Part shown: in pieces, positions 1-64,000 of the stretch | Layout of the letters: every line of letters starts with the position of its first letter | Numbering within the stretch: position 1 is the stretch's first letter | Made by a program: the position numbers and the translations under genes | Source: Allocoleopsis franciscana PCC 7113 | GTDB taxonomy: Bacteria; Cyanobacteriota; Cyanobacteriia; Cyanobacteriales; Coleofasciculaceae | NCBI RefSeq assembly: GCF_000317515.1 | Contig: NC_019738.1 | Coordinates: 1,681,623-1,745,622, forward strand | Reading direction: 5' to 3' | DNA: 64,000 bases | The notes under the pieces: generated by a model | The model's database searches: none | Told to the model about the DNA's origin: nothing | What the model saw: the letters and a program-made list of their open reading frames with translations, nothing else

Positions 1-947
1 ATGTAAAGGGTCAAGCTCATGCTCGCAGAGCCTTAGAAATTGCAGCGGCTGGAGGACATAATTTAATCTTTGTCGGGCCTCCTGGGAGTGGCAAAACCAT
101 GCTGGCGCGTCGCTTGCCAGGGATTTTACCGCCATTAAGCTTTGAGGAAGCCTTAGAAGTGACACAAATCCACTCTGTTGCAGGATTGCTGAGAAACAAA
201 GGAACATTGGTCAGCGATCGCCCTTATCGCAGTCCTCATCACTCTGCCTCTGGCCCCTCCCTCGTGGGGGGTGGCAGCTTTCCCCGTCCTGGGGAAATTT
301 CTCTGGCACACCGGGGGGTGCTGTTTTTGGATGAACTCACCGAATTTAAGCGCGATGTGTTGGAATTCTTGCGTCAACCGTTAGAAGATGGCTGTGTGAC
401 CATTTCCCGCACTCGTCAATCGGTGATGTTTCCCGCACAGTTCACCTTGGTGGCGAGTACGAATCCTTGCCCTTGTGGCTACTTCGGGGATACTATTCAA
501 GCTTGCACTTGTTCGCCAAGAGCTAGGGAACAATACTGGGCAAAGCTTTCGGGTCCTTTGATGGATCGAATTGATTTACAAGTGGCGGTGAATCGATTGA
601 AGCCGGAAGAGATTACGCGACAACCCACGGGGGAGGAATCGGCACCTGTACGGGAACGAGTACAAGCCGCACGCGATCGCGCCTGGACTCGATTCAAACT
701 TGCCGATTCGACAATTCGTTGCAATGCTCAGATGCAGAGTCATCATCTGCGTCACTGGTGCCCGTTGGATGATACCTCTCGCAACTTACTAGAGGGCGCA
801 ATTCGCAAGTTAGGCTTATCGGCACGGGCAAGCGATCGCATTCTTAAAGTAGCCCGTACCATTGCTGACTTAGCAGGTGATGAAGTTCTCAAACCCCAGC
901 ACGTTGCCGAAGCCATTCAGTACCGCACTATTGACAGAATGCAATAA
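1..947 (+). CDS. Mg-chelatase-like AAA+ ATPase, YifB/ComM family (5' end cut by window edge)
   Basis: The in-frame translation from nt 3 gives ...NLIFVGPPGSGKTMLARRLPG (Walker A) and continues into ORF 99..947, which has a ComM/YifB-type C-terminus (CPCGYFGD, LSGPLMDRIDL). Confidence 0.8.
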   Translation, partial: VKGQAHARRALEIAAAGGHNLIFVGPPGSGKTMLARRLPGILPPLSFEEALEVTQIHSVAGLLRNKGTLVSDRPYRSPHHSASGPSLVGGGSFPRPGEISLAHRGVLFLDELTEFKRDVLEFLRQPLEDGCVTISRTRQSVMFPAQFTLVASTNPCPCGYFGDTIQACTCSPRAREQYWAKLSGPLMDRIDLQVAVNRLKPEEITRQPTGEESAPVRERVQAARDRAWTRFKLADSTIRCNAQMQSHHLRHWCPLDDTSRNLLEGAIRKLGLSARASDRILKVARTIADLAGDEVLKPQHVAEAIQYRTIDRMQ

Positions 948-970
948 ATGTGAAAGGAAAGGACGCTTAA

Positions 971-1345
971 CTAGGGAAGTTCAACGCCTGAACGACGCAC
1001 CAAGCTCAAAACCCGCAAAACCAAAGCTCTGAGGAAGTGAGCCATACTTTGGGGATGAGCGATCGCCCAAAAATTAATACTCAGACAGGTACTAGCCAGC
1101 CCTAACAGGATAAAGGTAGGAGCCATAACCACACCAATCATCCACCAAGTAAACACATGAAATACCATCACCAGCGCCGGGAGGCAGGCAAGCATAGCCG
1201 CTTGTCGCACCTGAGGCTGAGGACGGCGCAGTCCGGTGAATATCATCGTCTGCAAGGTGAAGAGCAAGTTGGCAGGAACCAAAAAGGCACAGATGGCAAG
1301 ACAGTTGGTTCGTGAAAATTCAAAAAGAGTGTTGAAGTCAAACAT
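971..1345 (-). CDS. small hydrophobic membrane protein, hypothetical
   Basis: 124-aa ORF with 3 to 4 predicted TM stretches sitting in the gap between two + strand genes. No recognisable family. Confidence 0.4.
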   Translation of the reverse strand: MFDFNTLFEFSRTNCLAICAFLVPANLLFTLQTMIFTGLRRPQPQVRQAAMLACLPALVMVFHVFTWWMIGVVMAPTFILLGLASTCLSINFWAIAHPQSMAHFLRALVLRVLSLVRRSGVELP

Positions 1346-1581
1346 GCAATATTAGGTATAAGTACTGTTGCCAGTCTATCTCGCCTGACCCATAGACCTC
1401 AGGTCATCCTGTCGTGTATTCAGAAAACTATGTCAAAGGGAATGGTGATATGGGCTAGGCGTGGGTATTACCTAATACCGAATGAATAACTCTCAGGCTG
1501 AATCTGTTTCGGTTTCTGAGTTGCTCCCATGGGATGAACCAGTTTTGACATAGAGTAGTACAATAATGACCGTTGTAATTC

Positions 1582-2889
1582 GTGACACAGGCATTGATCG
1601 AGCGCTACACCCTGCCCGAAATGGGCGAATTGTGGACGGACACCTACAAGTTTAAAACCTGGCTTCAGGTCGAAATCGCTGTTTGTGAGGCACAAGCTGA
1701 ACTGGGTGCCATTCCTGAAGCGGCTGTTGAGGACATTAAAGCTAAGGCCAATTTTGACCCGAAGCGCATACTAGAAATTGAGGAAGAAGTCCGCCATGAC
1801 ATGATCGCCTTTCTCACGAATGTAAATGAGTATGTGGGCGATGCGGGACGTTATATCCACTTGGGATTGACGAGTTCCGATGTCTTGGATACGGCTCTAG
1901 CTCTGCAACTGGTAGCCAGTTTGGACATTATTCTGGAGCATCTAGAGAAACTCAGTCAAGCGATTCGCTACCAGGCACAGCAACATCGCAATACCGTGAT
2001 GATTGGTCGTTCTCATGGCATTCATGCCGAACCGATTACCTTTGGCTTTAAGCTGGCAGGTTGGTTGGCGGAAGTGTGTCGCAACCGCGATCGCCTCTGC
2101 CAAGTGCGTCATGAAATTGCCGTGGGGAAGATTTCTGGTGCGGTGGGAACTTATGCCAATATTAACCCCCGTGTGGAAGCGATCGCCTGTCAGAATTTGG
2201 GACTGCAACCGGATACGGCTTCAACTCAGGTGATCTCCCGCGATCGCCATGCTAATTTTGTTCAACAATTAGCGCTTTTAGGGGCAACCCTGGAACGCTT
2301 TGCGGTGGAAATTCGCAACCTGCAAAGAACCGATGTCTTGGAAGTTGAAGAATACTTCTCTAAAGGACAAAAAGGTTCCTCGGCAATGCCGCATAAGCGT
2401 AACCCGATTCGTTCCGAACGACTCACAGGAATGGCGCGAATTGTGCGGGGACATGCGGTGGCAGCGTTAGAAAATGTAGCGCTATGGCATGAACGGGATA
2501 TCTCCCATAGTTCGGTGGAACGGGTGATTTTACCCGACGCTTGCATTTTGACTCACTTCATGCTGGTAGAAATCACCGACTTGGTGAAGAAGCTGCTGGT
2601 TTATCCAGAAAACATGAAGCGGAATATGAATCTTTACGGGGGTGTTGTATTTAGCCAGAGGGTATTATTGACCTTGGTGGATAAGGGAATGACCCGCGAA
2701 GAAGCTTATAGGATTGTCCAATCTTGTGCTCATGAAGCTTGGAATAAACCAGAGGGAAATTTCCACGAGTTGATTGCTAAAAACCCTCAAGTTATGAGTA
2801 AGTTAACTCCGCCAGAAATTGAGGCTTGTTTTGAGCCACAGCATCATTTACAGCACATGGATGAGATTTATCAACGCTTAGGGATTTAA
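1582..2889 (+). CDS. purB: adenylosuccinate lyase
   Basis: GTG start, 435 aa. N-terminus MTQALIERYTLPEMGELW and lyase-class motifs (GTSSDVLDT, SSAMPHKRNP) are typical of PurB. Confidence 0.92.
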   Translation: MTQALIERYTLPEMGELWTDTYKFKTWLQVEIAVCEAQAELGAIPEAAVEDIKAKANFDPKRILEIEEEVRHDMIAFLTNVNEYVGDAGRYIHLGLTSSDVLDTALALQLVASLDIILEHLEKLSQAIRYQAQQHRNTVMIGRSHGIHAEPITFGFKLAGWLAEVCRNRDRLCQVRHEIAVGKISGAVGTYANINPRVEAIACQNLGLQPDTASTQVISRDRHANFVQQLALLGATLERFAVEIRNLQRTDVLEVEEYFSKGQKGSSAMPHKRNPIRSERLTGMARIVRGHAVAALENVALWHERDISHSSVERVILPDACILTHFMLVEITDLVKKLLVYPENMKRNMNLYGGVVFSQRVLLTLVDKGMTREEAYRIVQSCAHEAWNKPEGNFHELIAKNPQVMSKLTPPEIEACFEPQHHLQHMDEIYQRLGI

Positions 2890-2896
2890 CGGAGAA

Positions 2897-2930
2897 AAAT
2901 GGGGAATGAAGGAGTAACAATTCCCCATTT
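2897..2930. terminator. bidirectional hairpin between convergent purB and ppsA
   Basis: Perfect 10-bp stem AAATGGGGAA / TTCCCCATTT with a 14-nt loop directly after the purB stop. A second HIP1-containing palindrome follows at about 2940-2980. Confidence 0.45.
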
Positions 2931-3028
2931 CTTGTAGTCAGAAAAAAGCGATCGCACTTTACCGAAGCAAAGCGCGATCGCTTCATAGTCTACACTCGAC
3001 TAAGCATCAATCAGAAACACACCCAAAA

Positions 3029-5530
3029 CTAACCTTGTTCTTTTTCGACTTCAGCCACCATCAACAGTGTCTTCATCACCGAGTCAGGATTCAAACTCAT
3101 CGAATCAATTCCCAACTCAACCAAGAACTTAGCAAACTCAGGATAATCGCTCGGAGCTTGACCACAAATCCCAATCTTGCGGTTATTCTTCTTCGCTTTA
3201 GCAATTACCATCCGCACCATATCTTTAACCGCATCATTGCGTTCATCAAAGATATGAGCCACTAAAGCCGAATCCCGATCTAAACCCAAGGTTAACTGAG
3301 TTAAATCATTCGATCCAATCGAGAATCCATCAAACACCTCACTAAATTGGTCAGCCAAGATGACATTACTCGGAATCTCGCACATCACATAAACTTGCAA
3401 GCCATTTTCACCGCGCTTGAGTCCATGTTTTTCCATTTCAGCTAACACCTTGCGGCCTTCATCAGGAGTACGGCAGAAGGGAATCATTGGGATAACATTC
3501 GTCAAACCCATTTCATCCCGAACCCGTTTCATTGCTTTGCACTCTAAAGCAAAGGCTTCTCGGTAATTCTCGTCATAATAACGCGAGGCACCACGCCAGC
3601 CAATCATCGGGTTTTCTTCCTTCGGCTCAAACTGGTGACCCCCCAAGAGGTTTGCGTATTCGTTGCTCTTGAAGTCAGACAGGCGCACCACCACCGGGTT
3701 AGGATAAAACGCCGCCGCAATCATGCCCACACCATGTGCCAACTTATCTACGAAGAAGTCTTCCTTCCGTTCGTAGAGGTAAGTCATTTTATAAATTTCC
3801 CGCTTCACCAAAGCATCGTCAAGCTCATCGAAGCGTAGCAATGCTAATGGGTGCGCCTTGATGTGATTGGCAATAATAAACTCTAACCGAGCTAATCCCA
3901 CACCATCACAAGGAATCGAGGACAAACCAAAAGCTTCTTCCGGATTACCCACATTCATCAAAATCTTGGTGCGGGTGCGAGGCAAGTTATCGAGTTGAGT
4001 TTCTTGCACTTCAAACGGTACCAAACCGGCATAAACTCGACCCGCTTCTCCTTCCGAACAGGAGATGGTCACCTCTTGCCCACTGCTTAACACACCTGTA
4101 GCATTGCCGCAACCCACGATCGCCGGGATTCCCATTTCACGAGCAATAATTGCCGCGTGGCAGGTGCGTCCGCCTTGGTTAGTGACGATCGCACTCGCTC
4201 GCTTCATAATAGGTTCCCAGTCGGGGTCAGTCTTATTGGTTACTAAGACTTCACCGGGTTCAAACTCGTCAATCTTGTGGACATCAAGAATAACTTTAGC
4301 TTTGCCCTGACCGATCATTTCCCCAACCGCACGACCGGTAATCAGCACTTCGGAGGTTCCCTTGAGCTGATAGCTTCTCAGGACACTCGCTGATTTTTGG
4401 GATTGTACGGTTTCCGGACGAGCTTGGACGATGTAAAGTTCACCTGTGAGTCCATCTTTCGCCCACTCAATATCCATCGGAGTGTATTGACCCCGAACGT
4501 CGGAATAGTGGTCTTCAATAATACAACCCCAACGGGCAAGCTGAAGAATTTCCTCATCATTCAGGGCGTATTTCCGCTGTTCAGATTCCGGAACTGACAC
4601 GTTCTTCGTCAGCTTTGTGCCACCGATTTCGTAAACCATTTTGATTTCTTTGCTGCCCAAGCGCTTCTCCAAAATCGGGCGATAGCCTTCTTTAAGAGTG
4701 GGCTTGAACACAAAGTATTCATCTGGGTTCACAGCACCTTGAACCACATTTTCCCCTAAACCGTAGGCAGCCGTTACTAATGCTGCATTCTTAAAGCCGG
4801 TTTCGGTGTCGATGGAGAACATCACACCAGAGGTTGCCAAGTCAGAACGCACCATCTTTTGCACACCGACGGAAAGGGCAACATTAAAGTGATCGAACCC
4901 CTTAACGGTGCGATAAGAAATGGCGCGATCAGTAAAGATTGAGGCAAAACACCGATGGCAGGAGTCTATAACATCTTGAACCCCATAAACGTTGAGGTAG
5001 GTTTCCTGCTGACCGGCAAAACTGGCATCTGGTAAGTCTTCCGCTGTGGCACTGGAACGGACAGCGACATCAACAGCTACACTTTCCTGTTTGCACTGCT
5101 CTTGGTAGTCGGAGTCAAACCTGTCGCATAATTGAGCCGTGTAACCATAGCGTTCACATAGCTTCAAGTAAGCCTCTGCGATCGCATCTTGTAAATCTTG
5201 GGGGAAGGGGGTGTTGAGAATCAAGGAACGGGCTTGCTTACCTCGAACCCGTAGATTATTCATATCCTCAACATCCAAGTCCGCGAAAAGCTGACGCAGC
5301 TTTTCTTCTAAACCCGCCGCTTGAATAAAATATCGATAAGCGTAAGCCGTTGTGGCAAAACCTGTAGGAACTTTCACTCCCTTGGGTGTCAATTGCTGAA
5401 TCATTTCACCCAGAGAGGCATTCTTACCACCTACTAAGGGAATATCTGCAATTCCTACTTCCTCAAACCAGAGGACAAGAGCTTGTTCTTTGGAAGCTTG
5501 AGGAGATGTCGCTTGAGTCGCTGTTACCAT
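3029..5530 (-). CDS. ppsA: phosphoenolpyruvate synthase (pyruvate, water dikinase)
   Basis: 833 aa. GGKNASLGEM nucleotide-binding signature, phosphohistidine region GGRTCHAAIIAREMGIPAIVG, and a PEP-utilising C-terminal domain. Confidence 0.92.
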   Translation of the reverse strand: MVTATQATSPQASKEQALVLWFEEVGIADIPLVGGKNASLGEMIQQLTPKGVKVPTGFATTAYAYRYFIQAAGLEEKLRQLFADLDVEDMNNLRVRGKQARSLILNTPFPQDLQDAIAEAYLKLCERYGYTAQLCDRFDSDYQEQCKQESVAVDVAVRSSATAEDLPDASFAGQQETYLNVYGVQDVIDSCHRCFASIFTDRAISYRTVKGFDHFNVALSVGVQKMVRSDLATSGVMFSIDTETGFKNAALVTAAYGLGENVVQGAVNPDEYFVFKPTLKEGYRPILEKRLGSKEIKMVYEIGGTKLTKNVSVPESEQRKYALNDEEILQLARWGCIIEDHYSDVRGQYTPMDIEWAKDGLTGELYIVQARPETVQSQKSASVLRSYQLKGTSEVLITGRAVGEMIGQGKAKVILDVHKIDEFEPGEVLVTNKTDPDWEPIMKRASAIVTNQGGRTCHAAIIAREMGIPAIVGCGNATGVLSSGQEVTISCSEGEAGRVYAGLVPFEVQETQLDNLPRTRTKILMNVGNPEEAFGLSSIPCDGVGLARLEFIIANHIKAHPLALLRFDELDDALVKREIYKMTYLYERKEDFFVDKLAHGVGMIAAAFYPNPVVVRLSDFKSNEYANLLGGHQFEPKEENPMIGWRGASRYYDENYREAFALECKAMKRVRDEMGLTNVIPMIPFCRTPDEGRKVLAEMEKHGLKRGENGLQVYVMCEIPSNVILADQFSEVFDGFSIGSNDLTQLTLGLDRDSALVAHIFDERNDAVKDMVRMVIAKAKKNNRKIGICGQAPSDYPEFAKFLVELGIDSMSLNPDSVMKTLLMVAEVEKEQG

Positions 5531-5670
5531 AGGTATTTTCTCCTACTCTGGAATTAGTTTACCTCCGGCAAGGTTTTTGGATTCGGGATATGACTCATTT
5601 CTTTACCAAGTTAGTAACACTTGGAAACATAGCACTCCATCAGGGTTGAGCTGGCTGACAACACCTCCAC

Positions 5671-7065
5671 TTGGGTCAAACATCAAGCCCTATGGCGTTA
5701 AAGTTTTGCGATACACCATCAACCCGTCCCAATCCCGTGATAGCGTTTGATACTGAGAGAATCTCTGGACTATCTACTCTCAGATTGGCAATGCAACAAC
5801 CGCCCTCAACAACACCCTTATCCCAGACACACAACCGCTATCCCGATACTCTCTATCTGGAATTGGCGGCAACTCCAGTACTCTCAGACGGGACTGATAT
5901 CGAGCAGATTGACCTTTACCTAAGTATTGACTTTCACCAACAGTGGCAACCCATCAACACCGGACGTGTGAAGTTTGGTTTCAAAGGCGGCGAACTCAAA
6001 ATCCACCTCAAAAATGGCAAAATGCCTAGCGAGTTGCGTCAACTGAGTGGCTGGGTTCAACTTTCCGCCGACGAAACTCCTCAGTCGTCGATTGAGTGTC
6101 AGGTATTCTCCCAAGGGGAAGCTGAATCTCCCGTCTGGAAGTGGCAGGGCAAGACGGGGATGTCTGTTTTGCAGGGTTCACTCCCACAAACCAAGCTGGG
6201 TACGGTGCAGGTGATGGGTCAGCCTTGGGGTATCGAATCCGTCTTTACCGTATCACCTGGCGATGTTTATTTGACGAGTGTAGAAGGTTTATGGTCTCAC
6301 ACAATTAGCCCGAATCAGCTAGCGGTGTTAGAGAGAAAGCTGGTTTTATTTTTGCTCGAATCCAAACTTCAGCCTTACCTCAGCCGAGTCGTATGGCACT
6401 GTGATCAGCACCCTGGACAGTCCAAAAGTGAGCCACCGAATATAGAGGAGCAAACGGTTGGAATTGATACGGGTGAAACCGAAGAATGTCCGGAATTAGC
6501 AGACGTAATTCAGCGCGTGATTACCGCAGAAACGGATAATTTTTTGGAATTAGCCAAAATTGCAGGTCTTAATCCCTTGGTCGATTTTTCCGGTGCAAAA
6601 CTGCTTGGTGTCAACCTCACTGGGGTAGATTTGAGTGGAGCCAATCTTCGGGGAGTCTATCTTCGGGGTGCGGACTTGAGTGATACAGATTTGAGTGGTG
6701 CAGATTTGCAGGGAGCGACTTTTGGTGGTGCCGATCTCAGTGGTGCTTATTTAAGTGATGCCGATTTGAGTCATGGTGATTTTCACCGCGCTAGTTTGGC
6801 GTTGGCGAATCTCAGTAGTGCCAATCTTAGTAGTGCTAATCTTAGTGAAGTTAACTTTAGCAGTGCCAATTTAAGTGATGCTAACCTGACGAATGCAAAT
6901 CTCACTCAGGCTGACCTCCATCGGGCTAGTTTGATGTTAGCCAATTTGAGTGGTACAACGTGGTTGAATAGCCGTGTAGAAGAAGCCCGATTTAGCAAAA
7001 ATTCGGGACTTTCTGAGGAATGGAAGCTGGACTTGAAACAACGGGGGGCTATTTTTGAGGGATAA
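5671..7065 (+). CDS. pentapeptide-repeat protein with an unassigned N-terminal domain
   Basis: The C-terminal 180 aa or so are tandem A(D/N)LSxx pentapeptides (ADLSGANLRGVYLRGADLSDTDLSGADLQGATFGGADLSGAYL...). The N-terminal 280 aa have no recognisable family. Confidence 0.75.
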   Translation: MGQTSSPMALKFCDTPSTRPNPVIAFDTERISGLSTLRLAMQQPPSTTPLSQTHNRYPDTLYLELAATPVLSDGTDIEQIDLYLSIDFHQQWQPINTGRVKFGFKGGELKIHLKNGKMPSELRQLSGWVQLSADETPQSSIECQVFSQGEAESPVWKWQGKTGMSVLQGSLPQTKLGTVQVMGQPWGIESVFTVSPGDVYLTSVEGLWSHTISPNQLAVLERKLVLFLLESKLQPYLSRVVWHCDQHPGQSKSEPPNIEEQTVGIDTGETEECPELADVIQRVITAETDNFLELAKIAGLNPLVDFSGAKLLGVNLTGVDLSGANLRGVYLRGADLSDTDLSGADLQGATFGGADLSGAYLSDADLSHGDFHRASLALANLSSANLSSANLSEVNFSSANLSDANLTNANLTQADLHRASLMLANLSGTTWLNSRVEEARFSKNSGLSEEWKLDLKQRGAIFEG

Positions 7066-7080
7066 GTCCCCTCAAGTCAA

Positions 7081-7101
7081 GTGTGTCCGTTCAGGACACA
7101 C
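7081..7101 (+). terminator. stem-loop just downstream of the pentapeptide gene
   Basis: GTGTGTCC-gttca-GGACACAC, an 8-bp stem 16 nt after the stop at 7065. It lacks a clear U-run. Confidence 0.3.
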
Positions 7102-7700
7102 AGCCGTACTCCAAAAAGTTGCGATCGCGCTCTATAGTTAATAGTTAGTGCATCAGGGCAGACGTTTCTCACCCGTTTTTAGCAGTATTCCGAACAACTT
7201 TCTCTCCCCACTTCATCCTCATGCTCGTATGAACTGCGGTCATCTTTAGCGGTCATTCCTTGCCCCCCGTTCAACCTTGCAGCCCTAAACCGCTTATGTT
7301 GGGCAAGAGGTGGCACGTCTTGAACGTATCGGAAATAATAGAGCTAATGCGGGTGGTTTTGCCCAAACAGCCAGTCCGGTCGAACGCCGAAAAAAGAATC
7401 AAAAGGTCAAACCGAAGTGTTGAGTGAGTATTTACTAGGGAAACAACTTGAGGTTTGGTCTTTCCAGCATGTCCTTCTCCATCAGGTTTGGGCTTATAAG
7501 TTAGGGTGGGTATTTAAATCGCTTAAAGGGAAATGTTTCAATATCATTAGCGTTAGCCAAGCCGATCTGAAAGAGCAACACCTGGTCTCTAGACCCAAGA
7601 TAGCTCAAACAAGTACAACCATAGTAGGTAAGATAGAGCGTCGCGTCGCCGACTCCTTGGAGAACGCTCATGCTGATGTTGTCGTGGCTGGGGAACTACA

Positions 7701-8630
7701 TTGATCAAGCATCACCTCATTAAAACTGATTTCGGGTGTCGCTGTACAATCTGCCACTGGAAATGGCGAAGTATTCCGACGAGTTCGTGTCCAGGAGTCC
7801 GCCGCTTCGCCCGGTGGAATGATATACCCACCTATCTCAAAACGATAGACCAATTGAGTAGGGTGGGGCTAAAACCCAGAGACAAAGGCGATCCCACTGC
7901 GTGCCTGCAACCGAGAGAAGGCAAGCCTCCTCACTGTTGGCTTTACGATCAACGCCAAGCGGTTTCTTTGCACAAGCGAATTCCGGTTTTTGGAGAATTG
8001 ACTCAGCAACAAAGAAGGATTGCGGCTGAGGCAAGGCGACTATGGGAAAAGGGAGAAATTTATACCCAACTTCACCGAGGTGTAGTTATTGAAGCGATTC
8101 CCCAAGTTTTGGAAAAATTTATCCGCTTCAAAGCTAGGGCGAAGATTCGGGATATTCCTGGTAAGTTTCGTGCCGCCGACATTGAAGCCAATGTCAACTT
8201 ACCAACCCATCTTGAAGCCATCGAACATGCTAAGCAATTTATTAATCGAATTCTAGATTCTGGCATTCCCAATAATATCCCCGCCCGCAACAATCTTCAT
8301 GCCTATCTTGAGGAATGGGGGGGGTGTTTTATCCGACTCGATGAATCAGGTTCCGGCTTTTATCTGCGAGTTACTTGTGAACCCGAAGAACAGAAACAAG
8401 AAGAAATCCCACCACTTAACTTCATTCCAATTGATGGAGAATGGTGGGAAGTTTTAGGGGTTAAACCAGAGGCAACTCCGGCAGAAGTCAAAAAAGCTTA
8501 TCGGCGCTTGGCAGGAATGTTTCACCCCGATATCAATAAGAGTGAAGAAGCGCACGAAAGAACTGTCGCGCTTAATCGCGCTTATGAGACGTATCGGGAA
8601 TTATTAAGAACTGTCGCTTCACAAAGATAG
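7701..8630 (+). CDS. DnaJ (J-domain) protein, J domain at the C-terminus
   Basis: C-terminal [51 protein letters not shown] has the HPD motif of a J domain. The ORF has no in-frame ATG before the J domain, so a TTG start (7701) or a GTG start is implied. Confidence 0.55.
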
Positions 8631-8822
8631 AGTCACCTGAAGTCAAATTCATCAATCAATTTTGGAGTAAAACCAGAATACAGCGATCGCTCCAAGCACA
8701 CCGACCAAGCCGTTCACAGTTGGTGACAGGATGTCATCATAAAGAATAGACTCTTTCGCCTGGGAGACAAGACAACGGTTTACACACGTCCTTTAGCTCG
8801 TCTGATCGAGCAACTCCAACGC

Positions 8823-9371
8823 TTGCCCGGAGTTGGGCCGAAAACGGCTCAACGGCTGGCTTTACATATCCTCAAGCGCTCAGAGGAAGAAGTACAGGCA
8901 TTGGCTCAAGCCTTAGTTGAGGCGAAAAAACAAGTCGGCTTATGCCAGGTATGCTTTCACCTCTCCGCTGAACCCACCTGCGAAATCTGCCGCAACGCCA
9001 ACCGGGACAACACCACTATCTGTGTCGTTGCTGACTCCCGCGATGTGATTGCCCTGGAAAAAACGCGGGAATATAAAGGTAAATATCACGTCCTCGGTGG
9101 CGTCATCTCACCCATGGATGGAATTGGTCCCGATCAATTGCATATTCAGCAATTGGTGCGGCGAGTCAGCCAGAGGGGTATCAAAGAGGTGATTTTAGCC
9201 ATTAGTCCGAGCGTGGAAGGTGAGACAACCACGCTCTATGTTGGTCACCTCCTGAAGCCGTTTACTAAGGTCACTCGGATTGCTTTTGGTCTACCTGTAG
9301 GCGGCGATTTAGAGTATGCTGACGAGGTCACGTTAGCACGAGCCTTAGAAGGACGACGTGAACTCGATTAG
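8823..9371 (+). CDS. recR: recombination protein RecR
   Basis: [16 protein letters not shown] helix-hairpin-helix, C4 zinc finger [16 protein letters not shown], and a Toprim region. Homology ([15 protein letters not shown]) extends upstream to about 8775, where no canonical start codon lies in frame. Confidence 0.85.
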
Positions 9372-9380
9372 CAATACAAA

Positions 9381-9429
9381 GAAGGATGAAGGATGAATGA
9401 AAAACTCTATTTTCATTCTTCATCCTTTA
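9381..9429. terminator. hairpin between convergent recR and the response-regulator gene
   Basis: GAAGGATGAAGGATGAATGAAAA ... TTTTCATTCTTCATCCTTT is an imperfect stem of about 19 bp with A/T-rich flanks on both sides. Confidence 0.45.
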
Positions 9430-9439
9430 CCCTTTCAGG

Positions 9440-10000
9440 CTACTTTAACTTTTGTTTGATGAAGGTCATAATTTGAGTTAACTGTTTCTTCAATCCATCA
9501 ATTTCAGCTTGCATTTTGGCAACTTTGGCATTAAGTTCCTCAATCTCGCTGGATGAAGCCGAAGATGGACTAGCCGTTGCTGTACTGGCGGCTGCCGCAG
9601 ACGACTGCATCTCTGGGCGAGGTTTTTTCGCCTTACCCATGGCTTCCTTGATAGCATCAACTAACTGTTTCTTCTCAAACGGCTTTTCAACAAAAGCAAA
9701 ATACTCAAAGGGTTCTTGGATTTTTTCCGTGACTTCTTCCTTACGACCTGACATTAATACCAAAGGAATTGTCTGGAGTTCGCTGGTACTTTGAATATGC
9801 TGAAACACTTCCCAACCACTCATTTTAGGGAGGAGGAAATCTAACATAATGAGGTTAGGATGTTCCTGGCGAATTAAATTCAGTCCCTCTAAACCATCCT
9901 TCGCTTCCAAAACTTCAATATTACCCGACGGTAACATTTCTCTGACCCGCGTCCGGATGACTTTGCTGTCGTCAATTACCAGGATTTTCTGATTTGCCAC
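9440..10000 (-). CDS. single-domain response regulator (CheY-like receiver) with C-terminal Ala/Ser-rich linker and coiled coil
   Basis: ILVIDDS...LIMLDFLLP...LVLMSGR...VEKPF carries the DD / D / S / K receiver residues. The tail is SSAAAASTATASPSSASSSEIEELNAKVAKMQAEIDGLKKQL. Confidence 0.85.
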   Translation of the reverse strand: MANQKILVIDDSKVIRTRVREMLPSGNIEVLEAKDGLEGLNLIRQEHPNLIMLDFLLPKMSGWEVFQHIQSTSELQTIPLVLMSGRKEEVTEKIQEPFEYFAFVEKPFEKKQLVDAIKEAMGKAKKPRPEMQSSAAAASTATASPSSASSSEIEELNAKVAKMQAEIDGLKKQLTQIMTFIKQKLK

Positions 10001-10373
10001 GACTGACTCCTTTGGAGAGGTAACTTTAAGAACACTACAGTTTTCAAAAAGCAGATACTACTGACTCTAGATCAATAATTAAATCTGGAGTCAAAGCTTA
10101 GCTGCTGTGAACGCCGCCAGTTCATAATTTGTGGTGTAGCGCCAGTGTGTCTCGCTCTGAGCTTCAAGTTACTTCCTACCCAGCCAAGATAAACCAGCGA
10201 CATGTATGCACGACAGACATTTTTTTGTCTGTTTACTGTGATACAACGGCTAAGACGGCACCCTTAACTTTTTGTCATTTTAAGCCCAAGCTCAAAAGCA
10301 AGCGGTGTGCCTGATTCTAGATTAATCTGGTCTGACCGAGAAGAGCAAAAAAACTCAGCCAACACAAGCAAGG

Positions 10374-11423
10374 GTGGATGCTTTAACATTTGTAGCATTG
10401 TCGAGACTCAAACCAGCTTGTCATGTATCCCAGTCACTGGCTAGCTCACCGGAAGACTTATGGAGAAGACTTATGGATTTGCTCACCACAACTGACCCAT
10501 CTGTGACAACACGGCCTGATCGCAACCAATGGCGACAAGAACTGGACGCGCTGCCCCCTTGGTTGCGTCGCCCCATTGGTAAAGCCAGCGAAATCTCAAC
10601 CGTACAGCGCATCATTAAGCAACGTAACATCCATACGATTTGTGAAGAGGGGCGCTGTCCTAACCGAGGCGAGTGCTATTCCCAAAAAACGGCAACATTT
10701 TTGTTAATGGGGCCAACTTGCACCCGTTCCTGTGCCTTCTGTCAGGTGGACAAGGGACACTCTCCCATGCCTCTTGACCCCAAGGAACCTCAAAAGGTCG
10801 CTGAGGCGGTAAATTTATTGGGTTTGCGGTATGTCGTGCTAACTTCAGTAGCGCGAGACGATTTGCCAGATCAAGGTGCAGGCTGGTTTGTTGCCACAAT
10901 GCACACAATTCGTCAACTCAATCCAGATACAGAGATTGAGGTGCTAACTGCCGATTTTTGGGGTGGTAGAGGTGAAAATGACCAGATTCCAGCCGAGCTA
11001 CAACGCCAAAGAGTAGCTAGAGTAGTGGAAGCTTATCCAGCTTGTTATAACCACAATATTGAAACCGTGCGGCGCTTACAGGGGCGGGTGCGTCGGGGGG
11101 CTCAATATGAGCGATCACTCGATGTTCTCCGCATCGTCAAATCCCTGAACCCCACAATCCCCACCAAGTCAGGTTTGATGCTGGGACATGGTGAAACCCA
11201 AGCGGAGGTGATTGAGGCGCTAGTGGACTTGCGGAACGCAGGATGCGATCGCCTCACCCTAGGCCAATATATGCGCCCCTCCCTGCAACACCTGCCTGTA
11301 CAAAAATATTGGACACCCGAAGAATTTGACCAGTTAGGTGCGATCGCACAAGACTTAGGGTTTGCCCATATCCGTTCTGGCCCCCTTGTCCGCAGTTCTT
11401 ACCACGCGAGTGAGAGTGTTTAA
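10374..11423 (+). CDS. lipA: lipoyl synthase
   Basis: CPNRGECY auxiliary cluster motif and CTRSCAFC radical-SAM motif, with a lipoyl synthase C-terminus ([10 protein letters not shown]...YMRPS). The true start is probably the ATG at 10473 rather than 10374. Confidence 0.9.
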
Positions 11424-11583
11424 GGCTAAATATTAAGAATATTTACGATTAAACGGGTAGTTTCTTGCCAATAATCCCTCTATCAAGCTGAATAAAGCTC
11501 ACTCTTTCTGTGGTAACTTTTATGAGAGTCACCCAGTACTTTATTATTTTTTCACAAAATCTTTCAGAACAGGAGAAAACCCT

Positions 11584-11727
11584 ATGGCTGCTGACACCAA
11601 AAAATATGATGCCCCCGTTGCCAAGTCTGGCGGTAAGTTTCCTTACCCTTTTCGCGCAGGATGGGCTTTGTTACTTTTAGCGATCAACTTCTTGGTTGCT
11701 GCCTTTTATTTCCACATCATTGAATAG
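11584..11727 (+). CDS. small single-TM protein (47 aa), hypothetical
   Basis: ATG preceded by AGGAGA at -8 to -13. It encodes MAADTKKYDAPVAKSGGKFPYPFRAGWALLLLAINFLVAAFYFHIIE with one C-terminal TM helix. It falls below the 60-aa cutoff of the ORF track. Confidence 0.45.
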   Translation: MAADTKKYDAPVAKSGGKFPYPFRAGWALLLLAINFLVAAFYFHIIE

Positions 11728-11867
11728 TTACCCTACTTAACTTGATCAGGACTTACGCACTTCGCCTTTACATTGGTCATCTTGTCCTCTAACCTCCCAA
11801 TTCGAGGAAAGCGATTCTTTCCTCATCTTTAGGAGAGCAAGAGGGTAGTGTGTAAGTCCTCTATGAT

Positions 11868-12311
11868 TTATTCGGTCTTAAGGTTGAGGGCATATTCTCG
11901 AAAACGTTCCAAGTCAGCCTGAATTGTAGACTCCACAACACGACCTAAAAACAGATTATCCATCAACTGACCCAAGAAGCCGGGAATAGCATAAGCCACA
12001 CTCAGCTTGACAATACTGCTACCGTGCCGATCATAGAAGCGAATCGCTCCTCGATTGGGCAAGCCATCCACAGACTCCCACTGAATAATCTGGTTTGGCT
12101 CCAATTTCAGAATTCGGGAAAGCCAGCTAAATTCCAATCCCCCAGTTGCCAGCTTCCATCGAGATAACTCAGGATTGTCTTCCAGGACATGGACGGAGTC
12201 AATCCACTTCATCCATCGAGGCATTTGCTCTAAATCAGACCAGAGGTTCCAGGACAATTCAATGGGAACGTCAACCTCAACCTGTACACTGTGTTCTAGC
12301 CAATCGGACAT
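11868..12311 (-). CDS. SRPBCC (polyketide cyclase/dehydrase-like START/Bet v1 fold) protein
   Basis: 147 aa with an architecture typical of cyanobacterial cyclase/dehydrase-family proteins (WNLWSDLEQMPRWMKWI...). Confidence 0.7.
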   Translation of the reverse strand: MSDWLEHSVQVEVDVPIELSWNLWSDLEQMPRWMKWIDSVHVLEDNPELSRWKLATGGLEFSWLSRILKLEPNQIIQWESVDGLPNRGAIRFYDRHGSSIVKLSVAYAIPGFLGQLMDNLFLGRVVESTIQADLERFREYALNLKTE

Positions 12312-12425
12312 GCGATTTTAGGTTTGGGATTTGGGATTTGGGAGGGGTTGAAGGTTGAAAGTTTAAAGTTATCACCGGCAACTTGTTCACCGACAACCCA
12401 GCTTCGGACTCAAAACTCTGGTTGC

Positions 12426-13895
12426 TCAAACCGTTGTTACAGGGGTGCGCTCTACCAGTTCTTTGGCATTTTCCAGAATGGCTTTTGCCGCCTGACGCCC
12501 CGATAACGTGGCTCCTTCCATACTATCGATGTAGTCTTGTTGGGTATAACTTCCGGCAAGGAAAAAATTGTTAATGGGTGTTTTTTGCGGGGGGCGATAG
12601 GGGTCCATCCCAGGCGCTTCACGGTAGAGAGACTGAGCCAGCTTGACGACGCTGTACCAAGTCATGTTCAGTTCTCGCGAGGAGGGGAAGAGTTCATGGA
12701 CTTGCTTGAGGACGTGTTGTGCGATCGCTTCATTATTTTGCCGGATAAAGGGGTCTCCTGGAGTAAGCACCAATTGCAACAGTGAACCCTCACCCTGTTT
12801 GTAATAATTCCCAGGACTGGTTAAGGCTAAGTCAGCAAAGCAGGAGAAGTCAGCATCAGGGGTATAGAGCAGATTATCAATTCCTGCGGCTTCTGTGAGC
12901 TGTTTGCGCTTCTCGGCATCGTGTAACTCGGTTACCCAACCGTCGAACCTCAGTTGTACGGTAGCCACGGGGATGGTATCCAGCTTGTAGATATTGTCAA
13001 ACTCCGACCACTTACGCCAAGCTTCAGGGAGCACGCGCTGCACACCGGGGACATCTGTGGCGCAGACGTAGGCATCAGCCAGGATGGTTTCTTCGGTTTC
13101 GCCTTTAGCCACCACTAACCCAGTAACTTTGGTTTGCCCATCCACCTCGGTAAACAAAATTTCCCGCACTCGACGCCTGGTGTGGATTTTCCCGCCTCGC
13201 GCCTCGATGTACTTCACAATCGGCTGATGCAGATACTCATCGGGAGAACCTTCCAGCATTCGCAGCACCGAAGCTTCTGTTTTTGCTGCAAAAAATTGGA
13301 AAATTGTCAACATACACCGAGCAGAAATATTCTCGGTATCAATGAAACCCAAGGCGTAGGCGATCGGGTTCCACATCCGCTTTAAACTGCCATCATTGCC
13401 ACCATGTTTGCGAAACCAGTCGGCAAAGCTGATTTTATCTAAATCGCGAATGGTTTTCATCGCACCGTCGAAGTCCACCAAGCCGCGAACGATGGGACTG
13501 GTACCCAGTGCTAGGGAGTTTTGCAGCTTATCCTGTAGAGATAGCTGGGAGGTGGTGAAAAAGGCTTTGAGTCCATTGAAGGGCGCACCCGTGATGAAAC
13601 GAAAATCTAACGCCCCCGTGCGTCCCCCTTTGTTCACAAAGACATGGGTATGTTCCTTGAGGCGTAGGTTGTCAATTGCCCCTACCTTCTTCATCAAGTC
13701 AAATAACTGGTAGTAGCAGCCGAAAAAGACATGCAACCCCATCTCGACATGGTTGCCATCGGCATCTACCCAACTGCCCACTTTTCCTCCCACAAAAGGA
13801 CGGGATTCAAAAAGTTCGACTTCATGTCCGGCATCGACTAACTCAACTGCCGTCGCCATCCCGGCTAGTCCCGCCCCAACAATTGCAACGCGCAT
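12426..13895 (-). CDS. crtQ: zeta-carotene desaturase
   Basis: 489 aa. N-terminus [62 protein letters not shown] and nearly the whole length match plant-type ZDS (CrtQ) as I remember it. The FAD GxGxxG motif is present. Confidence 0.9.
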
Positions 13896-13970
13896 TCAGC
13901 CTTTCCCTTTCAGTTTCTTTACTTATCTTAAAAGAAGATTGCAACGGAAATGGACTAGAAGAGGGTTGAA

Positions 13971-15050
13971 TCAAGCTAACTTATCTGGTGTCTCATCCTC
14001 TAAGGTTTCTGGGAATACCTCAGGAGAGAACAACTCCCACAAGGATTGGAAGTAGGGCATAAAAAGCGATTGTTGTTGTGGCGTCAATCGAGTTTGAAGT
14101 TCGTTTCCCAATAAATGGAGCATTTGCCGCACCAGTTCCCAGCGCACTTTTAAGGGTGGGTACAGCATGACGCACAAGGGGAATAGTTCTTGTTGGATGG
14201 CGGCAATGCTATTTTCCAGGACACAAATCCACAGGTAAACCTGAAACATCTCAACATCTCGGATACTGGAAACCATGACAGCCGAATCGCTTAATGAGCC
14301 AGTGTGACAAGAATAGTTAGGGTACAGTTCAATGATGCGTGAGGCGATTTTCCGGGCTATTTCGCTGCTAGGGGGTATGAGTTGGCGTATGCTTTCTAAG
14401 ATGGGAGAGTTGTAATCATAGTGGGCGGAGATGTCATAAAAGCGCTGCAATGGGATATAGAGGTGATCGTCAATGACTTTGAAATAATCCCCCAAAATTT
14501 CCTGATCGGGTGGGGCAAGGGGTTCTAGAAACAACTGCCCACAGTAGTGGAATTGCATACTGACAAAGCCAATTACTCTCGGATCGATGGCTGTGTATTT
14601 TTCTCGGATGCTGCCTACATCAGGACTAATAAATACACAAAGGCGTTGTGGTGTTAGTTGTTCAGCATAGGCGGATAGGGCTTGCTCATAGATATGGTAA
14701 GCATCTCGTGCAATTTCATAAGGGTCAATCAACTTATAGTTAATGCCGTGTCGTTTAACTTCTTGGGAAAGTAAGGTTTCGGTTTTTGCCCAAGCTTTGA
14801 GATTAATGGAACGAATCGATTGGAGTAGTTGCTGCGCGATGAGCGATCGCCTTTCTGCGGTTGTCGTTTGCTTAGCGTCTCCGTAAAGAGAAGACAATGG
14901 CATTTCTTGGGTGCTAGTTTCCCAGCTTTGTTCTGGATCAATGAGTTTCTGAAGATACTTTTTCGCCCATTGCTTGGCAAGGGATGTAGCAGATGTATTT
15001 TCCATCATGTTCCAGCCTTGCCGCCTAAGATTTGGCGTGATGTCACCCAT
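13971..15050 (-). CDS. hypothetical protein (cyanobacterial-looking, no family assigned)
   Basis: 359-aa ORF with good coding appearance and no recognisable motifs. The start could be the internal Met at about 15005. Confidence 0.5.
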   Translation of the reverse strand: MGDITPNLRRQGWNMMENTSATSLAKQWAKKYLQKLIDPEQSWETSTQEMPLSSLYGDAKQTTTAERRSLIAQQLLQSIRSINLKAWAKTETLLSQEVKRHGINYKLIDPYEIARDAYHIYEQALSAYAEQLTPQRLCVFISPDVGSIREKYTAIDPRVIGFVSMQFHYCGQLFLEPLAPPDQEILGDYFKVIDDHLYIPLQRFYDISAHYDYNSPILESIRQLIPPSSEIARKIASRIIELYPNYSCHTGSLSDSAVMVSSIRDVEMFQVYLWICVLENSIAAIQQELFPLCVMLYPPLKVRWELVRQMLHLLGNELQTRLTPQQQSLFMPYFQSLWELFSPEVFPETLEDETPDKLA

Positions 15051-15331
15051 GAAGCCCCTTTACGTTTTTTTGACAATTATTAATTAATATTACGCTGACT
15101 AGTATAAAACTCTCCTCAATTGGAGAGTGTGACTTCCCACACATTAGACCTCTAAACGTTAACTAAAGCGATCGCTCCATATCTACCTAACCGTCCTAAA
15201 CTAGAGGTATCGCACTCAACCTATTGGTACCTCGCTCAGCAAACAGCGAAATTTTTGCATAAGCTCCTTACCACTGAGAGATATGGAGAACTGAGCGAAC
15301 AGTCTGCTCAAGTGCTAGTGGAGGGTTTGCC

Positions 15332-15922
15332 ATGCATCCTCGTTTAAAAATTCTTGGTTTTGCGACAAAAACGTTACTCATTTCCCTAATTTTCTGGCAA
15401 TTACCTCTTTTGTTTCGTTGTTCATCTGGGATAGCACAGGCTGAAGATGGAATGGCGCAGTTACCGGATGGCAACTATCAATTTTGTAGCCAACCAGAGA
15501 CAAAAGACTCACCCTTTGGATCAGGAGTTTGCTTGTGGTTCCGTAAAGTCAACAATCGTGTAGTTGGAAATTACGGCTACCCTCAATCGGATGATTTTAT
15601 TTGTGTGAGTGGTGAAGTTCAGGATAATTTGGCAACCGGTGAAGCCTTAGCCGTATCATGGCCTGGTCGTGCTTGGGAGGAAATACCTCAATCACCTATT
15701 GATTGGGATGAAGAAGGACGATTGAAACTGAATCAAGCCAGTATTATTCATACTTCTGGTAGCAAAGATGAACGGATCGATTGGATTCAGTTTCGCAGTG
15801 CTGTGCTGAATTTTAAGGATTTCTATCGTTATACTCAGGTGGGGATTGGTGAAGAGAAGATTCCTGCGAGTTGTTCGGTGAAAGATATCAAACAAACATG
15901 GAACTCATCAATGGGGAGCTGA
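15332..15922 (+). CDS. hypothetical secreted protein
   Basis: N-terminal signal-like segment LKILGFATKTLLISLIFWQLPLLF...AQA. Several Cys residues. No family recognised. Confidence 0.5.
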   Translation: MHPRLKILGFATKTLLISLIFWQLPLLFRCSSGIAQAEDGMAQLPDGNYQFCSQPETKDSPFGSGVCLWFRKVNNRVVGNYGYPQSDDFICVSGEVQDNLATGEALAVSWPGRAWEEIPQSPIDWDEEGRLKLNQASIIHTSGSKDERIDWIQFRSAVLNFKDFYRYTQVGIGEEKIPASCSVKDIKQTWNSSMGS

Positions 15923-15977
15923 GGAGCTGAGGAGCTATTTAGATATAAATATTCCTCCACTGTTTCCCCAGTGTTTT

Positions 15978-16262
15978 TTGTTTCGCAATATTCAATGGTT
16001 GAACATCACTGCTAAGATGGTAAACAATCAAGATTCAAATTTCAACCCCAACGTGCCAACTTTAAAACAAGTTCGCGATCGCCTGGGGATGACTCAGGAA
16101 GAGTTTGCGAAAGTGCTGGGTATATCGCGTGGAACAGTCATCAGCTATGAGAGTGGCAAACACCGAAAGCTCCAGCTCTCTATGGCTCAAATGAAAAAGC
16201 TATTCGAGCTGATGAAACAGGCAGGACTTCCCATCGAAGAGTTACCAGAAGACATCGAGTGA
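15978..16262 (+). CDS. XRE-family helix-turn-helix transcriptional regulator
   Basis: LKQVRDRLGMTQEEFAKVLGISRGTVISYESGK is a canonical HTH_3 motif. The likely start is the ATG at 16017. Confidence 0.7.
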   Translation: MFRNIQWLNITAKMVNNQDSNFNPNVPTLKQVRDRLGMTQEEFAKVLGISRGTVISYESGKHRKLQLSMAQMKKLFELMKQAGLPIEELPEDIE

Positions 16263-16287
16263 TGCGAATTATATTCTTCCCCCTTTT

Positions 16288-16369
16288 GAGATCCCCCTCC
16301 CATCCCCCTTAAAAAGGGGGAAGCCAGATGTTGCTTGCGCTTTTTGTTGTCCGGGGGCTGGGGGGGATC
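16288..16369. repeat. GC-hairpin repeat element copy A, plus a partial inverted arm
   Basis: GAGATCCCCCTCCCATCCCCCTTAAAAAGGGGGAAGCC at 16288-16325 holds a C5/G5 stem with a TTAAAAA loop. GGGGGCTGGGGGGGATC at 16353-16369 is the reverse complement of 16741-16757. Confidence 0.6.
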
Positions 16370-16371
16370 GT

Positions 16372-16764
16372 ATGCCGAACAAAAAACATTTAATTGTGAC
16401 TGAATTCCACCTTCCCTACAACCCAAAACTTGTAGAGAAGGCAAAGGCAATGCGTAAGAACATGACGGCAGCCGAGAGAAAACTTTGGTATGGCTATCTA
16501 AAATATTTCCCGTTTCGAGTTCTCAGGCAAAAGCCTATTGATAACTTTATTGTTGATTTTTACTGCGCCAGCTTGAAGTTAGTGATAGAAGTTGATGGAG
16601 AGAGTCACTTTACGAGTGAGGGCAAAGATTACGACAGGGAAAGAACGCAAGTTTTAGAAGGCTATGGGTTGAAGGTGGTGAGGTTTAGTAATGATGAAGT
16701 GTTGAAGGAGTGGGAAGGAGTGTGTCAGTGTATTGAGAAGATGATCCCCCCCAGCCCCCCTTAA
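16372..16764 (+). CDS. DUF559 (very-short-patch-repair-like endonuclease fold) domain protein
   Basis: LPYNPKLVEKAKAMRKNMTAAERKLW...NFIVDFYCASLKLVIEVDGESHF...GYGLKVVRFSNDEV matches the DUF559 pattern. The last 7 codons and the stop are supplied by repeat copy B. Confidence 0.7.
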   Translation: MPNKKHLIVTEFHLPYNPKLVEKAKAMRKNMTAAERKLWYGYLKYFPFRVLRQKPIDNFIVDFYCASLKLVIEVDGESHFTSEGKDYDRERTQVLEGYGLKVVRFSNDEVLKEWEGVCQCIEKMIPPSPP

Positions 16765-16779
16765 AAAAGGGGGGAGAAG
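16741..16779. repeat. GC-hairpin repeat element copy B
   Basis: GATCCCCCCCAGCCCCCCTTAAAAAAGGGGGGAGAAG. It overlaps the 3' end of the DUF559 gene. Confidence 0.6.
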
Positions 16780-16866
16780 AGGATGCTACTTAAGTTATAT
16801 GACCCAAGTCAGAGCTTAAGTAAAGAGTGATCGCCTATTGCTGTGAAACGCAAATCCTCATTTATT

Positions 16867-16904
16867 AAGCCCCCCTTTTTAAGGGGGGTTGGGGGGATCT
16901 CCCC
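16867..16904. repeat. GC-hairpin repeat element copy C (inverted orientation)
   Basis: AAGCCCCCCCTTTTTAAGGGGGGTTGGGGGGATCTCCCC. Its reverse complement, GGGGAGATCCCCCCAACCCCCCTTAAAAAGGGGGGGCTT, aligns with copy A. Confidence 0.6.
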
Positions 16905-16951
16905 GCAGATAATCACATTCCTCCAGTCAGCCAAACAAATCGCAAAACGTA

Positions 16952-19900
16952 TTGCATAACCTCTCCCCAGATGAGAAATATAGATGCATCGAGTCAGCAA
17001 TCTGCCTTCCTAACTCAAGAGAGAACTTGCCAATGCACTACCGCCTCAAATCTCTCAGCCTTGCCACTGCTACTCTACTGCTTTCGCTCTTCACTCCCCT
17101 TTTACCGCTTACCTTGAAGTTTGAGCCTCTGGTAGTTCAGGGGCAAACGCTGGAACAGCAAGAACCTGGGGCAGAGAAGTGGTATTTAGAAGCTTACCAG
17201 CGATTGCTCACAGGTGAGTATTTAGCCGCATTGGAAAAACTTCAGCAGGATTTAGTTACGTTCAGAAAAAACAGTGATCGGGCTAGGGAAGGCGCTGTCC
17301 TCACCTGTATTGGGATAGTTTACAGCAACATTGGACAGTACACCCAAGCTCTAGAGTACTCTCAGAAAGCTTTAGCTATTCTTAGAGAAGTTGGGAAGTT
17401 GCCTAACGGCGACCGAGCCACTGCACGCACCTGGGAAGGGAGAACCGTCTACAGTATTGGGTTAGTTTATGGATCGATTGGAGAATATACCCAAGCTTTG
17501 GAGTACTCACAGCAAGCTTTAGCGATTAATAGAGAAGCTAGAGATCGCCTCTGGGAAGGGAGAACCCTCAATAGCCTTGGAGGAACGTACTACTACCTGG
17601 GACAGTACCCCAAAGCTTTGGATTGCTATCAACAAGCTTTAGCTATTTTCAAAGAAGTTGGCAATCGCTCTGATGAAGGAAGAATTTTCAACAATTTTGG
17701 GTTAGTTTACCGCAACCTCGGAGAGTATTCCAAAGCTTTGGAGTTTTTTCAGCAAGCCTTAGCCATTCACAAACAAATTGGCGACAAGGCAGCGGAAGGA
17801 ACCAGTATCAGAAATCTTGGGCTAGTTTACCGCAACCTGGGACAATATCCCAAAGCCTTGGAGTTCTTTGAGCAAGCCTTAGCCATTCACAAACAAATTG
17901 GCAATAAAGGGATGGAAGGGACGACCCTTAGCAATATAGGGGCAGTTTATTGGGATCTGGGACAGTACCCCGAAGCCTTGGAGTTTTTTCAGCAAGCCTT
18001 AGCAATTCGCACTGAAATTGGTGACAAGGCAGGAGAAGGGGAAACCCTCAACAACATAGGGGCAGTTTACGACAAACAGGAAAAGTATGCCAAAGCTTTG
18101 GATTTTTATCAACAAGCTTTAGCGATTTCTAGAGCAATTGGCGACAAGCCAGGAGAAGGGGGAACTTTCAACAACATAGGGGCAGTTTACGACAAACTAG
18201 AACAGTACCCCAAAGCCTTAGAGTTCTTTCAGCAAGCTTTAGCGATTGCTAAAGAAATTAACGACAAGGTGGGGCAAGGAACAATCCTGAACAATATAGG
18301 TTTTCTCCTAGATGCACAAAACCAGTCAGAGTTAGCGATTGTATTCTTCAAGCAATCGGTCAATGTCACAGAGGGAATTCGCAAAGATTTACGGGTACTG
18401 CCAAAAGAGCAACAGCAGTCATTCACCGAAACCGTTGCAGGCACCTATCGCCGTCTAGCCGACCTCCTCCTGCAACAAGACCGAGTCCTCGAGGCGCAAC
18501 GAGTCCTCGACCTCCTCAAAGTCCAAGAACTTGAAGATTACCTCCGCAACGTGCGCGGCAATAACAATACTGCTCAAGGATTGCCGAATCTCCTACCCGA
18601 ACAACAGACATGGGAGAGTTATCAGGCAATTCTCAACAAAGCTGTTGAAATTGGCAAAGAACTCACCCAACTGCGACAGCTTAAAAAACAAAATGGCACT
18701 CTTACCCCTACTCAAGAACAGCGTATCGCCCAACTGCTGAAAGCCCAAGAAACGATTAGAGAAGAATTTAACAACTTCACCAGAAGTCCAGAAGTAATAG
18801 CATTGGTGACACAAAAAAGTCCCGAAACCCTTTCTCAGGATTTGCTGCTGCAAATGGGAAACTTCAACGCCTTACAAGATAACCTCAAGAATCTGCAACA
18901 AAATGCCGTCCTCCTCTACCCCTTAATTCTGGACGATCGCATCGAACTCATCCTCACCACCCCCGATTCTCCCCCCATTCGGCGCACTGTCCAAGTTCCC
19001 AAGAAACAACTCAACCAGACAATTGCCGCCTTTCGCAGCGCATTACTCGATCGCACATCCGATGCCAAGCCCCCCGCACAACAACTCTACAACTGGCTGA
19101 TTAAACCCCTAGAAGCAGAACTCAAAGCCGCAGACGCCCAAACGATTATCTACGCACCCGACGCTCAACTGCGTTACATCCCCTTAGCCGCGTTGTACGA
19201 CGGGCAACAATGGTTAGTGCAACGCTACCGCATCAATAATATTACCGCCGCTTCCCTCACCGATCTCAACACCAAACCCCAACGCAAAATGCAAGTCTTA
19301 GCAGGTGCCTTTGCCACCGGACGCTACAGCTTCAAGGTTGGTGAACAATCTTTTGACTTTGCCGGGTTGCCTTTTGCGGGAACTGAGGTGGAGAATTTAG
19401 CCAACACCGTTCCTACTACAACCAAACTCATCGATAAAGCCTTCACCCCCGAAGTCACCGTTCCCAAAATGGACGACTACACTGTCGTGCATCTCGCTAC
19501 TCATGCCGCCTTTGTCGTGGGGACACCGGACGATTCCTTTATTCTGTTTGGTAATGGAGAACGCATCACCCTGCGAGACATCCAAAAGTGGAGCCTCAAA
19601 AACGTTGATTTAGTCGTGCTTTCTGCCTGTGAAACTGGATTAGGTGGAAAACTGGGGAACGGGGAAGAGATTCTCGGCTTAGGCTACCAGATGCAGAGGG
19701 CAGGGGCAAGAGCGGCGATCGCATCCTTATGGACAGTTGATGATGGCGGTACTCAAGCGTTGATGGATAGCTTCTATGCCGCGTTGGAATCGAAGCAAGT
19801 CGGGCAAGATAGCCAACCCACCAAAGCTGAAGCCTTGCGCCAAGCTCAAATTGCCCTAATTACGGGGGATTATAAGGCATTAGGTCAACAGCGAGGGCTG

Positions 19901-20005
19901 GGAGTGCAGCAACGAATTCAGAGTAGTTTATCGCCAAAGGTGACTACCAATTTGAGTCATCCTTATTATTGGGCACCGTTTATTTTAATTGGCAATGGCT
20001 TGTAA
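16952..20005 (+). CDS. TPR-repeat plus CHAT-domain (caspase-like protease) protein, probably secreted or periplasmic
   Basis: The likely start is the ATG at 17033 (MHYRLKSLSLATATLLLSLFTPLL, signal-like). At least 10 tandem 40-aa TPR units follow (YTQALEYSQQALAI.REVG...). The C-terminal CHAT domain has a His (VHLATHAAF) and Cys (VVLSACETGLG) catalytic dyad. Confidence 0.85.
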   Translation: MHNLSPDEKYRCIESAICLPNSRENLPMHYRLKSLSLATATLLLSLFTPLLPLTLKFEPLVVQGQTLEQQEPGAEKWYLEAYQRLLTGEYLAALEKLQQDLVTFRKNSDRAREGAVLTCIGIVYSNIGQYTQALEYSQKALAILREVGKLPNGDRATARTWEGRTVYSIGLVYGSIGEYTQALEYSQQALAINREARDRLWEGRTLNSLGGTYYYLGQYPKALDCYQQALAIFKEVGNRSDEGRIFNNFGLVYRNLGEYSKALEFFQQALAIHKQIGDKAAEGTSIRNLGLVYRNLGQYPKALEFFEQALAIHKQIGNKGMEGTTLSNIGAVYWDLGQYPEALEFFQQALAIRTEIGDKAGEGETLNNIGAVYDKQEKYAKALDFYQQALAISRAIGDKPGEGGTFNNIGAVYDKLEQYPKALEFFQQALAIAKEINDKVGQGTILNNIGFLLDAQNQSELAIVFFKQSVNVTEGIRKDLRVLPKEQQQSFTETVAGTYRRLADLLLQQDRVLEAQRVLDLLKVQELEDYLRNVRGNNNTAQGLPNLLPEQQTWESYQAILNKAVEIGKELTQLRQLKKQNGTLTPTQEQRIAQLLKAQETIREEFNNFTRSPEVIALVTQKSPETLSQDLLLQMGNFNALQDNLKNLQQNAVLLYPLILDDRIELILTTPDSPPIRRTVQVPKKQLNQTIAAFRSALLDRTSDAKPPAQQLYNWLIKPLEAELKAADAQTIIYAPDAQLRYIPLAALYDGQQWLVQRYRINNITAASLTDLNTKPQRKMQVLAGAFATGRYSFKVGEQSFDFAGLPFAGTEVENLANTVPTTTKLIDKAFTPEVTVPKMDDYTVVHLATHAAFVVGTPDDSFILFGNGERITLRDIQKWSLKNVDLVVLSACETGLGGKLGNGEEILGLGYQMQRAGARAAIASLWTVDDGGTQALMDSFYAALESKQVGQDSQPTKAEALRQAQIALITGDYKALGQQRGLGVQQRIQSSLSPKVTTNLSHPYYWAPFILIGNGL

Positions 20006-20013
20006 TCATATAT

Positions 20014-20034
20014 CAGAAGGCAGAAGGCAGAAGG
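20014..20034. repeat. heptamer tandem repeat (STRR-like)
   Basis: CAGAAGG x3 immediately downstream of the TPR-CHAT stop. Confidence 0.5.
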
Positions 20035-20118
20035 TTTATTACTGGTACGTGGTCGCAAGAACCGTTAAATCTGTCCTAAACTTTATGGCGACAGATTTAG
20101 TCTTACTCTCCTAACAGC

Positions 20119-21000
20119 ATGAACCAACAAATTGCCTTTCTCGGACTCGGTGTAATGGGTGGTTATATGGCAGCAAATTTGGCGCAAGGGGGTTACTCCG
20201 TCAAAGCTTGGAATCGTACCCCCAATCGTCCTGGTGTAGAAGTCGCCGCGAGTGGGGGTGCAACCATCGTGTCCTCCATTCGCGAAGCCGTTGAGACAGC
20301 AGATATCATCTTTTCCTGCGTCGGTGATGTGCCTGATGTGGAGGAAGTCATCCTCGGCGCTGGAGGAGTTGCCGAGTTTGCCAAACCTGGCGCTTTAGTG
20401 ATTGATACCAGTACCATTGGCCCAAATGCGGCACGAAAGATAGGAAGCACACTTAACAAACACAACCTCCGCTTTTTGGATGCACCGATTTCAGGTGGAG
20501 ACATTGGGGCAAAAAATGGCACTCTAACGATCATGGTTGGCGGAGAACCAACTGATTTTGAGGAGAGTAAGTCAGTATTAGAAGTTCTGGGGAAAACCAT
20601 TCGCCTTTGTGGTTCAATCGGTAGCGGTCAGGCTGTAAAACTGTCTAATCAAGTTCTGTGTGCACTCCACATGGTGGGTTTATGCGAGGCGATGCAGCTA
20701 GCCCAACAACAAGGAATCGACCCTAACTTAATTGTAGAAGTTTGCAGCACTGGTGCGGCTGGGTCGTGGGCGCTAGCTAATCTGGGGCCAAAAATCATTG
20801 AGTCGGATTTTCGTCCTGGTTTTATGATTAAACACATCCTTAAAGATTTGAGGTTAGTGCAGGAAAGCCTCAAAGAATCGGGTGAAGAATTGCCTGGAGT
20901 GGAAATGAGCGATCGCTTATTTAAAATGGTTCAAGAACTGGATAACGGGATGGGTGGTGAGCAAGGAACTCAGGCTATGATTCGTGCTTACCATTTATAG
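20119..21000 (+). CDS. NAD(P)-dependent oxidoreductase, 3-hydroxyisobutyrate dehydrogenase/2-hydroxy-3-oxopropionate reductase family
   Basis: IAFLGLGVMGGYMAANL Rossmann motif and a 6PGDH-type NAD-binding/HIBADH architecture across 293 aa. Confidence 0.85.
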   Translation: MNQQIAFLGLGVMGGYMAANLAQGGYSVKAWNRTPNRPGVEVAASGGATIVSSIREAVETADIIFSCVGDVPDVEEVILGAGGVAEFAKPGALVIDTSTIGPNAARKIGSTLNKHNLRFLDAPISGGDIGAKNGTLTIMVGGEPTDFEESKSVLEVLGKTIRLCGSIGSGQAVKLSNQVLCALHMVGLCEAMQLAQQQGIDPNLIVEVCSTGAAGSWALANLGPKIIESDFRPGFMIKHILKDLRLVQESLKESGEELPGVEMSDRLFKMVQELDNGMGGEQGTQAMIRAYHL

Positions 21001-21126
21001 CATGGAATTATTTTTTTAACGCAGAGAACGCGGAGGGGGACGCTGAGGGACGCTGAGTTTTTTGAGGAATTACGATACAAAGGGAGTTGGTATGAATTTT
21101 CAATCCTTTAATTAATCAAGGAAAAA

Positions 21127-22131
21127 ATGCTGGATTCTCTATTCACGACTGTCTCCCATCCTACTCAAGATTTGATTCCCCATCGCCGTCCTCGTAAAGG
21201 TGTGATTGTTGGTGCAGGACAGGTGGGAATGGCTTGTGCGTACTCCCTGCTGATTCAAAATGTCTTTGATGAAATGGTGATTGTTGATGTCAACACCGAA
21301 AAACTGGAAGGGGAGGTGATGGACTTGAATCACGGCTTACCTTTCGTTCAGCCTACCATTATCCGCTCAGGAACCTTAGCTGATGGAGAGGATGCTGATA
21401 TTGTTATTATTACGGCTGGAGCTAAACAGAAGCCAGGAGAGAGTCGTTTAGAGCTAGTGCAACGCAATTTAGAGATATTTAAAGGCTTAATTCCCCAAGT
21501 CGTTAAGTATTGTTCCAAAGCTATTTTGCTGATTGTGACGAACCCAGTAGACATCATGACTTATGTCTCTCTCAAATTATCAGGGTTGCCAAATTCAAGT
21601 GTGATTGGTTCGGGGACGGTACTGGATACGGCTCGTTTTCGTTATCTATTGGCGGAGAAGTTTCAGCTTGATTCTCGGAGTTTACATGCTTACATTATTG
21701 GTGAGCATGGCGATAGTGAAGTTCCGGTTTGGAGCAAAGTTAATATATCAGGAATGCAACTGTTTCAAGAAGATGCAAATGAAGAAAAATTAGCAGACAT
21801 GGATAGGATTAAACCCATTTTTGAACAAGTCAAGAATGCAGCTTATGAGGTGATTCAACGCAAAGGCGCAACCAGTTATGCGATTGGCTTGGGTGTCACC
21901 CAGATTGTTCAATCCATTTTACGCAATCAAAATCGACTGCTAACGGTTAGTAGCCTGATTCATGGGTTTGAGGGTATTGACGATGTTTGTTTAAGTCTGC
22001 CAGCGGTGGTAAATCGTCAAGGAGTTAGCCGGACTTTAAATCTCACGCTGACTCCCACAGAAAAGGAGAAATTACAGCATTCAGCCAGAGTTTTGCGGCA
22101 AACGATTGAAAAACTCGACCTTTCATCTTAA
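21127..22131 (+). CDS. ldh: L-lactate dehydrogenase (LDH/MDH superfamily)
   Basis: [27 protein letters not shown] (Gln at the substrate-specificity position) and [13 protein letters not shown] around the active-site His favour LDH over MDH. Confidence 0.75.
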
Positions 22132-22378
22132 TTTTGTCAATTCTTTCAAAATTACATCAAGTCTTTAACGTTTAAAAGCTAGATTTTAGTTTTGATAAGT
22201 CTAAACCCAATTTCAGGCGCTTGCTGACTGACCGGATTAGCCAGTAAATTTGTAACTAGAGATAACTCAATTCCTACTTGTTGCCTTAGTCCGGGGAATT
22301 CTCTCGATCGCATCAGGCTTAGTGCTTCTCCCTCATTACTATTAGGTCTTCGCTTACCACTAGGGGAGTCAACAGCGC

Positions 22379-25300
22379 GTGAATGTATTTGTAAAGCTTT
22401 TCAAAGAAGGCTTGACAATCTTGCCATTGTTCGGATTTTCAGTCTGTTTAACAGTGCTTCCGACTCTTCCATCTGTCCAGGCACAACCCATTACACCGGC
22501 TGTTGACAGTACCAATACTATCGTCACTCCCAACGGCAACCAAATTAACATTTCAGGTGGTACCTCTTCGGGAGACGGTAGTAATCTTTTTCATAGTTTT
22601 GAGCAATTTGGCCTGGATGCCGGTCAAGTTGCCAACTTCATGTCTAATCCCCAGATTCGCAATATCTTAGGTCGCGTTGTTGGGGGTAATCCCTCCTTGA
22701 TTAACGGACTCATTCAGGTGAGTGGAGGCAACTCCAACTTATTTTTAATGAATCCTGCCGGGATAGTTTTTGGTGCTTCGGCTAGCTTAAATGTTCCTGC
22801 TTCCTTTACCGCAACGACTGCCACAGGAATTGGGTTGGGTGGCAATCATTGGTTTAATGCTTTTGGGAATAATGACTATCCCAACTTAGTCGGCACCCCT
22901 AGTCAGTTTGCGTTTGACCTTTCTCAACCCGGAAGTGTCATCAATGCGGGTAATCTCGCCGTGTCGCCGGGACAAAATCTAATGTTACTTGGGGGCAGTG
23001 TACTCAATACCGGGACAGTGAGTGCTCCCGGAGGAACGATTACCCTTGCTGCCGTACCGGGTGAGAATTTAGTCCGAATTAGCCAACCCGGACACGTACT
23101 CAGTATCGAGATTGAATCCAAGACAGCAGGAGGACAGACGATAGCCTTTAACCCCGTTAATTTGCCCACACTACTCACGGGCACAATCGGCAGTGGGGGA
23201 GTGCCCTCGTCTGCGGTTCCCACAGAGGCAGGAACCATTATGGTTTCTGGGACTCTGGATGCTTCTAATTCAACTGGGGGGAAGATAGGCGGTAACGTCA
23301 ATGTTTTAGGGACAAATGTCAATCTCGTTGAAGCCAATATCAACGCCTCTGGAAGTGATGGCGGTGGCACCGTACTCATCGGTGGAGATTATCGCGGGTT
23401 AGGCACAGTACCCAATGCTGAGTTTACCGATGTAGACAGCAATACCACCCTTCAAGCGAATGCTCTCACACAGGGAGATGGTGGCAAAGTTGTTGTTTGG
23501 GGGAATAACACCACGACCTTCCAAGGTCAGATTACAGCACAGGGGGGTGCTTTCGGGGGTAATGGTGGGTTTGCGGAAGTATCCGGTGCTCAGACGTTGA
23601 AGTATCAGGGTGTAACAAATTTACTGGCACCCAATGGACAGACGGGAAACTTACTGTTAGACCCCGAAACCTTTATCATTGCCAATGTAGGCGGGGACAT
23701 TACCCCAGAGGGCGTAGCCGCTGCCCTGACAACTGCCAATGTCACCTTTGATGCTACCAATTTCCTCACTGTTAGTGATGCGATTAACTCCACGAGTGGG
23801 TTTAATTTAACCCTAGATGCACCCACGATTAACCTGAATGCACCCATTACCCTAGGGGGTCAACTCTTGGGTACAGCCAACAATACCACCGTGAATGTGG
23901 GGTTGGCTGGCAGGATTCAAAATGGCATAGATGTGGCAACCAGTGGAGCAAATGTCAATCTCGCCCCTGGAACCTTCACTGAGTCCGTCACGATTAACAA
24001 ATCCCTCACGTTAACGGGTGCAGGCGCTGGGAATACTACCGTAAGTGGCAACAATACCTTCCGAGTATTTAATATTTCTGCTGCTAATGTCACTTTGGAT
24101 GGTTTGACGATTACCAATGGACGCGCCGATAGTGGCGGTGGCATTCTCTACACGGGGACGGGCACGCTAAATATTACCAATAGCATTATCACAGGCAATC
24201 AAGCCATCGGTGCCAATGGTGCAAATGGCAGTAACGTTGGTGCGGGTGGTGGTGGCGGTGGCGGCGCGGGACTTGGTGGCGGCCTGTTCATCAATGGAAA
24301 TGGTACAGTCACGGTGACCAATTCGACTTTTGCTGGCAATCAGGCCATTGGTGGCAATGGTGGTCAGGGATTCCCAAATAATGGGGTATTTGATGGTACG
24401 GGTGGCAATGGTGGTGGCGCTAACCCAGGCATCGGCGGGACTCCCGGTAACCCTGGTGGTGCGGGGGGGTTTGCCAGTGGTGGTGGCGGCGGCGGTGGTT
24501 CTGACGAGGTGGGTGGGGCTGGCGGTGCGGGTGGTTTCGGCGGTGGTGCGGGGGGCGGCGGCGGTCGTACGGGTGGGTTTAGCGGTAACCCCAGTAATCC
24601 TCCCGGTTTCGGCGGGGGTACGGGTGGACAGGGTCAATTTAGTGCGGCAGGTGGCGGTGGTGGCGGTGCTGGATTCGGTGGCGCGATTTTTGTCAATTCT
24701 GGCTCTTTGTCGGTGAATAACAGCACCTTTGTGAACAATTCATCGGCGGGCGGAGTTGGTGGTACCGGGGGTTTTGGCGGTGATGGTGGTGCAGGGCAAG
24801 GGACAGGCGGTGCGATTTTTGTGAATACGGGTAATGCCACGCTGACCAACAATACCCTCAGCGGCAACACGGCGAGTCACAGTGGCGGCGGCATTTATAA
24901 CTTAAATGGCACCACCAGCCTTAATCATCTGACGATCGCAAATAATACCGCAACTCTGGGCAATGGTGGCGGCCTCGTTAATAATGGCGGTACTGTCAAT
25001 GTCCGCAACACGCTGATTGCCAATAATAATCATCCCACGTCCCCCGATGTGTTTGGCCTCTTCACCGACTTGGGGAACAACCTGATTGGCAATAGTGCAG
25101 GCAGCACCAGTTTCACCACCAGCACTCTCGTGGGGACAACCACGAACCCCATCAACCCCCTACTCGCACCTCTGCAAAATAATGGCGGTGCTACCCAGAC
25201 TCATGGGTTGCTTCCTGGCAGTCCCGCCCTTAATGCAGGGGCGACGGTTACAGGTGTCACCACCGACCAACGAGGTGTATCCCGCACAGGGATTGGTGAC

Positions 25301-27103
25301 CCGGTTCCTGATATTGGTGCCTATGAAGCGATTCGAGTGTTATTCGGCAATCCCACTTACAGTATTAATACTAATGCAACCCAAGCGGCGATCGCGGTTC
25401 AGGTAGACCGCACGCCTGCAATTGGCACTGGCGGAAATATCAACGTTAACTATAATACCGCTGATGGCACGGCAATCTCTGGCACCGACTACAGCACAAC
25501 CACGGGAACCCTCACGTTCACCAATTCGGTCACCCGCCAGACGTTTAATGTCCCTATTCTGAGTACGGCGAGGAATAATCGCACCGTTAATCTCAGCCTG
25601 ACGAATCCTAAAAATGCTGTTTTGGGGAGTCCCAATTCTGCCCTGCTGACTCTCCTCCAACCTCTTCCCCTCCCGTCTCCGTCACCCTCTCCCATACCGT
25701 CTCCTTCTCCCACACCGTCACCCTCTCCTACCCCGACAACCGTTAATCCTGTTGACTTGACGTTACCCCAGAAACCGCTAGAGCCAGCACCGATTCAAAA
25801 CAACAACTCTCAACCTTTAGAGAGGGCTGTGGAGAGTATTGACCAATCCTCCAGCACGGATTTTGAGCAATATCTCGGCGTGGGCGAAACACCAGGTATC
25901 AGCTTAGTGCAAGCTCGAAATCTCCTGCGTGGCATAGAAAGTTCGACAGGGGTCAAACCTGCGGTTATTTATGCTATTTTTGTCCCGGAAAGTGTGACTC
26001 CATCGCCTGCCTCGTCTCAAGGTTTAGAGGAAGATTCGGCAGAACTTTTACTGTTACGCTCCCTAAAGCCGAGTCCGCGCGATCGTTTAGAATTGATTTT
26101 AATTTCTGGTACCGGTAAACCCATCCGCAAATCCGTCAATATCACCCGTGCCGAAGTGATAGCTATGGCGGAAAAGTTTCGATTTACGGTGACCAATGCC
26201 CGCGATGCTTTAGGCTATCTCACCCCAGCCCGAAAAATGTATCAGTGGCTGATGGCTCCCTTAGAAGCTGACATTGAGCAGCGAGGGATTAAAAATTTGA
26301 CCTATATCACCGACAGTGGGTTACGCACCATCCCCTTAGCTGCTCTCCACGATGGTAAAGGGTTTATTGTCGAACGTTACAGTATCGGCTTGATGCCCAG
26401 TCTTTCTCTCACGGATACCCGTTATGGTGATATCCACTCATCCGAGGTACTCGCCATGGGAGCTAGTGAGTTTAAAGACAATAAGCCCTTACCTGCCGTA
26501 CCTGTAGAATTGAGTGTCATTACCCAAGCTTGGCAAGGTTTATCGTTTCTCAATCAAGGCTTTACCCTGGAAAACCTGAAGTCGCAACGGGCAAAAACTC
26601 CCTTTGGCATTATCCACCTAGCGACTCATGCCGAATTTCTGCCAGGGAAACCCGCCAACTCTTATATTCAGTTACAAGACCAGAAGTTGGCTCCGTTGCA
26701 ACTTAAGTCTGTGGGGTGGGCGAACCCGCCTGTGGAGTTATTGGTGCTGTCTGCCTGCCGCACGGCGGTAGGAGATGAGGAAGTGGAATTAGGCTTTGCG
26801 GGGTTAGCCATACAAGCGGGAGTTAAATCGGCCTTAGCTAGTCTGTGGTATGTCAATGATGAAGCGACATTGGGGTTAATGAGTGAGTTTTACCAACAAC
26901 TCAAAACGGCTCCCATTAAAGCCGAGGCTCTGCGAAAGGTACAGTTGGCGATGATATCAGGAAAGGTGCATATCCAAAATCAGCAGTTGCTAACTAGCGA
27001 GGGTGAGTTTCCCTTGCCTACGGAGTTAAGGGGTACTGGTGACAGAGGTTTTTCCCATCCCTATTATTGGAGTGGCTTTACGATGATCGGTAATCCCTGG
27101 TAA
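22379..27103 (+). CDS. giant secreted protein: TPS (filamentous haemagglutinin N-terminal) domain, Gly-rich Pmp-like beta-helix, Calx-beta, P/S/T linker, C-terminal CHAT protease
   Basis: Signal peptide ...LPSVQA-QP. TPS domain NLFHSFEQFGLDAGQVANFMSNP...LINGLIQVSGGNSNLFLMNPAGIVFG. GGAI/FxxN repeats (GGAIFVN twice). Calx-beta NYNTADGTAISGTDYSTTTGTLTF. Linker PLPSPSPSPIPSPSPTPSPSPTPTT. CHAT domain IHLATHAEF...LVLSACRTAVG. Confidence 0.85.
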   Translation: MNVFVKLFKEGLTILPLFGFSVCLTVLPTLPSVQAQPITPAVDSTNTIVTPNGNQINISGGTSSGDGSNLFHSFEQFGLDAGQVANFMSNPQIRNILGRVVGGNPSLINGLIQVSGGNSNLFLMNPAGIVFGASASLNVPASFTATTATGIGLGGNHWFNAFGNNDYPNLVGTPSQFAFDLSQPGSVINAGNLAVSPGQNLMLLGGSVLNTGTVSAPGGTITLAAVPGENLVRISQPGHVLSIEIESKTAGGQTIAFNPVNLPTLLTGTIGSGGVPSSAVPTEAGTIMVSGTLDASNSTGGKIGGNVNVLGTNVNLVEANINASGSDGGGTVLIGGDYRGLGTVPNAEFTDVDSNTTLQANALTQGDGGKVVVWGNNTTTFQGQITAQGGAFGGNGGFAEVSGAQTLKYQGVTNLLAPNGQTGNLLLDPETFIIANVGGDITPEGVAAALTTANVTFDATNFLTVSDAINSTSGFNLTLDAPTINLNAPITLGGQLLGTANNTTVNVGLAGRIQNGIDVATSGANVNLAPGTFTESVTINKSLTLTGAGAGNTTVSGNNTFRVFNISAANVTLDGLTITNGRADSGGGILYTGTGTLNITNSIITGNQAIGANGANGSNVGAGGGGGGGAGLGGGLFINGNGTVTVTNSTFAGNQAIGGNGGQGFPNNGVFDGTGGNGGGANPGIGGTPGNPGGAGGFASGGGGGGGSDEVGGAGGAGGFGGGAGGGGGRTGGFSGNPSNPPGFGGGTGGQGQFSAAGGGGGGAGFGGAIFVNSGSLSVNNSTFVNNSSAGGVGGTGGFGGDGGAGQGTGGAIFVNTGNATLTNNTLSGNTASHSGGGIYNLNGTTSLNHLTIANNTATLGNGGGLVNNGGTVNVRNTLIANNNHPTSPDVFGLFTDLGNNLIGNSAGSTSFTTSTLVGTTTNPINPLLAPLQNNGGATQTHGLLPGSPALNAGATVTGVTTDQRGVSRTGIGDPVPDIGAYEAIRVLFGNPTYSINTNATQAAIAVQVDRTPAIGTGGNINVNYNTADGTAISGTDYSTTTGTLTFTNSVTRQTFNVPILSTARNNRTVNLSLTNPKNAVLGSPNSALLTLLQPLPLPSPSPSPIPSPSPTPSPSPTPTTVNPVDLTLPQKPLEPAPIQNNNSQPLERAVESIDQSSSTDFEQYLGVGETPGISLVQARNLLRGIESSTGVKPAVIYAIFVPESVTPSPASSQGLEEDSAELLLLRSLKPSPRDRLELILISGTGKPIRKSVNITRAEVIAMAEKFRFTVTNARDALGYLTPARKMYQWLMAPLEADIEQRGIKNLTYITDSGLRTIPLAALHDGKGFIVERYSIGLMPSLSLTDTRYGDIHSSEVLAMGASEFKDNKPLPAVPVELSVITQAWQGLSFLNQGFTLENLKSQRAKTPFGIIHLATHAEFLPGKPANSYIQLQDQKLAPLQLKSVGWANPPVELLVLSACRTAVGDEEVELGFAGLAIQAGVKSALASLWYVNDEATLGLMSEFYQQLKTAPIKAEALRKVQLAMISGKVHIQNQQLLTSEGEFPLPTELRGTGDRGFSHPYYWSGFTMIGNPW

Positions 27104-27662
27104 ACTCTCTGGGTAGAAATATTTTATTCATGGCTTGGTAAGTTGTGGCTGAGTTATACAAAAACTTCAGCATTGACAAGATTTCTCAAAAGAGATAAAT
27201 CTTTGGCGTTATTTGCAACAATTTTTTAGGACTGACGCATTGACACCAACTCCAAAACCGAGGTTAATACGTAATACACGTTATACATTGTATGACGGGT
27301 CGAGAGTCTCACAAACCAAATAAAGGGAAGCCTCAAACAATTTAGAATTTCTAGCTTTCCATAACGTCATTGTGTCCTCGGTGCTCTACCATAATAAACC
27401 CAGAGCATTTACGTCATTAATCGGGTTGAAACCCAAGTCGTAAATGCCGGGTGTACCCTTTTAAAAAGCAGCTTACGTCTTAGAAAGTAAGCTTACTTGA
27501 TTATGCTCAGAATCAGGGAGTCTACTAAACCCTTAAAAAAGTTGATTTCTCTTAACTATTGAGAGAATCTATGAAATCTACCAAAAGTTAGTCAGGGCAT
27601 CTACTATCCAGCCTCTAATCTAACCTTATAAAATTAAACCCATTCCAGGGTGCTACCTTCTG
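27104..27662 (+). promoter_or_regulatory. AT-rich 560-bp upstream region of the surface-protein gene cluster
   Basis: No ORFs. It carries a repeated GCATTGACA (-35-like) motif at about 27166 and 27238, and a stem-loop CATTTACG...CGTAAATG at about 27410-27450. Confidence 0.3.
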
Positions 27663-28580
27663 ATGAAATCTTTATTACCGCAGTTGGGCAGTTTTGAACT
27701 GCTTTTCACTGCATTTCTGACCGCATTCTTCGTCGCTGGTGCGTCACCGCTTACCGCTCAAACTGAAATTAAAAATTCCGCTTCCGCATCCGGAGGGAAT
27801 TTACCAGACGTTGTTCAGTCCAATGAAACTGTACTGACCGCTGGTCAAGCCGTTCTTCAATTAGTCAAAACCGCAGACCGCGCTGCGGCTGAACCCGGTG
27901 ATACCGTCATTTATCGCCTCGCACTGACCAACACCGGAGAGGTTCCAGCCAATCAGATTACGATAACCGACACGCCACCACTAGGAGTGCGGTTTTTACC
28001 AGAGTCATTGCAAGGCGCACTCACCACAGGCAGTACCACCACACCCGTGAGTTTGCCTCCGGCAGTAACAGCAGACCGGCAAATCACTTTTACCTATCCC
28101 AGACTCGCGCCGGGGGAGACACTCACAGTGATTTATGCCTCGGTGGTCACACCAGACGCCGTCCGGGGGGATGGGAGAAATGTGGCGCGGGAGTCTCGCA
28201 GCAATCTAGCCGCCTTTCAACTCCGGATTCGACAGGGCATTTTATCCGACTGTGCCACTATCGTCGGTCGGGTATTTGTCGATAAAAACTTTGACGGGCA
28301 GCAGCAACCTGGAGAACCGGGAGTACCGAATGCGGTGCTTTTCATGGATGACGGCAATCGCATCACCACCGATGCCAATGGCTTATTCTCGTTAGTCAAC
28401 GTCATCGCCGGCCATCGCACAGCCACGTTGGATTTGAGCAGTCTGCCGGGATACAGCCTTGCGCCAAACATCAAATTTATTGAAGGCAATAGCCAGTCAC
28501 GCCTGGTACGGCTCGAACCGGGCGGAATGGCTCGGATGAATTTTGCCGTGACACCCGCTTATGGGGAGCAACAGCAATGA
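27663..28580 (+). CDS. secreted DUF11 (conserved repeat domain) plus Cna-B/SdrD-B-like domain protein
   Basis: Signal peptide LLFTAFLTAFFVAGASPLTAQTE. DUF11-like LVKTADRAAAEPGDTVIYRLALTNTG. B-type beta-sandwich GRVFVDKNFDGQQQPGEPGVPNAVLFMDDGNRITTDANGLFSL. The stop overlaps the next start (ATGA). Confidence 0.7.
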   Translation: MKSLLPQLGSFELLFTAFLTAFFVAGASPLTAQTEIKNSASASGGNLPDVVQSNETVLTAGQAVLQLVKTADRAAAEPGDTVIYRLALTNTGEVPANQITITDTPPLGVRFLPESLQGALTTGSTTTPVSLPPAVTADRQITFTYPRLAPGETLTVIYASVVTPDAVRGDGRNVARESRSNLAAFQLRIRQGILSDCATIVGRVFVDKNFDGQQQPGEPGVPNAVLFMDDGNRITTDANGLFSLVNVIAGHRTATLDLSSLPGYSLAPNIKFIEGNSQSRLVRLEPGGMARMNFAVTPAYGEQQQ

Positions 28581-31500
28581 AAAGCCCTCAAGAAAAGACA
28601 AACAGTAAGGATGAAATATTAAGGATGAAGCATGAAATCATCCCTCGACTCGTGAAAGAGATTTCGCCTTCCACTCAAGCGAATGCTAGCCATTTGGGCA
28701 ACAAATTGAACAGAAAATCCAGCCGCAGAAAGCGCAGGCTTCATCCTTCAGAGTTGACCCTTCAAACTTTTCCTAACAGGATTGCTTTTTACGTTTTACT
28801 ATCGAAAGGCTGGTTTCCCTCACTCAGCTTGGGTTTACTCACCACCCTATTGGGAACCATCGGGCTTATCCCGACAGCTAAGGCTGACGAATTGCCAGAA
28901 CCGCCTAATTTAGGTTTAGGGAAGGATGAAGTATTAACAACCGATGTGTCCTTGAATCATGGGCTGAAAACAGATATTGCATCAGTCTCGGTATATCGTT
29001 TAACTCATTTCCATCAATCGCTGAAGGATGAACCCTTAAATCTGACAAATGAAGCCCTTAATCCTTCATCTTTCGATAAATTTTCCGGTGACAATCAGAA
29101 AATTCACACATTAACTGACTTGCTCAAAGGTGAGGGGGAAGAGGTGCCCCAAACCGTAGAAATCGTCCCGAAAAACGCCTCCGTACAGTCATCTGTCCTC
29201 CGGTCTTTAAACATAGACTCCACAGCAATTGATGCTCCAAGACAAGCCGATAGCCTTCTACCGCGTTCAAAGGATAGTGTTTCCCGCAGCGAAATCCTGC
29301 AAAGACAGGAGTTAGAAGTCCGTGAACAATCGCAACCCAATACTGACACTTCGGAAGCCTTCGCACCCCAAACACCAACCGAGGGACAACTGGAAAATCT
29401 GGGAGAGTCTGCTCGAAAACAGCCTATCCTGGCTCTAACCAATGACCCCAACCGAGTGAGAATCCTATCGCCTTCCCTGGCGCTAAAGCAAAACGACGCC
29501 CCAGCCACAGAAGCCGCCGCACTCGCTCCTGGTACAGTTCGCATTCTCACGCCCCAAAGTGGCGTTACCGACAAAACCTCAACGAACCTCGTCATTCAAT
29601 ACAACGCCAATGACTCGGTTCAGGTCAGTGTGAACCAAAAACCCCTCGACCCTAAGACAGCCACTCAGCAGAACCGGGATGAGGCGCAAAACCTGATTAA
29701 CCAAGCTTGGTACAACATCCCCTTAAAAGAGGGAGACAATACCCTCACCGTCCAAGCTGGAAACGGAACCCCCGTTAGCATTCAGGTTGTGGTGCAAAAG
29801 ACCGCCCTCAAACTAGAAATTGCTCCCGTGGGCGACCCCCGTGTGGCAGCCGATGGTCGTTCCACCCTTACCGTTTCCGGACGCATTACCGATGAAAACG
29901 GTCAACTTTTAAGCGAAGATGCCGTAGTTACCTTAACGGCGGCAGCAGGACAATTTGTCGGTGCCGACCAAGACAAAGACCAACCCGGTTTTCAAGTAAT
30001 GGCACGGGGAGGACAATTCACCGCCCAACTCCAATCCAGCCTAGAGGCGCAAAAGGTGCGGATTCGTGCTGCCCTCGAACCGAAAGAGGAAAAGCAGACA
30101 GGGAGACCGGGCGAGATAGGGAATGCTCCCGCACATTACTCCGAGTCATCCAGTCTCCCCCTCTCCGCCGCTTCCCCTCCGGCAGTGGCACAAACCCCCC
30201 TGGAAGCTTACACCCAGGTGGAATTTGTGACCAATTTACGCCCCTCCTTAGTTTCAGGCGTGATTAACCTGCGAATTGGGCCATCGGGAACTAACTTTTG
30301 GGGCAGGCGGCGAGACTTCCTCAACCCAGAAACCATCGACGACGGCACGGAATTTGACTTACAAGGAGCCGTTTTTGCCACCGGACGGATTGGCGAGTGG
30401 CTGTTCACAGGAGCTTATAACAGCAGCCGCAACCTTAACGAAACTTGTGATGGCATCACCCGTTTGTTCCGAGGGCCACAGTTTTGCGAACAACAATATC
30501 CCGTAACTGGGGATAGTTCTACCGTCGATTACCTCACCCCCTCGATCGATAGCGTTTATCTCCGCTTTGAGCGCAATGCCGGACTGGGGAAAGAACCCGA
30601 CTATGTGATGTGGGGAGACTACAACAGCAACGAGTTCGCCAGAGAATCCCAACTTTTTACCGCCACCACCCGCCAGTTGCATGGCTTCAAAGGCAATTAC
30701 AACTTTGGTAACTTGCAACTCACCGCCATGTTCTCGCGCAACCTCCAAGGGTTCCAACGAGATACCATTGCCCCCAATGGCACCAGTGGTTATTACTTCG
30801 TTTCTCGACGACGCCTGGTTCCGGGAAGTGAGAATATCTTTATCGAAACCGAAGAAGCCAATCGTCCCGGTACCGTGATTTCCCGCAAACCCTTAGGACG
30901 AGGGTCAGACTATGAGATTGATTATGACCGGGGCACGATTTTATTCCGCCGTCCGATTCTCGCCACCGAATTTGCCTTTTTTGATGCGCCGTTGAGTGAG
31001 GCCGGTGCTGGCTCAACCCTGCTCGTGCGGAAGATTGTCGTCACTTACCAATATGAGGGGGGTGTTGAGAGTGACGACACCAATCTCTATGCAGGGCGTG
31101 TACAATACAACTTCTCCCAAGCGTTCCAGCAAGAAAGCTGGCTGGCTGGAACGTACCTACGGCAAGAGCAGGGAATCCAAGACTTTGAACTTTATGGGGC
31201 AGACTTCCGGGTTGCCCTAGGAACCAACGGACAAATCATTGGGGAAGTGGCTCATTCGGAGCATGACTCCCTGTTTCGAGGCAATGTCTCCGGTTCTGCC
31301 TATCGCTTAGAGGCGAATGCGACCATTGTCCCCGGACTGCTGGGACGAGCCTATTACCGATCGGTGGAGGAAAACTTTAGCAATGATGCCACCCTCAGCT
31401 TTACTCCGGGACAAACTCGCTACGGTGCTGCGATCGCTTATTCTATCGGTTCCAGCACCACCTTGCGCGCCGGATACGACTACGAAGAAAACTTTGGCGT

Positions 31501-33016
31501 CTCCCCCCTCATCCGCACCGACTTCTTCGATTTGTTCAACCCAGGCGTCGCCGTCCCTCCGGGTACTGGGGTTAACAACTCCCTGAGAACCATCAGCGCG
31601 GGAGTGCAGCAAAAAATTGGCAATGCAGCATTAAGTGTTGATTTTGTCAACCGTGAGCGCGAAGACCGAGTCGGCAATGTCTTCACCGGTAACGCCTCCC
31701 AACTCGTTTCCCGCCTAGGACTCCCCATCAGCGAAAGCCTGACATTTTTGGCGCAAAATGAACTAAGCCTCGGAGATAATGACCCCCTCTACCCCAATCG
31801 CACCACCTTAGGCATGGATTGGAGAGCTTACAAAGGGGTTACCCTGCGCCTCGCCCACCAATTCTTTGATGGTGGCATTTTGGGCAATGACTCCATCACT
31901 AGCCTGGATACAATTTTGTCCCACAACATCTGGGATAACACCACCATCACCGGTCGCTATTCCGTGATTAGTGGCTTCAACGGGGTAACCGGACAGGGGG
32001 CGGTAGGACTCAATCACCGTTGGACTGTTTCCCCAGGATTACTGGTGAATCTGGGCTATGAGCATACCTTTAGCAACACCGGGATTGCCACAGCGGCTGG
32101 GGTGCGCTTTGCTCAACCCTATACTGTCGGTCAAACCGCTGCCTCCCTTGCCTTATTAGGGGGCGATGTGTTCAATATCGGCGTGGAATATACCGATAAC
32201 CCCGACTTTAAAGCCTCTGCCCGCGTCGAACACCGCACGGGTTCCGGCAACAACAACACCGTGTTTTCCATTGCCGGGGCAGGGAAACTTTCTCCCTCCT
32301 TAACCCTCCTTGCCCGTTACGAGCAAGCCAACTTTGCCAACCAGCTCATTGAAGGGTTGAAAGATACGGCAAACCTCCGGGTAGGTTTAGCCTATCGCGA
32401 CCCCAATAGCGATCGCTGGAACGCCCTGATGCGCTATGAGTACCGCAAAAACCCCTCTACCATTCCCGAAACCCTACTCTTTGGCAGTGGTACCGGTTCC
32501 ACAGAACACCTATTTGCCGGAGAGGCGATTTTTGCCCCCAGTTGGCGATGGGAATTTTATGGCAAAGGCGCAGTCCGTTACAGCAACACCGATTTAGCCA
32601 ATAACTTCTCCAATGCTTCTACCATCTTCCTGACCCAACTCCGCGCTGCCTACCGCCTGAATTACCGGATGGATTTGGCGGTAGAAGGACGCTGGATTGG
32701 TCAAGATTCGCCCGGTTACAGCGAAACCGGCATAGCTGTAGAAACAGGCTATTATGTCACCCCCGATTTACGCCTCGCCTTGGGCTATAGTTTCGGCGGT
32801 GTGGATGACCGAGACTTTACCGGCTATCGCTCCAAAGGCGGCGTTTACTTTAATTTGACCTTCAAAGTCAACGAACTCTTCGGCGGCTTTGGACGGCAAA
32901 AAGTGGTGCCACCCCAACAGCAGGAATCGCTGACAAAACCCGTTGCCAACCAGCCAACATCGGATACCCCAGGGACGCAATCGAGCCGCCCTTCTAATAC
33001 CACGAGTGAGGAGTGA
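28577..33016 (+). CDS. very large predicted outer-membrane protein: extended signal peptide, Big_1-like Ig domain, C-terminal beta-barrel-like region of about 900 aa
   Basis: A 60-aa basic N-extension precedes the hydrophobic core (NRKSSRRKRRLHPSELTL...LLTTLLGTIGLIPTAKA). Ig-like segment TLTVQAGNGTPVSIQVVVQKT...STLTVSGRITDENGQ. The C-terminal half is full of alternating-hydrophobic, aromatic-ended strands (LRAGYDYEENFG, LRVGLAYRD, YYVTPDLRLALGYSFGG, VYFNLTF). Confidence 0.6.
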   Translation: MKSPQEKTNSKDEILRMKHEIIPRLVKEISPSTQANASHLGNKLNRKSSRRKRRLHPSELTLQTFPNRIAFYVLLSKGWFPSLSLGLLTTLLGTIGLIPTAKADELPEPPNLGLGKDEVLTTDVSLNHGLKTDIASVSVYRLTHFHQSLKDEPLNLTNEALNPSSFDKFSGDNQKIHTLTDLLKGEGEEVPQTVEIVPKNASVQSSVLRSLNIDSTAIDAPRQADSLLPRSKDSVSRSEILQRQELEVREQSQPNTDTSEAFAPQTPTEGQLENLGESARKQPILALTNDPNRVRILSPSLALKQNDAPATEAAALAPGTVRILTPQSGVTDKTSTNLVIQYNANDSVQVSVNQKPLDPKTATQQNRDEAQNLINQAWYNIPLKEGDNTLTVQAGNGTPVSIQVVVQKTALKLEIAPVGDPRVAADGRSTLTVSGRITDENGQLLSEDAVVTLTAAAGQFVGADQDKDQPGFQVMARGGQFTAQLQSSLEAQKVRIRAALEPKEEKQTGRPGEIGNAPAHYSESSSLPLSAASPPAVAQTPLEAYTQVEFVTNLRPSLVSGVINLRIGPSGTNFWGRRRDFLNPETIDDGTEFDLQGAVFATGRIGEWLFTGAYNSSRNLNETCDGITRLFRGPQFCEQQYPVTGDSSTVDYLTPSIDSVYLRFERNAGLGKEPDYVMWGDYNSNEFARESQLFTATTRQLHGFKGNYNFGNLQLTAMFSRNLQGFQRDTIAPNGTSGYYFVSRRRLVPGSENIFIETEEANRPGTVISRKPLGRGSDYEIDYDRGTILFRRPILATEFAFFDAPLSEAGAGSTLLVRKIVVTYQYEGGVESDDTNLYAGRVQYNFSQAFQQESWLAGTYLRQEQGIQDFELYGADFRVALGTNGQIIGEVAHSEHDSLFRGNVSGSAYRLEANATIVPGLLGRAYYRSVEENFSNDATLSFTPGQTRYGAAIAYSIGSSTTLRAGYDYEENFGVSPLIRTDFFDLFNPGVAVPPGTGVNNSLRTISAGVQQKIGNAALSVDFVNREREDRVGNVFTGNASQLVSRLGLPISESLTFLAQNELSLGDNDPLYPNRTTLGMDWRAYKGVTLRLAHQFFDGGILGNDSITSLDTILSHNIWDNTTITGRYSVISGFNGVTGQGAVGLNHRWTVSPGLLVNLGYEHTFSNTGIATAAGVRFAQPYTVGQTAASLALLGGDVFNIGVEYTDNPDFKASARVEHRTGSGNNNTVFSIAGAGKLSPSLTLLARYEQANFANQLIEGLKDTANLRVGLAYRDPNSDRWNALMRYEYRKNPSTIPETLLFGSGTGSTEHLFAGEAIFAPSWRWEFYGKGAVRYSNTDLANNFSNASTIFLTQLRAAYRLNYRMDLAVEGRWIGQDSPGYSETGIAVETGYYVTPDLRLALGYSFGGVDDRDFTGYRSKGGVYFNLTFKVNELFGGFGRQKVVPPQQQESLTKPVANQPTSDTPGTQSSRPSNTTSEE

Positions 33017-33026
33017 ATAGTTAGGA

Positions 33027-35387
33027 GTGCAATACAACTTATTGGAATTTTCGGTCATGCGGGGAGTCAACCGTCCAGCGTCAAACTTGAACAAGGCAGA
33101 AGAAGGAAGGCAGGAGGCAGAAGTTAGCCAAGTTTGCCCTTCTCTGGTGGAAAGAAAGCGCAACAACAAGCCTTTTGCCTGGTTATTTTTGAGTTTTGAC
33201 CAAAAAAGGCCGAAGGCAGAAGACAGGAGGCATGAGAAGGAATGCCCTTTGCCCTTTGCCTTCTACCTTCCTCAATTGCTCCTGCTGAGTGTTTTAGTCG
33301 CGCCACTGAGGGCGACAGCCCAGCCGACCAATTCTGTATCCGTGGTGGTGAATAGTAATCAGGATGGCCTGATTCAACCCGACAATCGCTTAACCTTGCG
33401 GGAGGCGATCGCCATTGTCAACGGTCAGCTCAGTCTAGAACAATTGAGTCAGGCGGAAAAAGCCCAAGTTCGACCCCTCGATGCCAATACAGCCTCTCGC
33501 ATTGAATTTAATTTACCTCCAGACCAAACCACCATTTACCTCCAAAGCCTATTACCATCCCTAGCCAGTCCGGGATTAGTGGTGGATGGGACAACCCAAC
33601 CGGGTTATGATCCAACCCGTTCAGCAACCGCAGAAATTGAAATTCCCATTCCTGTGGTGGCTCTAGCACCCGCACCCAACCAAGAAGTCCTGCGGGGACT
33701 CACGATTGTTGCCGATAACATCACCGTGCGGGGTTTAAGCCTCTATGGCTTTGGCAAGTGGGGTGGGGCGACACTCAACACCCCACCGGGAGATATTGTG
33801 ATCGAGCGGAGTCCTGCATTTCCTGATGTCACACTCCAGCCACCCACCTCTAGTTTGGATTTGAGGAGTCCTAAACCTAACTCAAAACCCAGCGAATCCC
33901 AGCCACCGAAGAATGTCGCGATTGAACTGAATTGGTTGGGTATCCCACCCAATGGGCAAATGCCCAGTCAGTTATCAGCCTTTGGCTTGTATGTGTTTAA
34001 CAGTCTAGGTACCACCATTCGACGCAACCGCATTGCCAATCATCAGGGCAGTGGCATCATTACCGGCGCTCAAGCCGAGAATATGTTGGTAACAGAGAAC
34101 ATCATCGTGGGTAATGGGCTAGCTGGAATGCCCGATGCCATTCGCCTCGAAGGGCAGATTGACCAGTCACAAATTACAGGCAATTTAATTTGTGGCAATG
34201 ATGGCAGTGGGGTGTATTTGTTTAAGCCCAAGGGTGCTGTACAAATTCGCAATAACCAAATCACCTCGAACGGCAGACGCTTGCGTCAGGCGGCTGTTTA
34301 CCTGATGGGCAATAATCATCAGGTGATGGATAACCAAATTAGTTATCAGTCGGGGCCGGGTGTGGTGGTGACGGCTTATCCCCAAAACGACGTTCAGCAG
34401 AATCGCTCCTCTTCGCGCAACATCATTGAGAACAATCGCTTTGCCCAACTCGAAGGGTTGAGTATTGACCTCAACACCCAACAGAATGTTAACCCGATTC
34501 ATTTTCAACGGGGGGATGGCCCGAATCCTCTCCGGAATTCGCCCAACCGACGGGAAGAAACGGGGAATGCGGCGATTAATGCGCCGCAGTTTCTCAGTTC
34601 AGAGTTTTTTGTGTTGGGAACAGAGGTGAAGCTGTTTGGCAAGGCTGATCCGGGTTCAACGGTTGAAGTGTATCGAGTTCGGGAAAATACAACAATCCCC
34701 TATGGCCCGTTAAGTGAACCCCTCACGAGTGTGGCGACCGATGAGCAAGGGGATTTTAGCGTCACGGTGGATAATTTACAGCCTGGGGACAAAGTCAGCG
34801 CGATCGCCACTCATCCCCAGTACGGCACCTCTGAACCGGCGCTCAATGCCAGGGTTCTTGCGGCGGATGGGACTGGCACAGCCCAACCTGATGTACCCTC
34901 TGGTGTGATTCCCCCATGTACGACGGCACAAGTACCACCCAATCCCCCAGAACCGACTCCTCCACCAGAACAACTAAGGCTGTCTGTTGCGCGGAATATC
35001 CATTTCGCTCTCGACCAATCCACCATCAGTCCAGAAAGCGCCGTCATCCTCGACCAAATTGTTGCGGTGATGCGCTCTTATCCCTTTCTCACCGTTGACA
35101 TTCAGGGTCACACTGACCCCCGTGCCAGTGCGGCCTACAACCAAGCCTTAGGAATGCGTCGTGCGATCGCCGCACGAAATTACCTGTTGCGTCAAGGAAT
35201 TGCTCCAGAACGCTTGACAATTCGGTCATTTGGTGAATTAGAACGCCGAACCACGGGCAGTGACGTTGTGGATTATGCACGCGATCGCCGCGTAGAGTTC
35301 ATCTTCCAAGATACGAGAGGCTTGGAAATCATCTTTGAAAATCAAGAAACCGACTTGCAAGTAGAACCTAGGGGAGGATCGAGGTAG
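33027..35387 (+). CDS. secreted right-handed beta-helix protein with C-terminal OmpA-like peptidoglycan-binding domain
   Basis: Signal-like PFAFYLPQLLLLSVLVAPLRATAQP. Parallel beta-helix repeats (GNLICGNDGSGVYLF, IRNNQITSNG). C-terminal OmpA_C-like DIQGHTDPRASAAYNQALGMRRAIAARNYLLRQGIAPERL. The 5' 220 nt contain STRR-like repeats, so the real start is probably the TTG near 33249. Confidence 0.65.
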   Translation: MQYNLLEFSVMRGVNRPASNLNKAEEGRQEAEVSQVCPSLVERKRNNKPFAWLFLSFDQKRPKAEDRRHEKECPLPFAFYLPQLLLLSVLVAPLRATAQPTNSVSVVVNSNQDGLIQPDNRLTLREAIAIVNGQLSLEQLSQAEKAQVRPLDANTASRIEFNLPPDQTTIYLQSLLPSLASPGLVVDGTTQPGYDPTRSATAEIEIPIPVVALAPAPNQEVLRGLTIVADNITVRGLSLYGFGKWGGATLNTPPGDIVIERSPAFPDVTLQPPTSSLDLRSPKPNSKPSESQPPKNVAIELNWLGIPPNGQMPSQLSAFGLYVFNSLGTTIRRNRIANHQGSGIITGAQAENMLVTENIIVGNGLAGMPDAIRLEGQIDQSQITGNLICGNDGSGVYLFKPKGAVQIRNNQITSNGRRLRQAAVYLMGNNHQVMDNQISYQSGPGVVVTAYPQNDVQQNRSSSRNIIENNRFAQLEGLSIDLNTQQNVNPIHFQRGDGPNPLRNSPNRREETGNAAINAPQFLSSEFFVLGTEVKLFGKADPGSTVEVYRVRENTTIPYGPLSEPLTSVATDEQGDFSVTVDNLQPGDKVSAIATHPQYGTSEPALNARVLAADGTGTAQPDVPSGVIPPCTTAQVPPNPPEPTPPPEQLRLSVARNIHFALDQSTISPESAVILDQIVAVMRSYPFLTVDIQGHTDPRASAAYNQALGMRRAIAARNYLLRQGIAPERLTIRSFGELERRTTGSDVVDYARDRRVEFIFQDTRGLEIIFENQETDLQVEPRGGSR

Positions 35388-38371
35388 TGCAGCGCAATTC
35401 CAGCCGATTCGGCGTCCAGACGTGGAAAAAAAAAGTCCGAATATTGATCAGCTTGCTTAAGTTTTCTGCCAATAAAATCCTGCCCCGTCGGAGTCAGGGA
35501 GCGATTTCTGGCTATCCAAAAGGCTCACTGATGTTCCGGAAGTTTGGGTATGCGCTCATCAGCCTCTTGACTCTTGTGGCGGTGGTGGTGGGTTACTACT
35601 CTCCAGCCTTGACACAGAGTGTTCCTGCTCCGGACAGTTTTATTTGCGATCGTACCTTGTATATCAGTCAAGGGCTACTCAACCAAAATTCCACACTCTC
35701 CAGCGTCATCACAACGCCTAACTTTGCTCTTAACACGGTTGGTACCGCAACGGTTCAGTACAACGCCATCGGCTTGAATGTTCGCGATGGGTTTATTTAT
35801 GGCATTGCTCCTCAATCCGACCCTGGATCGAATTTACCTCCAACCATTTATCGAATTAATAATACAGGAGCAGCTACTGCCATCGGTGCTCCACAACCCA
35901 ATGGAGCTATTGTTTTTGATCCAATTCCAAATGGTAATCCTAACCAGAGTTTTGCTTTCGCTGGCGATATCAATAGAAACGGGATCTACTTTGTATATGT
36001 CACTAACATCCCTGCACCCGGAAATAATCTCTTCGCGATCGATCTAGCAACTAATCCCAATACCCCTACTATGGTCAGTAGTCTGAGAGTCCAAAGAGCT
36101 GACGGTACAAGTCCTGACCTTTCGGACATTTCTTTCAATCCTGTGGATGATCAGCTCTATGCTTTTGACAGCTTCAGAGTTAATGGGCAGCCATCATCTC
36201 AAGGTCAGATGGCTAGAATCGACACGACTACTGGCGCAGTCACCTACTTTGGCGCGACACAACCCAATGTGGGTATTGTTGGTGCATCTTTCTTTGATGC
36301 GTTTGGTAACTTTTACACTTATGAAACTACGGGTAATATATCTGTCGCACGTAATCTTTCAAGTTCTAATCCTGTTGTATTTTCACCACTCGGAAATGCT
36401 GGAGTCGTTCAAAGATTTGACGGTGCATCCTGTGCCTTTGCGCCAGTTGCGGAAAAGATTGTCGAGCCTCAATCAGTCGCAGCCAATGGCATCATCACTT
36501 ACAGATATCGTCTCGCTAACCAACTAGGACAGCCATTAAGTACTGCAAACTTGTCATTTACCGACCAGTTGCCTGCTGGATTGACCTACGTCGATCAAAC
36601 GCTCAACAATACTAGCGTGGGTGGCACTCCTAATGCTTATGGCGGAACTCCACTGCTGCAAATTGCAGGGATTACCATCCCACCTAGAGGTTTTGTCGAA
36701 ATCAGCGTGAATGTCCGGGTTAGTTTGACTGCATCTCCTGGCACAGTCTTGAATCAAGCCACAATCAATAACGTTCCATCCGTGCCTGGAGTGACCCTTC
36801 CACCTACGATTCCGTCGGATTTTCCTCCCACAGGTATTTACCCTGATCCGACACCCTTAGTCATTACTCCAGCTCCCCCTACCCCAAGGATTGGTTTAGC
36901 CAAGAGAGTGGCATCTAGTGTGAACCTTGGCAACGGTGTCTTTCGAGTGACGTATGCACTCGTCGTCAGCAACCTAGGGAATGTTGACCTCAACAATGTA
37001 CAAGTTACAGAAGATCTTACGACTACTTTTGCTAACGCAACATCCTTTACTGTTGCCCCAAATAGCGTTAGTAGTCCAAGCGGCGACCTCACTCCTAATC
37101 CCAACTACAATGGTCGCGCTGACAACCCTAATTTGCTAACCGGTACAACCAATACATTAACCGTTGGTCAAAGCAAGACCATTCAATTTATTGTCGATGT
37201 TACCCCAGGAGCAAACTTAGGGCCTTACAACAACCAAGCTGTGGCAAGCGGTACCGATCCCAATGGTCAAACGGTTACAGATCTATCCCAAAATGGCACG
37301 AACTCAGACCCCGATAACGATGGCAACCCCGCCAATAACAATGACCCCACCCCAGTCAACTTCAACCAAACACCGGCTTTAGGGGTTGCCAAGGAAGTCG
37401 TTTCCATTGTCCCTGCTGACGCAGGAAACTCCACCGTAACTTACAGAATCCGTGCCCGAAACTACGGACAAGAGAATCTCACTAATCTCCAGCTTACGGA
37501 AAACCTTACCACGACCTTCGACAACATACCTTTTACGGTTCCTGCCAATAGTGTCACAAGTCCTAATGGCAACCTCACGCCTAATTCTAATTACAATGGT
37601 CGTACTGACATCAATTTGCTGGTGGGTACAGATACCTTAGCTGTTGGTGAAACAAAAGTCATTGAATTCATCGTCATTATCACCCCTGGTAACCAAACTC
37701 GTACCTATGAAAACCTGGTACAAGGAACAGCTCAAAGTCCTTCCGGCTCAGTGAGTGACCAATCGCAAGCTGGGATTAACCCAGACCCCGATAACGATGG
37801 CAACCCAACCAATAACAATGACCCGACTCCATTGGATGTAGGGCCAAACTTGCGCTTGGTGAAACGGATTACAAATGTAATCCGAAGTGGTGCACCAATT
37901 AGTGGAATTGACTTCCAAAGCTTTGTTGATAACCTCAATGACCGCAACGACAATGTTTCTGGATGGTCTCAACTTCCGGGTGGAGTTCTCACAGGAGTTT
38001 TCCGCATCGGTTCTGATGCTCTATTACAAACTGGAGATGAAGTCGAATACACCGTTTACTTCCTCTCGGATGGAACTCAACTTGTCACGGATGCCAAAGT
38101 CTGTGACCCCATTCCAGAGAAGACCACATTTATTCCTGACAGTTTTCAAGCCGGTCAAGGGATTTTGTTGAATCAACAGACAACCAATACATCTCTAACT
38201 AATGCTTTAGATACAGACCAAGGAACATTTTTCTCTCGTCTTACTCCTGTTACCTCTCCCTGTCCCAATACCAACAACTCTAACGGGTCAATCTTAGTAA
38301 ATCTGGGAGATTTACCTGCCACCCCCCCTAACAACGTTGGTTTCATCCGTTTCCGCGTGAGAATCGATTAA
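35387..38371 (+). CDS. cell-surface DUF11-repeat protein with unassigned Cys-containing N- and C-terminal domains (paralog 1)
   Basis: The likely start is the ATG at 35531 (MFRKFGYALISLLTLVAVVVG signal/anchor). N-domain of about 330 aa with two conserved Cys. Three DUF11-like repeats (NLGNVDLNNVQVTEDL). Conserved C-terminal domain of about 170 aa (LRLVKRITN...VCDPIP...SPCPNTNN...VGFIRFRVRID). Confidence 0.65.
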   Translation: MQRNSSRFGVQTWKKKVRILISLLKFSANKILPRRSQGAISGYPKGSLMFRKFGYALISLLTLVAVVVGYYSPALTQSVPAPDSFICDRTLYISQGLLNQNSTLSSVITTPNFALNTVGTATVQYNAIGLNVRDGFIYGIAPQSDPGSNLPPTIYRINNTGAATAIGAPQPNGAIVFDPIPNGNPNQSFAFAGDINRNGIYFVYVTNIPAPGNNLFAIDLATNPNTPTMVSSLRVQRADGTSPDLSDISFNPVDDQLYAFDSFRVNGQPSSQGQMARIDTTTGAVTYFGATQPNVGIVGASFFDAFGNFYTYETTGNISVARNLSSSNPVVFSPLGNAGVVQRFDGASCAFAPVAEKIVEPQSVAANGIITYRYRLANQLGQPLSTANLSFTDQLPAGLTYVDQTLNNTSVGGTPNAYGGTPLLQIAGITIPPRGFVEISVNVRVSLTASPGTVLNQATINNVPSVPGVTLPPTIPSDFPPTGIYPDPTPLVITPAPPTPRIGLAKRVASSVNLGNGVFRVTYALVVSNLGNVDLNNVQVTEDLTTTFANATSFTVAPNSVSSPSGDLTPNPNYNGRADNPNLLTGTTNTLTVGQSKTIQFIVDVTPGANLGPYNNQAVASGTDPNGQTVTDLSQNGTNSDPDNDGNPANNNDPTPVNFNQTPALGVAKEVVSIVPADAGNSTVTYRIRARNYGQENLTNLQLTENLTTTFDNIPFTVPANSVTSPNGNLTPNSNYNGRTDINLLVGTDTLAVGETKVIEFIVIITPGNQTRTYENLVQGTAQSPSGSVSDQSQAGINPDPDNDGNPTNNNDPTPLDVGPNLRLVKRITNVIRSGAPISGIDFQSFVDNLNDRNDNVSGWSQLPGGVLTGVFRIGSDALLQTGDEVEYTVYFLSDGTQLVTDAKVCDPIPEKTTFIPDSFQAGQGILLNQQTTNTSLTNALDTDQGTFFSRLTPVTSPCPNTNNSNGSILVNLGDLPATPPNNVGFIRFRVRID

Positions 38372-38737
38372 CCGTCAGCCAATCAGCTAGGGGTAGAGAG
38401 GGTTATGCTCACTCTACTCCTATAGATAGGTTTGATAACTGTAGCAAAACGGTATTATCAACTCTTCTGGTTTCATCAGGTTGCAAGAGGGTAATTTGCT
38501 CTCTATTGTTAGCAAAATCCAGAATCTGTGTAATCGCTCTTTGTAGCAGCACTTAATTACGAGCCATCTCAAATCTCTGGGATGGCTTAACTTTCTAATT
38601 ATCTATAAGTAATTCAAAGGAGTTGATATAAGTCCTTGATTTGCAACGTTTGATTGGGTGTTGCTTGCGTTTTCCCATTGGGCATCTAACATGCTAAGCG
38701 CTCACTCAGCAAATGCTGACAGAACTAAAATTTAGGT

Positions 38738-41197
38738 TTGCATCACGAAAACTATCTGTACAAAAGCTGTGTTTGTGCTATTTTGGTATTTTTTTCTTAC
38801 CAGAAGCATCGTGAAAGAGAGGTTAACAAGGTCGTGTATCGCAATTACCTCCAAGCAGCCGCTCAAACTTGGACGAGAAAAGCACTCATTACCATCAATA
38901 GAGGCGGCAATTATTGGCGCAAACGAATCAATCGTTTGACCGCTTTCATCGCTGCTTTAATTTTAGCGATCGCATTGAGCTACTCTCCTCCAGCGCCAGC
39001 ACAATCTTCAGCAAATTTCCCTTGTACAAACACATTGTATGTGAGTCGTGGTCAAGCAGCAGATGTGAACGATCCGACTGAACTCAACACCGTAAACATC
39101 AACATCAATCCGTTTACCTTAGACCCGATTGCTGGTATTCCTATCAGTGCCAATATCCGCTACAACGCGATCGGTTTTAATTTTCAAGATGGATTGATTT
39201 ATGGCATCGATCCCGACACCCGGACTGTTTATCGGATTGCGCCCAATGGACTACCTACCTCACTCGGTGTTCCTGCGGGTTTACCTGGACAACCGATTTT
39301 GTATTTAGCCGGCGATGTCGATGTCAATGGCAACTACCTAGTCTTAAGCAGTAATCCGCAGAATCCACAGAACCAAACACTCTTTACGATTAATGTAGCA
39401 GGAGCGGCGGCGACATTAGTTGGTGCGGCGGTAACCCTATCACAACCCACTGAAATAGCCGACTTTGCTATCAATCCCAGAGATGGACAACTTTATGGCT
39501 TTGATACTATCTCAAGACAGATTGCTAGAATTAACCGCACGACGGGCGCGGTTACGTTCTTGCCTTCACTCAATCCCCAAATTGGTACAGTTGGGGGAGC
39601 CTTCTTTGATGCCTTTGGTCAGTTTTTCGCCTACGAAACGAGTGCCAGTAACAGTGCTTTTTACCTCGTCAATGTGGGTACTGTTGATGCTCCTGGTACG
39701 GGTCAATTTACTCTGCTGAGTACTACAAGAGGAGTAGTCAGAAATGATGGTGCCGCTTGTGCTTTTGCCCTACAAGTTGAGAAGAGTGCGTCACCTGAAA
39801 CAGTTCCTGCGGGGGGAACTGTTACCTACATCTATCGCATTGCCAACATCAGTCCGTTGACCTTGACGAACTTGAGGTTCAGGGACGAAATGCCAGATGG
39901 AAGGACATTCGTTGCGGACACGCTAAGGTTAACAGAAATTAGTGGCAGCACTCCCAACAACTATGGCAGTACTAACCTCTTGGAAATTACGGGTATTACG
40001 ATTCAAGCCAGAACCATTGCTCAAATCAGTGTGGATGTTCGGGTTCCGCCTAACACCCCCCCTGGCACAATTTTCAATCAATCTGAACTGTTTGGTCTTC
40101 CACCTACATTCGGCAATCCGACGCTTCTATCAGATTACATTCCTGTCGTGGGATTCCCTGACCCAACACCGTTGCAAGTTACAGCCAGTCCAGTTATTGG
40201 TGCGGCTAAGACAGTAGCCTCTGTGGTTGACTTGGGCAACGGCAATTTTCAATTCACTTACACCATCACCATCCAGAATTTGGGCAATGTTGACCTCAAC
40301 AATGTCCAAGTCACGGAAAATCTCTCCAATACCTTTGGTTCAACGCCGTTTACTGTCAATCGCGTTAGCACTCCGACGGGTAATCTTGCCCCCAATAACA
40401 ACTTCAATGGCATTAATGATACGAATCTGTTAACTGGTACAGATACACTAGCGATCGGCCAAACAAAAACCATTGAACTCGTTGTCACAATTACTCCTGG
40501 GAACAACCCCGGCCCCTATAACAACCAAGTGGAAGCCATCGCTGAAAGTCCTGTCGGCCCTACGAGTGACATTTCCACCGATGGTCTTAACCCCGATCCA
40601 GATGGTAACGGTAACCCTAACGATAACAGCAATTCGACCCCGCTAGATTTAGCGAACCCTCCAGGAACAGAGCCACGCTTGCGCTTGGTGAAGCGTATCA
40701 CCAATGCAACGCAAAGCGGTGTACCGATTAGCGGGATTAATTTCAATCTTGTTGTGAATGACCTCAAAGATATTAATGATGATGCTTCGGGATGGTCTCA
40801 ACTGCCTGGAGGGTTGTTAGGGGTGATCAACCTAGAATCAGAAATATCCTTACAAAGTGGAGACGAAGTCGAGTACACTATTTATTTCCTCTCCGATGGC
40901 TCCCAAGAGGTGAACAATGCTCGTCTTTGTGACCCCATTCCTGCGGGAACCACGTTTATCTTTGACCGTTTTGGCGGCGGTCGTGGAATTTTGTTAAATC
41001 AAAATGGCACACAGACTCCCCAAACGAATGCATCGGATACAGACCAGGGAACATTTGCCTCTCCTCTCACTCCCGTAACCTCTCCCTGTCCGAATACCAA
41101 CAATCCCAATGGCTCTGTGTTATTACAACTGGGAGATCTTCCCAACACGCCCCCAAGTAATGTCGGATTTGTTCGCTTTGCCGTCAAAATCGACTAA
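38738..41197 (+). CDS. cell-surface DUF11-repeat protein, tandem paralog 2
   Basis: Same architecture as the 35531..38371 product. Matching segments include YNAIGFNFQDGLIYGIDP, DGAACAFA, NLGNVDLNNVQVTENL and the C-terminal LRLVKRITN...LCDPIP...SPCPNTNN...VGFVRFAVKID. The nominal TTG start at 38738 is probably too far upstream; the signal segment is RLTAFIAALILAIALS. Confidence 0.65.
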   Translation: MHHENYLYKSCVCAILVFFSYQKHREREVNKVVYRNYLQAAAQTWTRKALITINRGGNYWRKRINRLTAFIAALILAIALSYSPPAPAQSSANFPCTNTLYVSRGQAADVNDPTELNTVNININPFTLDPIAGIPISANIRYNAIGFNFQDGLIYGIDPDTRTVYRIAPNGLPTSLGVPAGLPGQPILYLAGDVDVNGNYLVLSSNPQNPQNQTLFTINVAGAAATLVGAAVTLSQPTEIADFAINPRDGQLYGFDTISRQIARINRTTGAVTFLPSLNPQIGTVGGAFFDAFGQFFAYETSASNSAFYLVNVGTVDAPGTGQFTLLSTTRGVVRNDGAACAFALQVEKSASPETVPAGGTVTYIYRIANISPLTLTNLRFRDEMPDGRTFVADTLRLTEISGSTPNNYGSTNLLEITGITIQARTIAQISVDVRVPPNTPPGTIFNQSELFGLPPTFGNPTLLSDYIPVVGFPDPTPLQVTASPVIGAAKTVASVVDLGNGNFQFTYTITIQNLGNVDLNNVQVTENLSNTFGSTPFTVNRVSTPTGNLAPNNNFNGINDTNLLTGTDTLAIGQTKTIELVVTITPGNNPGPYNNQVEAIAESPVGPTSDISTDGLNPDPDGNGNPNDNSNSTPLDLANPPGTEPRLRLVKRITNATQSGVPISGINFNLVVNDLKDINDDASGWSQLPGGLLGVINLESEISLQSGDEVEYTIYFLSDGSQEVNNARLCDPIPAGTTFIFDRFGGGRGILLNQNGTQTPQTNASDTDQGTFASPLTPVTSPCPNTNNPNGSVLLQLGDLPNTPPSNVGFVRFAVKID

Positions 41198-41371
41198 TTC
41201 TCGTCTTGATACTGCCAGCATCAGCGAACATACTAGAGCATAGGTTCAGGAGTCACTGTCTGAAAGGAAAGCTGGGAGGAAAGGGGTGGGGGGATAGAGA
41301 AAATATGTTTTTAACTCTCTCCACTCACCCTTTCACCCTCATGACTCCAGCCCGATTTCAATGCAAAACGC

Positions 41372-41977
41372 GTGTACAGATACCTCTTGTTTTACAAACC
41401 CTACAACGTCTTAAGCCAGTTTACGGATCAGGACGCCAGTCAGCTCAACCGTGGCACTCTGAAAGATTACATTCCCATCCCTTCGGTTTACCCGGTGGGA
41501 CGACTTGATCGGGACAGCGAAGGACTGCTGCTATTAACCAATCATGGACGCTTGCAGCATCGACTTTCAGATCGACGATTTTGTCATCCTCGCACATACT
41601 GGGTACAGGTAGAGCGTATTCCGGATGAAGCGGCCTTGAACCAGTTACGTAGTGGTGTGGTCATTCAGGATTACCACACACGACCCGCTTTGGTGCAGCG
41701 ATTAGCCGAGGAACCCCTTCTACCCCCTCGTCAACCTCCGATACGCTTTCGTAAGACTGTGCCTACCTCTTGGCTAGAGATAACCTTAACGGAGGGGAGG
41801 AATCGACAGGTGCGGCGGATGACGGCGACGGTAGGGTTTCCCACATTGCGAATCGTTCGGATTGCGATCGGCGTCGCTGGTAAGAAGGACTTGACTCAAC
41901 TCCGTTTAGATGGTCTTGAGCCTGGTCAATGGCGTGACCTAACACCGACTGAACTGGAGGCTCTACAGCAGCTATGA
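41372..41977 (+). CDS. rRNA pseudouridine synthase, RsuA/RluE family
   Basis: GTG start. [14 protein letters not shown]...[16 protein letters not shown] (catalytic Asp motif) ...GRNRQVRRM, about 200 aa. Confidence 0.8.
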
Positions 41978-42146
41978 CGACTCAAGTTAGTCTTAGCTGG
42001 ATTGCTATCCGCTCACGCATAAGCTTCATCAGCTTAGGACTAGATTCCAAAAGCTGCAACCTTCGATTCTGACGTGGCAAACTAGATGGCAGTTAGCTTA
42101 TATACCAAACTTTAAAACCTCTGACAGGAAGTGAGGAAGTTCCCTT

Positions 42147-44447
42147 ATGTTAGTTTGTCCCAAGTGTCAGTTTGAAAACCCCAATACCAACAAATTTTGT
42201 CAAAGTTGTGGAACTTCCCTGATCCATAAAACTTGTCATGAGTGCGAAACCCAAGTACCCGTCAATGCTGAAACCTGTCACAATTGTGGTGCTTTCACGG
42301 GAACCGTTTGGAGGGCTATTCTCTCCAAAGATTCAAATTTTCTCATTGGTGGGAAGGATGAGCAAGCCTCTCCCATTGAGGCGTCAGAGTCCATCGCCAC
42401 TGATACCGACCCCGCCGAAGAACTACCGATAGAGGCACCTGTCGTTGATCAGGATGAGCGGCCTCAACCCGAAACTTTGACAATAACACCCCTCCCTGAT
42501 GCGGAATCGGCTTTACCGCCTCTAGAAAACGACCAAGAGGACGATAAGGACGATACTGTCCCTTTGACCACAGCAGAAGGTATTGAGGCCATTGCCGACG
42601 AGGAAGTTACACAGCCTCTCTCCACTTCGTCTCAGTCCAAGTTCACTCAGGAGGCGGCTAATGACACCTCTGATCAGGGCGAAGTCCGTTCACCAACTCC
42701 AACGGTTGTTTATCTGGATAAGCAACAGCGTTACCGACTGCTAGAACCTCAGAGTCTCAATTGGGCCACCACTGATGCAGAGCCGCGCTATGGCTTGTCT
42801 GTCAGAGTTTTAGATTGTCAGCCGTTTCAGAAGTCACCTTTAGAAGCTCTGCTGGAGCAACAACCCGGTGGTTCGGAGACGTTTGATATACGCCTGAGAT
42901 CGGCACCTACCTTGCCCACCGACCCCTGGAACGTTCGGGGGATTCCAGGAATTGCTCAACCGTATTTAGCTCTCAAAGCCTCGTACTACCAAACTCTGCC
43001 CGCCGTTCATGATGGATGGCAGCAGGCTGGAGAAGCGGTGGTCTTGCTAGAAGACCGCTCCGAGTGGCAGTTGCTCAGCGATCTGTGGGACAGCGAACAG
43101 CTTTCTACGTTGCAAATTTTATACTGGCTCGATGAAATGGCTAAACTTTGGCAGGCACTAGAACCCTGGCATTGTCGTCAAAGCCTGTTGGAAACGACGA
43201 ATTTACGGGTGGATGAAGACCAAGCCTTGGGTCTGGTTCGCTTGTATCCAGACCCGACAGAACAACCCCTGACCCTACAAGATTTAGGTCAAATGTGGCA
43301 ACGGCTATTTGACCAGTCCCAGCGGACGCAATATACGTCCTTAGCCGCCCTTTTCCAGCAGATGTGTACTCAGGAAATTGAAACAATTCAGGAACTGCGA
43401 TCGCGCTTGGAATCTATCGCCCGTCAACACGAAGCCATGACCTCCCAATTCGACCCAAACCCCAACTCTGATGACGCCGAGTCGGCTGATAGCTTAGCCG
43501 CCGATACACCCGTCGGAAGTGGACGCACCCAATCCCCCAGAATTCCTCACGAAGCTATGAGTAATAATGAAGGCGATGAGCTACCCACATTGATTTTGCC
43601 GATGCAGCTACTGAGTCTAGATGACGCGGGTTGCACGGATATCGGTCACCAACGGGAGCATAATGAGGACTCCTTTGGCATCCAGACCCTGATCCAGAAA
43701 GTGGAAAATCCCATGGGTCGGTCAGTACAGGCTCGTGGTTTATATATTCTCTGTGACGGAATGGGTGGTCATGCGTCTGGAGAAGTCGCCAGTAGCATGG
43801 CAGTTGAGGCCATCCGGCGCTACTTTCAAGAGCATTGGCAGGACGAGAAGTTGCCCAGCGAAGAAATTGTCCGCGAGGGAGTACATGTTGCCAACCAGGC
43901 CATTTACGAGGTCAACCAGAAAAATGCCCGATCTGGTAGCGGTCGTATGGGCACGACCCTAGTCATGATGTTGATTCAGAATACCAATGTGGCGATCGCT
44001 CATGTCGGGGATAGTCGCCTCTACCGCCTGACTCGCAAACGGGGTTTAGAGCAAATCACGGTTGATCACGAAGTCGCTCAACGAGAAATAACCATGCGTG
44101 GGGTAGACCCGGAAATTGCCTACAAGCGCCCCGACGCGAACCAACTTACTCAAGCCTTGGGTCCGCGCGATGAACAATTCGTCAATCCTGATGTACAGAT
44201 CTTGGAACTTAATGAAGATACATTATTTATGATGTGTTCCGACGGTCTGTCCGATAATGATCTTGTCGAGACTCACTGGCAGACGCACCTTGCCCCCTTA
44301 CTCAGCTCCCGCGCTAATCTCGATCAGGGTATTCTACAGTTAATTGAACTAGCGAACGAGGAGAATGGACACGATAACATTACAGCCATCCTGATTCGCG
44401 TGAAGGTGCGACCCAACTTTGAGCAACAGCAACTCCTTTATAAATAA
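42147..44447 (+). CDS. double zinc-ribbon plus PP2C-family Ser/Thr protein phosphatase
   Basis: N-terminal CPKCQFENPNTNKFCQSCG and CHECETQVPVNAETCHNCG. An acidic/Pro-rich linker. C-terminal PP2C motifs GHQREHNEDSF, LCDGMGGHASGEVAS, GTTLVMM, HVGDSRLY, CSDGLSD. Confidence 0.85.
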   Translation: MLVCPKCQFENPNTNKFCQSCGTSLIHKTCHECETQVPVNAETCHNCGAFTGTVWRAILSKDSNFLIGGKDEQASPIEASESIATDTDPAEELPIEAPVVDQDERPQPETLTITPLPDAESALPPLENDQEDDKDDTVPLTTAEGIEAIADEEVTQPLSTSSQSKFTQEAANDTSDQGEVRSPTPTVVYLDKQQRYRLLEPQSLNWATTDAEPRYGLSVRVLDCQPFQKSPLEALLEQQPGGSETFDIRLRSAPTLPTDPWNVRGIPGIAQPYLALKASYYQTLPAVHDGWQQAGEAVVLLEDRSEWQLLSDLWDSEQLSTLQILYWLDEMAKLWQALEPWHCRQSLLETTNLRVDEDQALGLVRLYPDPTEQPLTLQDLGQMWQRLFDQSQRTQYTSLAALFQQMCTQEIETIQELRSRLESIARQHEAMTSQFDPNPNSDDAESADSLAADTPVGSGRTQSPRIPHEAMSNNEGDELPTLILPMQLLSLDDAGCTDIGHQREHNEDSFGIQTLIQKVENPMGRSVQARGLYILCDGMGGHASGEVASSMAVEAIRRYFQEHWQDEKLPSEEIVREGVHVANQAIYEVNQKNARSGSGRMGTTLVMMLIQNTNVAIAHVGDSRLYRLTRKRGLEQITVDHEVAQREITMRGVDPEIAYKRPDANQLTQALGPRDEQFVNPDVQILELNEDTLFMMCSDGLSDNDLVETHWQTHLAPLLSSRANLDQGILQLIELANEENGHDNITAILIRVKVRPNFEQQQLLYK

Positions 44448-44510
44448 AATCAGCTAAAGGCAAAGGCCAGAAACCATCCCGACTTCTGCCTTTTTATTTT
44501 TTACCCAGAT

Positions 44511-45809
44511 ATGGTCACGCTGACCCTTTTACATCCCCAGGCATCCACCCCCCTGCAACAGTGGAATTTCCAGAGCCAATCCACCATTCGGATTGGTCGC
44601 TCTCCTGATAATGACATCATTCTCGACGACCCCTTGGTTTCACGGCATCACTTGGAACTCCGGGCAAGCTCTTCTGCATCGGGAAGCTTGTGGCAGCTGG
44701 TCAATCAGGGAACCAATGGCACCTTCCTGAACGGTGTACTGGTGTCACGAGGATTAGTGCCCGATGAGGCGTTGATTCAACTGGCACGAGAAGGCCCTTT
44801 ATTGAAATTCCAAATAGAGGAACCCACTGTCACGGGGAATGGCTCAAAAGGTGCCCCGCAGCATCTGCCAACTCTCCAGGGTCATGGGCAAGGGCTTACC
44901 CCTTTGAAGCATGACCCTTTACACCCCCCTCCCATTGAAGGCTGTACCCACCCAGGTAATCCGAAGACCAACTTGTTCTGTATGCATTGCGGTCAACCCT
45001 TGGTTGCCATCCTGCGAAGCATTCGGCAGTATCAGGTCTTGCGGACGTTGGGACAAGGGGGAATGGGCACGACTTATCTGGCTTGGGATAAACAGACGAG
45101 TGGTTACGGACGCCCTAGCTTGCTTGTCCTCAAGGAAATGAATGAGGACATGGCTCAAATTACTAAAGCCCAAGAACTGTTTGAACGAGAGGCTCGTACC
45201 TTGAAGACGCTATCGCATCCAGGGATTCCCAAGTATTACGACTTCTTTGTAGAAGAGGGTAAAAAATATCTGGCGATGGAGTTAATTCACGGTCAGGATT
45301 TGGAGCAACGTGTCTCGCACTCTGGCCCTGTCACGCCGAAACAGGCCATCGAGTGGATGATTCAAACCTGTGACATCCTTAGCTACATCCATTTCTGCCA
45401 ACCCCCCCTGATCCACCGAGATATTAAGCCGGCGAATCTAATGGTACGCCATCGCGATAATCGAATTGTTGTACTCGATTTTGGCGCGGTCAAAGAGAGT
45501 GGTACAGCTCACAGGACTCGCATTGGTGCTGAGGGCTACAGTGCTCCTGAACAAGACCGGGGGAATCCAGTCACGCAGTCTGATCTTTATGCCATTGGTC
45601 CGACGTTAATTTTTCTGCTCACGGGGGAAGCCCCCCTGAAATATTACCGCAAGCGCGGCTCCGGATATGGCTTTGACGTGTCAAATGTTCCGACCATCAC
45701 GCCCCATCTACGGAATGTGATTGATCGAGTCTGTGAACCGAAAGTGCGCGATCGCTATCAAACCGCTGAAGAACTAGCCCAAGCTTTAGCTGCTGCCCAG
45801 TTGAGCTGA
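44511..45809 (+). CDS. FHA-domain plus Ser/Thr protein kinase
   Basis: FHA region IRIGRSPDNDIILDDPLVSRHHLEL...NGTFLNG. Hanks kinase region LGQGGMGTTYLA, HRDIKPANLMV, DFGAVKE, APE. Confidence 0.85.
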   Translation: MVTLTLLHPQASTPLQQWNFQSQSTIRIGRSPDNDIILDDPLVSRHHLELRASSSASGSLWQLVNQGTNGTFLNGVLVSRGLVPDEALIQLAREGPLLKFQIEEPTVTGNGSKGAPQHLPTLQGHGQGLTPLKHDPLHPPPIEGCTHPGNPKTNLFCMHCGQPLVAILRSIRQYQVLRTLGQGGMGTTYLAWDKQTSGYGRPSLLVLKEMNEDMAQITKAQELFEREARTLKTLSHPGIPKYYDFFVEEGKKYLAMELIHGQDLEQRVSHSGPVTPKQAIEWMIQTCDILSYIHFCQPPLIHRDIKPANLMVRHRDNRIVVLDFGAVKESGTAHRTRIGAEGYSAPEQDRGNPVTQSDLYAIGPTLIFLLTGEAPLKYYRKRGSGYGFDVSNVPTITPHLRNVIDRVCEPKVRDRYQTAEELAQALAAAQLS

Positions 45810-45873
45810 GCGTCCCATTTAGCTAAAAGGTGGAACGTTGTGCATGAAACTTCCACCTAACTTCGTCACGTCT

Positions 45874-46092
45874 TTATTCTTCATCCCAGGCTTCCACCGC
45901 CAGTAAGTCTCCAATTGGATCTTGCATGGTGAAGCCAAATTCTAGGAGCTCTTTCTTCCAGTAAGACCATTCATCTCCATACAGCAGGGCGATTTTCCAC
46001 AGGCTGTCGTTGGGCTTTATTATCTTGGATTCCACCAGAGAATGCACCTGACGCTGAAACTTCACCATTGGGTGAGTAACTTGCTGAGTCAT
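45874..46092 (-). CDS. small hypothetical protein, weakly LysM-like
   Basis: The 73-aa version starts at MTQQVTHPMVKF. The segment IKPNDSLWKIALLYGDEWSYWKKELLEFGF looks like a LysM core. The ORF-track N-extension up to 46233 is low-complexity and probably not coding. Confidence 0.35.
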   Translation of the reverse strand: MTQQVTHPMVKFQRQVHSLVESKIIKPNDSLWKIALLYGDEWSYWKKELLEFGFTMQDPIGDLLAVEAWDEE

Positions 46093-47265
46093 ACTTTCAA
46101 TTAATTTGAAATTACTTTTGCAAATGCTTGAACTATAATGCTTCCTGATTTGGCTATTGCGCCGGTTCGTAGAGTCTTGTACGGCCAAGAAGCAATCATA
46201 TACTCTTGTAGCGTATCTAGGGTAGAAGTGCAAGTTTTTTTGGCAAGGTGTACGGTAATTACTACCATCTGCCCTGAATGGCTGTGTTCCGCCTGTCTGG
46301 ACATACAGTTGGACTCTCCTCTCCTTTGACTTGCACCCGCTCCACGCGACCGAGAACCGTTACAGAACTCACCCCGATCCAGTTTTCTGGAAGTACCAGC
46401 GCTGTCCGGAAGAGACCTAGTCGCACCAACTTGTGCTAGGGTTGAAGCCAGGTGACAGAACTCAGTACCCAATCTTCAGATTGGGCAGGGTTGGATCACT
46501 GACTCCATCAATGGGTTTTTCGTCTTTCACAATAGCGAAATTGTACGCGCTTGTTCTCCACCTTACGCTAGACTCCCTTGTTGCCCAACTCAAGTGTTGA
46601 ACAATACAACAAGAAGCGTTGAGGAGATTGACACAATAGCAACCCCAGCCGTCTGCCTTATTAACTTCCACCATTCAGACTACCGCCAAACCTATGTTTA
46701 ACGAAAGACGACTGGTTGAATAGGCTAAGCTGAATGTGACTAGAGCCTACACGCTCTGACCACTAGGGTAGTTATATAGTATTTGTACTCAAAAAGTCAA
46801 AAAGTTAGATGGTGTGTTTAAATAGCGTAAAATGCGTTATTTACGTCTCCTGTTCTTGGAAGGAAGCCTTTTTCTAAGGCTTGAAAACTTTTCATTTCCT
46901 AAAATTGCCGTTTTGTCAAGGAACCAATTGACCTGACTCAGTTAGGTAATAAGCCTTGAGAACCAGTAGGCTATTGGGAATCAAACGTCAATAATTTCAG
47001 AGAATAACTTATTTCACGGAAGGACAGCCTAAAGCTCTGGCTCTAAGATTCATAAGTTTAGTCTTTCAAGTAAACTCCATGCTCATTGCCCAATCTCCAA
47101 AGTAGGGAAAGCCTGAAAATTGCTAAAAATTAATTTAGGTGATCGGTGGACTTCACCCAAGCTTTATAGTTTTCTTGAAGAATATAAACATATATAAAAA
47201 ATGAGTAAAGTAAGCCTCTATCAATTAGCAGATTTTCAAAAGTGTATATTATGATGTAAACAATT

Positions 47266-48963
47266 TTGTCGATCAAGGTAACCCTTGATCGATTAAATGT
47301 AGAGGGATCAGTTTGTTTTACTAACTTACAGGAGTTACTAAAAGTGAAGCCGGAATCCGACTTAGCCGTGGTGCCTGTTACCAGAAAATCCGAGGTCATT
47401 AAACGCCTACAAGAATTAGTGCCACCGGGTTTGCCGGAACCGCACGATCCTGAACTTCTTGCCAAACTCAAGACTTTAACTGTAGAACTGATCGAGGCTT
47501 ATAAGGCAGAAGGACAACTCGAAGACGATCCCTTTGCCGATGTCCGCGATCGCACCATTCACCTCTATACATCTGAAGTTAGCGAAAAACTGAAAGGAAA
47601 AATTGCGCTTGTAACCGGTGGAGAGGGATGCGTTGGCAGCGACTTAGTCAAAAAGCTGGTTGAACTCGGTGTCAAACATGTCATTTCTGTAGACAATGCC
47701 CGCTGCGGCTATTCATCAGAACCTAAACCCATCGCAGAGAAAAAGGAATCCGTCACCCACTATGCGGCTGATGTTCGCAACTATGATGCCCTCAACTCTA
47801 TATTCGATGCAGAAAGACCAGAACTTGTCTTTCACTTAGCCGCCCAACGTCAACCCGGATTAGCGGAAAAAAAAGTCAGAGAAACAATCTCGACGAGCTT
47901 ATTAGGAACAGAGAATATTATCAACCTCTGTGAAAAGTATGGCGTAGAGCAATGTGTATTCTCTTCCACAGGTAAAGCCTCTAGATACTTTACGGCTGAA
48001 GTGTACGCCGCTTCCAAGAAAATCGCGGAATGGCAATTTGCCCAAGCGGTGCAGCAGGGTAAAGTCACTTATTCAATGGTGCGCTTTACCCATACCCTAG
48101 ATAACAGCTTAGTCTCTTTTCAAATTGACGAGAAAATTAAAGTTGGGCCGGTCATTAATGTCCATGCGCCTCATCGCTATCTAACCGCCCAGAATTTGAG
48201 CGAAGCGCGTCATTTACTGCTGAATGCCTTAATTTTCTCTAAGCCTGACCAACTGAAATTCTTCACCGTCACTAATTTAGGTTGGCCTACAGAAACCCTA
48301 GAGATGATTCTCTACAAAATTGTCCAGTCTGGCAAGGGATGGCCTATTTACTTCCAAGGATTACAACCGGGCTATGAAGAGCCATTTTTCCTGGGTCAAT
48401 TTGACTACGGTAATCCCACAGACATCCATTTGTTGATTAACACTTTAGAAGACCCATACCGTAGCAAAGACCCTTCTGGAGATACCATTATTGCCGAACT
48501 GGCTCCCTTCTCCAATGAAATTCTAGACAAGCATCTGGCTGCCCTGAAAGCGCTAGTGAATGACCTAGATTTAACAGAAGAACAGCTAAAGCCATGTCTA
48601 GCAGAAGCAATTCGAGAAATTACCAGTTCTATTTGTGCCAAAGCCTCTCCCCAGGCACTTTTGAAAATTTTGAAGTGGGGGATCAACCCTAAACGGGTTA
48701 AAGCGGGAGAGATTGAGGTACCGAAACAGAAAGATATTTTAGCCTTACTTGCCAAAAACTTGTATGGAAGACTCTCCCTAGACGTTTTGAACACATCAAT
48801 TGTCAAGGCTGATGAGTTTGCCGAATTAGTTGAAATTTTGGCAACATTACCAGGTTTGGAAACAGAGGTTGCCTATATGCGGGCTGCCGCTAAAGAATGG
48901 AAAAATGTGGCTCAAAGTCAGGCGACAGAAAATGTCAAGCAAAAGGATTTGGTAACGCAATAA
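47266..48963 (+). CDS. CapD/WbpM-like polysaccharide biosynthesis protein (NAD-dependent epimerase/dehydratase) with extra N- and C-terminal regions
   Basis: KIALVTGGEGCVGSDLVKKL Rossmann motif, then HLAAQRQPGLAEKK, then ...YAASKKIAEW (YxxxK). About 100 aa before and 250 aa after the epimerase fold are unassigned. TTG start with no early ATG. Confidence 0.65.
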   Translation: MSIKVTLDRLNVEGSVCFTNLQELLKVKPESDLAVVPVTRKSEVIKRLQELVPPGLPEPHDPELLAKLKTLTVELIEAYKAEGQLEDDPFADVRDRTIHLYTSEVSEKLKGKIALVTGGEGCVGSDLVKKLVELGVKHVISVDNARCGYSSEPKPIAEKKESVTHYAADVRNYDALNSIFDAERPELVFHLAAQRQPGLAEKKVRETISTSLLGTENIINLCEKYGVEQCVFSSTGKASRYFTAEVYAASKKIAEWQFAQAVQQGKVTYSMVRFTHTLDNSLVSFQIDEKIKVGPVINVHAPHRYLTAQNLSEARHLLLNALIFSKPDQLKFFTVTNLGWPTETLEMILYKIVQSGKGWPIYFQGLQPGYEEPFFLGQFDYGNPTDIHLLINTLEDPYRSKDPSGDTIIAELAPFSNEILDKHLAALKALVNDLDLTEEQLKPCLAEAIREITSSICAKASPQALLKILKWGINPKRVKAGEIEVPKQKDILALLAKNLYGRLSLDVLNTSIVKADEFAELVEILATLPGLETEVAYMRAAAKEWKNVAQSQATENVKQKDLVTQ

Positions 48964-49061
48964 CCAAAAACTTCTAGTCAATTCAGATCTGGCACCCAGC
49001 TTTTTACCCCTCCCCAACCCTCTCCTCACTATAGCTCCGGTTATCAAGGGGAGGGGGTATT

Positions 49062-50726
49062 TTACTGCACCGACGCTTTAGAACTTTCGCTCACAGGCAA
49101 TCGGCTTTCAGGCTTTCCTGAAGACTGCAACAATAAACCATATTCAATTCCCTCCACCACCGCTTGATAGGACGCCTCCAGGATATTCGGGGAAACGCCT
49201 ACCGTCGTCCACCGCTTTTGACCATTACTCGATTCAATCAACACACGAGTCTTGGCAGACGTACCCGCACCACCATCCAAAATCCGTACTTTATAGTCGG
49301 TTAACTGAAACTGGGCAATTTCTGGATAAAAGTTCTGGAGGGCTTTGCGTAAGGCAGCATCCAGGGCGGAAACCGGGCCATTTCCCTCGGCGGCTTCTAG
49401 GATATCTTTGCCATTGACAGTAACTTTGATTGTGGCAAGAGCATTACTGTAATCACCGCTAATGCTTTGCAACATATCGCAATGTACCTGAAAACCCTTT
49501 AGTTCAAAAAACTGCTGCCGATATCCCAACGCTTCGCGCATGAGTAAGTCAAAACTAGCTTCTGCTGCCTCAAATTGATAGCCTTCACTTTCCAATCCTT
49601 TAAGGCGTTCTAAAATTTGACGACAGGCGGGGTCTTTTTTGTTGAGTTCATGACCGAAAGTCCGCGCTTTTGCCAAAACGTTACTCAGTCCGGACTGGTC
49701 AGAAATCACGATTCGGCGTTGGTTTCCAATCGTTTCAGGTTCGATATGTTCGTAAGTTAGGGGGTTTCGTTCCACTGCCGAGACATGGATGCCGCCTTTG
49801 TGAGCAAACGCCGAACGTCCTACAAAGGGCGCGTGGTCATCGGGAGCTAGATTCACGACTTCGCTAATCAGGCGACTGGCTTGGGTCAGTTTCGCGAGTT
49901 GCTCATCCTGGATACAACGGTAGCCTAGCTTGAGCTGCAAGTTGGGAATCAGAGAGCAAAGATTCGCATTGCCGCAGCGTTCGCCGTAACCGTTGATGGT
50001 TCCCTGCACCATGCGGACGCCCTCTAAAACACCCGCCAGAGCATTTGCGATCGCTGTATCTGAGTCATTATGAGTATGAATACCTAATAAAGGTTGCGGG
50101 TTTGAACTTTCAACCTTCAACGCTTCTCGAACCTCTCGAACAATTTGCCCAATTTCATGAGGCAGGGTGCCACCATTCGTGTCACACAACACGAGCCATT
50201 CTGCACCGGCCTGGAGTGCGGCATCAAGCGTCTGGAGGGCATAGTCAGGATTTTGCTTGTAGCCATCAAACCAGTGTTCAGCATCGTAAATTACCCGACG
50301 CCCTTGGCTCCGGAGATACTCAATCGAGTCTTTAATCATTGCCAAGTTCTCCTCCAGCGTCGTCTGTAGCCCTTCTGTAACGTGGAGATCCCACGATTTT
50401 CCAAAAAGAGTCACCCAGCGAGTGCCTGCTGCCAGAATCGCTTGCAGCATCGGGTCATCGGCGGCGGCAATATTAGGGCGTCGCGTTGAGCAAAAGGCTA
50501 CGACTTCCGCCTGAGTCAGGGGTTCTTCCTTGATTTGCCAGAAAAATTGCACGTCTTTCGGGTTTGCCCCCGGCCATCCACCCTCAATAAAGGGAATCCC
50601 CAACTGGTCAAGTTCTTTTGCAATTCGTAACTTGTCTTCTAAGGAAAGGGAAAGTCCTTCACGCTGGGAACCATCCCGTAACGTGGTGTCATAGATCCAG
50701 ATGGGGGTAGAGGCTTGCGAGTTCAT
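49062..50726 (-). CDS. cimA: citramalate synthase / 2-isopropylmalate synthase family (CimA-like)
   Basis: IYDTTLRDGSQREGLSLSLEDKLRIAKELDQLGIPFIEGGWP, HTHNDSDTAIANALAGVLEG, and a C-terminal LeuA-dimer regulatory domain. 554 aa. Confidence 0.8.
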   Translation of the reverse strand: MNSQASTPIWIYDTTLRDGSQREGLSLSLEDKLRIAKELDQLGIPFIEGGWPGANPKDVQFFWQIKEEPLTQAEVVAFCSTRRPNIAAADDPMLQAILAAGTRWVTLFGKSWDLHVTEGLQTTLEENLAMIKDSIEYLRSQGRRVIYDAEHWFDGYKQNPDYALQTLDAALQAGAEWLVLCDTNGGTLPHEIGQIVREVREALKVESSNPQPLLGIHTHNDSDTAIANALAGVLEGVRMVQGTINGYGERCGNANLCSLIPNLQLKLGYRCIQDEQLAKLTQASRLISEVVNLAPDDHAPFVGRSAFAHKGGIHVSAVERNPLTYEHIEPETIGNQRRIVISDQSGLSNVLAKARTFGHELNKKDPACRQILERLKGLESEGYQFEAAEASFDLLMREALGYRQQFFELKGFQVHCDMLQSISGDYSNALATIKVTVNGKDILEAAEGNGPVSALDAALRKALQNFYPEIAQFQLTDYKVRILDGGAGTSAKTRVLIESSNGQKRWTTVGVSPNILEASYQAVVEGIEYGLLLQSSGKPESRLPVSESSKASVQ

Positions 50727-50859
50727 AGACGGGGAGAATGGTTGAGGTAAACGTAAAGAAATGTAAAATAAAGTTAGGGAAGGGTTTACATAAAGCCAAA
50801 AAATCTCCGATTTTTGACGTAACCCAACCTTCTTTTACAACAAATCAGGTCAAGGATCG

Positions 50860-51198
50860 ATGCCTAAAGTAACAGCTCAAGGAAAGACTTTTGAATGTGA
50901 GCCGGGGAGCAATTTACGCCAAGTTTTACTGGAGCATGGAGTTGAACTGTATAACGGCAAGGCTAAGATCATCAACTGCATGGGCTTTGGTAGTTGTGGT
51001 ACCTGTGCCGTCACAGTCGAAGGGGACGTGTCCGAACCGAATTGGAAGGATAAGGCGAGGCGCTCACTGCCTCCTCATTCTCCCACAGCCAATCGCCGCT
51101 TAGCCTGTCAGACTAAGGTTTTGGGCGATGTTCGCGTTACGAAATATGACGGCTTTTGGGGGCAAGGCGATAAGACGACATGGACGCCACAAACTTAG
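50860..51198 (+). CDS. 2Fe-2S ferredoxin-like protein
   Basis: CMGFGSCGTC ... LACQ gives four Cys with ferredoxin-like spacing. 112 aa. Confidence 0.65.
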   Translation: MPKVTAQGKTFECEPGSNLRQVLLEHGVELYNGKAKIINCMGFGSCGTCAVTVEGDVSEPNWKDKARRSLPPHSPTANRRLACQTKVLGDVRVTKYDGFWGQGDKTTWTPQT

Positions 51199-51354
51199 CC
51201 ATTAGCCCTGCAAATAGGGGTTCAACTTGACCCTCATGAATGTTGAACCCCAAAAATTCTATCTCATCAGATTCAATTAGACATTTAGACGAGGACTACT
51301 GCTGTTTTGTGGAGAAATTCTTAAGGACTGAACTCAACGTTATGAAACGTTACC

Positions 51355-51642
51355 TTAAACACCAATAGTTGTAACTTTATTCAACGCAATCTTTTCGCGA
51401 TAGTGTGCGTCAAACCAGCAACGGGGTAAGGTTTCACCCGACGGGAAAATCAGTTCTGACTTCATGAAGGTTTCGGGGTCTTGCATTTCTTCTCCTGCTT
51501 GCAGCCTGCCAATAATCTCAGGGCGGCAGGGATTATAAAGCTCTTCCAATGTCAGCACTTCTACTAAGACACCACTCGGTCTGTGTTCAAGTAACATACA
51601 GCCTCCTGAGTCGTTAAATCCTAACAACTTAAGATGTAGCAT
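51355..51642 (-). CDS. hypothetical protein
   Basis: 95-aa ORF with reasonable codon usage between flanking genes. No motif recognised. Confidence 0.35.
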   Translation of the reverse strand: MLHLKLLGFNDSGGCMLLEHRPSGVLVEVLTLEELYNPCRPEIIGRLQAGEEMQDPETFMKSELIFPSGETLPRCWFDAHYREKIALNKVTTIGV

Positions 51643-51658
51643 AAGTAACTCATAAAAG

Positions 51659-52291
51659 ATGTCAAATACTGTTAAGTCAAGTCATAAAAAAACACAGTTT
51701 TTACCCATGCCATCTAACGTTGAAGCAGCATCGGATTTTGAACAGTCTTCCTGTTCTATTTTTTATATCTCTCCTTTAATTCGGATTACTTTAATATTGT
51801 TTTATTTCGCGCTAACTCTTCCTCTCCCGTTTTTGGCGCAGGTATCATCAACACCGATACCCCCTCTATTGTTGTGGGTGGGATTGGGTTTGGGTGCGAT
51901 CGCATTATATGGCGCGTTGAGTGAACGGGTCATTGTGGAGAAGGAAAAAATTCAGGTGGCCTATCCGGTTTGGGTACCTCGTTTTTTCCGCAAAGGTTGG
52001 TCATTACCTTGGCAGGATGTCAAAGATTTGAAGATGCGAACAACGGGACAAGGGGGAATAGTTTATTACTTTCTCAGCCAGTCCTCAGATAAGGCTTATT
52101 TATTGCCGATGCGGGTGGTTGGATTTGCTCGATTAGTCAAGTTAGTCGAAAAATTTACTGGGATTGATACAACCGATGTTCGTCCCTTATCACAGCCTTG
52201 GATGTATCTGATTTTGTTGGGATTTTCACTATTGCTGCTGCTGACGGATGTATGGGTAATATGGACGGCAGTCAATTTGGGGAAAATTTAA
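51659..52291 (+). CDS. hypothetical membrane protein
   Basis: At least three TM segments (IRITLILFYFALTLPLPFL, LLLWVGLGLGAIALYGAL, MYLILLGFSLLLLLTDVWVIW). No family recognised. Confidence 0.5.
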   Translation: MSNTVKSSHKKTQFLPMPSNVEAASDFEQSSCSIFYISPLIRITLILFYFALTLPLPFLAQVSSTPIPPLLLWVGLGLGAIALYGALSERVIVEKEKIQVAYPVWVPRFFRKGWSLPWQDVKDLKMRTTGQGGIVYYFLSQSSDKAYLLPMRVVGFARLVKLVEKFTGIDTTDVRPLSQPWMYLILLGFSLLLLLTDVWVIWTAVNLGKI

Positions 52292-52432
52292 CCGAGTAGA
52301 ACAACAGGATTGGATATCGGCGGCATTAATAGAAGTGCCAAAATGAAAAAAGCCCGTTACGAACCCCCAGAGTTAGGACTGACGCTGAGAGGTTTTTATG
52401 ATGGGTTATTCAGCGGACATCATACTAATACC

Positions 52433-53002
52433 ATGATCGCTTCCCCCCAACACCCCTACTTTACCGCCGACGAATACCTCCAACTGGAGGAAGAAAGCCC
52501 CGTCAAACACGAATACATCGACGGACAAATTTACGCGATGGCGGGAGCCAGCGACCCCCACGTTACCATTGCTGGAAACCTCTTTGCCCTCCTCCACAGT
52601 CACGTCCGAGGTTCTGGGTGCCGTGTCTACATCTCTGATATGAAAGCCCGAATTGAATCTCTCAATCGATTCTACTACCCCGATGTGATGGTCACTTGTG
52701 ACTCCCGCGACCAAGAAACCCCCACCTATAAGCGATTTCCCACTCTGATTGTTGAAGTTTTATCCGACTCCACCGAAGCCTTCGACCGAGGTGATAAGTT
52801 TGCCGACTACCAAGAACTCCATAGCCTGCGCGAGTACGTCTTAATTAACACCAAACGCCAGCGCGTTGAAGTCTTCCGTCGCAACGATGAGGGGCTTTGG
52901 GTGTTGCAGTCCTACACGCCGGAACAGACCTCATTTCGTCTTGACAGTATTGATTTTGAGGGAACCTTAGATGCGCTTTACGAAGACGTAGTGTTTGGAT
53001 AA
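52433..53002 (+). CDS. Uma2-family (DUF820) PD-(D/E)xK endonuclease-like protein
   Basis: HPYFTADEYLQLEEESPVKHEYIDGQIYAM...PTLIVEVLSDST...EL is the cyanobacterial Uma2 pattern. The ATG at 52433 is preferred over the upstream 52310. Confidence 0.7.
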   Translation: MIASPQHPYFTADEYLQLEEESPVKHEYIDGQIYAMAGASDPHVTIAGNLFALLHSHVRGSGCRVYISDMKARIESLNRFYYPDVMVTCDSRDQETPTYKRFPTLIVEVLSDSTEAFDRGDKFADYQELHSLREYVLINTKRQRVEVFRRNDEGLWVLQSYTPEQTSFRLDSIDFEGTLDALYEDVVFG

Positions 53003-53060
53003 CTTGGCAAAGTTAGGACTTACGCAAAGCTTCTATTTGTAGGGTGTGTTTAATCAGGAT

Positions 53061-54347
53061 TTATTGGATAGGTGTCTTAATAATGAGGTCGGTTGCTCTT
53101 GGTTGTGCTTGACTCAATCGAGAAGCCAGATAGAAGTCATTAACCTGTTTGGCAAGAGATTCAAGTTCCTGCTCCGGCAAGGATTCGCTCACAGGAAGGT
53201 AAAGAACCTGTTCGATCAGGCATTCTCCATTGAGGGGACTAAAAGCTGAGAGTGTGTCGTGCGATCGCAAATCCTTGATACAGGCTAAACTCGTATTTCC
53301 CCTGGTAGCATCAAACCCCTGTTTTCTGAGATTTGCCATCAGCAATTCTGGATTAGACACGAGTATAGGAACAACCCAAAACGAATGGTATTCAGCTTTG
53401 TGACCAGGGCAAAGTATCTCAGGCGCAAGCTGTGATAAAAAATTCCGCGCCTTCAACTCTCGCCGTTCAAACCATTGGGTGTTGCAATTTTTCAATCTTC
53501 GATTCAACAGAGATAACATCTGGTTTGGCGGACGATACCTAATTTTGGCAAGAATATCACCCTGCGTAAAACCACGTGTCAGAGAATTAATCACCCCATC
53601 CAGGTCGCAATCGAGTAACCTGAGAAAAGCTAGAAGCTGGGCATAAATTCCAGGAATTGAAAATAACTTCAACCCAAGATACTTCAGAACCCGTTTGAAG
53701 AACCAAAACTCACTCTTACAGGGATATTTCTCCTCCAGACTTTGCATTTTTTCAGCTAATGTTTTGTCGCGAATCAGAGTAACCGCTCCTCCCAGCGCCG
53801 TACAAGATTTGATGGGGCCAAAACTGAAAAAACTCACATCTGCCTCCTCATATCCGTAATATTTAGAGCCAGTAAACGCTTGGGCACAGTCTTCTACCAG
53901 CAGAAGGTTGTGTTTTTTACACAGTTGAGCGTAGGGTTCTAAATTAATAATGGAGCCAAATAAGTGAGCGACTAAAAACACGCGGCTTTTTTGGGAAATA
54001 AGACTTTCTAGTAACGGAAGGGAAGGAGTTAGTTTATCTAAAGAAATATCAACCGGAACCGGAACCAATCCATGCCGTTTCACCACTTCAACCATGTCCC
54101 GAATATTAACCGCACTCATTAAAACTTCCGACCCAGGTGGGAGGTTGAGTGACTGCAACATCAGAGCGAGAGATGTTCTAACCGAGAGAGTTACCAATAC
54201 TTCTTTGTCACTTTTCCCAAAGGATTGAATTTCTCGGATATTTTGTTCTCGATTTGAGACGGAAAGGAAAGATAACAAGCTTGCGGCGAGATCGCTGAAG
54301 CTAATATGGAGCTGTAGTCTGGGATAAACGTTTAGCCTTGGTAACAT
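53061..54347 (-). CDS. DegT/DnrJ/EryC1/StrS-like PLP-dependent aminotransferase family protein
   Basis: FSFGPIKSCTALGGAV resembles the FSFHxxK...GEGG Lys motif. Also LVEDCAQAF. 428 aa. Confidence 0.55.
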   Translation of the reverse strand: MLPRLNVYPRLQLHISFSDLAASLLSFLSVSNREQNIREIQSFGKSDKEVLVTLSVRTSLALMLQSLNLPPGSEVLMSAVNIRDMVEVVKRHGLVPVPVDISLDKLTPSLPLLESLISQKSRVFLVAHLFGSIINLEPYAQLCKKHNLLLVEDCAQAFTGSKYYGYEEADVSFFSFGPIKSCTALGGAVTLIRDKTLAEKMQSLEEKYPCKSEFWFFKRVLKYLGLKLFSIPGIYAQLLAFLRLLDCDLDGVINSLTRGFTQGDILAKIRYRPPNQMLSLLNRRLKNCNTQWFERRELKARNFLSQLAPEILCPGHKAEYHSFWVVPILVSNPELLMANLRKQGFDATRGNTSLACIKDLRSHDTLSAFSPLNGECLIEQVLYLPVSESLPEQELESLAKQVNDFYLASRLSQAQPRATDLIIKTPIQ

Positions 54348-54495
54348 ACTCTATCTCCGACCTAACTCTGTTGCGCTGTGTTAAAGCCTATCGTCAATCC
54401 GTCCAATCCAGACGAAGCTCTTAGTAGCAGGGAAACAGTTGTCAATTAATGGGTTAATAAATGTAACCTAACGTTAGGGTTGAGGACAGCTAATT

Positions 54496-55251
54496 TTGGC
54501 AACAACACAGATTCCCCAATTGCGTGTAGAGCAAGTCAGTCTTGTTACAGCATTGGGTGGTCAATATTTACTGAATAATATTTCGTTTGAGGTGGCTACG
54601 GGTTCGCGCATCTGTATTATCGGGCCATCGGGGGCTGGGAAAACTTCGCTGCTGCGACTCTTAAACCGCCTGAGTGAGTTCAGTAGTGGAGCAATTTATC
54701 TAGAAAACCAGGATATTCGGACAATTCCTGTCCTCCAGTTACGACGACAGGTGATGCTGGTTTCTCAAGAACACAAACTCCTCGGCATGACGGTTCAGCA
54801 GGCGTTAGTTTACCCTTTGAGGTTGCAACAACTACCTCAACGACAGATTCAGGAACGCCTAGACGCTTATCGGGACTTACTCCATATCCCGGTTGACTGG
54901 TTAGAGCGAACAGAGTTACAACTTTCTGTAGGACAACGGCAGCTCGTTGCGATCGCTCGTGCCTTAATCGTCCAGCCTAAAATTCTCCTCCTTGATGAGC
55001 CAACCTCTGCCCTCGATGCGGGTCTTGCCTCTCACGTTCTCGGTGTCTTAGCGGACTTGGCGGCTAAGGATAACCTGTCAATTTTGATGGTCAATCATCA
55101 GCTAGATATAGCTCAGTTTTTTTGTCGCCGACTGTTGTATTTACAGAATGGTCAACTGCTTCAAGACACCCCATCTGAGCAAATTGACTGGAAACAGTTA
55201 CGAGAAACTTTAGTGCAAGCGGAAGCTCAAGCGGCTCAAGAGTGGCTCTGA
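54496..55251 (+). CDS. ABC transporter ATP-binding protein
   Basis: Walker A GPSGAGKTSLL, signature LSVGQRQLVAIARAL, Walker B ILLLDEPTSALD. No permease gene is adjacent. Confidence 0.85.
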   Translation: MATTQIPQLRVEQVSLVTALGGQYLLNNISFEVATGSRICIIGPSGAGKTSLLRLLNRLSEFSSGAIYLENQDIRTIPVLQLRRQVMLVSQEHKLLGMTVQQALVYPLRLQQLPQRQIQERLDAYRDLLHIPVDWLERTELQLSVGQRQLVAIARALIVQPKILLLDEPTSALDAGLASHVLGVLADLAAKDNLSILMVNHQLDIAQFFCRRLLYLQNGQLLQDTPSEQIDWKQLRETLVQAEAQAAQEWL

Positions 55252-55264
55252 ACAACCGCCAGGA

Positions 55265-56041
55265 TTAAAACGCTCCCCTAGCTGCCACTCGCACAGGAGG
55301 ACGCCCATTATTATTGTGAGTCGTCAGTTGTTCTGGTGTTGGGGTTTGATTCCCTTGAAGCAGCGAAGGATTGAACCGATAGCCGATGTTGCGAACGGTT
55401 TGAATTACGCTGGGTTGTCGGGGATCGATTTCAATTTTTTTGCGTAAAGAGAGAACATGAGTATCGATCGTGCGTGGGTTGTCAATGGCATCAGGCCAAG
55501 CACGACGCAGGAGTTCGGAGCGAGTTAAGGGACTTCCTTCCGCCTGTGCTAGTACATAGAGCAAACTAAATTCCTGGGGTGTCAGATCAATCAATTCGTC
55601 CTTAAAGCGGACACGACGCTGCACTAAGTCGATTTTGAGGTCGCCGTAGTCTAAAGACATGGGGGCATTTGTCACGCGCACACGCCGAATTAATGCCTCA
55701 ACCCTTGCCATAAACTCTTGCATCCCAAAGGGCTTGCTCAGATAATCATCAGCCCCAGCTCTCAGACCTGTGACAATATCACCTTCTGTATTGCGGGCTG
55801 ACAGCATTAAAATCAGCGACTGTCGTTGCTGCTGTAGCCAACGGCAAAACTCGATCCCATCCCCATCGGGTAAGTCAGAGTCCAGAATCACGAGAGTGGG
55901 TTGACGGTTATAGAACGTCTCTCTCGCTTGATGAATGCTTGCAGATTGATGAACCCAATGACCAGCTTGCTGTAAGTGCCAGCCAAGTAGCGATCGCAAG
56001 TGGGGGTTTCCCTCGATAATTTGAATACAAACCGTTGCCAC
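55265..56041 (-). CDS. OmpR-family winged-helix response regulator
   Basis: A receiver domain (VILDSDLPDGDG, LSKPF) plus a Trans_reg_C domain (LTPQEFSLLYVLAQAEGSPLTRSELL...IDTHVLSLRKKI...VRNIGYRF). The N-terminal acidic pocket is atypical (IIEGN). Confidence 0.85.
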   Translation of the reverse strand: MATVCIQIIEGNPHLRSLLGWHLQQAGHWVHQSASIHQARETFYNRQPTLVILDSDLPDGDGIEFCRWLQQQRQSLILMLSARNTEGDIVTGLRAGADDYLSKPFGMQEFMARVEALIRRVRVTNAPMSLDYGDLKIDLVQRRVRFKDELIDLTPQEFSLLYVLAQAEGSPLTRSELLRRAWPDAIDNPRTIDTHVLSLRKKIEIDPRQPSVIQTVRNIGYRFNPSLLQGNQTPTPEQLTTHNNNGRPPVRVAARGAF

Positions 56042-56550
56042 AGCAACCTACTTCCTTCACGCGGTGCGTTTCAGGTTAACAGAGCTAATGTCAAGATTTT
56101 GTAACAAAGGCTACTTCACAAGGTTAAAGCTGGAAGGTTGAGTGTTGAAGTTCAAACCTGTAGAGAATCAGCAGTACAATAAAATTAATAAAGGTTAAAG
56201 TATCTTATCCCCCTGCGGGAACCGATGCCCTAGCCATCGATTTACAAACAAAGCTTCCGGATTGGCAACACAGTACCACTCGCAGGTTCTAACTTCGCCT
56301 GTAAAAGAACGACCTAACGATGTATTTACAACCAGACCTCATGATGAACCAATAACTACCTCTGTAGCGCTCCAGAACAATACGAAAGAGGTCTTATCTT
56401 ACTCAAGTTAGGAGCAACTACAGTCTACCTCAGGCAAAATAAGAAGTAGGAGGACAGTTGGCAGCTAGCTGTAGTTGTTAGTTATTAATTATTCGGATTG
56501 ACAGCTTGCCCCTCAAATCTTAAAATTCATAACTCAAAACTCTTTAGTCT

Positions 56551-56808
56551 ATGCTTCAAGATACTCGCACCATACGCTACTACCAGCAGCTTACTGACGC
56601 TCTGGTTTATATGTGGAACCGGGGTTACCGCTATGATGACCTGCGGCTCTATGTAGATGGATACGTCGATGCCCTTCGGCACACTAACGCCCTTGAAATT
56701 TATCTGATCCACCGCTTGGAGGAAGAAGCTATGCGTTATCTGCGCGATCCATCTAACTTTGAACCGACGGCGATGCCGATGCCGGAACCGGAATCTGACT
56801 ACTACTAA
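56551..56808 (+). CDS. conserved hypothetical protein
   Basis: 85 aa rich in Tyr/Arg (YYQQLTDALVYMWNRGYRYDDLRLYVDGYVDALRH). It looks like a real small protein but I cannot assign a family. Confidence 0.45.
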   Translation: MLQDTRTIRYYQQLTDALVYMWNRGYRYDDLRLYVDGYVDALRHTNALEIYLIHRLEEEAMRYLRDPSNFEPTAMPMPEPESDYY

Positions 56809-57131
56809 GTACCTGCACATTGGGGGGTATTTGTAAATAGACAGTTGGCTAATGTTCAACTGCCTATTTGCCTTTCGTCGTCAGATATTTAATCAGCCCA
56901 AAATATATTAACAGCTTATTAATATTTTTTTCACCATCGAGTCTTGAACAGCCAGTTTTGAGCCAACACTCATCCGGTGTTCAACAGAGCTTCACTTCCT
57001 AAAGCAAGTGGGTATTAGAGGTAACAAAGGATAAAAAAAGTCCGCTAAAGCGGACTTAAAAGCCTGATAGTAAATTTCCTGTGTAAGCCGAATAGCCACA
57101 AAGGAGTTTACCCTAAAATACACCTAGCTCT

Positions 57132-57455
57132 TTAGGAGGCTAAGGCCACTTCTACCAACTGCTGCAATTCACCTTGTTGATAAAGCTCAATCAGGACATC
57201 GGAGCCGCCGACAAACTCGCCATTGATATAGACTTGGGGAATCGTAGGCCAGTTGGAATATTCCTTGATGCCTTGGCGAATTTCGTAATCGTCCAACACG
57301 TCTACAGTTTCATAGGGTACGCCTAGCGTATTCAGAATCTGGACAACGTTATTGGAAAAACCACACTGAGGCATCAGTTTGTTGCCCTTCATGAAAACCA
57401 GAATCTTGTTCTGGCTCACTAAATTGTCAATCCGCTCTTTTACTTCTGGGTTCAT
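57132..57455 (-). CDS. grxD: monothiol glutaredoxin (Grx4/GrxD family)
   Basis: CGFS active site ([13 protein letters not shown]) and [18 protein letters not shown]. Confidence 0.9.
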
Positions 57456-57537
57456 CGTTTTCGCAAATGCTCCTGCTATCTTGTATAGCCTTAGTTTAGA
57501 GACTGTAGAGAGAACTCAACTCTAGCATTCTCGTCGT

Positions 57538-57798
57538 TTAAACAACTTGACCTGTCGCTTTCCAGGCTTCCGGGGTGTAGGTTTTGAGGGCTAAGGCATG
57601 AATCGCTTCCGTATCCATCGCCTGACGCACAGCCCCATAAACTAGCTGGTGCTGTTTTACCAGAGACTTGCCTTCAAACTGGGATGAAACGACAATGGCT
57701 TGAAGATGATCACCGCCACCGGTTAAATCTTGCACCTGCACTTGAGCATCGGGTATCCCGGCCTTAATCAAAGCCTCAACTTGCTGTAGGCTAATCAT
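57538..57798 (-). CDS. BolA-family protein
   Basis: 86 aa with ...[17 protein letters not shown]...HQLVYGA... in the BolA pattern. It lies adjacent and co-oriented with grx. Confidence 0.85.
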
Positions 57799-57839
57799 TG
57801 CAACTCCCGCTTCTGTTCAAACGTCTCACATATAATAAT

Positions 57840-58466
57840 TTACTTATCAGGAGTCGTGGAGGAGGTAGACTCGCCACGGCGAGGTTTGGGATAGGGTGAA
57901 TCCACAAAGCCTAACTCAAGCAGTTGCTGATAAGCTTTTTTACCCAAGTCACGGGTTGGGTTCTGAGAACGAATAATCTGAATCAACAAGGGTACTGCCA
58001 ATTCGGGCTGATTTTGCGCCCGGTGTACCAGGGCTAGCTGATAGGTGGCTTCATCTCGCTTTTCAGCGGTTTCTAGGGCTTTTTTTCGCTGGGCTTCGTA
58101 AATCGGGTTATCGATTCCTGAGAAACTGGAAGACAGTTGTAAATGAAAAGTAGATAGCTGGTTGAAGACTTGACGTGCATCTTGGAGTTTTTTCGCAGCC
58201 AAAGGATAGTTCTGGCTACTAATGGCATTACTCGCCTCTTCCATCAAATTTTGCCCGCCTTGCAGACTCAGGATGCTGCCATCCTGATTCAAGGGTCGCA
58301 TATTATTAGGATCGGTCAAGTCAGGTTGGGTATCACTGGCACCTTCTGGAAGCGCAGGCACAGAATTTTGAGCCTGTGCGGGTGGCAGCAATGCCAAAGC
58401 TGCTGTGAAAGGTAAACAGACTAGGCAGGAAAAGCCAAAGCTACGAACAGTTCCAGAGGAGACCAT
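57840..58466 (-). CDS. hypothetical secreted protein (TPR-like helical)
   Basis: Signal peptide CLPFTAALALLPPAQAQ. Helical C-terminal region. No family assigned. Confidence 0.5.
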   Translation of the reverse strand: MVSSGTVRSFGFSCLVCLPFTAALALLPPAQAQNSVPALPEGASDTQPDLTDPNNMRPLNQDGSILSLQGGQNLMEEASNAISSQNYPLAAKKLQDARQVFNQLSTFHLQLSSSFSGIDNPIYEAQRKKALETAEKRDEATYQLALVHRAQNQPELAVPLLIQIIRSQNPTRDLGKKAYQQLLELGFVDSPYPKPRRGESTSSTTPDK

Positions 58467-58659
58467 GAAAGAATTGTGGGGGTATTGGAATATAAAACGT
58501 ATCTAAACTTTGGGTATCTTATCATTGCCAGACTGTGATTAAAGGTTCAGTTTTCTGGTATGGCAAGAGCCAAAGTCATGCGAGGGTTAGACTGAAATCA
58601 CTGTCTGAAAGTTTCCTAACCTTCCAGATGTAAAATTTTGGACTTAAGGAGTATAACCG

Positions 58660-60774
58660 ATGACCAGTCGTCCAGAGTCTTTACCAGAGGATTCTCACTC
58701 AACAGGGAGTGTCCCAGAACGAAGTGTAGGTGTACTTCTGCAACGGGGAGGTGAAGAACTGGCGATGGCGAAAGTGAGCGATCGCTTCACCGTTCGCCCC
58801 ACCTCCGAAGCAGCAGGAGAAGCGTTAGTACAAGCGTTGTCTGCCGAATACGAACAAACTATTCCTCACGCCCACCTCGAAGAATTTAAAGTCGCCCCGA
58901 AGCAGCGAGATCAGGTGATGCAAGCCGCCAGGGAAAGTGATTCTAGCGTCTTTGTCAGTCATGTTTATCAACTCAGAAATAATCCAGAAACACTGATTTA
59001 TCTGACCGATCAACTCACCATTCAATTTACTGAAGAAACAGAGGAGGAGGCGATCGCCAGCGTTGCCGCAGAATTTGGTCTTCAAACCGTCAAACCTGTG
59101 GATGGCATCCCCAACACTTTCGTCTTTCAACTCACCCCTAACGCCACAGAAAATCCGGTCAAAATCGCCAACCGACTCATGGGGCGTCCAGAAATTCTGA
59201 TCGCTGAACCCGAAATTGTCATCCCCAAAGAAGCTCATTATCGCCCCAAAGACCCCTACTATCCGAAGCAATGGTATCTCAATCATTCGGGCGGCTCAAT
59301 GCTGGCGGCAAATTCCCATATTCATGCCGAAAAAGCCTGGGATATTACCCGTGGCAATCGCTCGATTGTTGTCGCCGTCGCCGATGATGCCATTGACTTA
59401 AACCACTCAGATTTTCAGGGAACGGGCAAAATTGTCGCCCCCAAAGACTTTAAAGATAATGACTTCTTGCCACTGCCGGAAATCTCAGAAGAAAGTCATG
59501 GCACTGCCTGCGCGGGAATCGCTGTTGCGGAAGAAAACGGCGTGGGGATTGCGGGTGTTGCTCCGGGTTGTGCTTTGATGCCCATCCGCACAACTGGATT
59601 CCTGGATGATGACACGATTGAACAATTGTTTGACTATTGCATCGCCCAGAACGCCAGTGTCATTTCTTGCAGTTGGGGACCGGCTGCCGTTTACTTTCCC
59701 CTCTCCCTCCGCCAACGCGCTGCCCTCACTCGTGCTGCCACCAAAGGGCGTCAGGGGAAAGGTTGTGTCATTGTGTTTGCGGCGGGGAATGCCAATCGCC
59801 CTGTCAGTGGTACGGTTTATGAGAGAAGTTGGCCTAACGATTTGCTCAAAGGACCCACCAACTGGTTAGGTGGCTTCACGATTCATCCCGACGTGATTAC
59901 CGTTTCCGCTTGTACCAGCCTGAGCAAAAAATCCGCTTATAGTAACTGGGGAACGAATGTCTCCGTCTGTGCTCCTAGCAACAACGCGCCGCCGGGAATG
60001 TGGTTTGAACGCACAGGCTATATCAGTACAGCACCCGAACTGACGGTGCCACTTCCAGGATTAGGGATGTTCAGCGCTGACTTAGTAGGGGCGCTAGGTT
60101 ATGAATCAGGGGATTATGTGAGTACTTTTGGTGGTACCTCTAGTGCCTGTCCAGTTGTGGCTGGCGTTGCGGCACTGGTTCTCAGTGCTAACCCCGACCT
60201 CACAGCCCAAGAAGTCAAGCGTATTCTCCAAGAAACAGCGGATAAAATTGTTGACCGTGACGCCGATCCCCAGTTGGGGATGCGACTGGGTACTTACGAT
60301 ACGAACGGTCACTCTCAGTGGTTTGGCTATGGCAAAGTCAATGCCTTTAACGCCGTACAAGCCGCCCAACAAAAAACACCCCAAACTCCCCAATCCGGTA
60401 TTCGGCGTGTCTCTGGACGCAATGACAACCGTGTGGCAATTCCTGATGACAACCCTCAAGGCGTTACGAGTACGATTCAAATCAATGATTCGGCAGCCGT
60501 GCGAGAGATTCAGGTTACTGTCGATATTCAACACGACTTTTTGGGAGATATTGAGGTAACTTTGAAAGCGCCCAATGGTCAGGTTGTTTTGTTGCAAAAT
60601 CGCACGCTGGGTTCATTAACTCAGTTACAAAAAACCTATTCTGTGGAAACGACACCGGCCCTTAAGCAATTTCTGAATAAATCGGCGGCGGGGGTTTGGC
60701 AGTTGCAGGCGATCGATTATGCGCCGATGGATACGGGTATCCTCAAAAGCTGGGAATTAACGGTTGGCGTATAA
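58660..60774 (+). CDS. S8-family subtilisin-like serine peptidase with C-terminal proprotein-convertase P-domain
   Basis: Catalytic triad motifs VAVADDAID (Asp), HGTACAGIA (His) and GGTSSACPVVAG (Ser). C-terminal P-domain-like DFLGDIEVTLKAPNGQVVLLQNR. Confidence 0.85.
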   Translation: MTSRPESLPEDSHSTGSVPERSVGVLLQRGGEELAMAKVSDRFTVRPTSEAAGEALVQALSAEYEQTIPHAHLEEFKVAPKQRDQVMQAARESDSSVFVSHVYQLRNNPETLIYLTDQLTIQFTEETEEEAIASVAAEFGLQTVKPVDGIPNTFVFQLTPNATENPVKIANRLMGRPEILIAEPEIVIPKEAHYRPKDPYYPKQWYLNHSGGSMLAANSHIHAEKAWDITRGNRSIVVAVADDAIDLNHSDFQGTGKIVAPKDFKDNDFLPLPEISEESHGTACAGIAVAEENGVGIAGVAPGCALMPIRTTGFLDDDTIEQLFDYCIAQNASVISCSWGPAAVYFPLSLRQRAALTRAATKGRQGKGCVIVFAAGNANRPVSGTVYERSWPNDLLKGPTNWLGGFTIHPDVITVSACTSLSKKSAYSNWGTNVSVCAPSNNAPPGMWFERTGYISTAPELTVPLPGLGMFSADLVGALGYESGDYVSTFGGTSSACPVVAGVAALVLSANPDLTAQEVKRILQETADKIVDRDADPQLGMRLGTYDTNGHSQWFGYGKVNAFNAVQAAQQKTPQTPQSGIRRVSGRNDNRVAIPDDNPQGVTSTIQINDSAAVREIQVTVDIQHDFLGDIEVTLKAPNGQVVLLQNRTLGSLTQLQKTYSVETTPALKQFLNKSAAGVWQLQAIDYAPMDTGILKSWELTVGV

Positions 60775-60842
60775 GTAAGATAATTCAAAGCCTCTGTTTG
60801 TCTCTGTTTGTATAGTGGATAAGTCTTTCGTAGCCAGCCACG

Positions 60843-62297
60843 TTGGAACGTTTCATGCCAGAATTTCCGGTAAATGCTCGAAGAGCAAGTGCATATACCC
60901 TTCCCTCATTTTTAGGGAAGCTACAGATCAACTCTGTAGGTTGGATGATTGGCGTGAGTGCCTTAATTCTTTTCCTTTGCAGTAGCTTACGACACGTCCT
61001 GATCCAATCCACAGCCTACGATCTAGGATGGTTTGACCAAGCCATTTACTTAATTAGTCAGGGACAGCCACCGATTATTTCTTTCTCTGGAATGCATATT
61101 CTCGGAGGGCACGCTGAATGGATTGTTTATCTGCTGGCGGGCTTGTACAAAATTTACCCAACGGTTTACTGGCTATTTGCCGTGCAAGCCATTTCTTTAG
61201 CGATGGGTGCTTGGCCTACCTGGAGTTTAGCTCGTCAAGCCGGGTTAAAAGAATCTATTGCGATCGCAATGGCAGTGGTGTATCTGCTGTACCCCGTTGT
61301 TTTTAACGTAAATCTGTTCGATTTCCACCCGGAAGTGATGGCACTCCCAGTATTTCTGGCCGTCGTACTGGCAGCACGCTGCGACCGTGTGGGATGGTTT
61401 TGTGTGGGTATCGTCTTCATTTTGGGGTGTAGGGATGGTTTATCGCTGACTGTGGCGGCAATGGGTTTGTGGCTGCTGGTGTTTGAAAAGAAGCGTTTGT
61501 GTGGTGCTATTGCTCTTTTTGCAGGTGTTGCCTGGTTTTTAATTGCCACAAAAGTCATCATCCCCTCCTTCATCGGTAGTGGCCCGATCGCAGTGGCGCG
61601 TTATGCTGACTTAGGAAATTCACTTCCAGAAATTATCCTCAATCTCTTCCTGAAACCAGGGTTGGTGCTGAGCAAGGTCTTTACTTTGCCTAACCTGGAA
61701 TATATAGTCCTGTTGTTGTCGCCAGTCATTTGGGGACTTTCACCCCAGCACCTGACGCCTTTGGTCGGTACAATTCCCACGTTGGCGATGAACTTTCTCA
61801 CCGATTACCAACTTCAAAAAGATTTAATCCACCAGTATTCTGTTCCAGCGCTGCCTTTTTTATTGTTGGCAGTCATTTCAACGCTTGCCGATGGTAAGGG
61901 GTGGGTGCAAAGTAAGCGGGGAATCATTTTGTGGTCGTTGGTGGCGTTTATCGCTTTAGCCAAGTTTGGTTATTTTGGGTCTCGATATCTACAATCCCTT
62001 GATACATGGCAAGCAACGCGAGAGGCTATTGCTCAGATCCCAACCCAAAGCAGTATATTAGTCCCAGCTCATGTAGCTCCCCATCTATCCCACCGTCCCC
62101 GGTTTAAGCTGGCAATCAAAGGTTCTGAGTTAGCTGACTTAGCTGAATTTGAGTATGTCTTGCTAAATGGGCGTCATCCCGGCATCGATAGTTCTCCACA
62201 AGTGGTAGCCAAATTATTGGAGCGACTCCAAAAGACACCAACATTTCAATTAACCTATCTACGTGATGATGTTTATTTGTTTAAGAAAAAGGCTTAA
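60843..62297 (+). CDS. polytopic membrane protein, probably DUF2079 family
   Basis: At least 9 TM segments. The N-terminal YDLGWFDQAIYLISQG region matches my recollection of DUF2079. Confidence 0.5.
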   Translation: MERFMPEFPVNARRASAYTLPSFLGKLQINSVGWMIGVSALILFLCSSLRHVLIQSTAYDLGWFDQAIYLISQGQPPIISFSGMHILGGHAEWIVYLLAGLYKIYPTVYWLFAVQAISLAMGAWPTWSLARQAGLKESIAIAMAVVYLLYPVVFNVNLFDFHPEVMALPVFLAVVLAARCDRVGWFCVGIVFILGCRDGLSLTVAAMGLWLLVFEKKRLCGAIALFAGVAWFLIATKVIIPSFIGSGPIAVARYADLGNSLPEIILNLFLKPGLVLSKVFTLPNLEYIVLLLSPVIWGLSPQHLTPLVGTIPTLAMNFLTDYQLQKDLIHQYSVPALPFLLLAVISTLADGKGWVQSKRGIILWSLVAFIALAKFGYFGSRYLQSLDTWQATREAIAQIPTQSSILVPAHVAPHLSHRPRFKLAIKGSELADLAEFEYVLLNGRHPGIDSSPQVVAKLLERLQKTPTFQLTYLRDDVYLFKKKA

Positions 62298-62332
62298 TAC
62301 AACTAAATATGATCATTAATCATTGAATAAAG

Positions 62333-63007
62333 ATGACGTACCCTAAGGCACCTTGGACACTTCAGGGCTATGCACTCCAAACCTGCCAGTTACTCGATGC
62401 TAAAAAAGTACGTCCATTTATCCCGCCACAGTTTGAACTCGTTTGTGTTTTGCCGGGAAAAACCGTAGGTGGGATTTATGTTTCTCATTACGGTACAGGG
62501 TCTGTATTGGAATATAGCGAACTCATCGTTATCGCTGGTTTAGTCAGCTATTCAGGCCAAATTGGGGGCTGGGTTTCCCATATTTATGTAGATAATGCTG
62601 ATTCGGTGGCAGGGGGTCGAAATATTTGGGGATTACCGAAGGAATTAGCGGAATTTACTTGGGAGAAACAGAATTTTGCCAATACAGAGTATAAAAATCG
62701 CCTCCTAGTTCGTCAACAAGAACGAACCCTGTGCCAGTTTAGCTACAACCCACCCAACTTCGAGTTGCAGGTACCATTAAGTGCCAATGCTTTTAGCACG
62801 AAATCGGATTCTATTTTGTTATTTAAAAGTCATTTTGAGTCTCACATGAGCCTAATCGCGACACAATTGCAAGTACCGACGGAGAGTCCTTTTGCCAGTT
62901 TAGGCTTAGACCATCCTTGGTTAACACTTTGCTGGAATCAGTTGCGTTTGGTTGTTGGTTCGCCTGAAGCCGTTGGGTTGAGAGAACCTGTTGTCAGCCA
63001 GTTGTAA
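62333..63007 (+). CDS. acetoacetate-decarboxylase-like family protein (tentative)
   Basis: APWTLQGYALQT N-terminus and a size of about 224 aa resemble ADC-like proteins. The support is weak. Confidence 0.35.
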   Translation: MTYPKAPWTLQGYALQTCQLLDAKKVRPFIPPQFELVCVLPGKTVGGIYVSHYGTGSVLEYSELIVIAGLVSYSGQIGGWVSHIYVDNADSVAGGRNIWGLPKELAEFTWEKQNFANTEYKNRLLVRQQERTLCQFSYNPPNFELQVPLSANAFSTKSDSILLFKSHFESHMSLIATQLQVPTESPFASLGLDHPWLTLCWNQLRLVVGSPEAVGLREPVVSQL

Positions 63008-63589
63008 GACGAATGTGATCCCAAGGTAGTCGTCGGTATCAACATATCAATTCAATTGGCTAAGATGTACTAGTGCAGCGCGGCAGAAATAACCCACCAG
63101 TCCAAAAAGGTATAAAAAGCTTAGTGTACAAGCGTCCTTACCTTCTGCCTTCTTGCACTAGGTCAATAACTTACTGGTAATCCTGGCTCAGGCGACAAAG
63201 CGATAAGACCCGATCAGTCCTCTCCTCAAAGACCCGTTTGGTTGAGTTCGGTAAGCTGTCAAGTTTTCAAGTCACTAAATTGCACCCTAGAGAGGATAAC
63301 TTGTGAGCATAAACAGGACTAAGCTAGCTTAAAATACTAGTGAAGTAGATAATATAAAAATTTTTTGCACTACAATCTGACAAACGGTCAGAACCGAAGT
63401 AGTGATTAAGTAACGAATGGGTGCAGTCTAACCGAATTTCTGTATTCCTGTAATTCGGAGGCTGGAGTTGATCTAACAGTGCGACACGTTGTAGCAACAG
63501 CGTGTTAAATCTCAAAAAACTAGGGGAAATGTCCTGTGTTTACAGTCAGCGGATGGCTGGTCACCAATCCTGCGAAAAGAAAAGATCCT

Positions 63590-64000
63590 ATGATATCCAA
63601 AGGTCAACCGCTCTGTCCTTTGGGGATTAAGGTCAATTGGGTACACAAAGCCAAAAACATTGGTCTATCGCTGCTCCCTTGGGTTGTGTGCCTGATGTGT
63701 CCATGGAATATAGCGCAGGCACAATCCATCGTTCCAGCTTCCGATGGTACAGGTACTATTGTTACTCCTAACAACAATCCCCAGCAATTTGATATTCAAG
63801 GCGGCACTCAGTCAGGGGCAAATCTTTTCCACAGCTTCAGCCAGTTTGGTTTGGATCAAGGTCAGATTGCCAACTTCCTCTCTAACCCAACGATCCAGAA
63901 TATTCTGACCCGCGTTACGGGGGGCAGTGCTTCTTATATTAACGGACTCATCCAAGTTACGGGCGGCAGTTCCAATCTCTACATCATGAACCCGGCGGGG
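63590..64000 (+). CDS. second TPS (filamentous haemagglutinin N-terminal) domain protein, 3' end beyond the window
   Basis: [46 protein letters not shown] signal. Then [83 protein letters not shown], nearly identical in pattern to 22379..27103. Confidence 0.75.

Follow-up and report, generated by a model that had tools for sequence, protein, structure and literature searches.

The TPS-CHAT gene and its layout

The window, a 64-kb (64,000-nucleotide) stretch of DNA from Allocoleopsis franciscana PCC 7113, carries on its forward strand a gene that joins an N-terminal two-partner secretion (TPS) domain to a C-terminal CHAT module. According to the ORF list and the translation, the reading frame is real and runs exactly as an earlier interpretation made from the DNA letters (the sequence-only reading) had stated. 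The gene and the parts of its product, referred to here as the TPS-CHAT protein, are as follows.

22379..27103, + strand: entire TPS-...-CHAT gene, from a GTG start codon to a TAA stop codon, encoding 1574 aa
22379..22483, + strand: predicted Sec signal peptide, aa 1-35 (by eye: K6/K9 n-region, hydrophobic core, cleavage site between VQA and QP)
22511..23137, + strand: TPS secretion domain, aa 45-253 (Pfam PF05860, E 6.2e-43; TIGR01901, E 1.6e-22)
22583-22600, + strand: NLFHSF motif, aa 69-74 (sequence)
22751-22762, + strand: NPAG motif, aa 125-128 (sequence)
23138..23698, + strand: rest of the N-terminal module, a conserved extension reaching aa 440 (block in alignment A1: GGTVLIGGDY...GNGGF.E.SG...LLDP)
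23699..25153, + strand: variable passenger, right-handed parallel beta-helix, aa 441-925 (AF2 model, Foldseek, six GGxI...N repeats)
24365..24661, + strand: insertion rich in Gly within the beta-helix, aa 663-761, predicted to be disordered (pLDDT ~35, model residues 223-321)
25154..25330, + strand: choice-of-anchor Q domain capping the C-terminal end of the beta-helix, aa 926-984 (NCBIfam NF041518, E 1.1e-22)
25328..25660, + strand: Calx-beta domain, aa 984-1094 (Pfam PF03160, E 4e-14)
25661..25918, + strand: Pro/Ser/Thr-rich linker, aa 1095-1180 (PLPLPSPSPSPIPSPSPTPSPSPTP...; 21% Pro, 15% Ser)
25919..27100, + strand: constant CHAT module at the C terminus, aa 1181-1574 (the Pfam CHAT match covers aa 1283-1572, 26225-27094)
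26627..26629, + strand: His1417 codon, predicted catalytic residue (motif HLATHAEF; conservation of 90% or more in A1, invariant in alignment A2)
26756..26758, + strand: Cys1460 codon, predicted catalytic residue (motif LSACRT; invariant in A2)

A Logan contig carries exactly the same product, and the orthologue P0001 can be aligned with it from residue 1. The whole-protein Pfam scan (E<=0.01) returned only TPS, Calx-beta and CHAT; all three had been assigned by the sequence-only reading, and all three match their profiles with scores far beyond the curated cut-offs. These results support a genuine TpsA-type layout, with a predicted signal peptide, a TPS domain, a beta-helical passenger and a C-terminal enzyme. 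Cysteines occur at positions 23, within the signal peptide, and 1460 only, and the mature protein thus has a single one, C1460; the best 120 of >3,400 homologues have a median of 2 in ~1780 aa. Such a low Cys content, with C1460 retained, is consistent with secretion of an unfolded chain and with selective pressure to keep that one residue. In the region 22050-27750, a scan for promoters and terminators gave a number of sites not above that of shuffled sequence, and an Rfam scan of the whole window gave zero matches.

N-terminal secretion module and export

An n-h-c pattern is visible by eye ahead of the TPS domain, from which a signal peptide is predicted; the AQ-x-ITPA junction that follows it is kept in the family consensus of the 23-sequence alignment A1. 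In A1, the residues of NLFHSF and NPAG, the motifs by which the TPS domain had originally been recognized, are invariant, and HLATHAEF and LSACRT of the CHAT module show conservation of at least 90%; the four motifs are found in 97-116 of the best 120 of >3,400 homologues. An NCBIfam scan also placed adhes_NPXG at aa 71-148. The extension that completes the N-terminal module is 50-68% identical to that of all relatives tested.

TPS domains dock on the POTRA domains of a TpsB partner. As the sequence-only reading had remarked, TpsB is absent from the window: neither a scan of all ORFs of at least 224 aa nor an HMM built from cyanobacterial TpsB sequences, which had zero matches, found one. The window does contain a second TPS ORF, cut by its right edge, and a search with it yielded short fragments only and no exact match. 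Unbiased clustering of flanking ORFs placed a ShlB+POTRA_2 TpsB protein within the top three conserved neighbors of the family. It adjoins 14 of the 79 full-length relatives, usually as a divergently transcribed gene immediately upstream, as in Coleofasciculus chthonoplastes (locus L022). A further TpsB candidate, a gene of 601 aa located upstream of the Cylindrospermum homologue, was rejected, since it encodes a TPR protein. Because of the 14 TpsB-adjacent relatives, TpsB-dependent export is a reasonable reading. Yet 47 of the 79 are orphans with no TpsB nearby, as is the gene at 22379-27103; export is therefore proposed by analogy only, although we infer this route strongly. Cyanobacteria are rich in HMW1B-type TpsB genes (PMC4104836), TPS partners do not always share one operon, and some TpsB proteins export more than one TpsA (PMC5422565).

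A variable passenger between constant termini

The passenger was modeled by AF2 as a helix of three-strand rungs with pLDDT >90, and Foldseek matched this model to Rhombotarget A (9cdv_A, E 1.6e-4, the best beta-helix structure match), pectate lyase and PL6 lyase. It contains six GG[AG][IL]...N-[ST]-x-[FIL]-x-x-N repeats, starting at aa 586, 633, 767, 810, 836 and 863, and this unit is also the consensus repeat of alignment A4. The sequence-only reading had described the repeats as Pmp-type. The six units are there, but the corresponding profiles do not recognize them: Chlam_PMP (PF02415) gave no Pfam match over aa 431-1004 even at E<=10, and the NCBIfam POMP-repeat models gave none at E<=1. 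The term therefore refers here to a motif pattern, a fold and a set of homologues, some of which do have PF02415 and which are annotated as CSLREA, choice-of-anchor Q or "outer membrane repeat" proteins. The Gly-rich low complexity also described in that reading is real, with 43.5% Gly over aa 600-800, and so is the Calx-beta domain, whose modeled beta-sandwich can be overlaid on those of NCX1 CBD1 and of the integrin beta4 Calx-beta with an rmsd of 1.5-1.8 A (E ~1e-8).

Passenger similarity is detectable in only 8 of the 79 relatives. Judging from these sequence comparisons, the middle of the protein is its variable, mosaic part and both termini are constant. The passenger resembles chlamydial Pmp proteins, Rhombotarget A and choice-of-anchor Q/CSLREA proteins in its GGxI...FxxN repeats, right-handed beta-helix and anchor Q cap. 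Unlike those proteins, the TPS-CHAT protein lacks a Chlam_PMP match, ends in CHAT instead of an autotransporter barrel, has no anchor of the rhombosortase/PEP-CTERM type and carries its helix as a cassette within a TpsA.

With FhaB/FHA of Bordetella and HMW1 of Haemophilus, the TPS-CHAT protein shares a predicted signal peptide, an NPxG-type TPS domain and a long beta-helical passenger and, by analogy with the relatives that adjoin one, would share dependence on a POTRA-plus-barrel TpsB. It differs from them in having no tpsB in its operon or in the window, in lacking FHA-type repeats, and in a passenger made of a Pmp/PbH1-like helix, a choice-of-anchor Q cap and Calx-beta. Its C-terminal region may be handled apart from the fiber, as the FhaB prodomain is; unlike that degraded prodomain, it is predicted to be a folded clan CD protease.

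The CHAT module as a predicted protease

The match to PF12770 (E 2.5e-66) is full length, spanning model positions 3-289 of 289, and the AF2 model of the module has a pLDDT of 86 and a pTM of 0.89. Foldseek placed Csx29/TPR-CHAT at the top (E 1.7e-13), followed by separase, SAVED-CHAT, DdvA and gingipain. Among the best 120 of >3,400 homologues, the H1417 motif is kept in 116 and the C1460 motif in 108. Both residues align with the dyad of TPR-CHAT (7zoq; C1460 with the "ACET" Cys), in a weak profile match with an E value of 0.8, which was the best that a 10-sequence CHAT profile gave to TPR-CHAT. phmmer, run against the PDB with the CHAT region as a single query sequence, found nothing; the comparison of the dyad with characterized CHAT proteases is therefore mainly one of predicted fold. 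CHAT is the most conserved part of the protein, with 67-81% identity among syntenic orthologues. Caspases typically carry Gly after the catalytic His; the residue after His1417 is Ala. Conservation, profile and Csx29/separase-like predicted fold agree with the sequence-only reading of a CHAT domain with intact His and Cys, and the module is, on sequence and model, a predicted cysteine protease with an intact dyad. A search of the accessible literature found no experimental work on any TPS-CHAT protein and no paper pairing CHAT with TPS or filamentous hemagglutinin.

No structures match the C-terminal 404 aa better than those of Csx29/TPR-CHAT (Craspase) and separase (Foldseek E from 1.7e-13 to 1e-6), whose His...Cys dyads are similarly spaced. 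Those proteins, in contrast, are cytoplasmic and built on TPR scaffolds, with Cas7-11/RNA or securin as regulators, whereas the module described here lies behind a secretion domain, has no TPR and resembles them only marginally in sequence. A thiol protease in an oxidizing compartment needs explaining, and gingipains and clostripain provide a precedent as caspase-fold thiol proteases outside the cytoplasm; RgpB is itself a structure match (1cvr, E 4e-5). They belong, however, to families C25/C11 rather than CHAT, are exported by T9SS or Sec, and have another domain context. An extracytoplasmic CHAT with a His/Cys dyad is found in DdvA, the periplasmic TPR-CHAT anti-sigma factor of Myxococcus xanthus (8rot_A, E 1.8e-6), which also has a flexible linker beside CHAT, in its case proposed as its own substrate. 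DdvA differs in being a signaling protein anchored in the inner membrane, in having TPR as well as a zinc anti-sigma domain, and in lacking both a TPS domain and a fiber.

In a model of maturation in cis, a CHAT domain that is periplasmic, like the FhaB prodomain, or active once at the surface would cut its own linker, its sole substrate, and so release or remodel the adhesin. Caspase-like domains of large surface proteins and toxins have been predicted to serve as peptidases for autoprocessing or release (PMC3482391), the periplasmic DdvA CHAT is proposed to cleave its own flexible linker (PMC11506125), FHA is matured by proteolysis (PMC5422565), and a long flexible Pro/Ser-rich linker does precede CHAT. 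Yet the TpsA proteins P0243-P0248, likewise orphans in related genomes, have a matching passenger and no CHAT module; passengers of this type can therefore mature without it. Moreover, the whole 400-aa module is strongly conserved across very different passengers, which suggests a role beyond a single self-cleavage, and the chain has no segment behind CHAT that could be set free. We consider self-processing as the only function of CHAT to be unlikely.

The family and its gene neighborhoods

More than 3,400 TPS-CHAT homologues were found, essentially all of them cyanobacterial, and PF05860 and PF12770 are both present in each of the best 120. Database labels are "CHAT domain-containing" or "filamentous hemagglutinin family". 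The architecture is thus not rare; proteins of this kind are already annotated under generic names and are uncharacterized. The product of 22379-27103 has this architecture and belongs to this family, of which the locus, taken alone, is an ordinary member. The named source organisms of 80 related loci are all cyanobacteria, with one record labeled Candidatus Sericytochromatia.

Besides TpsB, the most frequent conserved neighbors are CHASE2 and DUF928 genes. One or both adjoin 16 of the 79 relatives, nearly always as a pair. CHASE2 is often fused to a nucleotide cyclase in these neighbors, and the DUF928 proteins have, by eye, a hydrophobic, signal-peptide-like N terminus. Apparent CHASE2 neighbors at loci L084 and L045 proved false, having matched only the cyclase part of the cluster HMM. 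From this neighborhood one could propose extracytoplasmic proteolytic signaling, in which CHAT would act on a DUF928/CHASE2 partner and couple binding by the fiber to cyclic-nucleotide or other signaling. The recurrence of the pair and the putative signal peptide of DUF928 are consistent with this, as are the fusions of CHASE2 to caspase domains known elsewhere (PMC8195603; see also PMC2853523). However, neither gene is present in the window or ever found near the orthologues of 22379-27103; the link comes from gene neighborhood in paralogues only, and the literature search gave it no support. For the protein studied here, we regard such a signaling role as improbable.

A contact-dependent toxin is not suggested by the pattern of variation

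The order of TPS domain, long fiber and C-terminal enzyme had led the sequence-only reading to draw a parallel with CdiA. A protein of the latter kind would bind a neighboring cell through its fiber and deliver CHAT into it, with an immunity protein guarding siblings. Tandem arrays of TPS-CHAT paralogues exist, which is in line with the multiple recombining paralogues of CdiA/BcpA, and C-terminal caspase-like domains have been predicted as possible toxins in polymorphic systems (Zhang et al. 2012, PMC3482391). The same study, on the other hand, lists Tox-Caspase for T2SS, T6SS, T7SS and PVC, not for T5SS.

Three further observations do not agree with the parallel. First, the polarity of variation is inverted: the C terminus of CdiA is polymorphic and paired with an immunity gene, whereas here the C-terminal module is constant and the passenger varies. 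Second, no conserved same-strand ORF of at least 35 aa lies within 1.2 kb downstream across the 80 loci, where the clusters of small ORFs are only antisense shadows of neighboring genes, and no immunity-like ORF of this kind is found in the 560-bp intergenic region of the window; the possible small immunity partners that the sequence-only reading had suggested looking for are thus not borne out. Third, the protein has no VENN/pretoxin motif, no match to FHA-1/FHA-2 repeats in the whole-protein Pfam scan at E<=0.01, and no cdiB neighbor. The 400-aa CHAT module also contrasts in size with typical CdiA-CT toxins, which are much smaller. Overall, the TPS-CHAT protein does not look like a delivered, polymorphic, immunity-paired toxin, and the CdiA-like function is, in our view, very unlikely.

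The downstream surface-protein cluster

Downstream of the gene, positions 27663-41197 hold a cluster encoding DUF11/CLIPPER isopeptide-domain proteins, a 1479-aa beta-barrel protein and a beta-helix-OmpA protein. The same cluster follows the TPS-CHAT gene in all five orthologous loci (the window, L002, L003, L005 and L008), even though other genes lie upstream in L002 and L005. This retention could suggest that the two work together, with CHAT as a processing protease for the cluster or the giant barrel in place of TpsB. Yet the linkage is limited to close genomes, whose CHAT modules are those with 67-81% identity, and could be plain synteny; the cluster is missing from the other 75 relatives. 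Besides, the 560-bp gap, which has conserved motifs of its own, separates the two units, and the 1479-aa protein shows no POTRA, the known dock of TPS domains. A partnership with the cluster therefore seems to us highly improbable.

Proposed mechanism and implications

Given these results, we think it probable that the TPS-CHAT protein of this filamentous cyanobacterium (Coleofasciculaceae) is a surface protein of type Vb, an orphan TpsA that combines a variable binding fiber with a constant extracytoplasmic cysteine protease, and is not a polymorphic toxin paired with an immunity protein. The unfolded chain would pass Sec by means of the N-terminal signal peptide, and the TPS domain would dock on the POTRA domains of a TpsB of the ShlB/HMW1B type, whose gene would lie elsewhere in the genome; from the family context, one such TpsB probably serves several TpsA paralogues. 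The passenger would then be threaded out from N to C terminus and, as modeled, fold into a right-handed beta-helix with its anchor Q cap and Calx-beta, a lineage-variable fiber whose function is probably adhesive or ligand-binding. Through the Pro/Ser-rich linker this fiber would be joined to the constant 400-aa CHAT module with its H1417/C1460 dyad intact. CHAT would act outside the cytoplasm, either at the distal end of the fiber or retained in the periplasm, and its putative substrate may be a protein in trans or its own chain.

CHAT and caspase-like proteases are now studied as cytoplasmic executioners, as in Craspase, gasdermin activation, separase and HetF. The CHAT module of this family is placed behind a type V secretion domain and is therefore probably active outside the cytoplasm. 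The constant termini with a swapped middle, the single retained Cys and the recurrent CHASE2, DUF928 and TpsB neighbors offer handles on the role of such proteases in multicellular cyanobacteria, which may lie in adhesion remodeling, kin or phage sensing, or signaling. A broader and rather doubtful proposal is that the TPS-CHAT family forms an unrecognized extracytoplasmic caspase-like system of multicellular cyanobacteria, in which a rapidly exchanged passenger recognizes, CHAT executes or signals, and many paralogues are wired to secreted DUF928 proteins and to CHASE2-cyclase sensors; the targets of the passenger may include neighboring filaments, the sheath, or the surfaces of phages or grazers. 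If this proposal were true, it would amount to a surface-to-cytoplasm proteolytic signaling cascade, akin to caspase or separase control and sited outside the cell.

The window gene encodes an intact TPS-CHAT protein

The open reading frame (ORF) at 22379-27103 (+) is unbroken, with 1574 codons, a GTG start and a TAA stop. Its product, the window protein, carries the following features.

Features of the window protein (amino acid positions)
45-253, two-partner-secretion (TPS) domain, Pfam E 6.2e-43
69-74, NLFHSF motif, sequence
71-148, filamentous-haemagglutinin NPXG domain, NCBIfam
125-128, NPAG motif, sequence
926-984, choice-of-anchor Q domain, NCBIfam E 1.1e-22
984-1094, Calx-beta, Pfam E 4e-14
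1283-1572, CHAT, Pfam E 2.5e-66, entire model covered
1413-1420, HLATHAEF motif (H1417), sequence
1457-1462, LSACRT motif (C1460), sequence

The Pfam scores all lie well beyond curated thresholds and bear out the ORF and the TPS, Calx-beta and CHAT calls of the sequence-only reading. The four motifs that it quoted were all located, and their residues are conserved among homologues. When the window protein is aligned with 22 diverse homologues, no residue of the TPS motifs varies, and H1417 and C1460 each show conservation of 90% or more, as expected of the intact CHAT His/Cys pair that had been proposed. Of the best 120 homologues, 116 have the His motif and 108 the Cys motif. The mature window protein has a single cysteine, the predicted catalytic C1460; these 120 homologues have a median of two per ~1780 residues.

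AlphaFold2 modelled aa 1171-1574 with a pLDDT of 86 and a pTM of 0.89. The top solved-structure match to this CHAT model is Csx29/TPR-CHAT of the type III-E CRISPR "Craspase" (8eex_B, E 1.7e-13); next in rank come separase, SAVED-CHAT, DdvA (an anti-sigma factor with a periplasmic CHAT) and gingipain. Sequence-only comparison of CHAT with the PDB is marginal, giving a profile match to 7zoq at E 0.8; this weak alignment pairs the His and the "AC" Cys with those of the window protein. The model of aa 441-1110 forms a right-handed parallel beta-helix whose rungs are predicted with high confidence. A Gly-rich insertion at aa 663-761, modelled as disordered, interrupts the helix. After the helix comes a beta-sandwich, which can be superposed on Calx-beta domains at 1.5-1.8 A. 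Structural matches of the helix are Rhombotarget A, pectate lyase and PL6 lyases. Since the models match those folds, the succession of beta-helix, Calx-beta and CHAT is upheld. The predicted Gly-rich low complexity is likewise present, with 43.5% Gly in aa 600-800, the centre of the protein. The label "Pmp-like" stands only in part: the central region has six units of GG[AG][IL]-x(7-9)-N-[ST]-x-[FIL]-x-x-N and a beta-helix fold, but PF02415 (Chlamydia Pmp) finds no match even at E<=10, nor do NCBIfam POMP-repeat models at E<=1. It seems fair wording for repeat and modelled fold, with Pmp family membership not established.

TPS-CHAT proteins form a common cyanobacterial family

Of 8,000 candidates scored, at least 3,496 proteins matched at E<=1e-10. 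TPS and CHAT occur together in every one of the best 120 matches, whose database names are "CHAT domain-containing protein" or "filamentous hemagglutinin family protein". Their sources include Coleofasciculus, Microcoleus, Allocoleopsis, Symploca, Nostoc and Calothrix. Given these numbers and generic names, the architecture is common and already annotated, and the window gene is an added member of a known, widely annotated family. Our literature search found no paper joining TPS with CHAT or characterising a TPS-CHAT protein. An identical window protein is encoded on a 43-kb Logan contig, and the closest genome in the species collection, among the matches listed, is a Coleofasciculaceae MAG at 64% identity.

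A genome scan matched at least 600 stretches, from which 80 cyanobacterial loci were retained. Same-orientation tandem arrays of two to four paralogues occur at L042, L018, L009, L014 and L062; the genome carrying L042, uncultured cyanobacterium CAVUSO010000001, has at least three separate TPS-CHAT loci. Some Nostocales proteins (L006 10001-15625, from Cylindrospermum stagnale PCC 7417; P0068, P0108 and P0111) begin with a family-2 glycosyltransferase domain; an internal segment resembling a signal peptide (KRRK + hydrophobic + AQA|QS) comes next, with TPS after it. This order suggests a cytoplasmic glycosyltransferase joined through a signal anchor to an exported TPS substrate (TpsA), and recalls HMW1C, the glycosyltransferase partner of HMW1.

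The passenger varies between constant ends

The architecture had been likened to CdiA, with a secretion domain, a fibre and a delivered C-terminal effector. In CDI systems, however, variation runs the opposite way from that in TPS-CHAT proteins, where the ends are constant and the middle, or passenger, is variable. The syntenic orthologue P0005 shares 66% identity with the window protein in TPS and 81% in CHAT, but only 27% in the passenger; the homologue P0003 matches the passenger at 72% identity and CHAT at only ~50%. Similarity to the window passenger is detectable in only 8 of 79 relatives, one alone spanning half of it. The VENN motif and, by Pfam scan, FHA repeats are absent from the window protein. 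No conserved same-strand ORF of at least 35 aa follows the TPS-CHAT genes within 1.2 kb across the 80 loci, which argues against the small downstream ORFs suggested as immunity partners. Caspase-like toxin domains in the survey of Zhang et al. are assigned to T2SS, T6SS, T7SS and PVC, not T5SS (PMC3482391). Thus, the observation itself is confirmed and its reading as a TPS-type exported protease holds, while that as a CdiA-like delivered effector does not.

The cassette of beta-helix, choice-of-anchor Q and Calx-beta also occurs in CHAT-less TpsA and, without TPS, in proteins from many phyla that are called "CSLREA", "choice-of-anchor Q" or "outer membrane repeat". CHAT-less TpsA of ~1110 aa with the same passenger are encoded at L088 10001-13339 and L090 10001-13390 (P0243-P0248); because they exist, the CHAT module appears to act as an optional C-terminal add-on. 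Their genes, found in related genomes, are orphans too, with no adjoining gene for a TpsB transporter.

Gene neighbourhoods and TpsB

We clustered all ORFs flanking the 80 loci, using no labels set in advance, and turned to Pfam to identify the top clusters. The three commonest conserved neighbours are CHASE2 sensors, frequently fused to nucleotide cyclase; DUF928 proteins, on which our search found barely any literature; and a ~600-aa ShlB+POTRA_2 protein, by its domains a TpsB. Two CHASE2 calls judged false were dropped before the tally, which covers the 79 TPS-CHAT ORFs of full length other than the window gene. TpsB lies within 6 kb of 14 of the 79, usually divergent and directly upstream, supporting genuine two-partner secretion for the family. 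CHASE2 and/or DUF928 are near 16, and the CLIPPER cluster described below is near 4, the orthologues of the window gene. None of these accompanies the remaining 47, an upper bound since some flanks stop at contig edges. Every neighbourhood group resembles the window protein about equally in TPS and CHAT, at about 50-58%. The combination of TPS-CHAT, DUF928 and CHASE2 (often CHASE2-nucleotide cyclase) recurs at L006, L007, L011, L021, L025, L031, L034, L039, L050, L074, L082 and L087, with TpsB also present at L082.

The sequence-only reading saw no TpsB gene in the window, and we found none: no ORF examined in the 64 kb encodes a POTRA/ShlB/Omp85 protein, and an HMM from cyanobacterial TpsB sequences has zero matches there. 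A second TPS ORF begins at 63536, so the region has two or more TpsA-type genes but no TpsB; the visible piece of this ORF retrieved only short partial homologues. HMW1B-type TpsB are plentiful in cyanobacteria (PMC4104836), TPS partner genes are not invariably within one operon, and a single TpsB can serve several TpsA in some cases (PMC5422565).

Features around the window gene
16952-20005 (+), TPR + CHAT protein, 1017 aa, without TPS, 2.4 kb upstream
27663-41197 (+), downstream surface-protein gene cluster
42147-45809 (+), zinc-ribbon + PP2C phosphatase gene, then FHA + Ser/Thr kinase gene (Pfam survey)
58660-60774 (+), subtilase with proprotein-convertase P-domain (Pfam survey)
63536-64000 (+), second TPS-domain ORF, exits the right window end, Pfam TPS E 1.4e-23 on 155 visible aa

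Closer upstream than the TPR-CHAT gene are a dehydrogenase gene and an LDH/MDH gene. The CHAT regions of the TPR-CHAT and window proteins are 35% identical; the pairing is not conserved, as the syntenic locus L003 lacks the TPR-CHAT gene.

The downstream cluster, 560 bp from the window gene, encodes a DUF11/"CLIPPER" isopeptide-domain protein (305 aa), a 1479-aa protein (Ig/invasin-like middle, ~900-aa beta-barrel-like C-terminal half with no family assignment), a beta-helix + OmpA peptidoglycan-binding protein (786 aa) and two DUF6923+DUF11 proteins. At each of the five orthologous loci the cluster lies 3' of the TPS-CHAT gene, despite differing upstream genes; it resembles an outer-membrane-anchored fibre system not yet characterised. 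The intervening gap holds two exact copies of TCAGGGnrTCTAC (27513-27525 and 27592-27604, spaced 79 nt; 0.39 expected per whole window) and a degenerate third at ~27646-27660, directly 5' of the DUF11 gene's start codon. L002, L003 and L005 have conserved the copies in their orthologous intergenic regions. The motif is probably a regulatory or 5'-UTR element for the cluster.

Proposed pathway and role

The most likely pathway begins with Sec export of the window protein, after which an unlinked TpsB would recognise the TPS domain. The passenger would be extruded N-to-C and fold as a variable adhesive or recognition fibre, and the constant CHAT thiol protease would work outside the cytoplasm. 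The protease may sit at the fibre tip or in the periplasm, like the FhaB prodomain, and may cut the window protein itself or other proteins; the periplasmic DdvA CHAT has been proposed to cut itself (PMC11506125). The sole cysteine, C1460, fits passage across the envelope in an unfolded state, with no thiol retained but the functional one. That CHAT-less proteins have the same passenger argues that CHAT is more than a mere maturation device. CHASE2 and DUF928 genes are absent at the window locus; their presence beside paralogues makes a signalling role for TPS-CHAT proteins possible.

What the first reader, a model, noticed from the sequence alone, without database searches (positions are those of the whole stretch)
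27663..41197. Five-gene cluster of secreted/outer-membrane proteins: candidate uncharacterised surface-structure or secretion module
Five co-directional genes sit with near-zero spacing. There is an ATGA stop/start overlap at 28577-28580, a 10-nt gap at 33016/33027, and a 1-nt overlap at 35387. In order they encode:
- a DUF11 plus Cna-B-like secreted protein
- a roughly 1480-aa protein with an extended signal peptide, an Ig-like domain and an approximately 900-aa beta-barrel-like C-terminus
- a beta-helix protein with an OmpA-like peptidoglycan anchor
- two tandem paralogous DUF11-repeat proteins whose N- and C-terminal Cys-bearing domains I cannot place in any family

The arrangement of a small surface subunit, a giant outer-membrane barrel, a PG-anchored beta-helix and repeat-rich fibre-like proteins resembles pilus/usher or autotransporter-like logic but matches no canonical system I know. 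The cluster sits behind a 560-bp AT-rich region.
Basis: partly seen in the sequence, partly recalled or inferred. Interest (0 to 1): 0.65.

Follow-up and report, generated by a model that had tools for sequence, protein, structure and literature searches.

The report
Cyanobacterial giant-barrel adhesin display module
These five genes form a module conserved in hundreds of cyanobacterial genomes: an unnamed giant outer-membrane barrel, a small partner protein, a cell-wall tether and long adhesin-like proteins that share a private C-terminal tag, which most likely puts adhesins on the cell surface by a route nobody has described.

Summary
Window = Allocoleopsis franciscana. Five co-directional ORFs (27663-41197) encode:
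- g1: a small CLIPPER/DUF11 protein.
- g2: a 1479-aa protein with two Ig-like domains and a predicted barrel of roughly 36 strands.
- g3: beta-helix + Big_6 + OmpA-like domain.
- g4 and g5: paralogues built as DUF6923 head, CLIPPER stalk and a conserved ~175-aa C-terminal domain (CTD).

Synteny across 80 cyanobacterial loci is very strong:
- g1 lies directly upstream of g2 in 70/70 testable loci. The 4-nt stop/start overlap is kept in 47.
- g3 follows in 47/68.
- A CTD-ending gene follows in 57/60.

Outside cyanobacteria, g1-like and g2-like parts are fused in one ORF, and some barrels carry a fused OmpA domain.

The CTD always ends the protein while its passengers vary. Its model (pLDDT 92) is a complete CnaA/CLIPPER-like Ig domain.

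Best reading (confidence 0.55): a dedicated outer-membrane platform that exports and/or anchors CTD-tagged fibrillar adhesins, tethered to peptidoglycan. Usher, autotransporter, two-partner, T9SS, T11SS and TonB-receptor membership all failed. Function and topology remain inferred.

The parts
27104..27662 (+). AT-rich upstream region. It holds a candidate promoter (TTGACA at 27239-27244), a long leader, and two TCAGGGNNTCTAC direct repeats at 27513-27525 and 27592-27604.
   Evidence: GC about 0.40. The repeats are the only exact copies in the window. They recur in the orthologous upstream regions of L001-L003. The generic promoter scan was not above chance.
27663..28580 (+). g1: a 305-aa secreted two-domain Ig-like protein and the obligate partner of the barrel. 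It has a signal peptide, a CLIPPER/DUF11 domain (aa 65-159, 27855-28139) and an SdrD_B/transthyretin-like domain (aa 201-252, 28263-28418).
   Evidence: Pfam DUF11 41.5 bits, TIGR01451 54 bits, SdrD_B 22.7 bits (below cutoff). It lies upstream of g2 in 70/70 loci, with a 4-nt overlap in 47. It is fused in-frame to the g2-like part in L081, L086, L087 and L088.
28577..33016 (+). g2: a 1479-aa outer-membrane protein. Its parts are:
- Extended signal peptide, aa 1-103, cleavage about AKA|DE.
- Variable low-complexity region, aa 104-329.
- Two Ig-like domains, aa 330-500 (29564-30076).
- Disordered linker, aa 504-540.
- Giant beta-barrel region, aa 542-1430 (30200-32866).
- Disordered tail, aa 1438-1479.
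30368..31066 (+). Most conserved core of g2 (aa 598-830). It is a beta-rich stretch that overlaps the end of the first four long strands and carries two conserved Cys. It is a candidate plug, gate or substrate-binding insert.
   Evidence: 70% identity among cyanobacterial homologues and 27% in distant ones, against 62% and 19% for the rest of the barrel. In L088 it is the only g2 part that aligns, and in L082 the alignment begins there (aa 598-1282). pLDDT is 85-95 with short strands. No Pfam hit even at E ≤ 5. The plug role is inference.
33027..35387 (+). g3: a 786-aa periplasmic protein. It has a signal peptide (core aa ~75-98), a right-handed beta-helix (Pfam matches aa ~316-488, 33972-34490), a Big_6 Ig domain (aa 532-605, 34620-34841) and an OmpA/Pal-like peptidoglycan-binding domain (aa 660-745, 35004-35261).
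   Evidence: Pfam OmpA 59.7 bits, Beta_helix 47.4 bits, NosD 31.1 bits. It matches PDB Pal structures at E 6e-14. It lies downstream of g2 in 47/68 loci, 38 of them with the OmpA end. An OmpA domain is fused to the barrel ORF in P0107, P0109 and P0110.
35387..38371 (+). g4: a 994-aa fibrillar-adhesin-like cargo protein. It has an extended signal peptide, a DUF6923 head (aa 92-349, 35660-36433), CLIPPER and CLIPPER_2 stalk domains (36452-36772, 36884-37282 and a third near 37430-37759) and a CTD (aa 820-994, 37844-38368).
   Evidence: Pfam DUF6923 79.3 bits, DUF11 45.8 bits, DUF7507 42.4 bits. It is a paralogue of g5. CTD alignment A2.
38738..41197 (+). g5: an 819-aa ORF whose likely start is GTG 38834 (787 aa). 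It has a DUF6923 head (39056-39763), CLIPPER (39770-40087) and CLIPPER_2 (from 40199) stalk domains, and a CTD (aa 646-819, 40673-41194).

Best explanation
The five genes are one functional module. It is a dedicated outer-membrane platform that exports and/or anchors CLIPPER-type fibrillar adhesins on the cyanobacterial surface.

Proposed mechanism:
1. All five products cross the inner membrane by Sec. g2, g4 and g5 have extended signal peptides.
2. g2 inserts into the outer membrane as a single, very large barrel of roughly 36 strands. Its most conserved ~230-aa core acts as a gate or binding site.
3. g1 is made in fixed ratio with g2 through translational coupling. It sits on g2 as an Ig-like adaptor; in other phyla it is simply part of the same chain.
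4. g3 ties the complex to peptidoglycan through its OmpA-like domain. Its beta-helix and Ig domain span or organise the periplasmic side.
5. g4 and g5 (propeller-like head, isopeptide-type Ig stalk, CTD) are the cargo. Their terminal CLIPPER-like CTD is recognised by g1/g2. The passenger passes through the barrel lumen and the CTD stays docked, leaving head-out, tail-anchored adhesins.

What is shown: gene linkage, the fusions, domain identities, the predicted folds, and the constancy of the CTD against variable passengers. What is inferred: outer-membrane topology, which component binds the CTD, whether the barrel is a pore or only an anchor, and the adhesive function.
For: - Synteny: g1 upstream of g2 in 70/70 loci, overlap kept in 47/70, g3 in 47/68, CTD gene in 57/60.
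- Reciprocal test: two large CTD proteins picked without regard to context (P0217, P0325) sit in g1-g2-g3-CTD clusters.
- Rosetta-stone fusions: a g1-like segment (aa 65-300) is fused directly N-terminal to the g2-like part in L081, L086, L087 and L088. OmpA is fused to the barrel in P0107, P0109 and P0110.
- Non-cyanobacterial barrels are also flanked by CLIPPER, SpaA_3 or CshA_NR2 adhesin-like ORFs. In L081, L086, L087 and L088 the downstream ORF overlaps the barrel ORF by 4 nt.
- The CTD family has 1214 representatives at E < 1e-30. In full-profile hits the match ends at or within 1-7 residues of the protein's C-terminus, in proteins of 227-2266 aa.
- Passengers vary: DUF6923+CLIPPER here, 5x SdrD_B in L036, CLIPPER-only in L020, GEVED in L085 and L090.
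- g2 model: two Ig domains plus a barrel of roughly 36 strands. Best Foldseek hits are the largest known barrels, SlpA and SprA.
- CLIPPER domains are established stalk modules of surface fibrillar adhesins (PMC12617251).
Against: - There are no expression, localisation or interaction data.
- No energy source or inner-membrane partner is conserved in the cluster.
- Barrel closure, strand number and the 'plug' were read from a DSSP string and fold hits, not from coordinates. TM-scores to known barrels are low (0.16-0.20).
- g3 is absent or undetected in about 30% of loci.
- One small, distant CTD-family protein (P0172, L089) lies away from any barrel.
- The N-terminal Ig/g1 part could be periplasmic (usher-NTD-like) or surface-exposed (autotransporter-like). 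The data do not decide.
- The adhesin role of DUF6923 is unproven.
Confidence: 0.55

Rival explanations
1. Chaperone-usher-like pilus. g1 is a two-Ig-domain periplasmic chaperone, g2 is the usher, and CTD proteins are subunits polymerised into a fibre.
Confidence: 0.13
2. Uptake complex of the SusCD or TonB-receptor kind. g2 is a gated transporter, and the CLIPPER/DUF6923 proteins are surface substrate-capture partners.
For: NCBI names some homologues 'TonB-dependent receptor' or 'OprO/OprP porin'. Distant relatives carry an N-terminal CarboxypepD_reg-like domain, as SusC-type receptors do. TBDTs appear among the fold hits. g3 has a CASH/NosD-type beta-helix, a fold common in carbohydrate-active proteins.
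Against: There is no Plug or TonB_dep_Rec hit, even at lenient thresholds. No TonB/ExbBD, ABC or MFS importer is conserved next to the module. The barrel is far larger than 22 strands. The partners have adhesin-stalk architecture and a private terminal domain rather than lipoprotein anchors.
Confidence: 0.1
3. Envelope scaffold. g2 and g3 are mainly an outer-membrane-to-peptidoglycan pillar, like Deinococcus SlpA or OmpA/Pal. The CLIPPER proteins form a surface or sheath layer attached to it, with export by another route.
Against: It does not explain why the cargo keeps a private terminal domain, or why g1 is translationally coupled or fused to the barrel. No alternative exporter is encoded nearby. 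This overlaps with, rather than excludes, the best explanation (anchor without pore).
Confidence: 0.15
4. A chance neighbourhood of unrelated adhesin and outer-membrane-protein genes.
For: g4 and g5 are separated by a 366-462-nt gap containing a terminator-like hairpin at 38643-38664. The flanking genes are unrelated.
Against: The synteny statistics, conserved overlaps, fusions and the reciprocal context test all argue against it.
Confidence: 0.02

Closest known systems
Chaperone-usher pili (FimC-FimD-FimH type)
   Same: A small two-Ig-domain secreted protein is encoded just before a large outer-membrane barrel that carries a conserved internal insert, followed by Ig-fold surface proteins. No ATP source exists at the outer membrane.
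   Different: There is no sequence or convincing fold membership. The barrel has roughly 36 rather than 24 strands. The cargo domain is a complete fold. The g1 equivalent is fused to the barrel in other phyla. The cargo is usually one large multidomain protein.
Type IX secretion (SprA translocon, C-terminal-domain cargo, PorE peptidoglycan anchor)
   Same: It has a giant single-chain barrel. SprA is among the top Foldseek hits by E-value. The cargo is defined by a conserved Ig-like C-terminal domain with variable passengers. An OmpA-type peptidoglycan-binding component is present. CLIPPER adhesins are known T9SS cargo elsewhere (PMC12617251).
   Different: TM-score to SprA is only 0.16-0.20. 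The CTD gets no Por_Secre_tail hit; the only hit was a weak (E 1e-5, 26.2 vs 27 bits) mid-protein match in the L036 passenger, not its CTD. At about 175 aa it is CnaA/CLIPPER-like. No GldLM-like motor genes are seen in the module or in the flanks examined. Cargo genes sit next to the barrel.
Type V secretion (autotransporters, intimin/invasin) with the TpgA-type peptidoglycan anchor
   Same: Invasin/intimin-like Ig domains lie next to a barrel in one chain. In distant relatives, long Ig-repeat N-terminal regions precede the barrel, as in a passenger-barrel layout. A separate OmpA-like partner gene lies downstream, as tpgA does next to ataA (weak NCBIfam TpgA match).
   Different: There is no Autotransporter or inverse-autotransporter beta-domain hit. 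The barrel is about three times larger than 12 strands. The main adhesins are separate polypeptides.
Deinococcus SlpA (SLH domain plus 30-strand barrel)
   Different: g2 has no SLH domain or coiled coil. Identity is about 10% and TM about 0.2. SlpA has no coupled CLIPPER partner or CTD cargo.
CLIPPER/DUF11 fibrillar adhesins, e.g. Acinetobacter silvestris B9T28_05395 (PDB 9ifr)
   Same: g1, g4 and g5 contain bona fide CLIPPER domains. The layout is head, stalk and anchor. OmpA-like anchoring is used in the same functional context.
   Different: Here the anchor is not part of the adhesin. It is a private terminal CLIPPER-like domain plus a separate barrel, partner and OmpA protein. This sorting route is not among those listed for CLIPPER proteins (Por_secre_tail, CHU_C, LPXTG; an OmpA-like anchoring domain is described for the crystallised Acinetobacter adhesin).

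Membership tests
CLIPPER / DUF11 (PF01345, TIGR01451) | Profile match above the curated cutoff | tested here: met
   g1 scores 41.5 bits (Pfam) and 54 bits (TIGR01451). g4 scores 45.8 and 82.4. g5 scores 68.2 and 84.4. The cutoffs are 24.6 and 24.
CLIPPER / DUF11 | Intramolecular Lys-Asn isopeptide bond with a catalytic Asp/Glu | not tested
   A sequence search of the g5 stalk region against the PDB did not align to 9ifr. Mass spectrometry or a crystal structure is needed.
DUF6923 (PF21959) | Profile match above the curated cutoff | tested here: met
   g4 scores 79.3 bits and g5 111.2 bits, against a cutoff of 27.
OmpA-like peptidoglycan-binding domain (PF00691) | Profile match above cutoff and similarity to solved Pal/OmpA C-domains | tested here: met
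   g3 aa 660-745 scores 59.7 bits against a cutoff of 27.2. It matches Pal structures at E 6e-14.
Outer-membrane beta-barrel (MBB clan, generic) | A closed antiparallel transmembrane barrel with similarity to known outer-membrane barrels | tested here: met
Chaperone-usher pathway | Usher family barrel (PF00577, with PapC_N/PapC_C) and a PapD-like chaperone | tested here: not met
Chaperone-usher pathway | Subunits with an incomplete Ig fold that need a donor strand | tested here: not met
   The CTD is modelled alone as a complete beta-sandwich, with pLDDT 92.1 and pTM 0.88.
Type V secretion (classical and inverse autotransporters) | A 12-strand Autotransporter or IAT_beta domain | tested here: not met
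Two-partner secretion | An Omp85/ShlB transporter with POTRA domains, and a TPS domain on the cargo | tested here: not met
   g2 has no POTRA or ShlB hit, and g1, g4 and g5 have no TPS domain. The TPS domain in the window belongs to the separate upstream gene 22379-27103.
Type IX secretion | A SprA-family translocon and a Por_Secre_tail/CHU_C cargo domain | tested here: not met
   Foldseek to SprA gives E about 6e-8 but TM 0.16-0.20. Neither the window's CTDs nor the precomputed Pfam of its homologues show a T9SS CTD family. The CTD fold is CnaA/CLIPPER-like.
Type XI secretion (Slam/DUF560) | A DUF560 14-strand barrel with TPR, and a cargo with a C-terminal beta-barrel domain | tested here: not met
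   No DUF560 hit. The CTD is a beta-sandwich, not a barrel.
TonB-dependent receptor | An N-terminal Plug domain with a TonB box, plus a 22-strand TonB_dep_Rec barrel | tested here: not met
   No Plug or TonB_dep_Rec hit at E ≤ 5 on sub-regions. The NCBI names on some homologues are not backed by a family match here.

The most novel reading that the evidence does not exclude
The g1-g2-(g3) unit and its CTD-tagged cargo are a previously undescribed outer-membrane protein secretion and anchoring pathway: a new 'type' of system. It would be widespread in cyanobacteria, with fused-chain relatives in Acidobacteriota and in other, taxonomically unassigned bacteria. A roughly 36-strand barrel would let folded, possibly isopeptide-locked Ig-domain adhesins cross the outer membrane, and would retain them through a dedicated terminal CLIPPER-like domain.
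Probability: 0.35. Interest if true: 0.88.

Novelty: new variant of a known kind. Interest (0 to 1): 0.68.

Why it matters
How cyanobacteria get large proteins across and onto their outer membrane is poorly understood. As far as I know they lack T9SS and the classical type V and usher systems, yet they encode many CLIPPER/DUF11 'fibrillar adhesin' proteins with no known sorting route.

This module offers a concrete, testable candidate route. It consists of an unnamed giant barrel family (at least 562 genome loci), an obligate Ig-like partner, a peptidoglycan tether and a private C-terminal sorting domain (about 1200 sequence clusters). If confirmed, it would add a new outer-membrane display or secretion pathway. 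It would also explain the surface anchoring of a large class of cyanobacterial adhesins relevant to mats, biocrusts, sheaths and symbioses. And it would provide a CTD tag for surface display in cyanobacterial biotechnology.

The same barrel family, with the partner fused, points to a broader system across phyla.

Tried and rejected
- The PDB sequence search with the g2 family profile found only GH2-type Ig domains and no barrel relative.
- PDB sequence searches with g1 and g5 found nothing.
- The AlphaFold-database library (afdb50) was not available, so annotated predicted-structure neighbours could not be checked.
- Lenient Pfam scans of g2 sub-regions gave only DUF2490 and sub-threshold Ig families.
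- NCBIfam has no family for g2.
- Eight literature searches found no description of the barrel, the CTD or DUF6923. They covered DUF11 with outer-membrane, cyanobacteria, DUF6923, CLIPPER, giant-barrel, exoproteome, isopeptide-pilin and SdrD/usher terms.
- The third homologue search, using the conserved g2 core, returned only cyanobacterial fragments.
- Rfam found no RNA family in 26500-42500.
- The promoter and terminator scans were not above chance.
- An attempt to align the stalk to the CLIPPER crystal structure, to check the isopeptide triad, failed.
- Rejected: TPS-CHAT upstream gene as cargo of g2. g2 has no Omp85/POTRA features, and that gene is syntenic only in the closest relatives.
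- Rejected: exopolysaccharide export. There are no glycosyltransferase or Wzx/Wzy genes in the conserved module.


Full report
**Identity and observation**

The window is from Allocoleopsis franciscana (formerly Microcoleus sp. PCC 7113). The g2 product is 100% identical to an NCBI 'hypothetical protein' of that species on a 7.47-Mb contig.

The ATGA overlap of g1 and g2 at 28577-28580 is visible in the sequence. The 10-nt g2/g3 gap and the 1-nt g3/g4 overlap hold for the longest ORFs. The g4 GTG has a GGAGG 9 nt upstream, and its 48-residue N-extension is 71% conserved in the closest relative.

Two details need correction. g4 and g5 are separated by 366 nt. The g5 start is more likely GTG 38834, because the orthologous stretch upstream of it in L001 contains a stop codon. 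The upstream intergenic region is 559 bp at about 40% GC.

**Domain content**

- g1 has a CLIPPER/DUF11 domain above cutoff and a sub-threshold SdrD_B-like domain.
- g3 has a right-handed beta-helix, a Big_6 Ig domain (sub-threshold, 21.6 vs 27.6 bits) and an OmpA domain. The OmpA domain matches solved Pal structures at E 6e-14.
- g4 and g5 are paralogues.
It is followed by CLIPPER and CLIPPER_2 domains.
- Pfam now calls DUF11 'CLIPPER'. [quoted passage not shown]

**The g2 protein**

g2 has no Pfam or NCBIfam family on the full-length sequence. I aligned residues 330-1479 with 57 homologues and modelled them (mean pLDDT 76.7, pTM 0.67). The model shows:

- two Ig-like sandwiches (aa 330-500);
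- a disordered 37-residue linker;
- an all-beta region from aa 542 to 1430, with about 36 long antiparallel strands;
- a disordered Pro/Gln/Ser-rich tail.

After the first four long strands comes a stretch of shorter, very confidently modelled strands. Residues 598-830 are the best conserved part of the protein: 70% identity among cyanobacterial homologues and 27% in distant ones, against 62% and 19% for the rest of the barrel. This stretch has no Pfam match even at E ≤ 5. I read it as a candidate plug, gate or binding insert, which is an inference.

So a very large outer-membrane barrel is well supported as a prediction, and it belongs to no solved or named family. I could not inspect coordinates, so closure and the exact strand count are not verified.

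**Linkage**

A scan of one genome per species found at least 562 loci encoding a g2 relative. The best 80 are all cyanobacterial and span Coleofasciculaceae, Nostocales, Leptolyngbyales, Oculatellales-type taxa, Fischerella and Calothrix. Fragments also come from Chlorogloea and Hydrococcus.

I ran the window's proteins against these loci with tblastn:

- g1 is directly upstream of g2 in 70 of 70 loci with enough upstream DNA.
- The g2 start overlaps the g1 stop by 4 nt in 47 of them, 42 as ATGA.
- A g3-type beta-helix gene follows in 47 of 68. In 38 of these it keeps the OmpA end.
- At least one gene ending in the C-terminal ~175 residues of g4/g5 follows within 10 kb in 57 of 60. There is one such gene in 44 loci, two in 11 and three in 2.

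The flanking genes change between lineages. The RluA, PP2C and FHA-kinase genes downstream persist only in some. The conserved unit is therefore g1, g2, usually g3, and one or more CTD genes.

**The CTD**

Only the last ~175 residues of g4/g5 are conserved across lineages. The passengers differ: DUF6923 plus CLIPPER here, five SdrD_B domains in Nostoc carneum, CLIPPER only in Calothrix parasitica, and GEVED or P_proprotein modules elsewhere.

The alignment shows a motif: LxLVKRIT ... PGDEVEYTIYFLS.G ... CD.IP..TTF ... C ... NGAVVVNLG ... YGFVRFRVKV. In the aligned sequences the protein ends within one or two residues of it. There are two invariant Cys.

A profile search of 1.84 billion representative proteins found 1214 hits at E < 1e-30. 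In full-profile hits the match ends at or within 1-7 residues of the C-terminus of proteins 227-2266 aa long. Those that carry names are cyanobacterial, annotated as 'DUF11 domain-containing' or 'isopeptide-forming fimbrial' proteins.

**Reciprocal context test**

I picked four CTD proteins without regard to context.

- Two large ones (P0217, P0325) sit in g1-g2-g3-CTD clusters. The large unannotated neighbours there are 50% and 43% identical to g2.
- One small protein (P0183) is the third of three consecutive CTD-ending genes. The flank was too short to see a barrel.
- One small, more distant member (P0172) is an orphan next to an Rce1-like protease gene.

Linkage is therefore strong but not absolute. 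Some cargo-like genes may be scattered.

**Relatives outside cyanobacteria**

Distant g2 homologues (22-26% identity) are proteins of 1700-2400 aa, from Pyrinomonadaceae (Acidobacteriota) where a name is given and from unnamed metagenomic bacteria otherwise.

- In L081, L086, L087 and L088, a segment matching g1 residues 65-300 (E 1e-14 to 1e-20) lies in the same ORF, directly N-terminal to the g2-like part.
- P0107, P0109 and P0110 also carry an OmpA domain in the same chain.
- These barrel ORFs are flanked by CLIPPER, SpaA_3 or CshA_NR2 adhesin-like ORFs. In four of the five loci (not L082) the downstream ORF overlaps the barrel ORF by 4 nt.
- L082, L087 and L088 share three small upstream ORFs. 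In L082 one of them ends with a weak CTD-like match (E 8e-5).

These Rosetta-stone fusions are the strongest evidence that g1, g2 and an OmpA domain act in one physical complex.

**Mechanism**

The best-supported reading is an outer-membrane platform for surface display of CLIPPER fibrillar adhesins.

- Shown: conserved co-location and translational coupling, the fusions, domain identities, a predicted giant barrel, and a constant terminal domain on variable passengers.
- Read directly from the sequences: N-terminal hydrophobic cores with AXA-like sites in all five proteins. In g2, g4 and g5, conserved N-terminal extensions precede them.
- Inferred: the barrel is inserted by BAM, consistent with a beta-signal-like GGVYFNLTF in the last strand. 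g1 is an adaptor on the barrel. g3 tethers the complex to peptidoglycan. The CTD docks on g1/g2 while the passenger traverses the wide lumen, giving head-out, tail-anchored adhesins.

A 30-plus-strand lumen could pass folded Ig domains, as ushers and SprA do. Folding or bond formation outside could supply directionality.

I cannot decide whether the N-terminal Ig/g1 part is periplasmic (like the usher N-terminal domain) or threaded to the surface (like an autotransporter passenger). I also cannot decide whether the barrel is a pore or only an anchor.

**Rivals**

- A chaperone-usher-like pilus fits the gene order. It is disfavoured by the complete CTD fold, by the g1-barrel fusion, by the predominance of a single large CTD protein per locus, and by the absence of any usher or chaperone family signal.
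- An uptake complex of the SusCD or TonB type is suggested by some database names and by N-terminal CarboxypepD_reg-like domains. There is no Plug, TonB box family or linked importer.
- An envelope-scaffold role like SlpA is compatible with the fold hits and the OmpA link. It overlaps with an 'anchor only' version of my explanation.
- Chance adjacency is excluded by the synteny.

**Comparison with known systems, and novelty**

The module works most like barrel-dependent display systems: ushers, type V with TpgA, and T9SS with its C-terminal-domain cargo and PorE. Every defining family feature I could test for those systems was not met (see the membership table).

The published survey of CLIPPER proteins lists Por_secre_tail, CHU_C and LPXTG as co-occurring sorting/anchoring domains, and describes an OmpA-like anchoring domain in the crystallised Acinetobacter adhesin. 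None of these is the terminal domain found here. Eight full-text searches found nothing on this barrel, the CTD or DUF6923.

I file it conservatively as a new variant of a known kind: barrel-mediated display of Ig-fold adhesins, built from an unnamed barrel family and an unnamed sorting domain. There is a substantial chance (about 0.35) that it is a distinct secretion or anchoring pathway.

Interest is 0.68. The module is conserved, widespread, uncharacterised and directly testable, but all functional claims are still in silico.

Noticed in passing
window 27513-27525 and 27592-27604 (also about 27646-27657): The direct repeat TCAGGGNNTCTAC occurs twice within 150 bp upstream of the g1 start. 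These are the only exact copies in the 64-kb window. Similar copies are present in the orthologous upstream regions of L001-L003. It may be a regulator-binding site or a leader-RNA element. A conserved TTGACA at 27239-27244 would imply a leader of about 390 nt.
   Followed up: partly
window 22379-27103 (+) and 16952-20005 (+): The upstream gene encodes a TPS secretion domain, a Calx-beta domain and a C-terminal CHAT protease domain (1574 aa). A second CHAT protein with TPR repeats lies at 16952-20005. No ShlB/POTRA-type TpsB transporter is found among the window's ORFs of at least 150 aa that were scanned, so the partner of this two-partner-type exoprotein is elsewhere.
   Followed up: partly
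window 28577-28885, 35387-35530, 38834-38990: g2, g4 and g5 carry conserved N-terminal extensions before the hydrophobic signal-peptide core. In g2 it reads MKxPQEK...GIAFYLLLSKGWFPS. g4 and g5 share V[QY]RN..QTWxKK..I. This recalls the extended signal peptide regions of proteobacterial type V proteins.
   Followed up: partly
window 41372-45809: RluA-like pseudouridine synthase, zinc-ribbon + PP2C phosphatase and FHA + Ser/Thr kinase genes stay directly downstream of the module in Coleofasciculaceae. They are also kept in several Leptolyngbya, Stenomitos and Pantanalinema loci. It is unclear whether this is regulatory linkage or just an inherited neighbourhood.
   Followed up: no
L089 10001-10837 and L090 1-10828: A small orphan CTD-family protein in Mastigocoleus testarum lies away from any barrel, next to an 879-aa Rce1/CPBP-like intramembrane protease gene. 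Another locus has three consecutive genes that each end in a CTD, two of them with GEVED domains.
   Followed up: partly
L051 and L071 (Calothrix sp. NIES-3974); L016 and L046 (Tolypothrix carrinoi): Some genomes carry two separate copies of the g1-g2 module at different chromosomal positions.
   Followed up: no
L082 6991-9766, L087 7335-9941, L088 7376-9984: Non-cyanobacterial relatives share a conserved trio of small ORFs just upstream of the fused g1-g2-type barrel gene. Their sizes are about 323-356 aa, about 152-164 aa (weak CLIPPER) and about 349-383 aa. This looks like a pilin-like subunit set.
   Followed up: no
L084 4585-8374: In this MAG the g2 orthologue is called as two ORFs (1111 aa and 161 aa) with overlapping homology at 7871-7902. 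This suggests a frameshift or an assembly error.
   Followed up: no

Follow-up and report, generated by a model that had tools for sequence, protein, structure and literature searches.

A predicted giant outer membrane beta-barrel encoded between CLIPPER and OmpA-like proteins in Allocoleopsis franciscana: a possible conduit and anchor for surface fibers

Introduction

The window analyzed here, a stretch of 64,000 nucleotides from Allocoleopsis franciscana, contains a gene whose long, strand-rich product is encoded among secreted CLIPPER proteins, and the locus raises the question of what such a product does in the cell envelope. CLIPPER (DUF11) domains are isopeptide-stabilized stalk domains in surface fibrillar adhesins (PMC12617251), and surface filaments are built from DUF11 chains (10.1101/2025.08.19.671072). 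A first-pass annotation of this DNA had proposed a very large membrane beta-barrel behind an extended signal peptide. Here, that proposal is examined together with the gene neighborhood, and we suggest, at a probability of roughly 0.5, that the protein is an outer membrane conduit and anchor for CLIPPER surface fibers, tied to peptidoglycan.

Results

The barrel gene (28577..33016; all features described here lie on the forward strand) has an ATG start and encodes a precursor of 1,479 amino acids according to the ORF list and its translation, in agreement with the approximately 1,480 residues first reported; all of the sequence strings quoted at that time are present in the translation. A hypothetical protein of A. 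franciscana matches the product at 100% identity, and because relatives are encoded in at least 578 stretches of species-representative genomes, the frame is not a chance ORF. The ATG shares nucleotides with the TGA stop of the preceding ORF (27663..28580); the junction reads ...GCAATGAAAAGC..., which is the ATGA overlap noted earlier. Since relatives of 55 to 91% identity also carry the motif MKxPQEK at the N terminus, the annotated start codon is probably correct.

Hydropathy and motif positions delimit a leader at residues 1 to 103 (28577..28885), with a polar and basic n-region of ~67 residues that includes KSSRRKRRLHPSELTL (residues 47 to 62), a hydrophobic core at residues ~68 to 100, and AKA directly behind it at residues 101 to 103. 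Judged by eye, AKA is the likely cleavage site. The basic extension, core, and AKA are thus present as described, but the resemblance to extended signal peptides of the autotransporter and TpsA kind proved superficial: ESPR (PF13018) did not match residues 1 to 108 even at an E value of ≤1, and the extension is clade-specific and variable in length, ranging from ~10 to 67 residues among relatives and lacking in Trichocoleus and Leptolyngbya members.

The leader is followed by a variable linker (residues 104 to 317; 28886..29527) that is rich in Ser, Thr, Pro, Glu, and Leu by composition. Its length and sequence differ greatly between relatives, and the entire region N-terminal to the barrel spans 187 to 540 residues in most cyanobacterial members, with one outlier of 838. 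A first beta-sandwich domain is tentatively placed at residues ~318 to 410 (29528..29806) on the basis of the family profile, positions 208 to 375 of which match GH2 C-terminal Ig-like domains; Pfam matches around these residues are only faint. Next comes an Ig-like domain of the Big_1/invasin-D3 type (residues 412 to 501; 29810..30079), presumably periplasmic. An Ig-like domain had been placed before the barrel from the outset, and the AlphaFold2 model indeed begins with an invasin/Big_1-like Ig domain.

The AlphaFold2 model covers residues 400 to 1479 and was built from 85 sequences, with strands assigned by DSSP. The pLDDT is 77 and the pTM is 0.75; the pLDDT is at least 70 for 791 of the 1,080 modeled residues and below 50 for ~149. 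Behind the Ig domain, the model consists of ~890 residues of antiparallel strands, close to the ~900 strand-rich residues first described. A conserved N-terminal sector of this region (residues 542 to 720; 30200..30736) comprises eight amphipathic strands (DSSP) linked by long conserved loops. These loops carry the only two cysteines of the protein, C624 and C637, which are both kept in 69 of the 85 sequences. Residues G603, T611, Y641, D646, S656, D681, and R699 are invariant in all 85, as are the columns G735, D778-Y779, and G786. A small beta domain (residues ~726 to 790, …GSENIFIETEE…RPGTVISRKPLGRGSDYEIDYDRGTILF; 30752..30946) is located on the periplasmic or lumen side. The model is best explained if the most conserved elements, namely, the loops of the first sector and the small beta domain, face the periplasm or the lumen.

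Residues 816 to 1430 (31022..32866) form 32 consecutive long antiparallel strands (DSSP), in which turns of 2 to 5 residues alternate with longer, variable loops. These amphipathic strands have aromatic ends and include GYDYEENFG (966 to 974) and LRVGLAYRD (1267 to 1275); GYYVTPDLRLALGYSFGG lies at 1391 to 1408 and VYFNLTF at 1423 to 1429. The final strand, GVYFNLTFK, resembles a beta-signal, with G1422 and K1430 nearly invariant. The C-terminal tail (residues 1431 to 1479; 32867..33013) is disordered in the model, and the motif NELFxGFGxQxVxPPQQQES appears there in the consensus of the cyanobacterial members; non-cyanobacterial members lack this motif, and their chains end 0 to 33 residues past the barrel. 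Strand 542 to 551 is present in the full-length model and absent from a model of isolated residues 536 to 820 and therefore pairs outside that fragment; in the simplest reading of the two models, it would close the barrel against the last strand. From the 32 consecutive long strands and the eight N-terminal ones, which may belong to the barrel wall or to a plug, the predicted barrel has at least 32 strands and probably 38 to 40. The first-pass annotation had set the barrel far above 12 to 16 strands, which holds, and had likened its size to that of LptD or an usher (24 to 26 strands), which falls short of the DSSP count. SprA, with 36 strands, is the largest single-chain barrel known (10.64898/2026.03.07.710327; PMC9388160); if the estimate is true, a single chain of 38 to 40 strands would exceed it.

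In Foldseek searches with the strand-rich part, every significant neighbor was an outer membrane barrel. The 36-strand type IX secretion system (T9SS) protein SprA ranked first, and other matches were SlpA (30 strands, among the top matches), ushers, LptD, MtrB, and TonB-dependent transporters; none of the neighbors is close, and SprA and ushers resemble the model in a generic way only (TM score, ~0.2; ~0.18 for SprA). The protein combines features of outer membrane barrels: (i) a signal peptide; (ii) a predicted closed amphipathic antiparallel barrel; (iii) short periplasmic turns; (iv) long outer loops; and (v) a beta-signal-like strand. The model thus supports a membrane beta-barrel, as first claimed, rather than the soluble solenoid or sandwich that had been named as the contrary outcome.

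Neither Pfam nor NCBIfam has a model that covers the barrel region. DUF2490 (PF10677, a family of unknown function) scored 23.5 bits on the full protein, below its cutoff of 29.8, and 33.4 bits when the C-terminal 664 residues were scanned alone, where it matched only residues 939 to 1093 (the model has ~186 positions). HMM searches of Pfam and NCBIfam for the families suggested earlier (Usher, LptD, TamB/AsmA, and autotransporter), as well as for TpsB/POTRA and the intimin barrel, gave no match to any. Given the number of sequences behind the model and its ~149 low-confidence residues, a soluble beta-solenoid or sandwich, or a barrel that is an AlphaFold2 artifact, was considered; we regard this as highly improbable in view of the pTM, the 791 well-modeled residues, the exclusively outer membrane neighbors, the amphipathic strands with aromatic ends and a beta-signal-like last strand, the partial DUF2490 match above threshold, the signal peptide, and partners that bind peptidoglycan.

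The upstream partner (27663..28580) is a 305-residue secreted CLIPPER(DUF11) plus SdrD_B/CnaB-type protein (Pfam and NCBIfam), with DUF11 at an E value of 1.9e-10 and a subthreshold SdrD_B/CnaB-type match (E value, 1.2e-4; 22.7 bits versus 29.7). Its residues 65 to 298 align to residues 497 to 737 of the fused acidobacterial relative P0099 (33% identity; E value, 4e-28). The downstream partner, a 786-residue ORF of uncertain start (33027..35387), combines a beta-helix, Big_6, and an OmpA-like peptidoglycan-binding domain (Pfam and NCBIfam). Its stop is overlapped by the start of a 994-residue ORF (35387..38371) for a large secreted DUF6923 and CLIPPER-repeat protein (Pfam and NCBIfam), which is a candidate cargo or surface fiber. 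A paralogous large CLIPPER-repeat protein of 819 residues (38738..41197; three repeats of NCBIfam TIGR01451) is 40 to 59% identical to it.

The order of small CLIPPER+SdrD_B, barrel, OmpA, and large CLIPPER genes was found in ~80 cyanobacterial loci, with the small CLIPPER gene directly 5' of the barrel gene in nearly all of them, the OmpA gene 3' of it in most, and a large CLIPPER protein in the position of the 994-residue ORF in most. The same order, including the OmpA gene, occurs on a plasmid of Acinetobacter haemolyticus. In Qipengyuania, Sinorhizobium, and Picosynechococcus, the barrel gene lies amid CLIPPER or unannotated genes, with no separate OmpA gene. In most of the examined loci, which come from several phyla, a separate CLIPPER gene, small or large, adjoins the barrel gene. 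No inner membrane, ATPase, energy-source, or chaperone gene was found in the cluster.

In non-cyanobacterial phyla, a single chain carries the CLIPPER+SdrD_B, barrel, and OmpA parts in the order of the genes. For example, P0242 reads CarboxypepD_reg-DUF11-SdrD_B-barrel-Ig-OmpA and is collinear with the genes at 27663..28580, 28577..33016, and 33027..35387; in one metagenomic locus, the barrel protein itself includes OmpA. The translational coupling to the DUF11/Cna-B gene that the start/stop overlap had suggested is matched by a pair that is kept in ~80 loci and is a single polypeptide in other phyla. The fused OmpA domain precedes the barrel in P0109 and P0196 and follows it in P0242 and P0253, and comparison of these sequences thus shows both barrel ends on the same, predicted periplasmic side.

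The barrel family comprises 5,610 clusters at 50% identity in Cyanobacteria, Acidobacteriota, Alphaproteobacteria, and Gammaproteobacteria. Several genomes have two or three copies, some of them plasmid-borne, and one member, P0227 (920 residues), is a barrel only. The family is widespread and unstudied, and the CLIPPER-barrel-OmpA module is an unnamed family defined here by conserved sector residues together with adjacent or fused CLIPPER/OmpA partners, both of which are found for the A. franciscana barrel gene.

PGAP and UniRef often name the relatives "TonB-dependent receptor," which the sequences suggest is a mislabel. A receptor or nutrient uptake channel of this type would agree with these names and with the TonB-dependent transporters among the generic structural matches, and the conserved N-terminal sector could in principle serve as its plug. 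However, no Plug domain (PF07715) was detected with Pfam or NCBIfam in the whole protein or in fragment 536 to 820 at an E value of ≤1, TonB_dep_Rec (PF00593) gave no match at an E value of ≤0.01, NCBIfam HMMs gave none either, and the strand number is at least 32 rather than 22. Moreover, the cluster contains no TonB/ExbBD or substrate-binding genes, and the conserved partners are CLIPPER and OmpA proteins. These membership tests effectively refute the receptor reading and leave it with a negligible chance.

The fusions also bear on type V-style self-export, in which the N-terminal region would thread its own barrel and be displayed on the surface. The passenger would be the linker and Ig domains here and 1,000 to 1,500 residues of CLIPPER/SdrD_B/CarboxypepD_reg repeats in fused relatives. 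In formal terms, this reading comes closest to the autotransporter/TpsA idea of the first-pass annotation. Passenger-like Ig repeats do precede a C-terminal barrel that ends 0 to 33 residues from the C terminus in non-cyanobacterial members, and the leader is long, but we judge self-export quite unlikely: there is no match to autotransporter (PF03797), TpsB/POTRA, intimin-barrel, or ESPR models, the barrel is ~3 times the size of any type V barrel, OmpA domains inside the N-terminal region ought to stay periplasmic, the barrel-only P0227 exists, and the cyanobacterial "passenger" modules are separate Sec-exported proteins.

Discussion

We propose that the barrel protein would be Sec exported and integral to the outer membrane, with a leader, a variable linker, one or two periplasmic Ig-like domains, and a last ~890 residues that would fold into one transmembrane beta-barrel of very large size. 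It would be the center of a three-part envelope module consisting of the CLIPPER+SdrD_B protein, the Ig-barrel protein, and the Ig/beta-helix-OmpA protein, which in cyanobacteria appear as three consecutive, translationally linked genes; the OmpA protein would bind peptidoglycan and tie the module to the cell wall. Such a module could serve as a wide outer membrane conduit and anchoring platform. The large downstream CLIPPER-repeat proteins, as Ig-like and often isopeptide-locked "beads-on-a-string" fiber proteins, would reach the periplasm by Sec, pass through the module, and then stay held on the surface, and in other taxa small CLIPPER subunits would take the same route. Since the cluster has no inner membrane or ATPase component, the driving force for export would come from outside or from folding, a principle shared with chaperone-usher and type V systems; the predicted pore, like that of the T9SS translocon SprA, would be wide enough to admit Ig domains in the folded state.

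A bolder claim, that the CLIPPER/giant-barrel/OmpA set is an undescribed, widely distributed outer membrane secretion or fiber-assembly pathway with no inner membrane motor, is possible but doubtful. If true, Ig-repeat subunits brought by Sec would cross a peptidoglycan-docked barrel in a folded, isopeptide-locked state, the barrel would keep the resulting fibers on the surface, and Cyanobacteria, Acidobacteriota, Proteobacteria, and, probably, Deinococcus would possess a new type of secretion system.

Counting against export, the fused proteins P0109 and P0196 have the CLIPPER/SdrD_B module N-terminal to a periplasmic OmpA domain. The simplest topology suggested by these sequences is a CLIPPER/SdrD_B module that is periplasmic rather than on the surface, and this topology would fit a structural tether at least as well as export; a giant pore is also unnecessary if cargo crosses unfolded. 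In the tether alternative, which we consider unlikely, the protein links the outer membrane to the cell wall, or is a giant porin, with the Ig, CLIPPER/SdrD_B, and OmpA parts as a rigid periplasmic strut; it would be a functional analogue of SlpA/OmpM or OmpA, and the large CLIPPER neighbors would be unrelated or merely coregulated. OmpA-like domains flank the barrel in fusions or are encoded by an adjoining gene, and the 30-strand SlpA barrel is among the top Foldseek matches. SlpA/OmpM-type connectors have been described as the principal tethers of Terrabacteria, Cyanobacteria among them (PMC9388160). These and OmpA-type connectors, prominent in Deinococcus and Cyanobacteria, likewise pair a large barrel with a peptidoglycan-reaching module. 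However, SlpA/OmpM proteins are trimeric and have SLH domains and a coiled coil, neither of which is present here, where peptidoglycan is reached through an OmpA-like domain, often in a separate protein, with CLIPPER partners. A tether has no need of a 38- to 40-strand lumen and leaves unexplained both the separate CLIPPER gene beside the barrel gene and the peak of conservation in lumen- or periplasm-facing barrel loops; multiple copies per genome, some on plasmids, would be unusual for a core envelope tether.

The proposed conduit and anchor has parallels in several known systems. As in FimD/PapC ushers, which are among the structural matches, the barrel is encoded in an operon of small and large Ig-fold fiber subunits, periplasmic domains precede it, the first part of the barrel region contains an inserted beta domain, and no ATP source is needed. 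Unlike ushers, which have 24 strands, the protein has at least 32; it does not match Usher (PF00577), PapC_N, or PapC_C, no periplasmic chaperone gene is adjacent, and the subunits are CLIPPER (CnaA-like), whereas usher pilins have an incomplete Ig fold. SprA/Sov of the Bacteroidota T9SS has a 36-strand barrel with a peptidoglycan-bound OmpA-domain partner, PorE; the surface proteins that it exports are folded and carry Ig repeats, and some are very long filament proteins. In contrast to that system, which belongs to a different phylum, no sequence homology was detected here (no match to SprA_N/TIGR04189), the window contains no PorV or PorK/L/M/N genes, no T9SS-type C-terminal domain signals were seen, and the cluster has no inner membrane motor genes.

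The likeness to intimin/invasin (type Ve) is confined to the Ig domain of the Big_1/invasin-D3 type; the domains run in the opposite order, intimin has a 12-strand barrel, and neither IAT_beta nor LysM matched. LptD-LptE and MtrB-MtrA have 26-strand barrels whose lumens are filled by a separately encoded partner, and by analogy the CLIPPER+SdrD_B module may sit inside the giant lumen. Their barrels are much smaller, however, and their substrates are LPS and electrons; the structural likeness to LptD is generic, and no match to LptD, OstA/LptD_N, or the MtrB-type decaheme-associated porin was found. Three proteins of Deinococcus radiodurans (AAF11946, UID71982, and UID69687) have invasin-D3 Ig domains at the N terminus and a barrel predicted to consist of 38 strands (PMC9388160, SI Table S3); they are uncharacterized and are listed there without context, partners, or function. 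Compared by architecture only, the A. franciscana protein resembles them in having an invasin-D3-type Ig domain and then a giant barrel, with a strand number that is equal within uncertainty.

Barrel gene, leader and start codon

ORF listing and translation reproduced the barrel gene as first annotated, at window 28577..33016 (+) with a 1479-aa product, and located all of the peptide strings quoted from it at their expected positions. The stop codon (TGA) of the upstream ORF (27663..28580, +) overlaps the start ATG; this ORF encodes a secreted 305-aa protein that, in Pfam and NCBIfam, shows a DUF11 (CLIPPER) domain and, below threshold, an SdrD_B (CnaB-type) match. The barrel protein is 100% identical to an Allocoleopsis franciscana hypothetical protein.

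The long leader described in the first-pass annotation was present: a stretch of approximately 67 polar or basic residues leads into a hydrophobic core at residues 68-100, followed by the AKA site (101-103). Its proposed kinship with the ESPR-type leaders of autotransporters and TpsA proteins was rejected, since the Pfam ESPR model gave no match even at E<=1 and the length of the extension varies among relatives. The n-region extension is reduced to ∼10 to 40 aa in other members and is missing in Trichocoleus and Leptolyngbya. The MKxPQEK motif at the N terminus recurs in close relatives, and the annotated start codon is therefore probably correct.

A tail motif, NELFxGFGxQxVxPPQQQES, follows the last barrel strand (window 32870-32929, residues 1432-1451) in cyanobacterial members and is absent from noncyanobacterial members.

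Fold of the barrel protein

Searches of Pfam and NCBIfam yielded no model for the barrel, and the whole protein gave only sub-threshold DUF2490 and Invasin_D3 matches; PHROGs likewise gave no match. The conserved sector (residues 536-820) matched nothing in Pfam even at E<=1. A PDB search with the single sequence returned no match for the barrel, and with the family profile only Ig domains were matched, to the Ig domains of GH2 proteins.

Residues 400-1479 were modeled from an alignment of 85 sequences (cyanobacteria and relatives about 22 to 27% identical), with a mean pLDDT of 77.4 and a pTM of 0.75. The model is beta-strand throughout from residue 542 onward. The top Foldseek matches were SprA of the T9SS (36 strands), Deinococcus SlpA (30 strands), MtrB, TonB-dependent transporters, LptD, and ushers, all with a TM score of about 0.2. 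The competing case of a soluble solenoid or sandwich, or of a known soluble family, was negative; the best matches were outer-membrane barrels. As modeled, the protein is a membrane barrel without a close solved relative, and a giant outer-membrane barrel is very likely.

Strand count and topology

DSSP assignment on the model gave 32 consecutive long strands at residues 816-1430, connected by turns of 2 to 5 residues that alternate with longer, more variable, indel-bearing loops. Short periplasmic turns and longer extracellular loops are the usual pattern in outer-membrane barrels; the alternation therefore places residue ∼815 and the C terminus on the periplasmic side. An OmpA domain is fused N-terminal to the barrel in some relatives (P0109 and P0196) and C-terminal to it in another (P0242), and because OmpA occurs on either side, these fusions confirm the predicted placement of both barrel termini on the same, periplasmic side.

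N-terminal to the 32 strands are eight more amphipathic strands (residues 542-720), whose amphipathicity equals or exceeds that of the other 32, and a small beta domain (residues ∼726 to 790). When residues 536-820 were modeled in isolation (pLDDT 78), seven of the eight strands were kept and the first was lost, whereas the first strand is confident in the full model (400-1479). Because only the full model forms it, this strand would have its partner outside residues 536-820, most simply the last strand, which would close a barrel of ∼40 strands. A separate OmpA-like 8-strand barrel next to a 32-strand barrel was rejected, as the isolated sector did not match any small closed barrel. The model thus shows a predicted barrel of at least 32 strands, and from it we infer 38 to 40.

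It is very rare for a single-chain outer-membrane barrel to exceed 26 strands; SlpA, with 30, and SprA, with 36, do so. SprA is the largest known according to a recent large automated survey, in which predictions labeled as 27 to 40 strands were set aside as labeling errors or as evolutionarily unlikely (10.64898/2026.03.07.710327). The SlpA paper (PMC9388160, SI Table S3) includes three Deinococcus radiodurans proteins with a predicted 38-stranded barrel preceded by invasin-D3 Ig domains at the N terminus; their listed architecture is the same as that of the window protein.

Conserved loops and small domain

Conservation within the family peaks in the N-terminal sector and small domain rather than in the barrel wall. 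Eleven residues (G603, T611, Y641, D646, S656, D681, R699, G735, D778, Y779, and G786) were invariant in the 85 sequences. C624 (window 30446-30448) and C637 (30485-30487), 13 residues apart, are the sole cysteines of the 1479-aa protein. They sit in the longest conserved loop, are kept in 69 of the 85 sequences, and probably form a periplasmic disulfide. By strand parity in the model, the long conserved loops and the small domain would face the periplasm or the lumen. Such a position points to a functional site in these elements, which could be a gate or a surface for docking.

Gene order and fusions with partner proteins

Approximately 80 cyanobacterial loci share the window order of a small DUF11/SdrD_B gene, the barrel gene, in most cases a beta-helix/OmpA gene (33027..35387, +, in the window), and one or more large CLIPPER proteins (35387..38371 and 38738..41197, both +). 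The same order was found on plasmid p4 of Acinetobacter haemolyticus, with small DUF11/NEW3 proteins, a 2008-aa DUF11-plus-barrel protein, an OmpA protein, and a 978-aa DUF11 protein. In Sinorhizobium, the barrel gene lies on an accessory plasmid, and its start is overlapped by the gene for a DUF11 protein of over 3300 aa. Qipengyuania has two small unannotated genes and a weak-CLIPPER gene, the barrel gene, and a 730-aa CLIPPER protein, with no separate OmpA gene; an acidobacterial locus has unannotated genes, a barrel fusion, and a 679-aa CLIPPER protein, with no OmpA domain detected. In a metagenomic locus of unknown taxon, a small weak-CLIPPER gene lies upstream and OmpA is fused inside the barrel protein. 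Separate CLIPPER-protein genes adjoin the barrel gene in most loci examined.

In other bacteria, fusions joined the same partners. In P0099, DUF11 and SdrD_B domains N-terminal to the barrel align along the full mature length of the 305-aa protein (33% identity, E 4e-28), and P0109 and P0196 have, in addition, an OmpA domain N-terminal to the barrel. P0242 comprises CarboxypepD_reg, DUF11, SdrD_B, barrel, Ig (FlgD_ig), and OmpA in one polypeptide, collinear with three consecutive window genes (27663-35387) that encode CLIPPER plus SdrD_B, Ig-barrel, and beta-helix-Ig-OmpA proteins. By domain content, this is a textbook Rosetta-stone case. Together, loci and fusions show that the barrel has apparently obligate genetic partners, a CLIPPER/SdrD_B module and a module that binds peptidoglycan, and the barrel protein quite probably functions as one unit with the products of the two genes that flank it.

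The mobilizable plasmid p4 carries the whole CLIPPER-barrel-OmpA-CLIPPER set (CP085288.1, 190024-203531) beside a transposase, and the cluster may therefore be horizontally mobile. Further plasmid copies were found in Picosynechococcus sp. NIES-970 and Sinorhizobium meliloti.

Proposed role

We know of no account of how diderms without a T9SS, cyanobacteria included, put folded DUF11/CLIPPER fibrillar adhesins on the surface. CLIPPER/DUF11 domains are isopeptide-stabilized stalk units in surface fibrillar adhesins (PMC12617251), and chains of DUF11 form surface filaments (10.1101/2025.08.19.671072). CLIPPER fiber proteins could use the barrel module, held to peptidoglycan, as their conduit and anchoring platform; such a module would be comparable in function to SprA or an usher, without sequence relation to either. 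We assign a probability of about 0.45 to 0.5 to the barrel unit exporting or anchoring CLIPPER proteins. That the gene set is a truly new outer-membrane secretion or fiber-assembly system is a tentative and rather unlikely extension. All five window proteins of the cluster carry Sec-type leaders, and no inner-membrane, ATPase, or chaperone genes were found in the cluster.

The main rival, rather unlikely, is a structural tether between the outer membrane and peptidoglycan; the position of CLIPPER modules N-terminal to the periplasmic OmpA in fused relatives speaks in its favor. Self-export in the manner of an autotransporter fits poorly and is improbable. For export or anchoring of CLIPPER proteins, the strict genetic linkage, fusions included, provides a concrete, testable candidate machine for surface display of these adhesins, of relevance to cyanobacterial adhesion, mats, and biofilms, to BAM-mediated assembly of very large barrels, and to protein-secretion engineering.

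Family size, taxa and annotation

At a cutoff of E<=1e-3, the trimmed barrel profile matched 5610 clusters (50% identity); a cutoff of E<=1e-30 left 2883. Most members are 1500 to 2900 aa with the barrel C-terminal. Named members came from filamentous and some unicellular cyanobacteria, Pyrinomonadaceae (Acidobacteriota), and Erythrobacteraceae and, on plasmids or chromids, from Acinetobacter, Sinorhizobium, Roseobacter-group bacteria, Ralstonia, and Vibrio.

Public annotation pipelines label many members "TonB-dependent receptor" and one "OprO/OprP porin" (relatives P0052, P0056, P0061, and P0119-P0191; plasmid matches H4, H6, H7, H10, H11, H13, and H16). The defining domains Plug and TonB_dep_Rec were searched for in the window protein with Pfam and NCBIfam and gave no match, and its strand number is wrong for such a receptor. 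A receptor of this kind, as annotated, is thus a poor fit and highly improbable; with the domain test run on the window protein, the naming of relatives looks like systematic misannotation. Since the family runs to thousands of sequence clusters and has been modeled confidently with 32 or more strands, barrels of this size may be common, overlooked, and mislabeled as TonB-dependent receptors.

A literature search found no description of the family or gene set; apart from general papers on CLIPPER/DUF11, only the Deinococcus entry in SI Table S3 of PMC9388160 was related. The barrel protein, extreme in size and with a conserved partner set, is of a known kind, an outer-membrane beta-barrel, from an undescribed family.

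Other genes of the window

The gene at 22379-27103 (+) encodes 1574 aa with a TPS secretion domain (E 6e-43), Calx-beta, and, at the C terminus, a CHAT protease-like domain (E 2.5e-66), features of a TpsA-type exoprotein with a predicted CHAT effector domain. No TpsB/ShlB partner for it was found among the window ORFs scanned. A link between this upstream gene and the barrel system was rejected, as synteny was limited to the closest relatives.

A promoter and terminator scan performed no better than on shuffled sequence, and therefore no operon boundaries were drawn from it. The two large CLIPPER paralogues (994- and 819-aa ORFs) have open-frame extensions of ∼45 to 65 codons before their signal peptides (window 35387-35530 and 38738-38990), which look weakly similar to each other (...QTWxxK...). 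These may be long pre-signal n-regions like that of the barrel protein, or the true starts may lie downstream. The cluster is flanked upstream by a 1017-aa TPR protein (16952-20005, +) and downstream (42147-45809, +) by a 766-aa Ser/Thr phosphatase of PP2C type and a 432-aa Ser/Thr kinase with an FHA domain.
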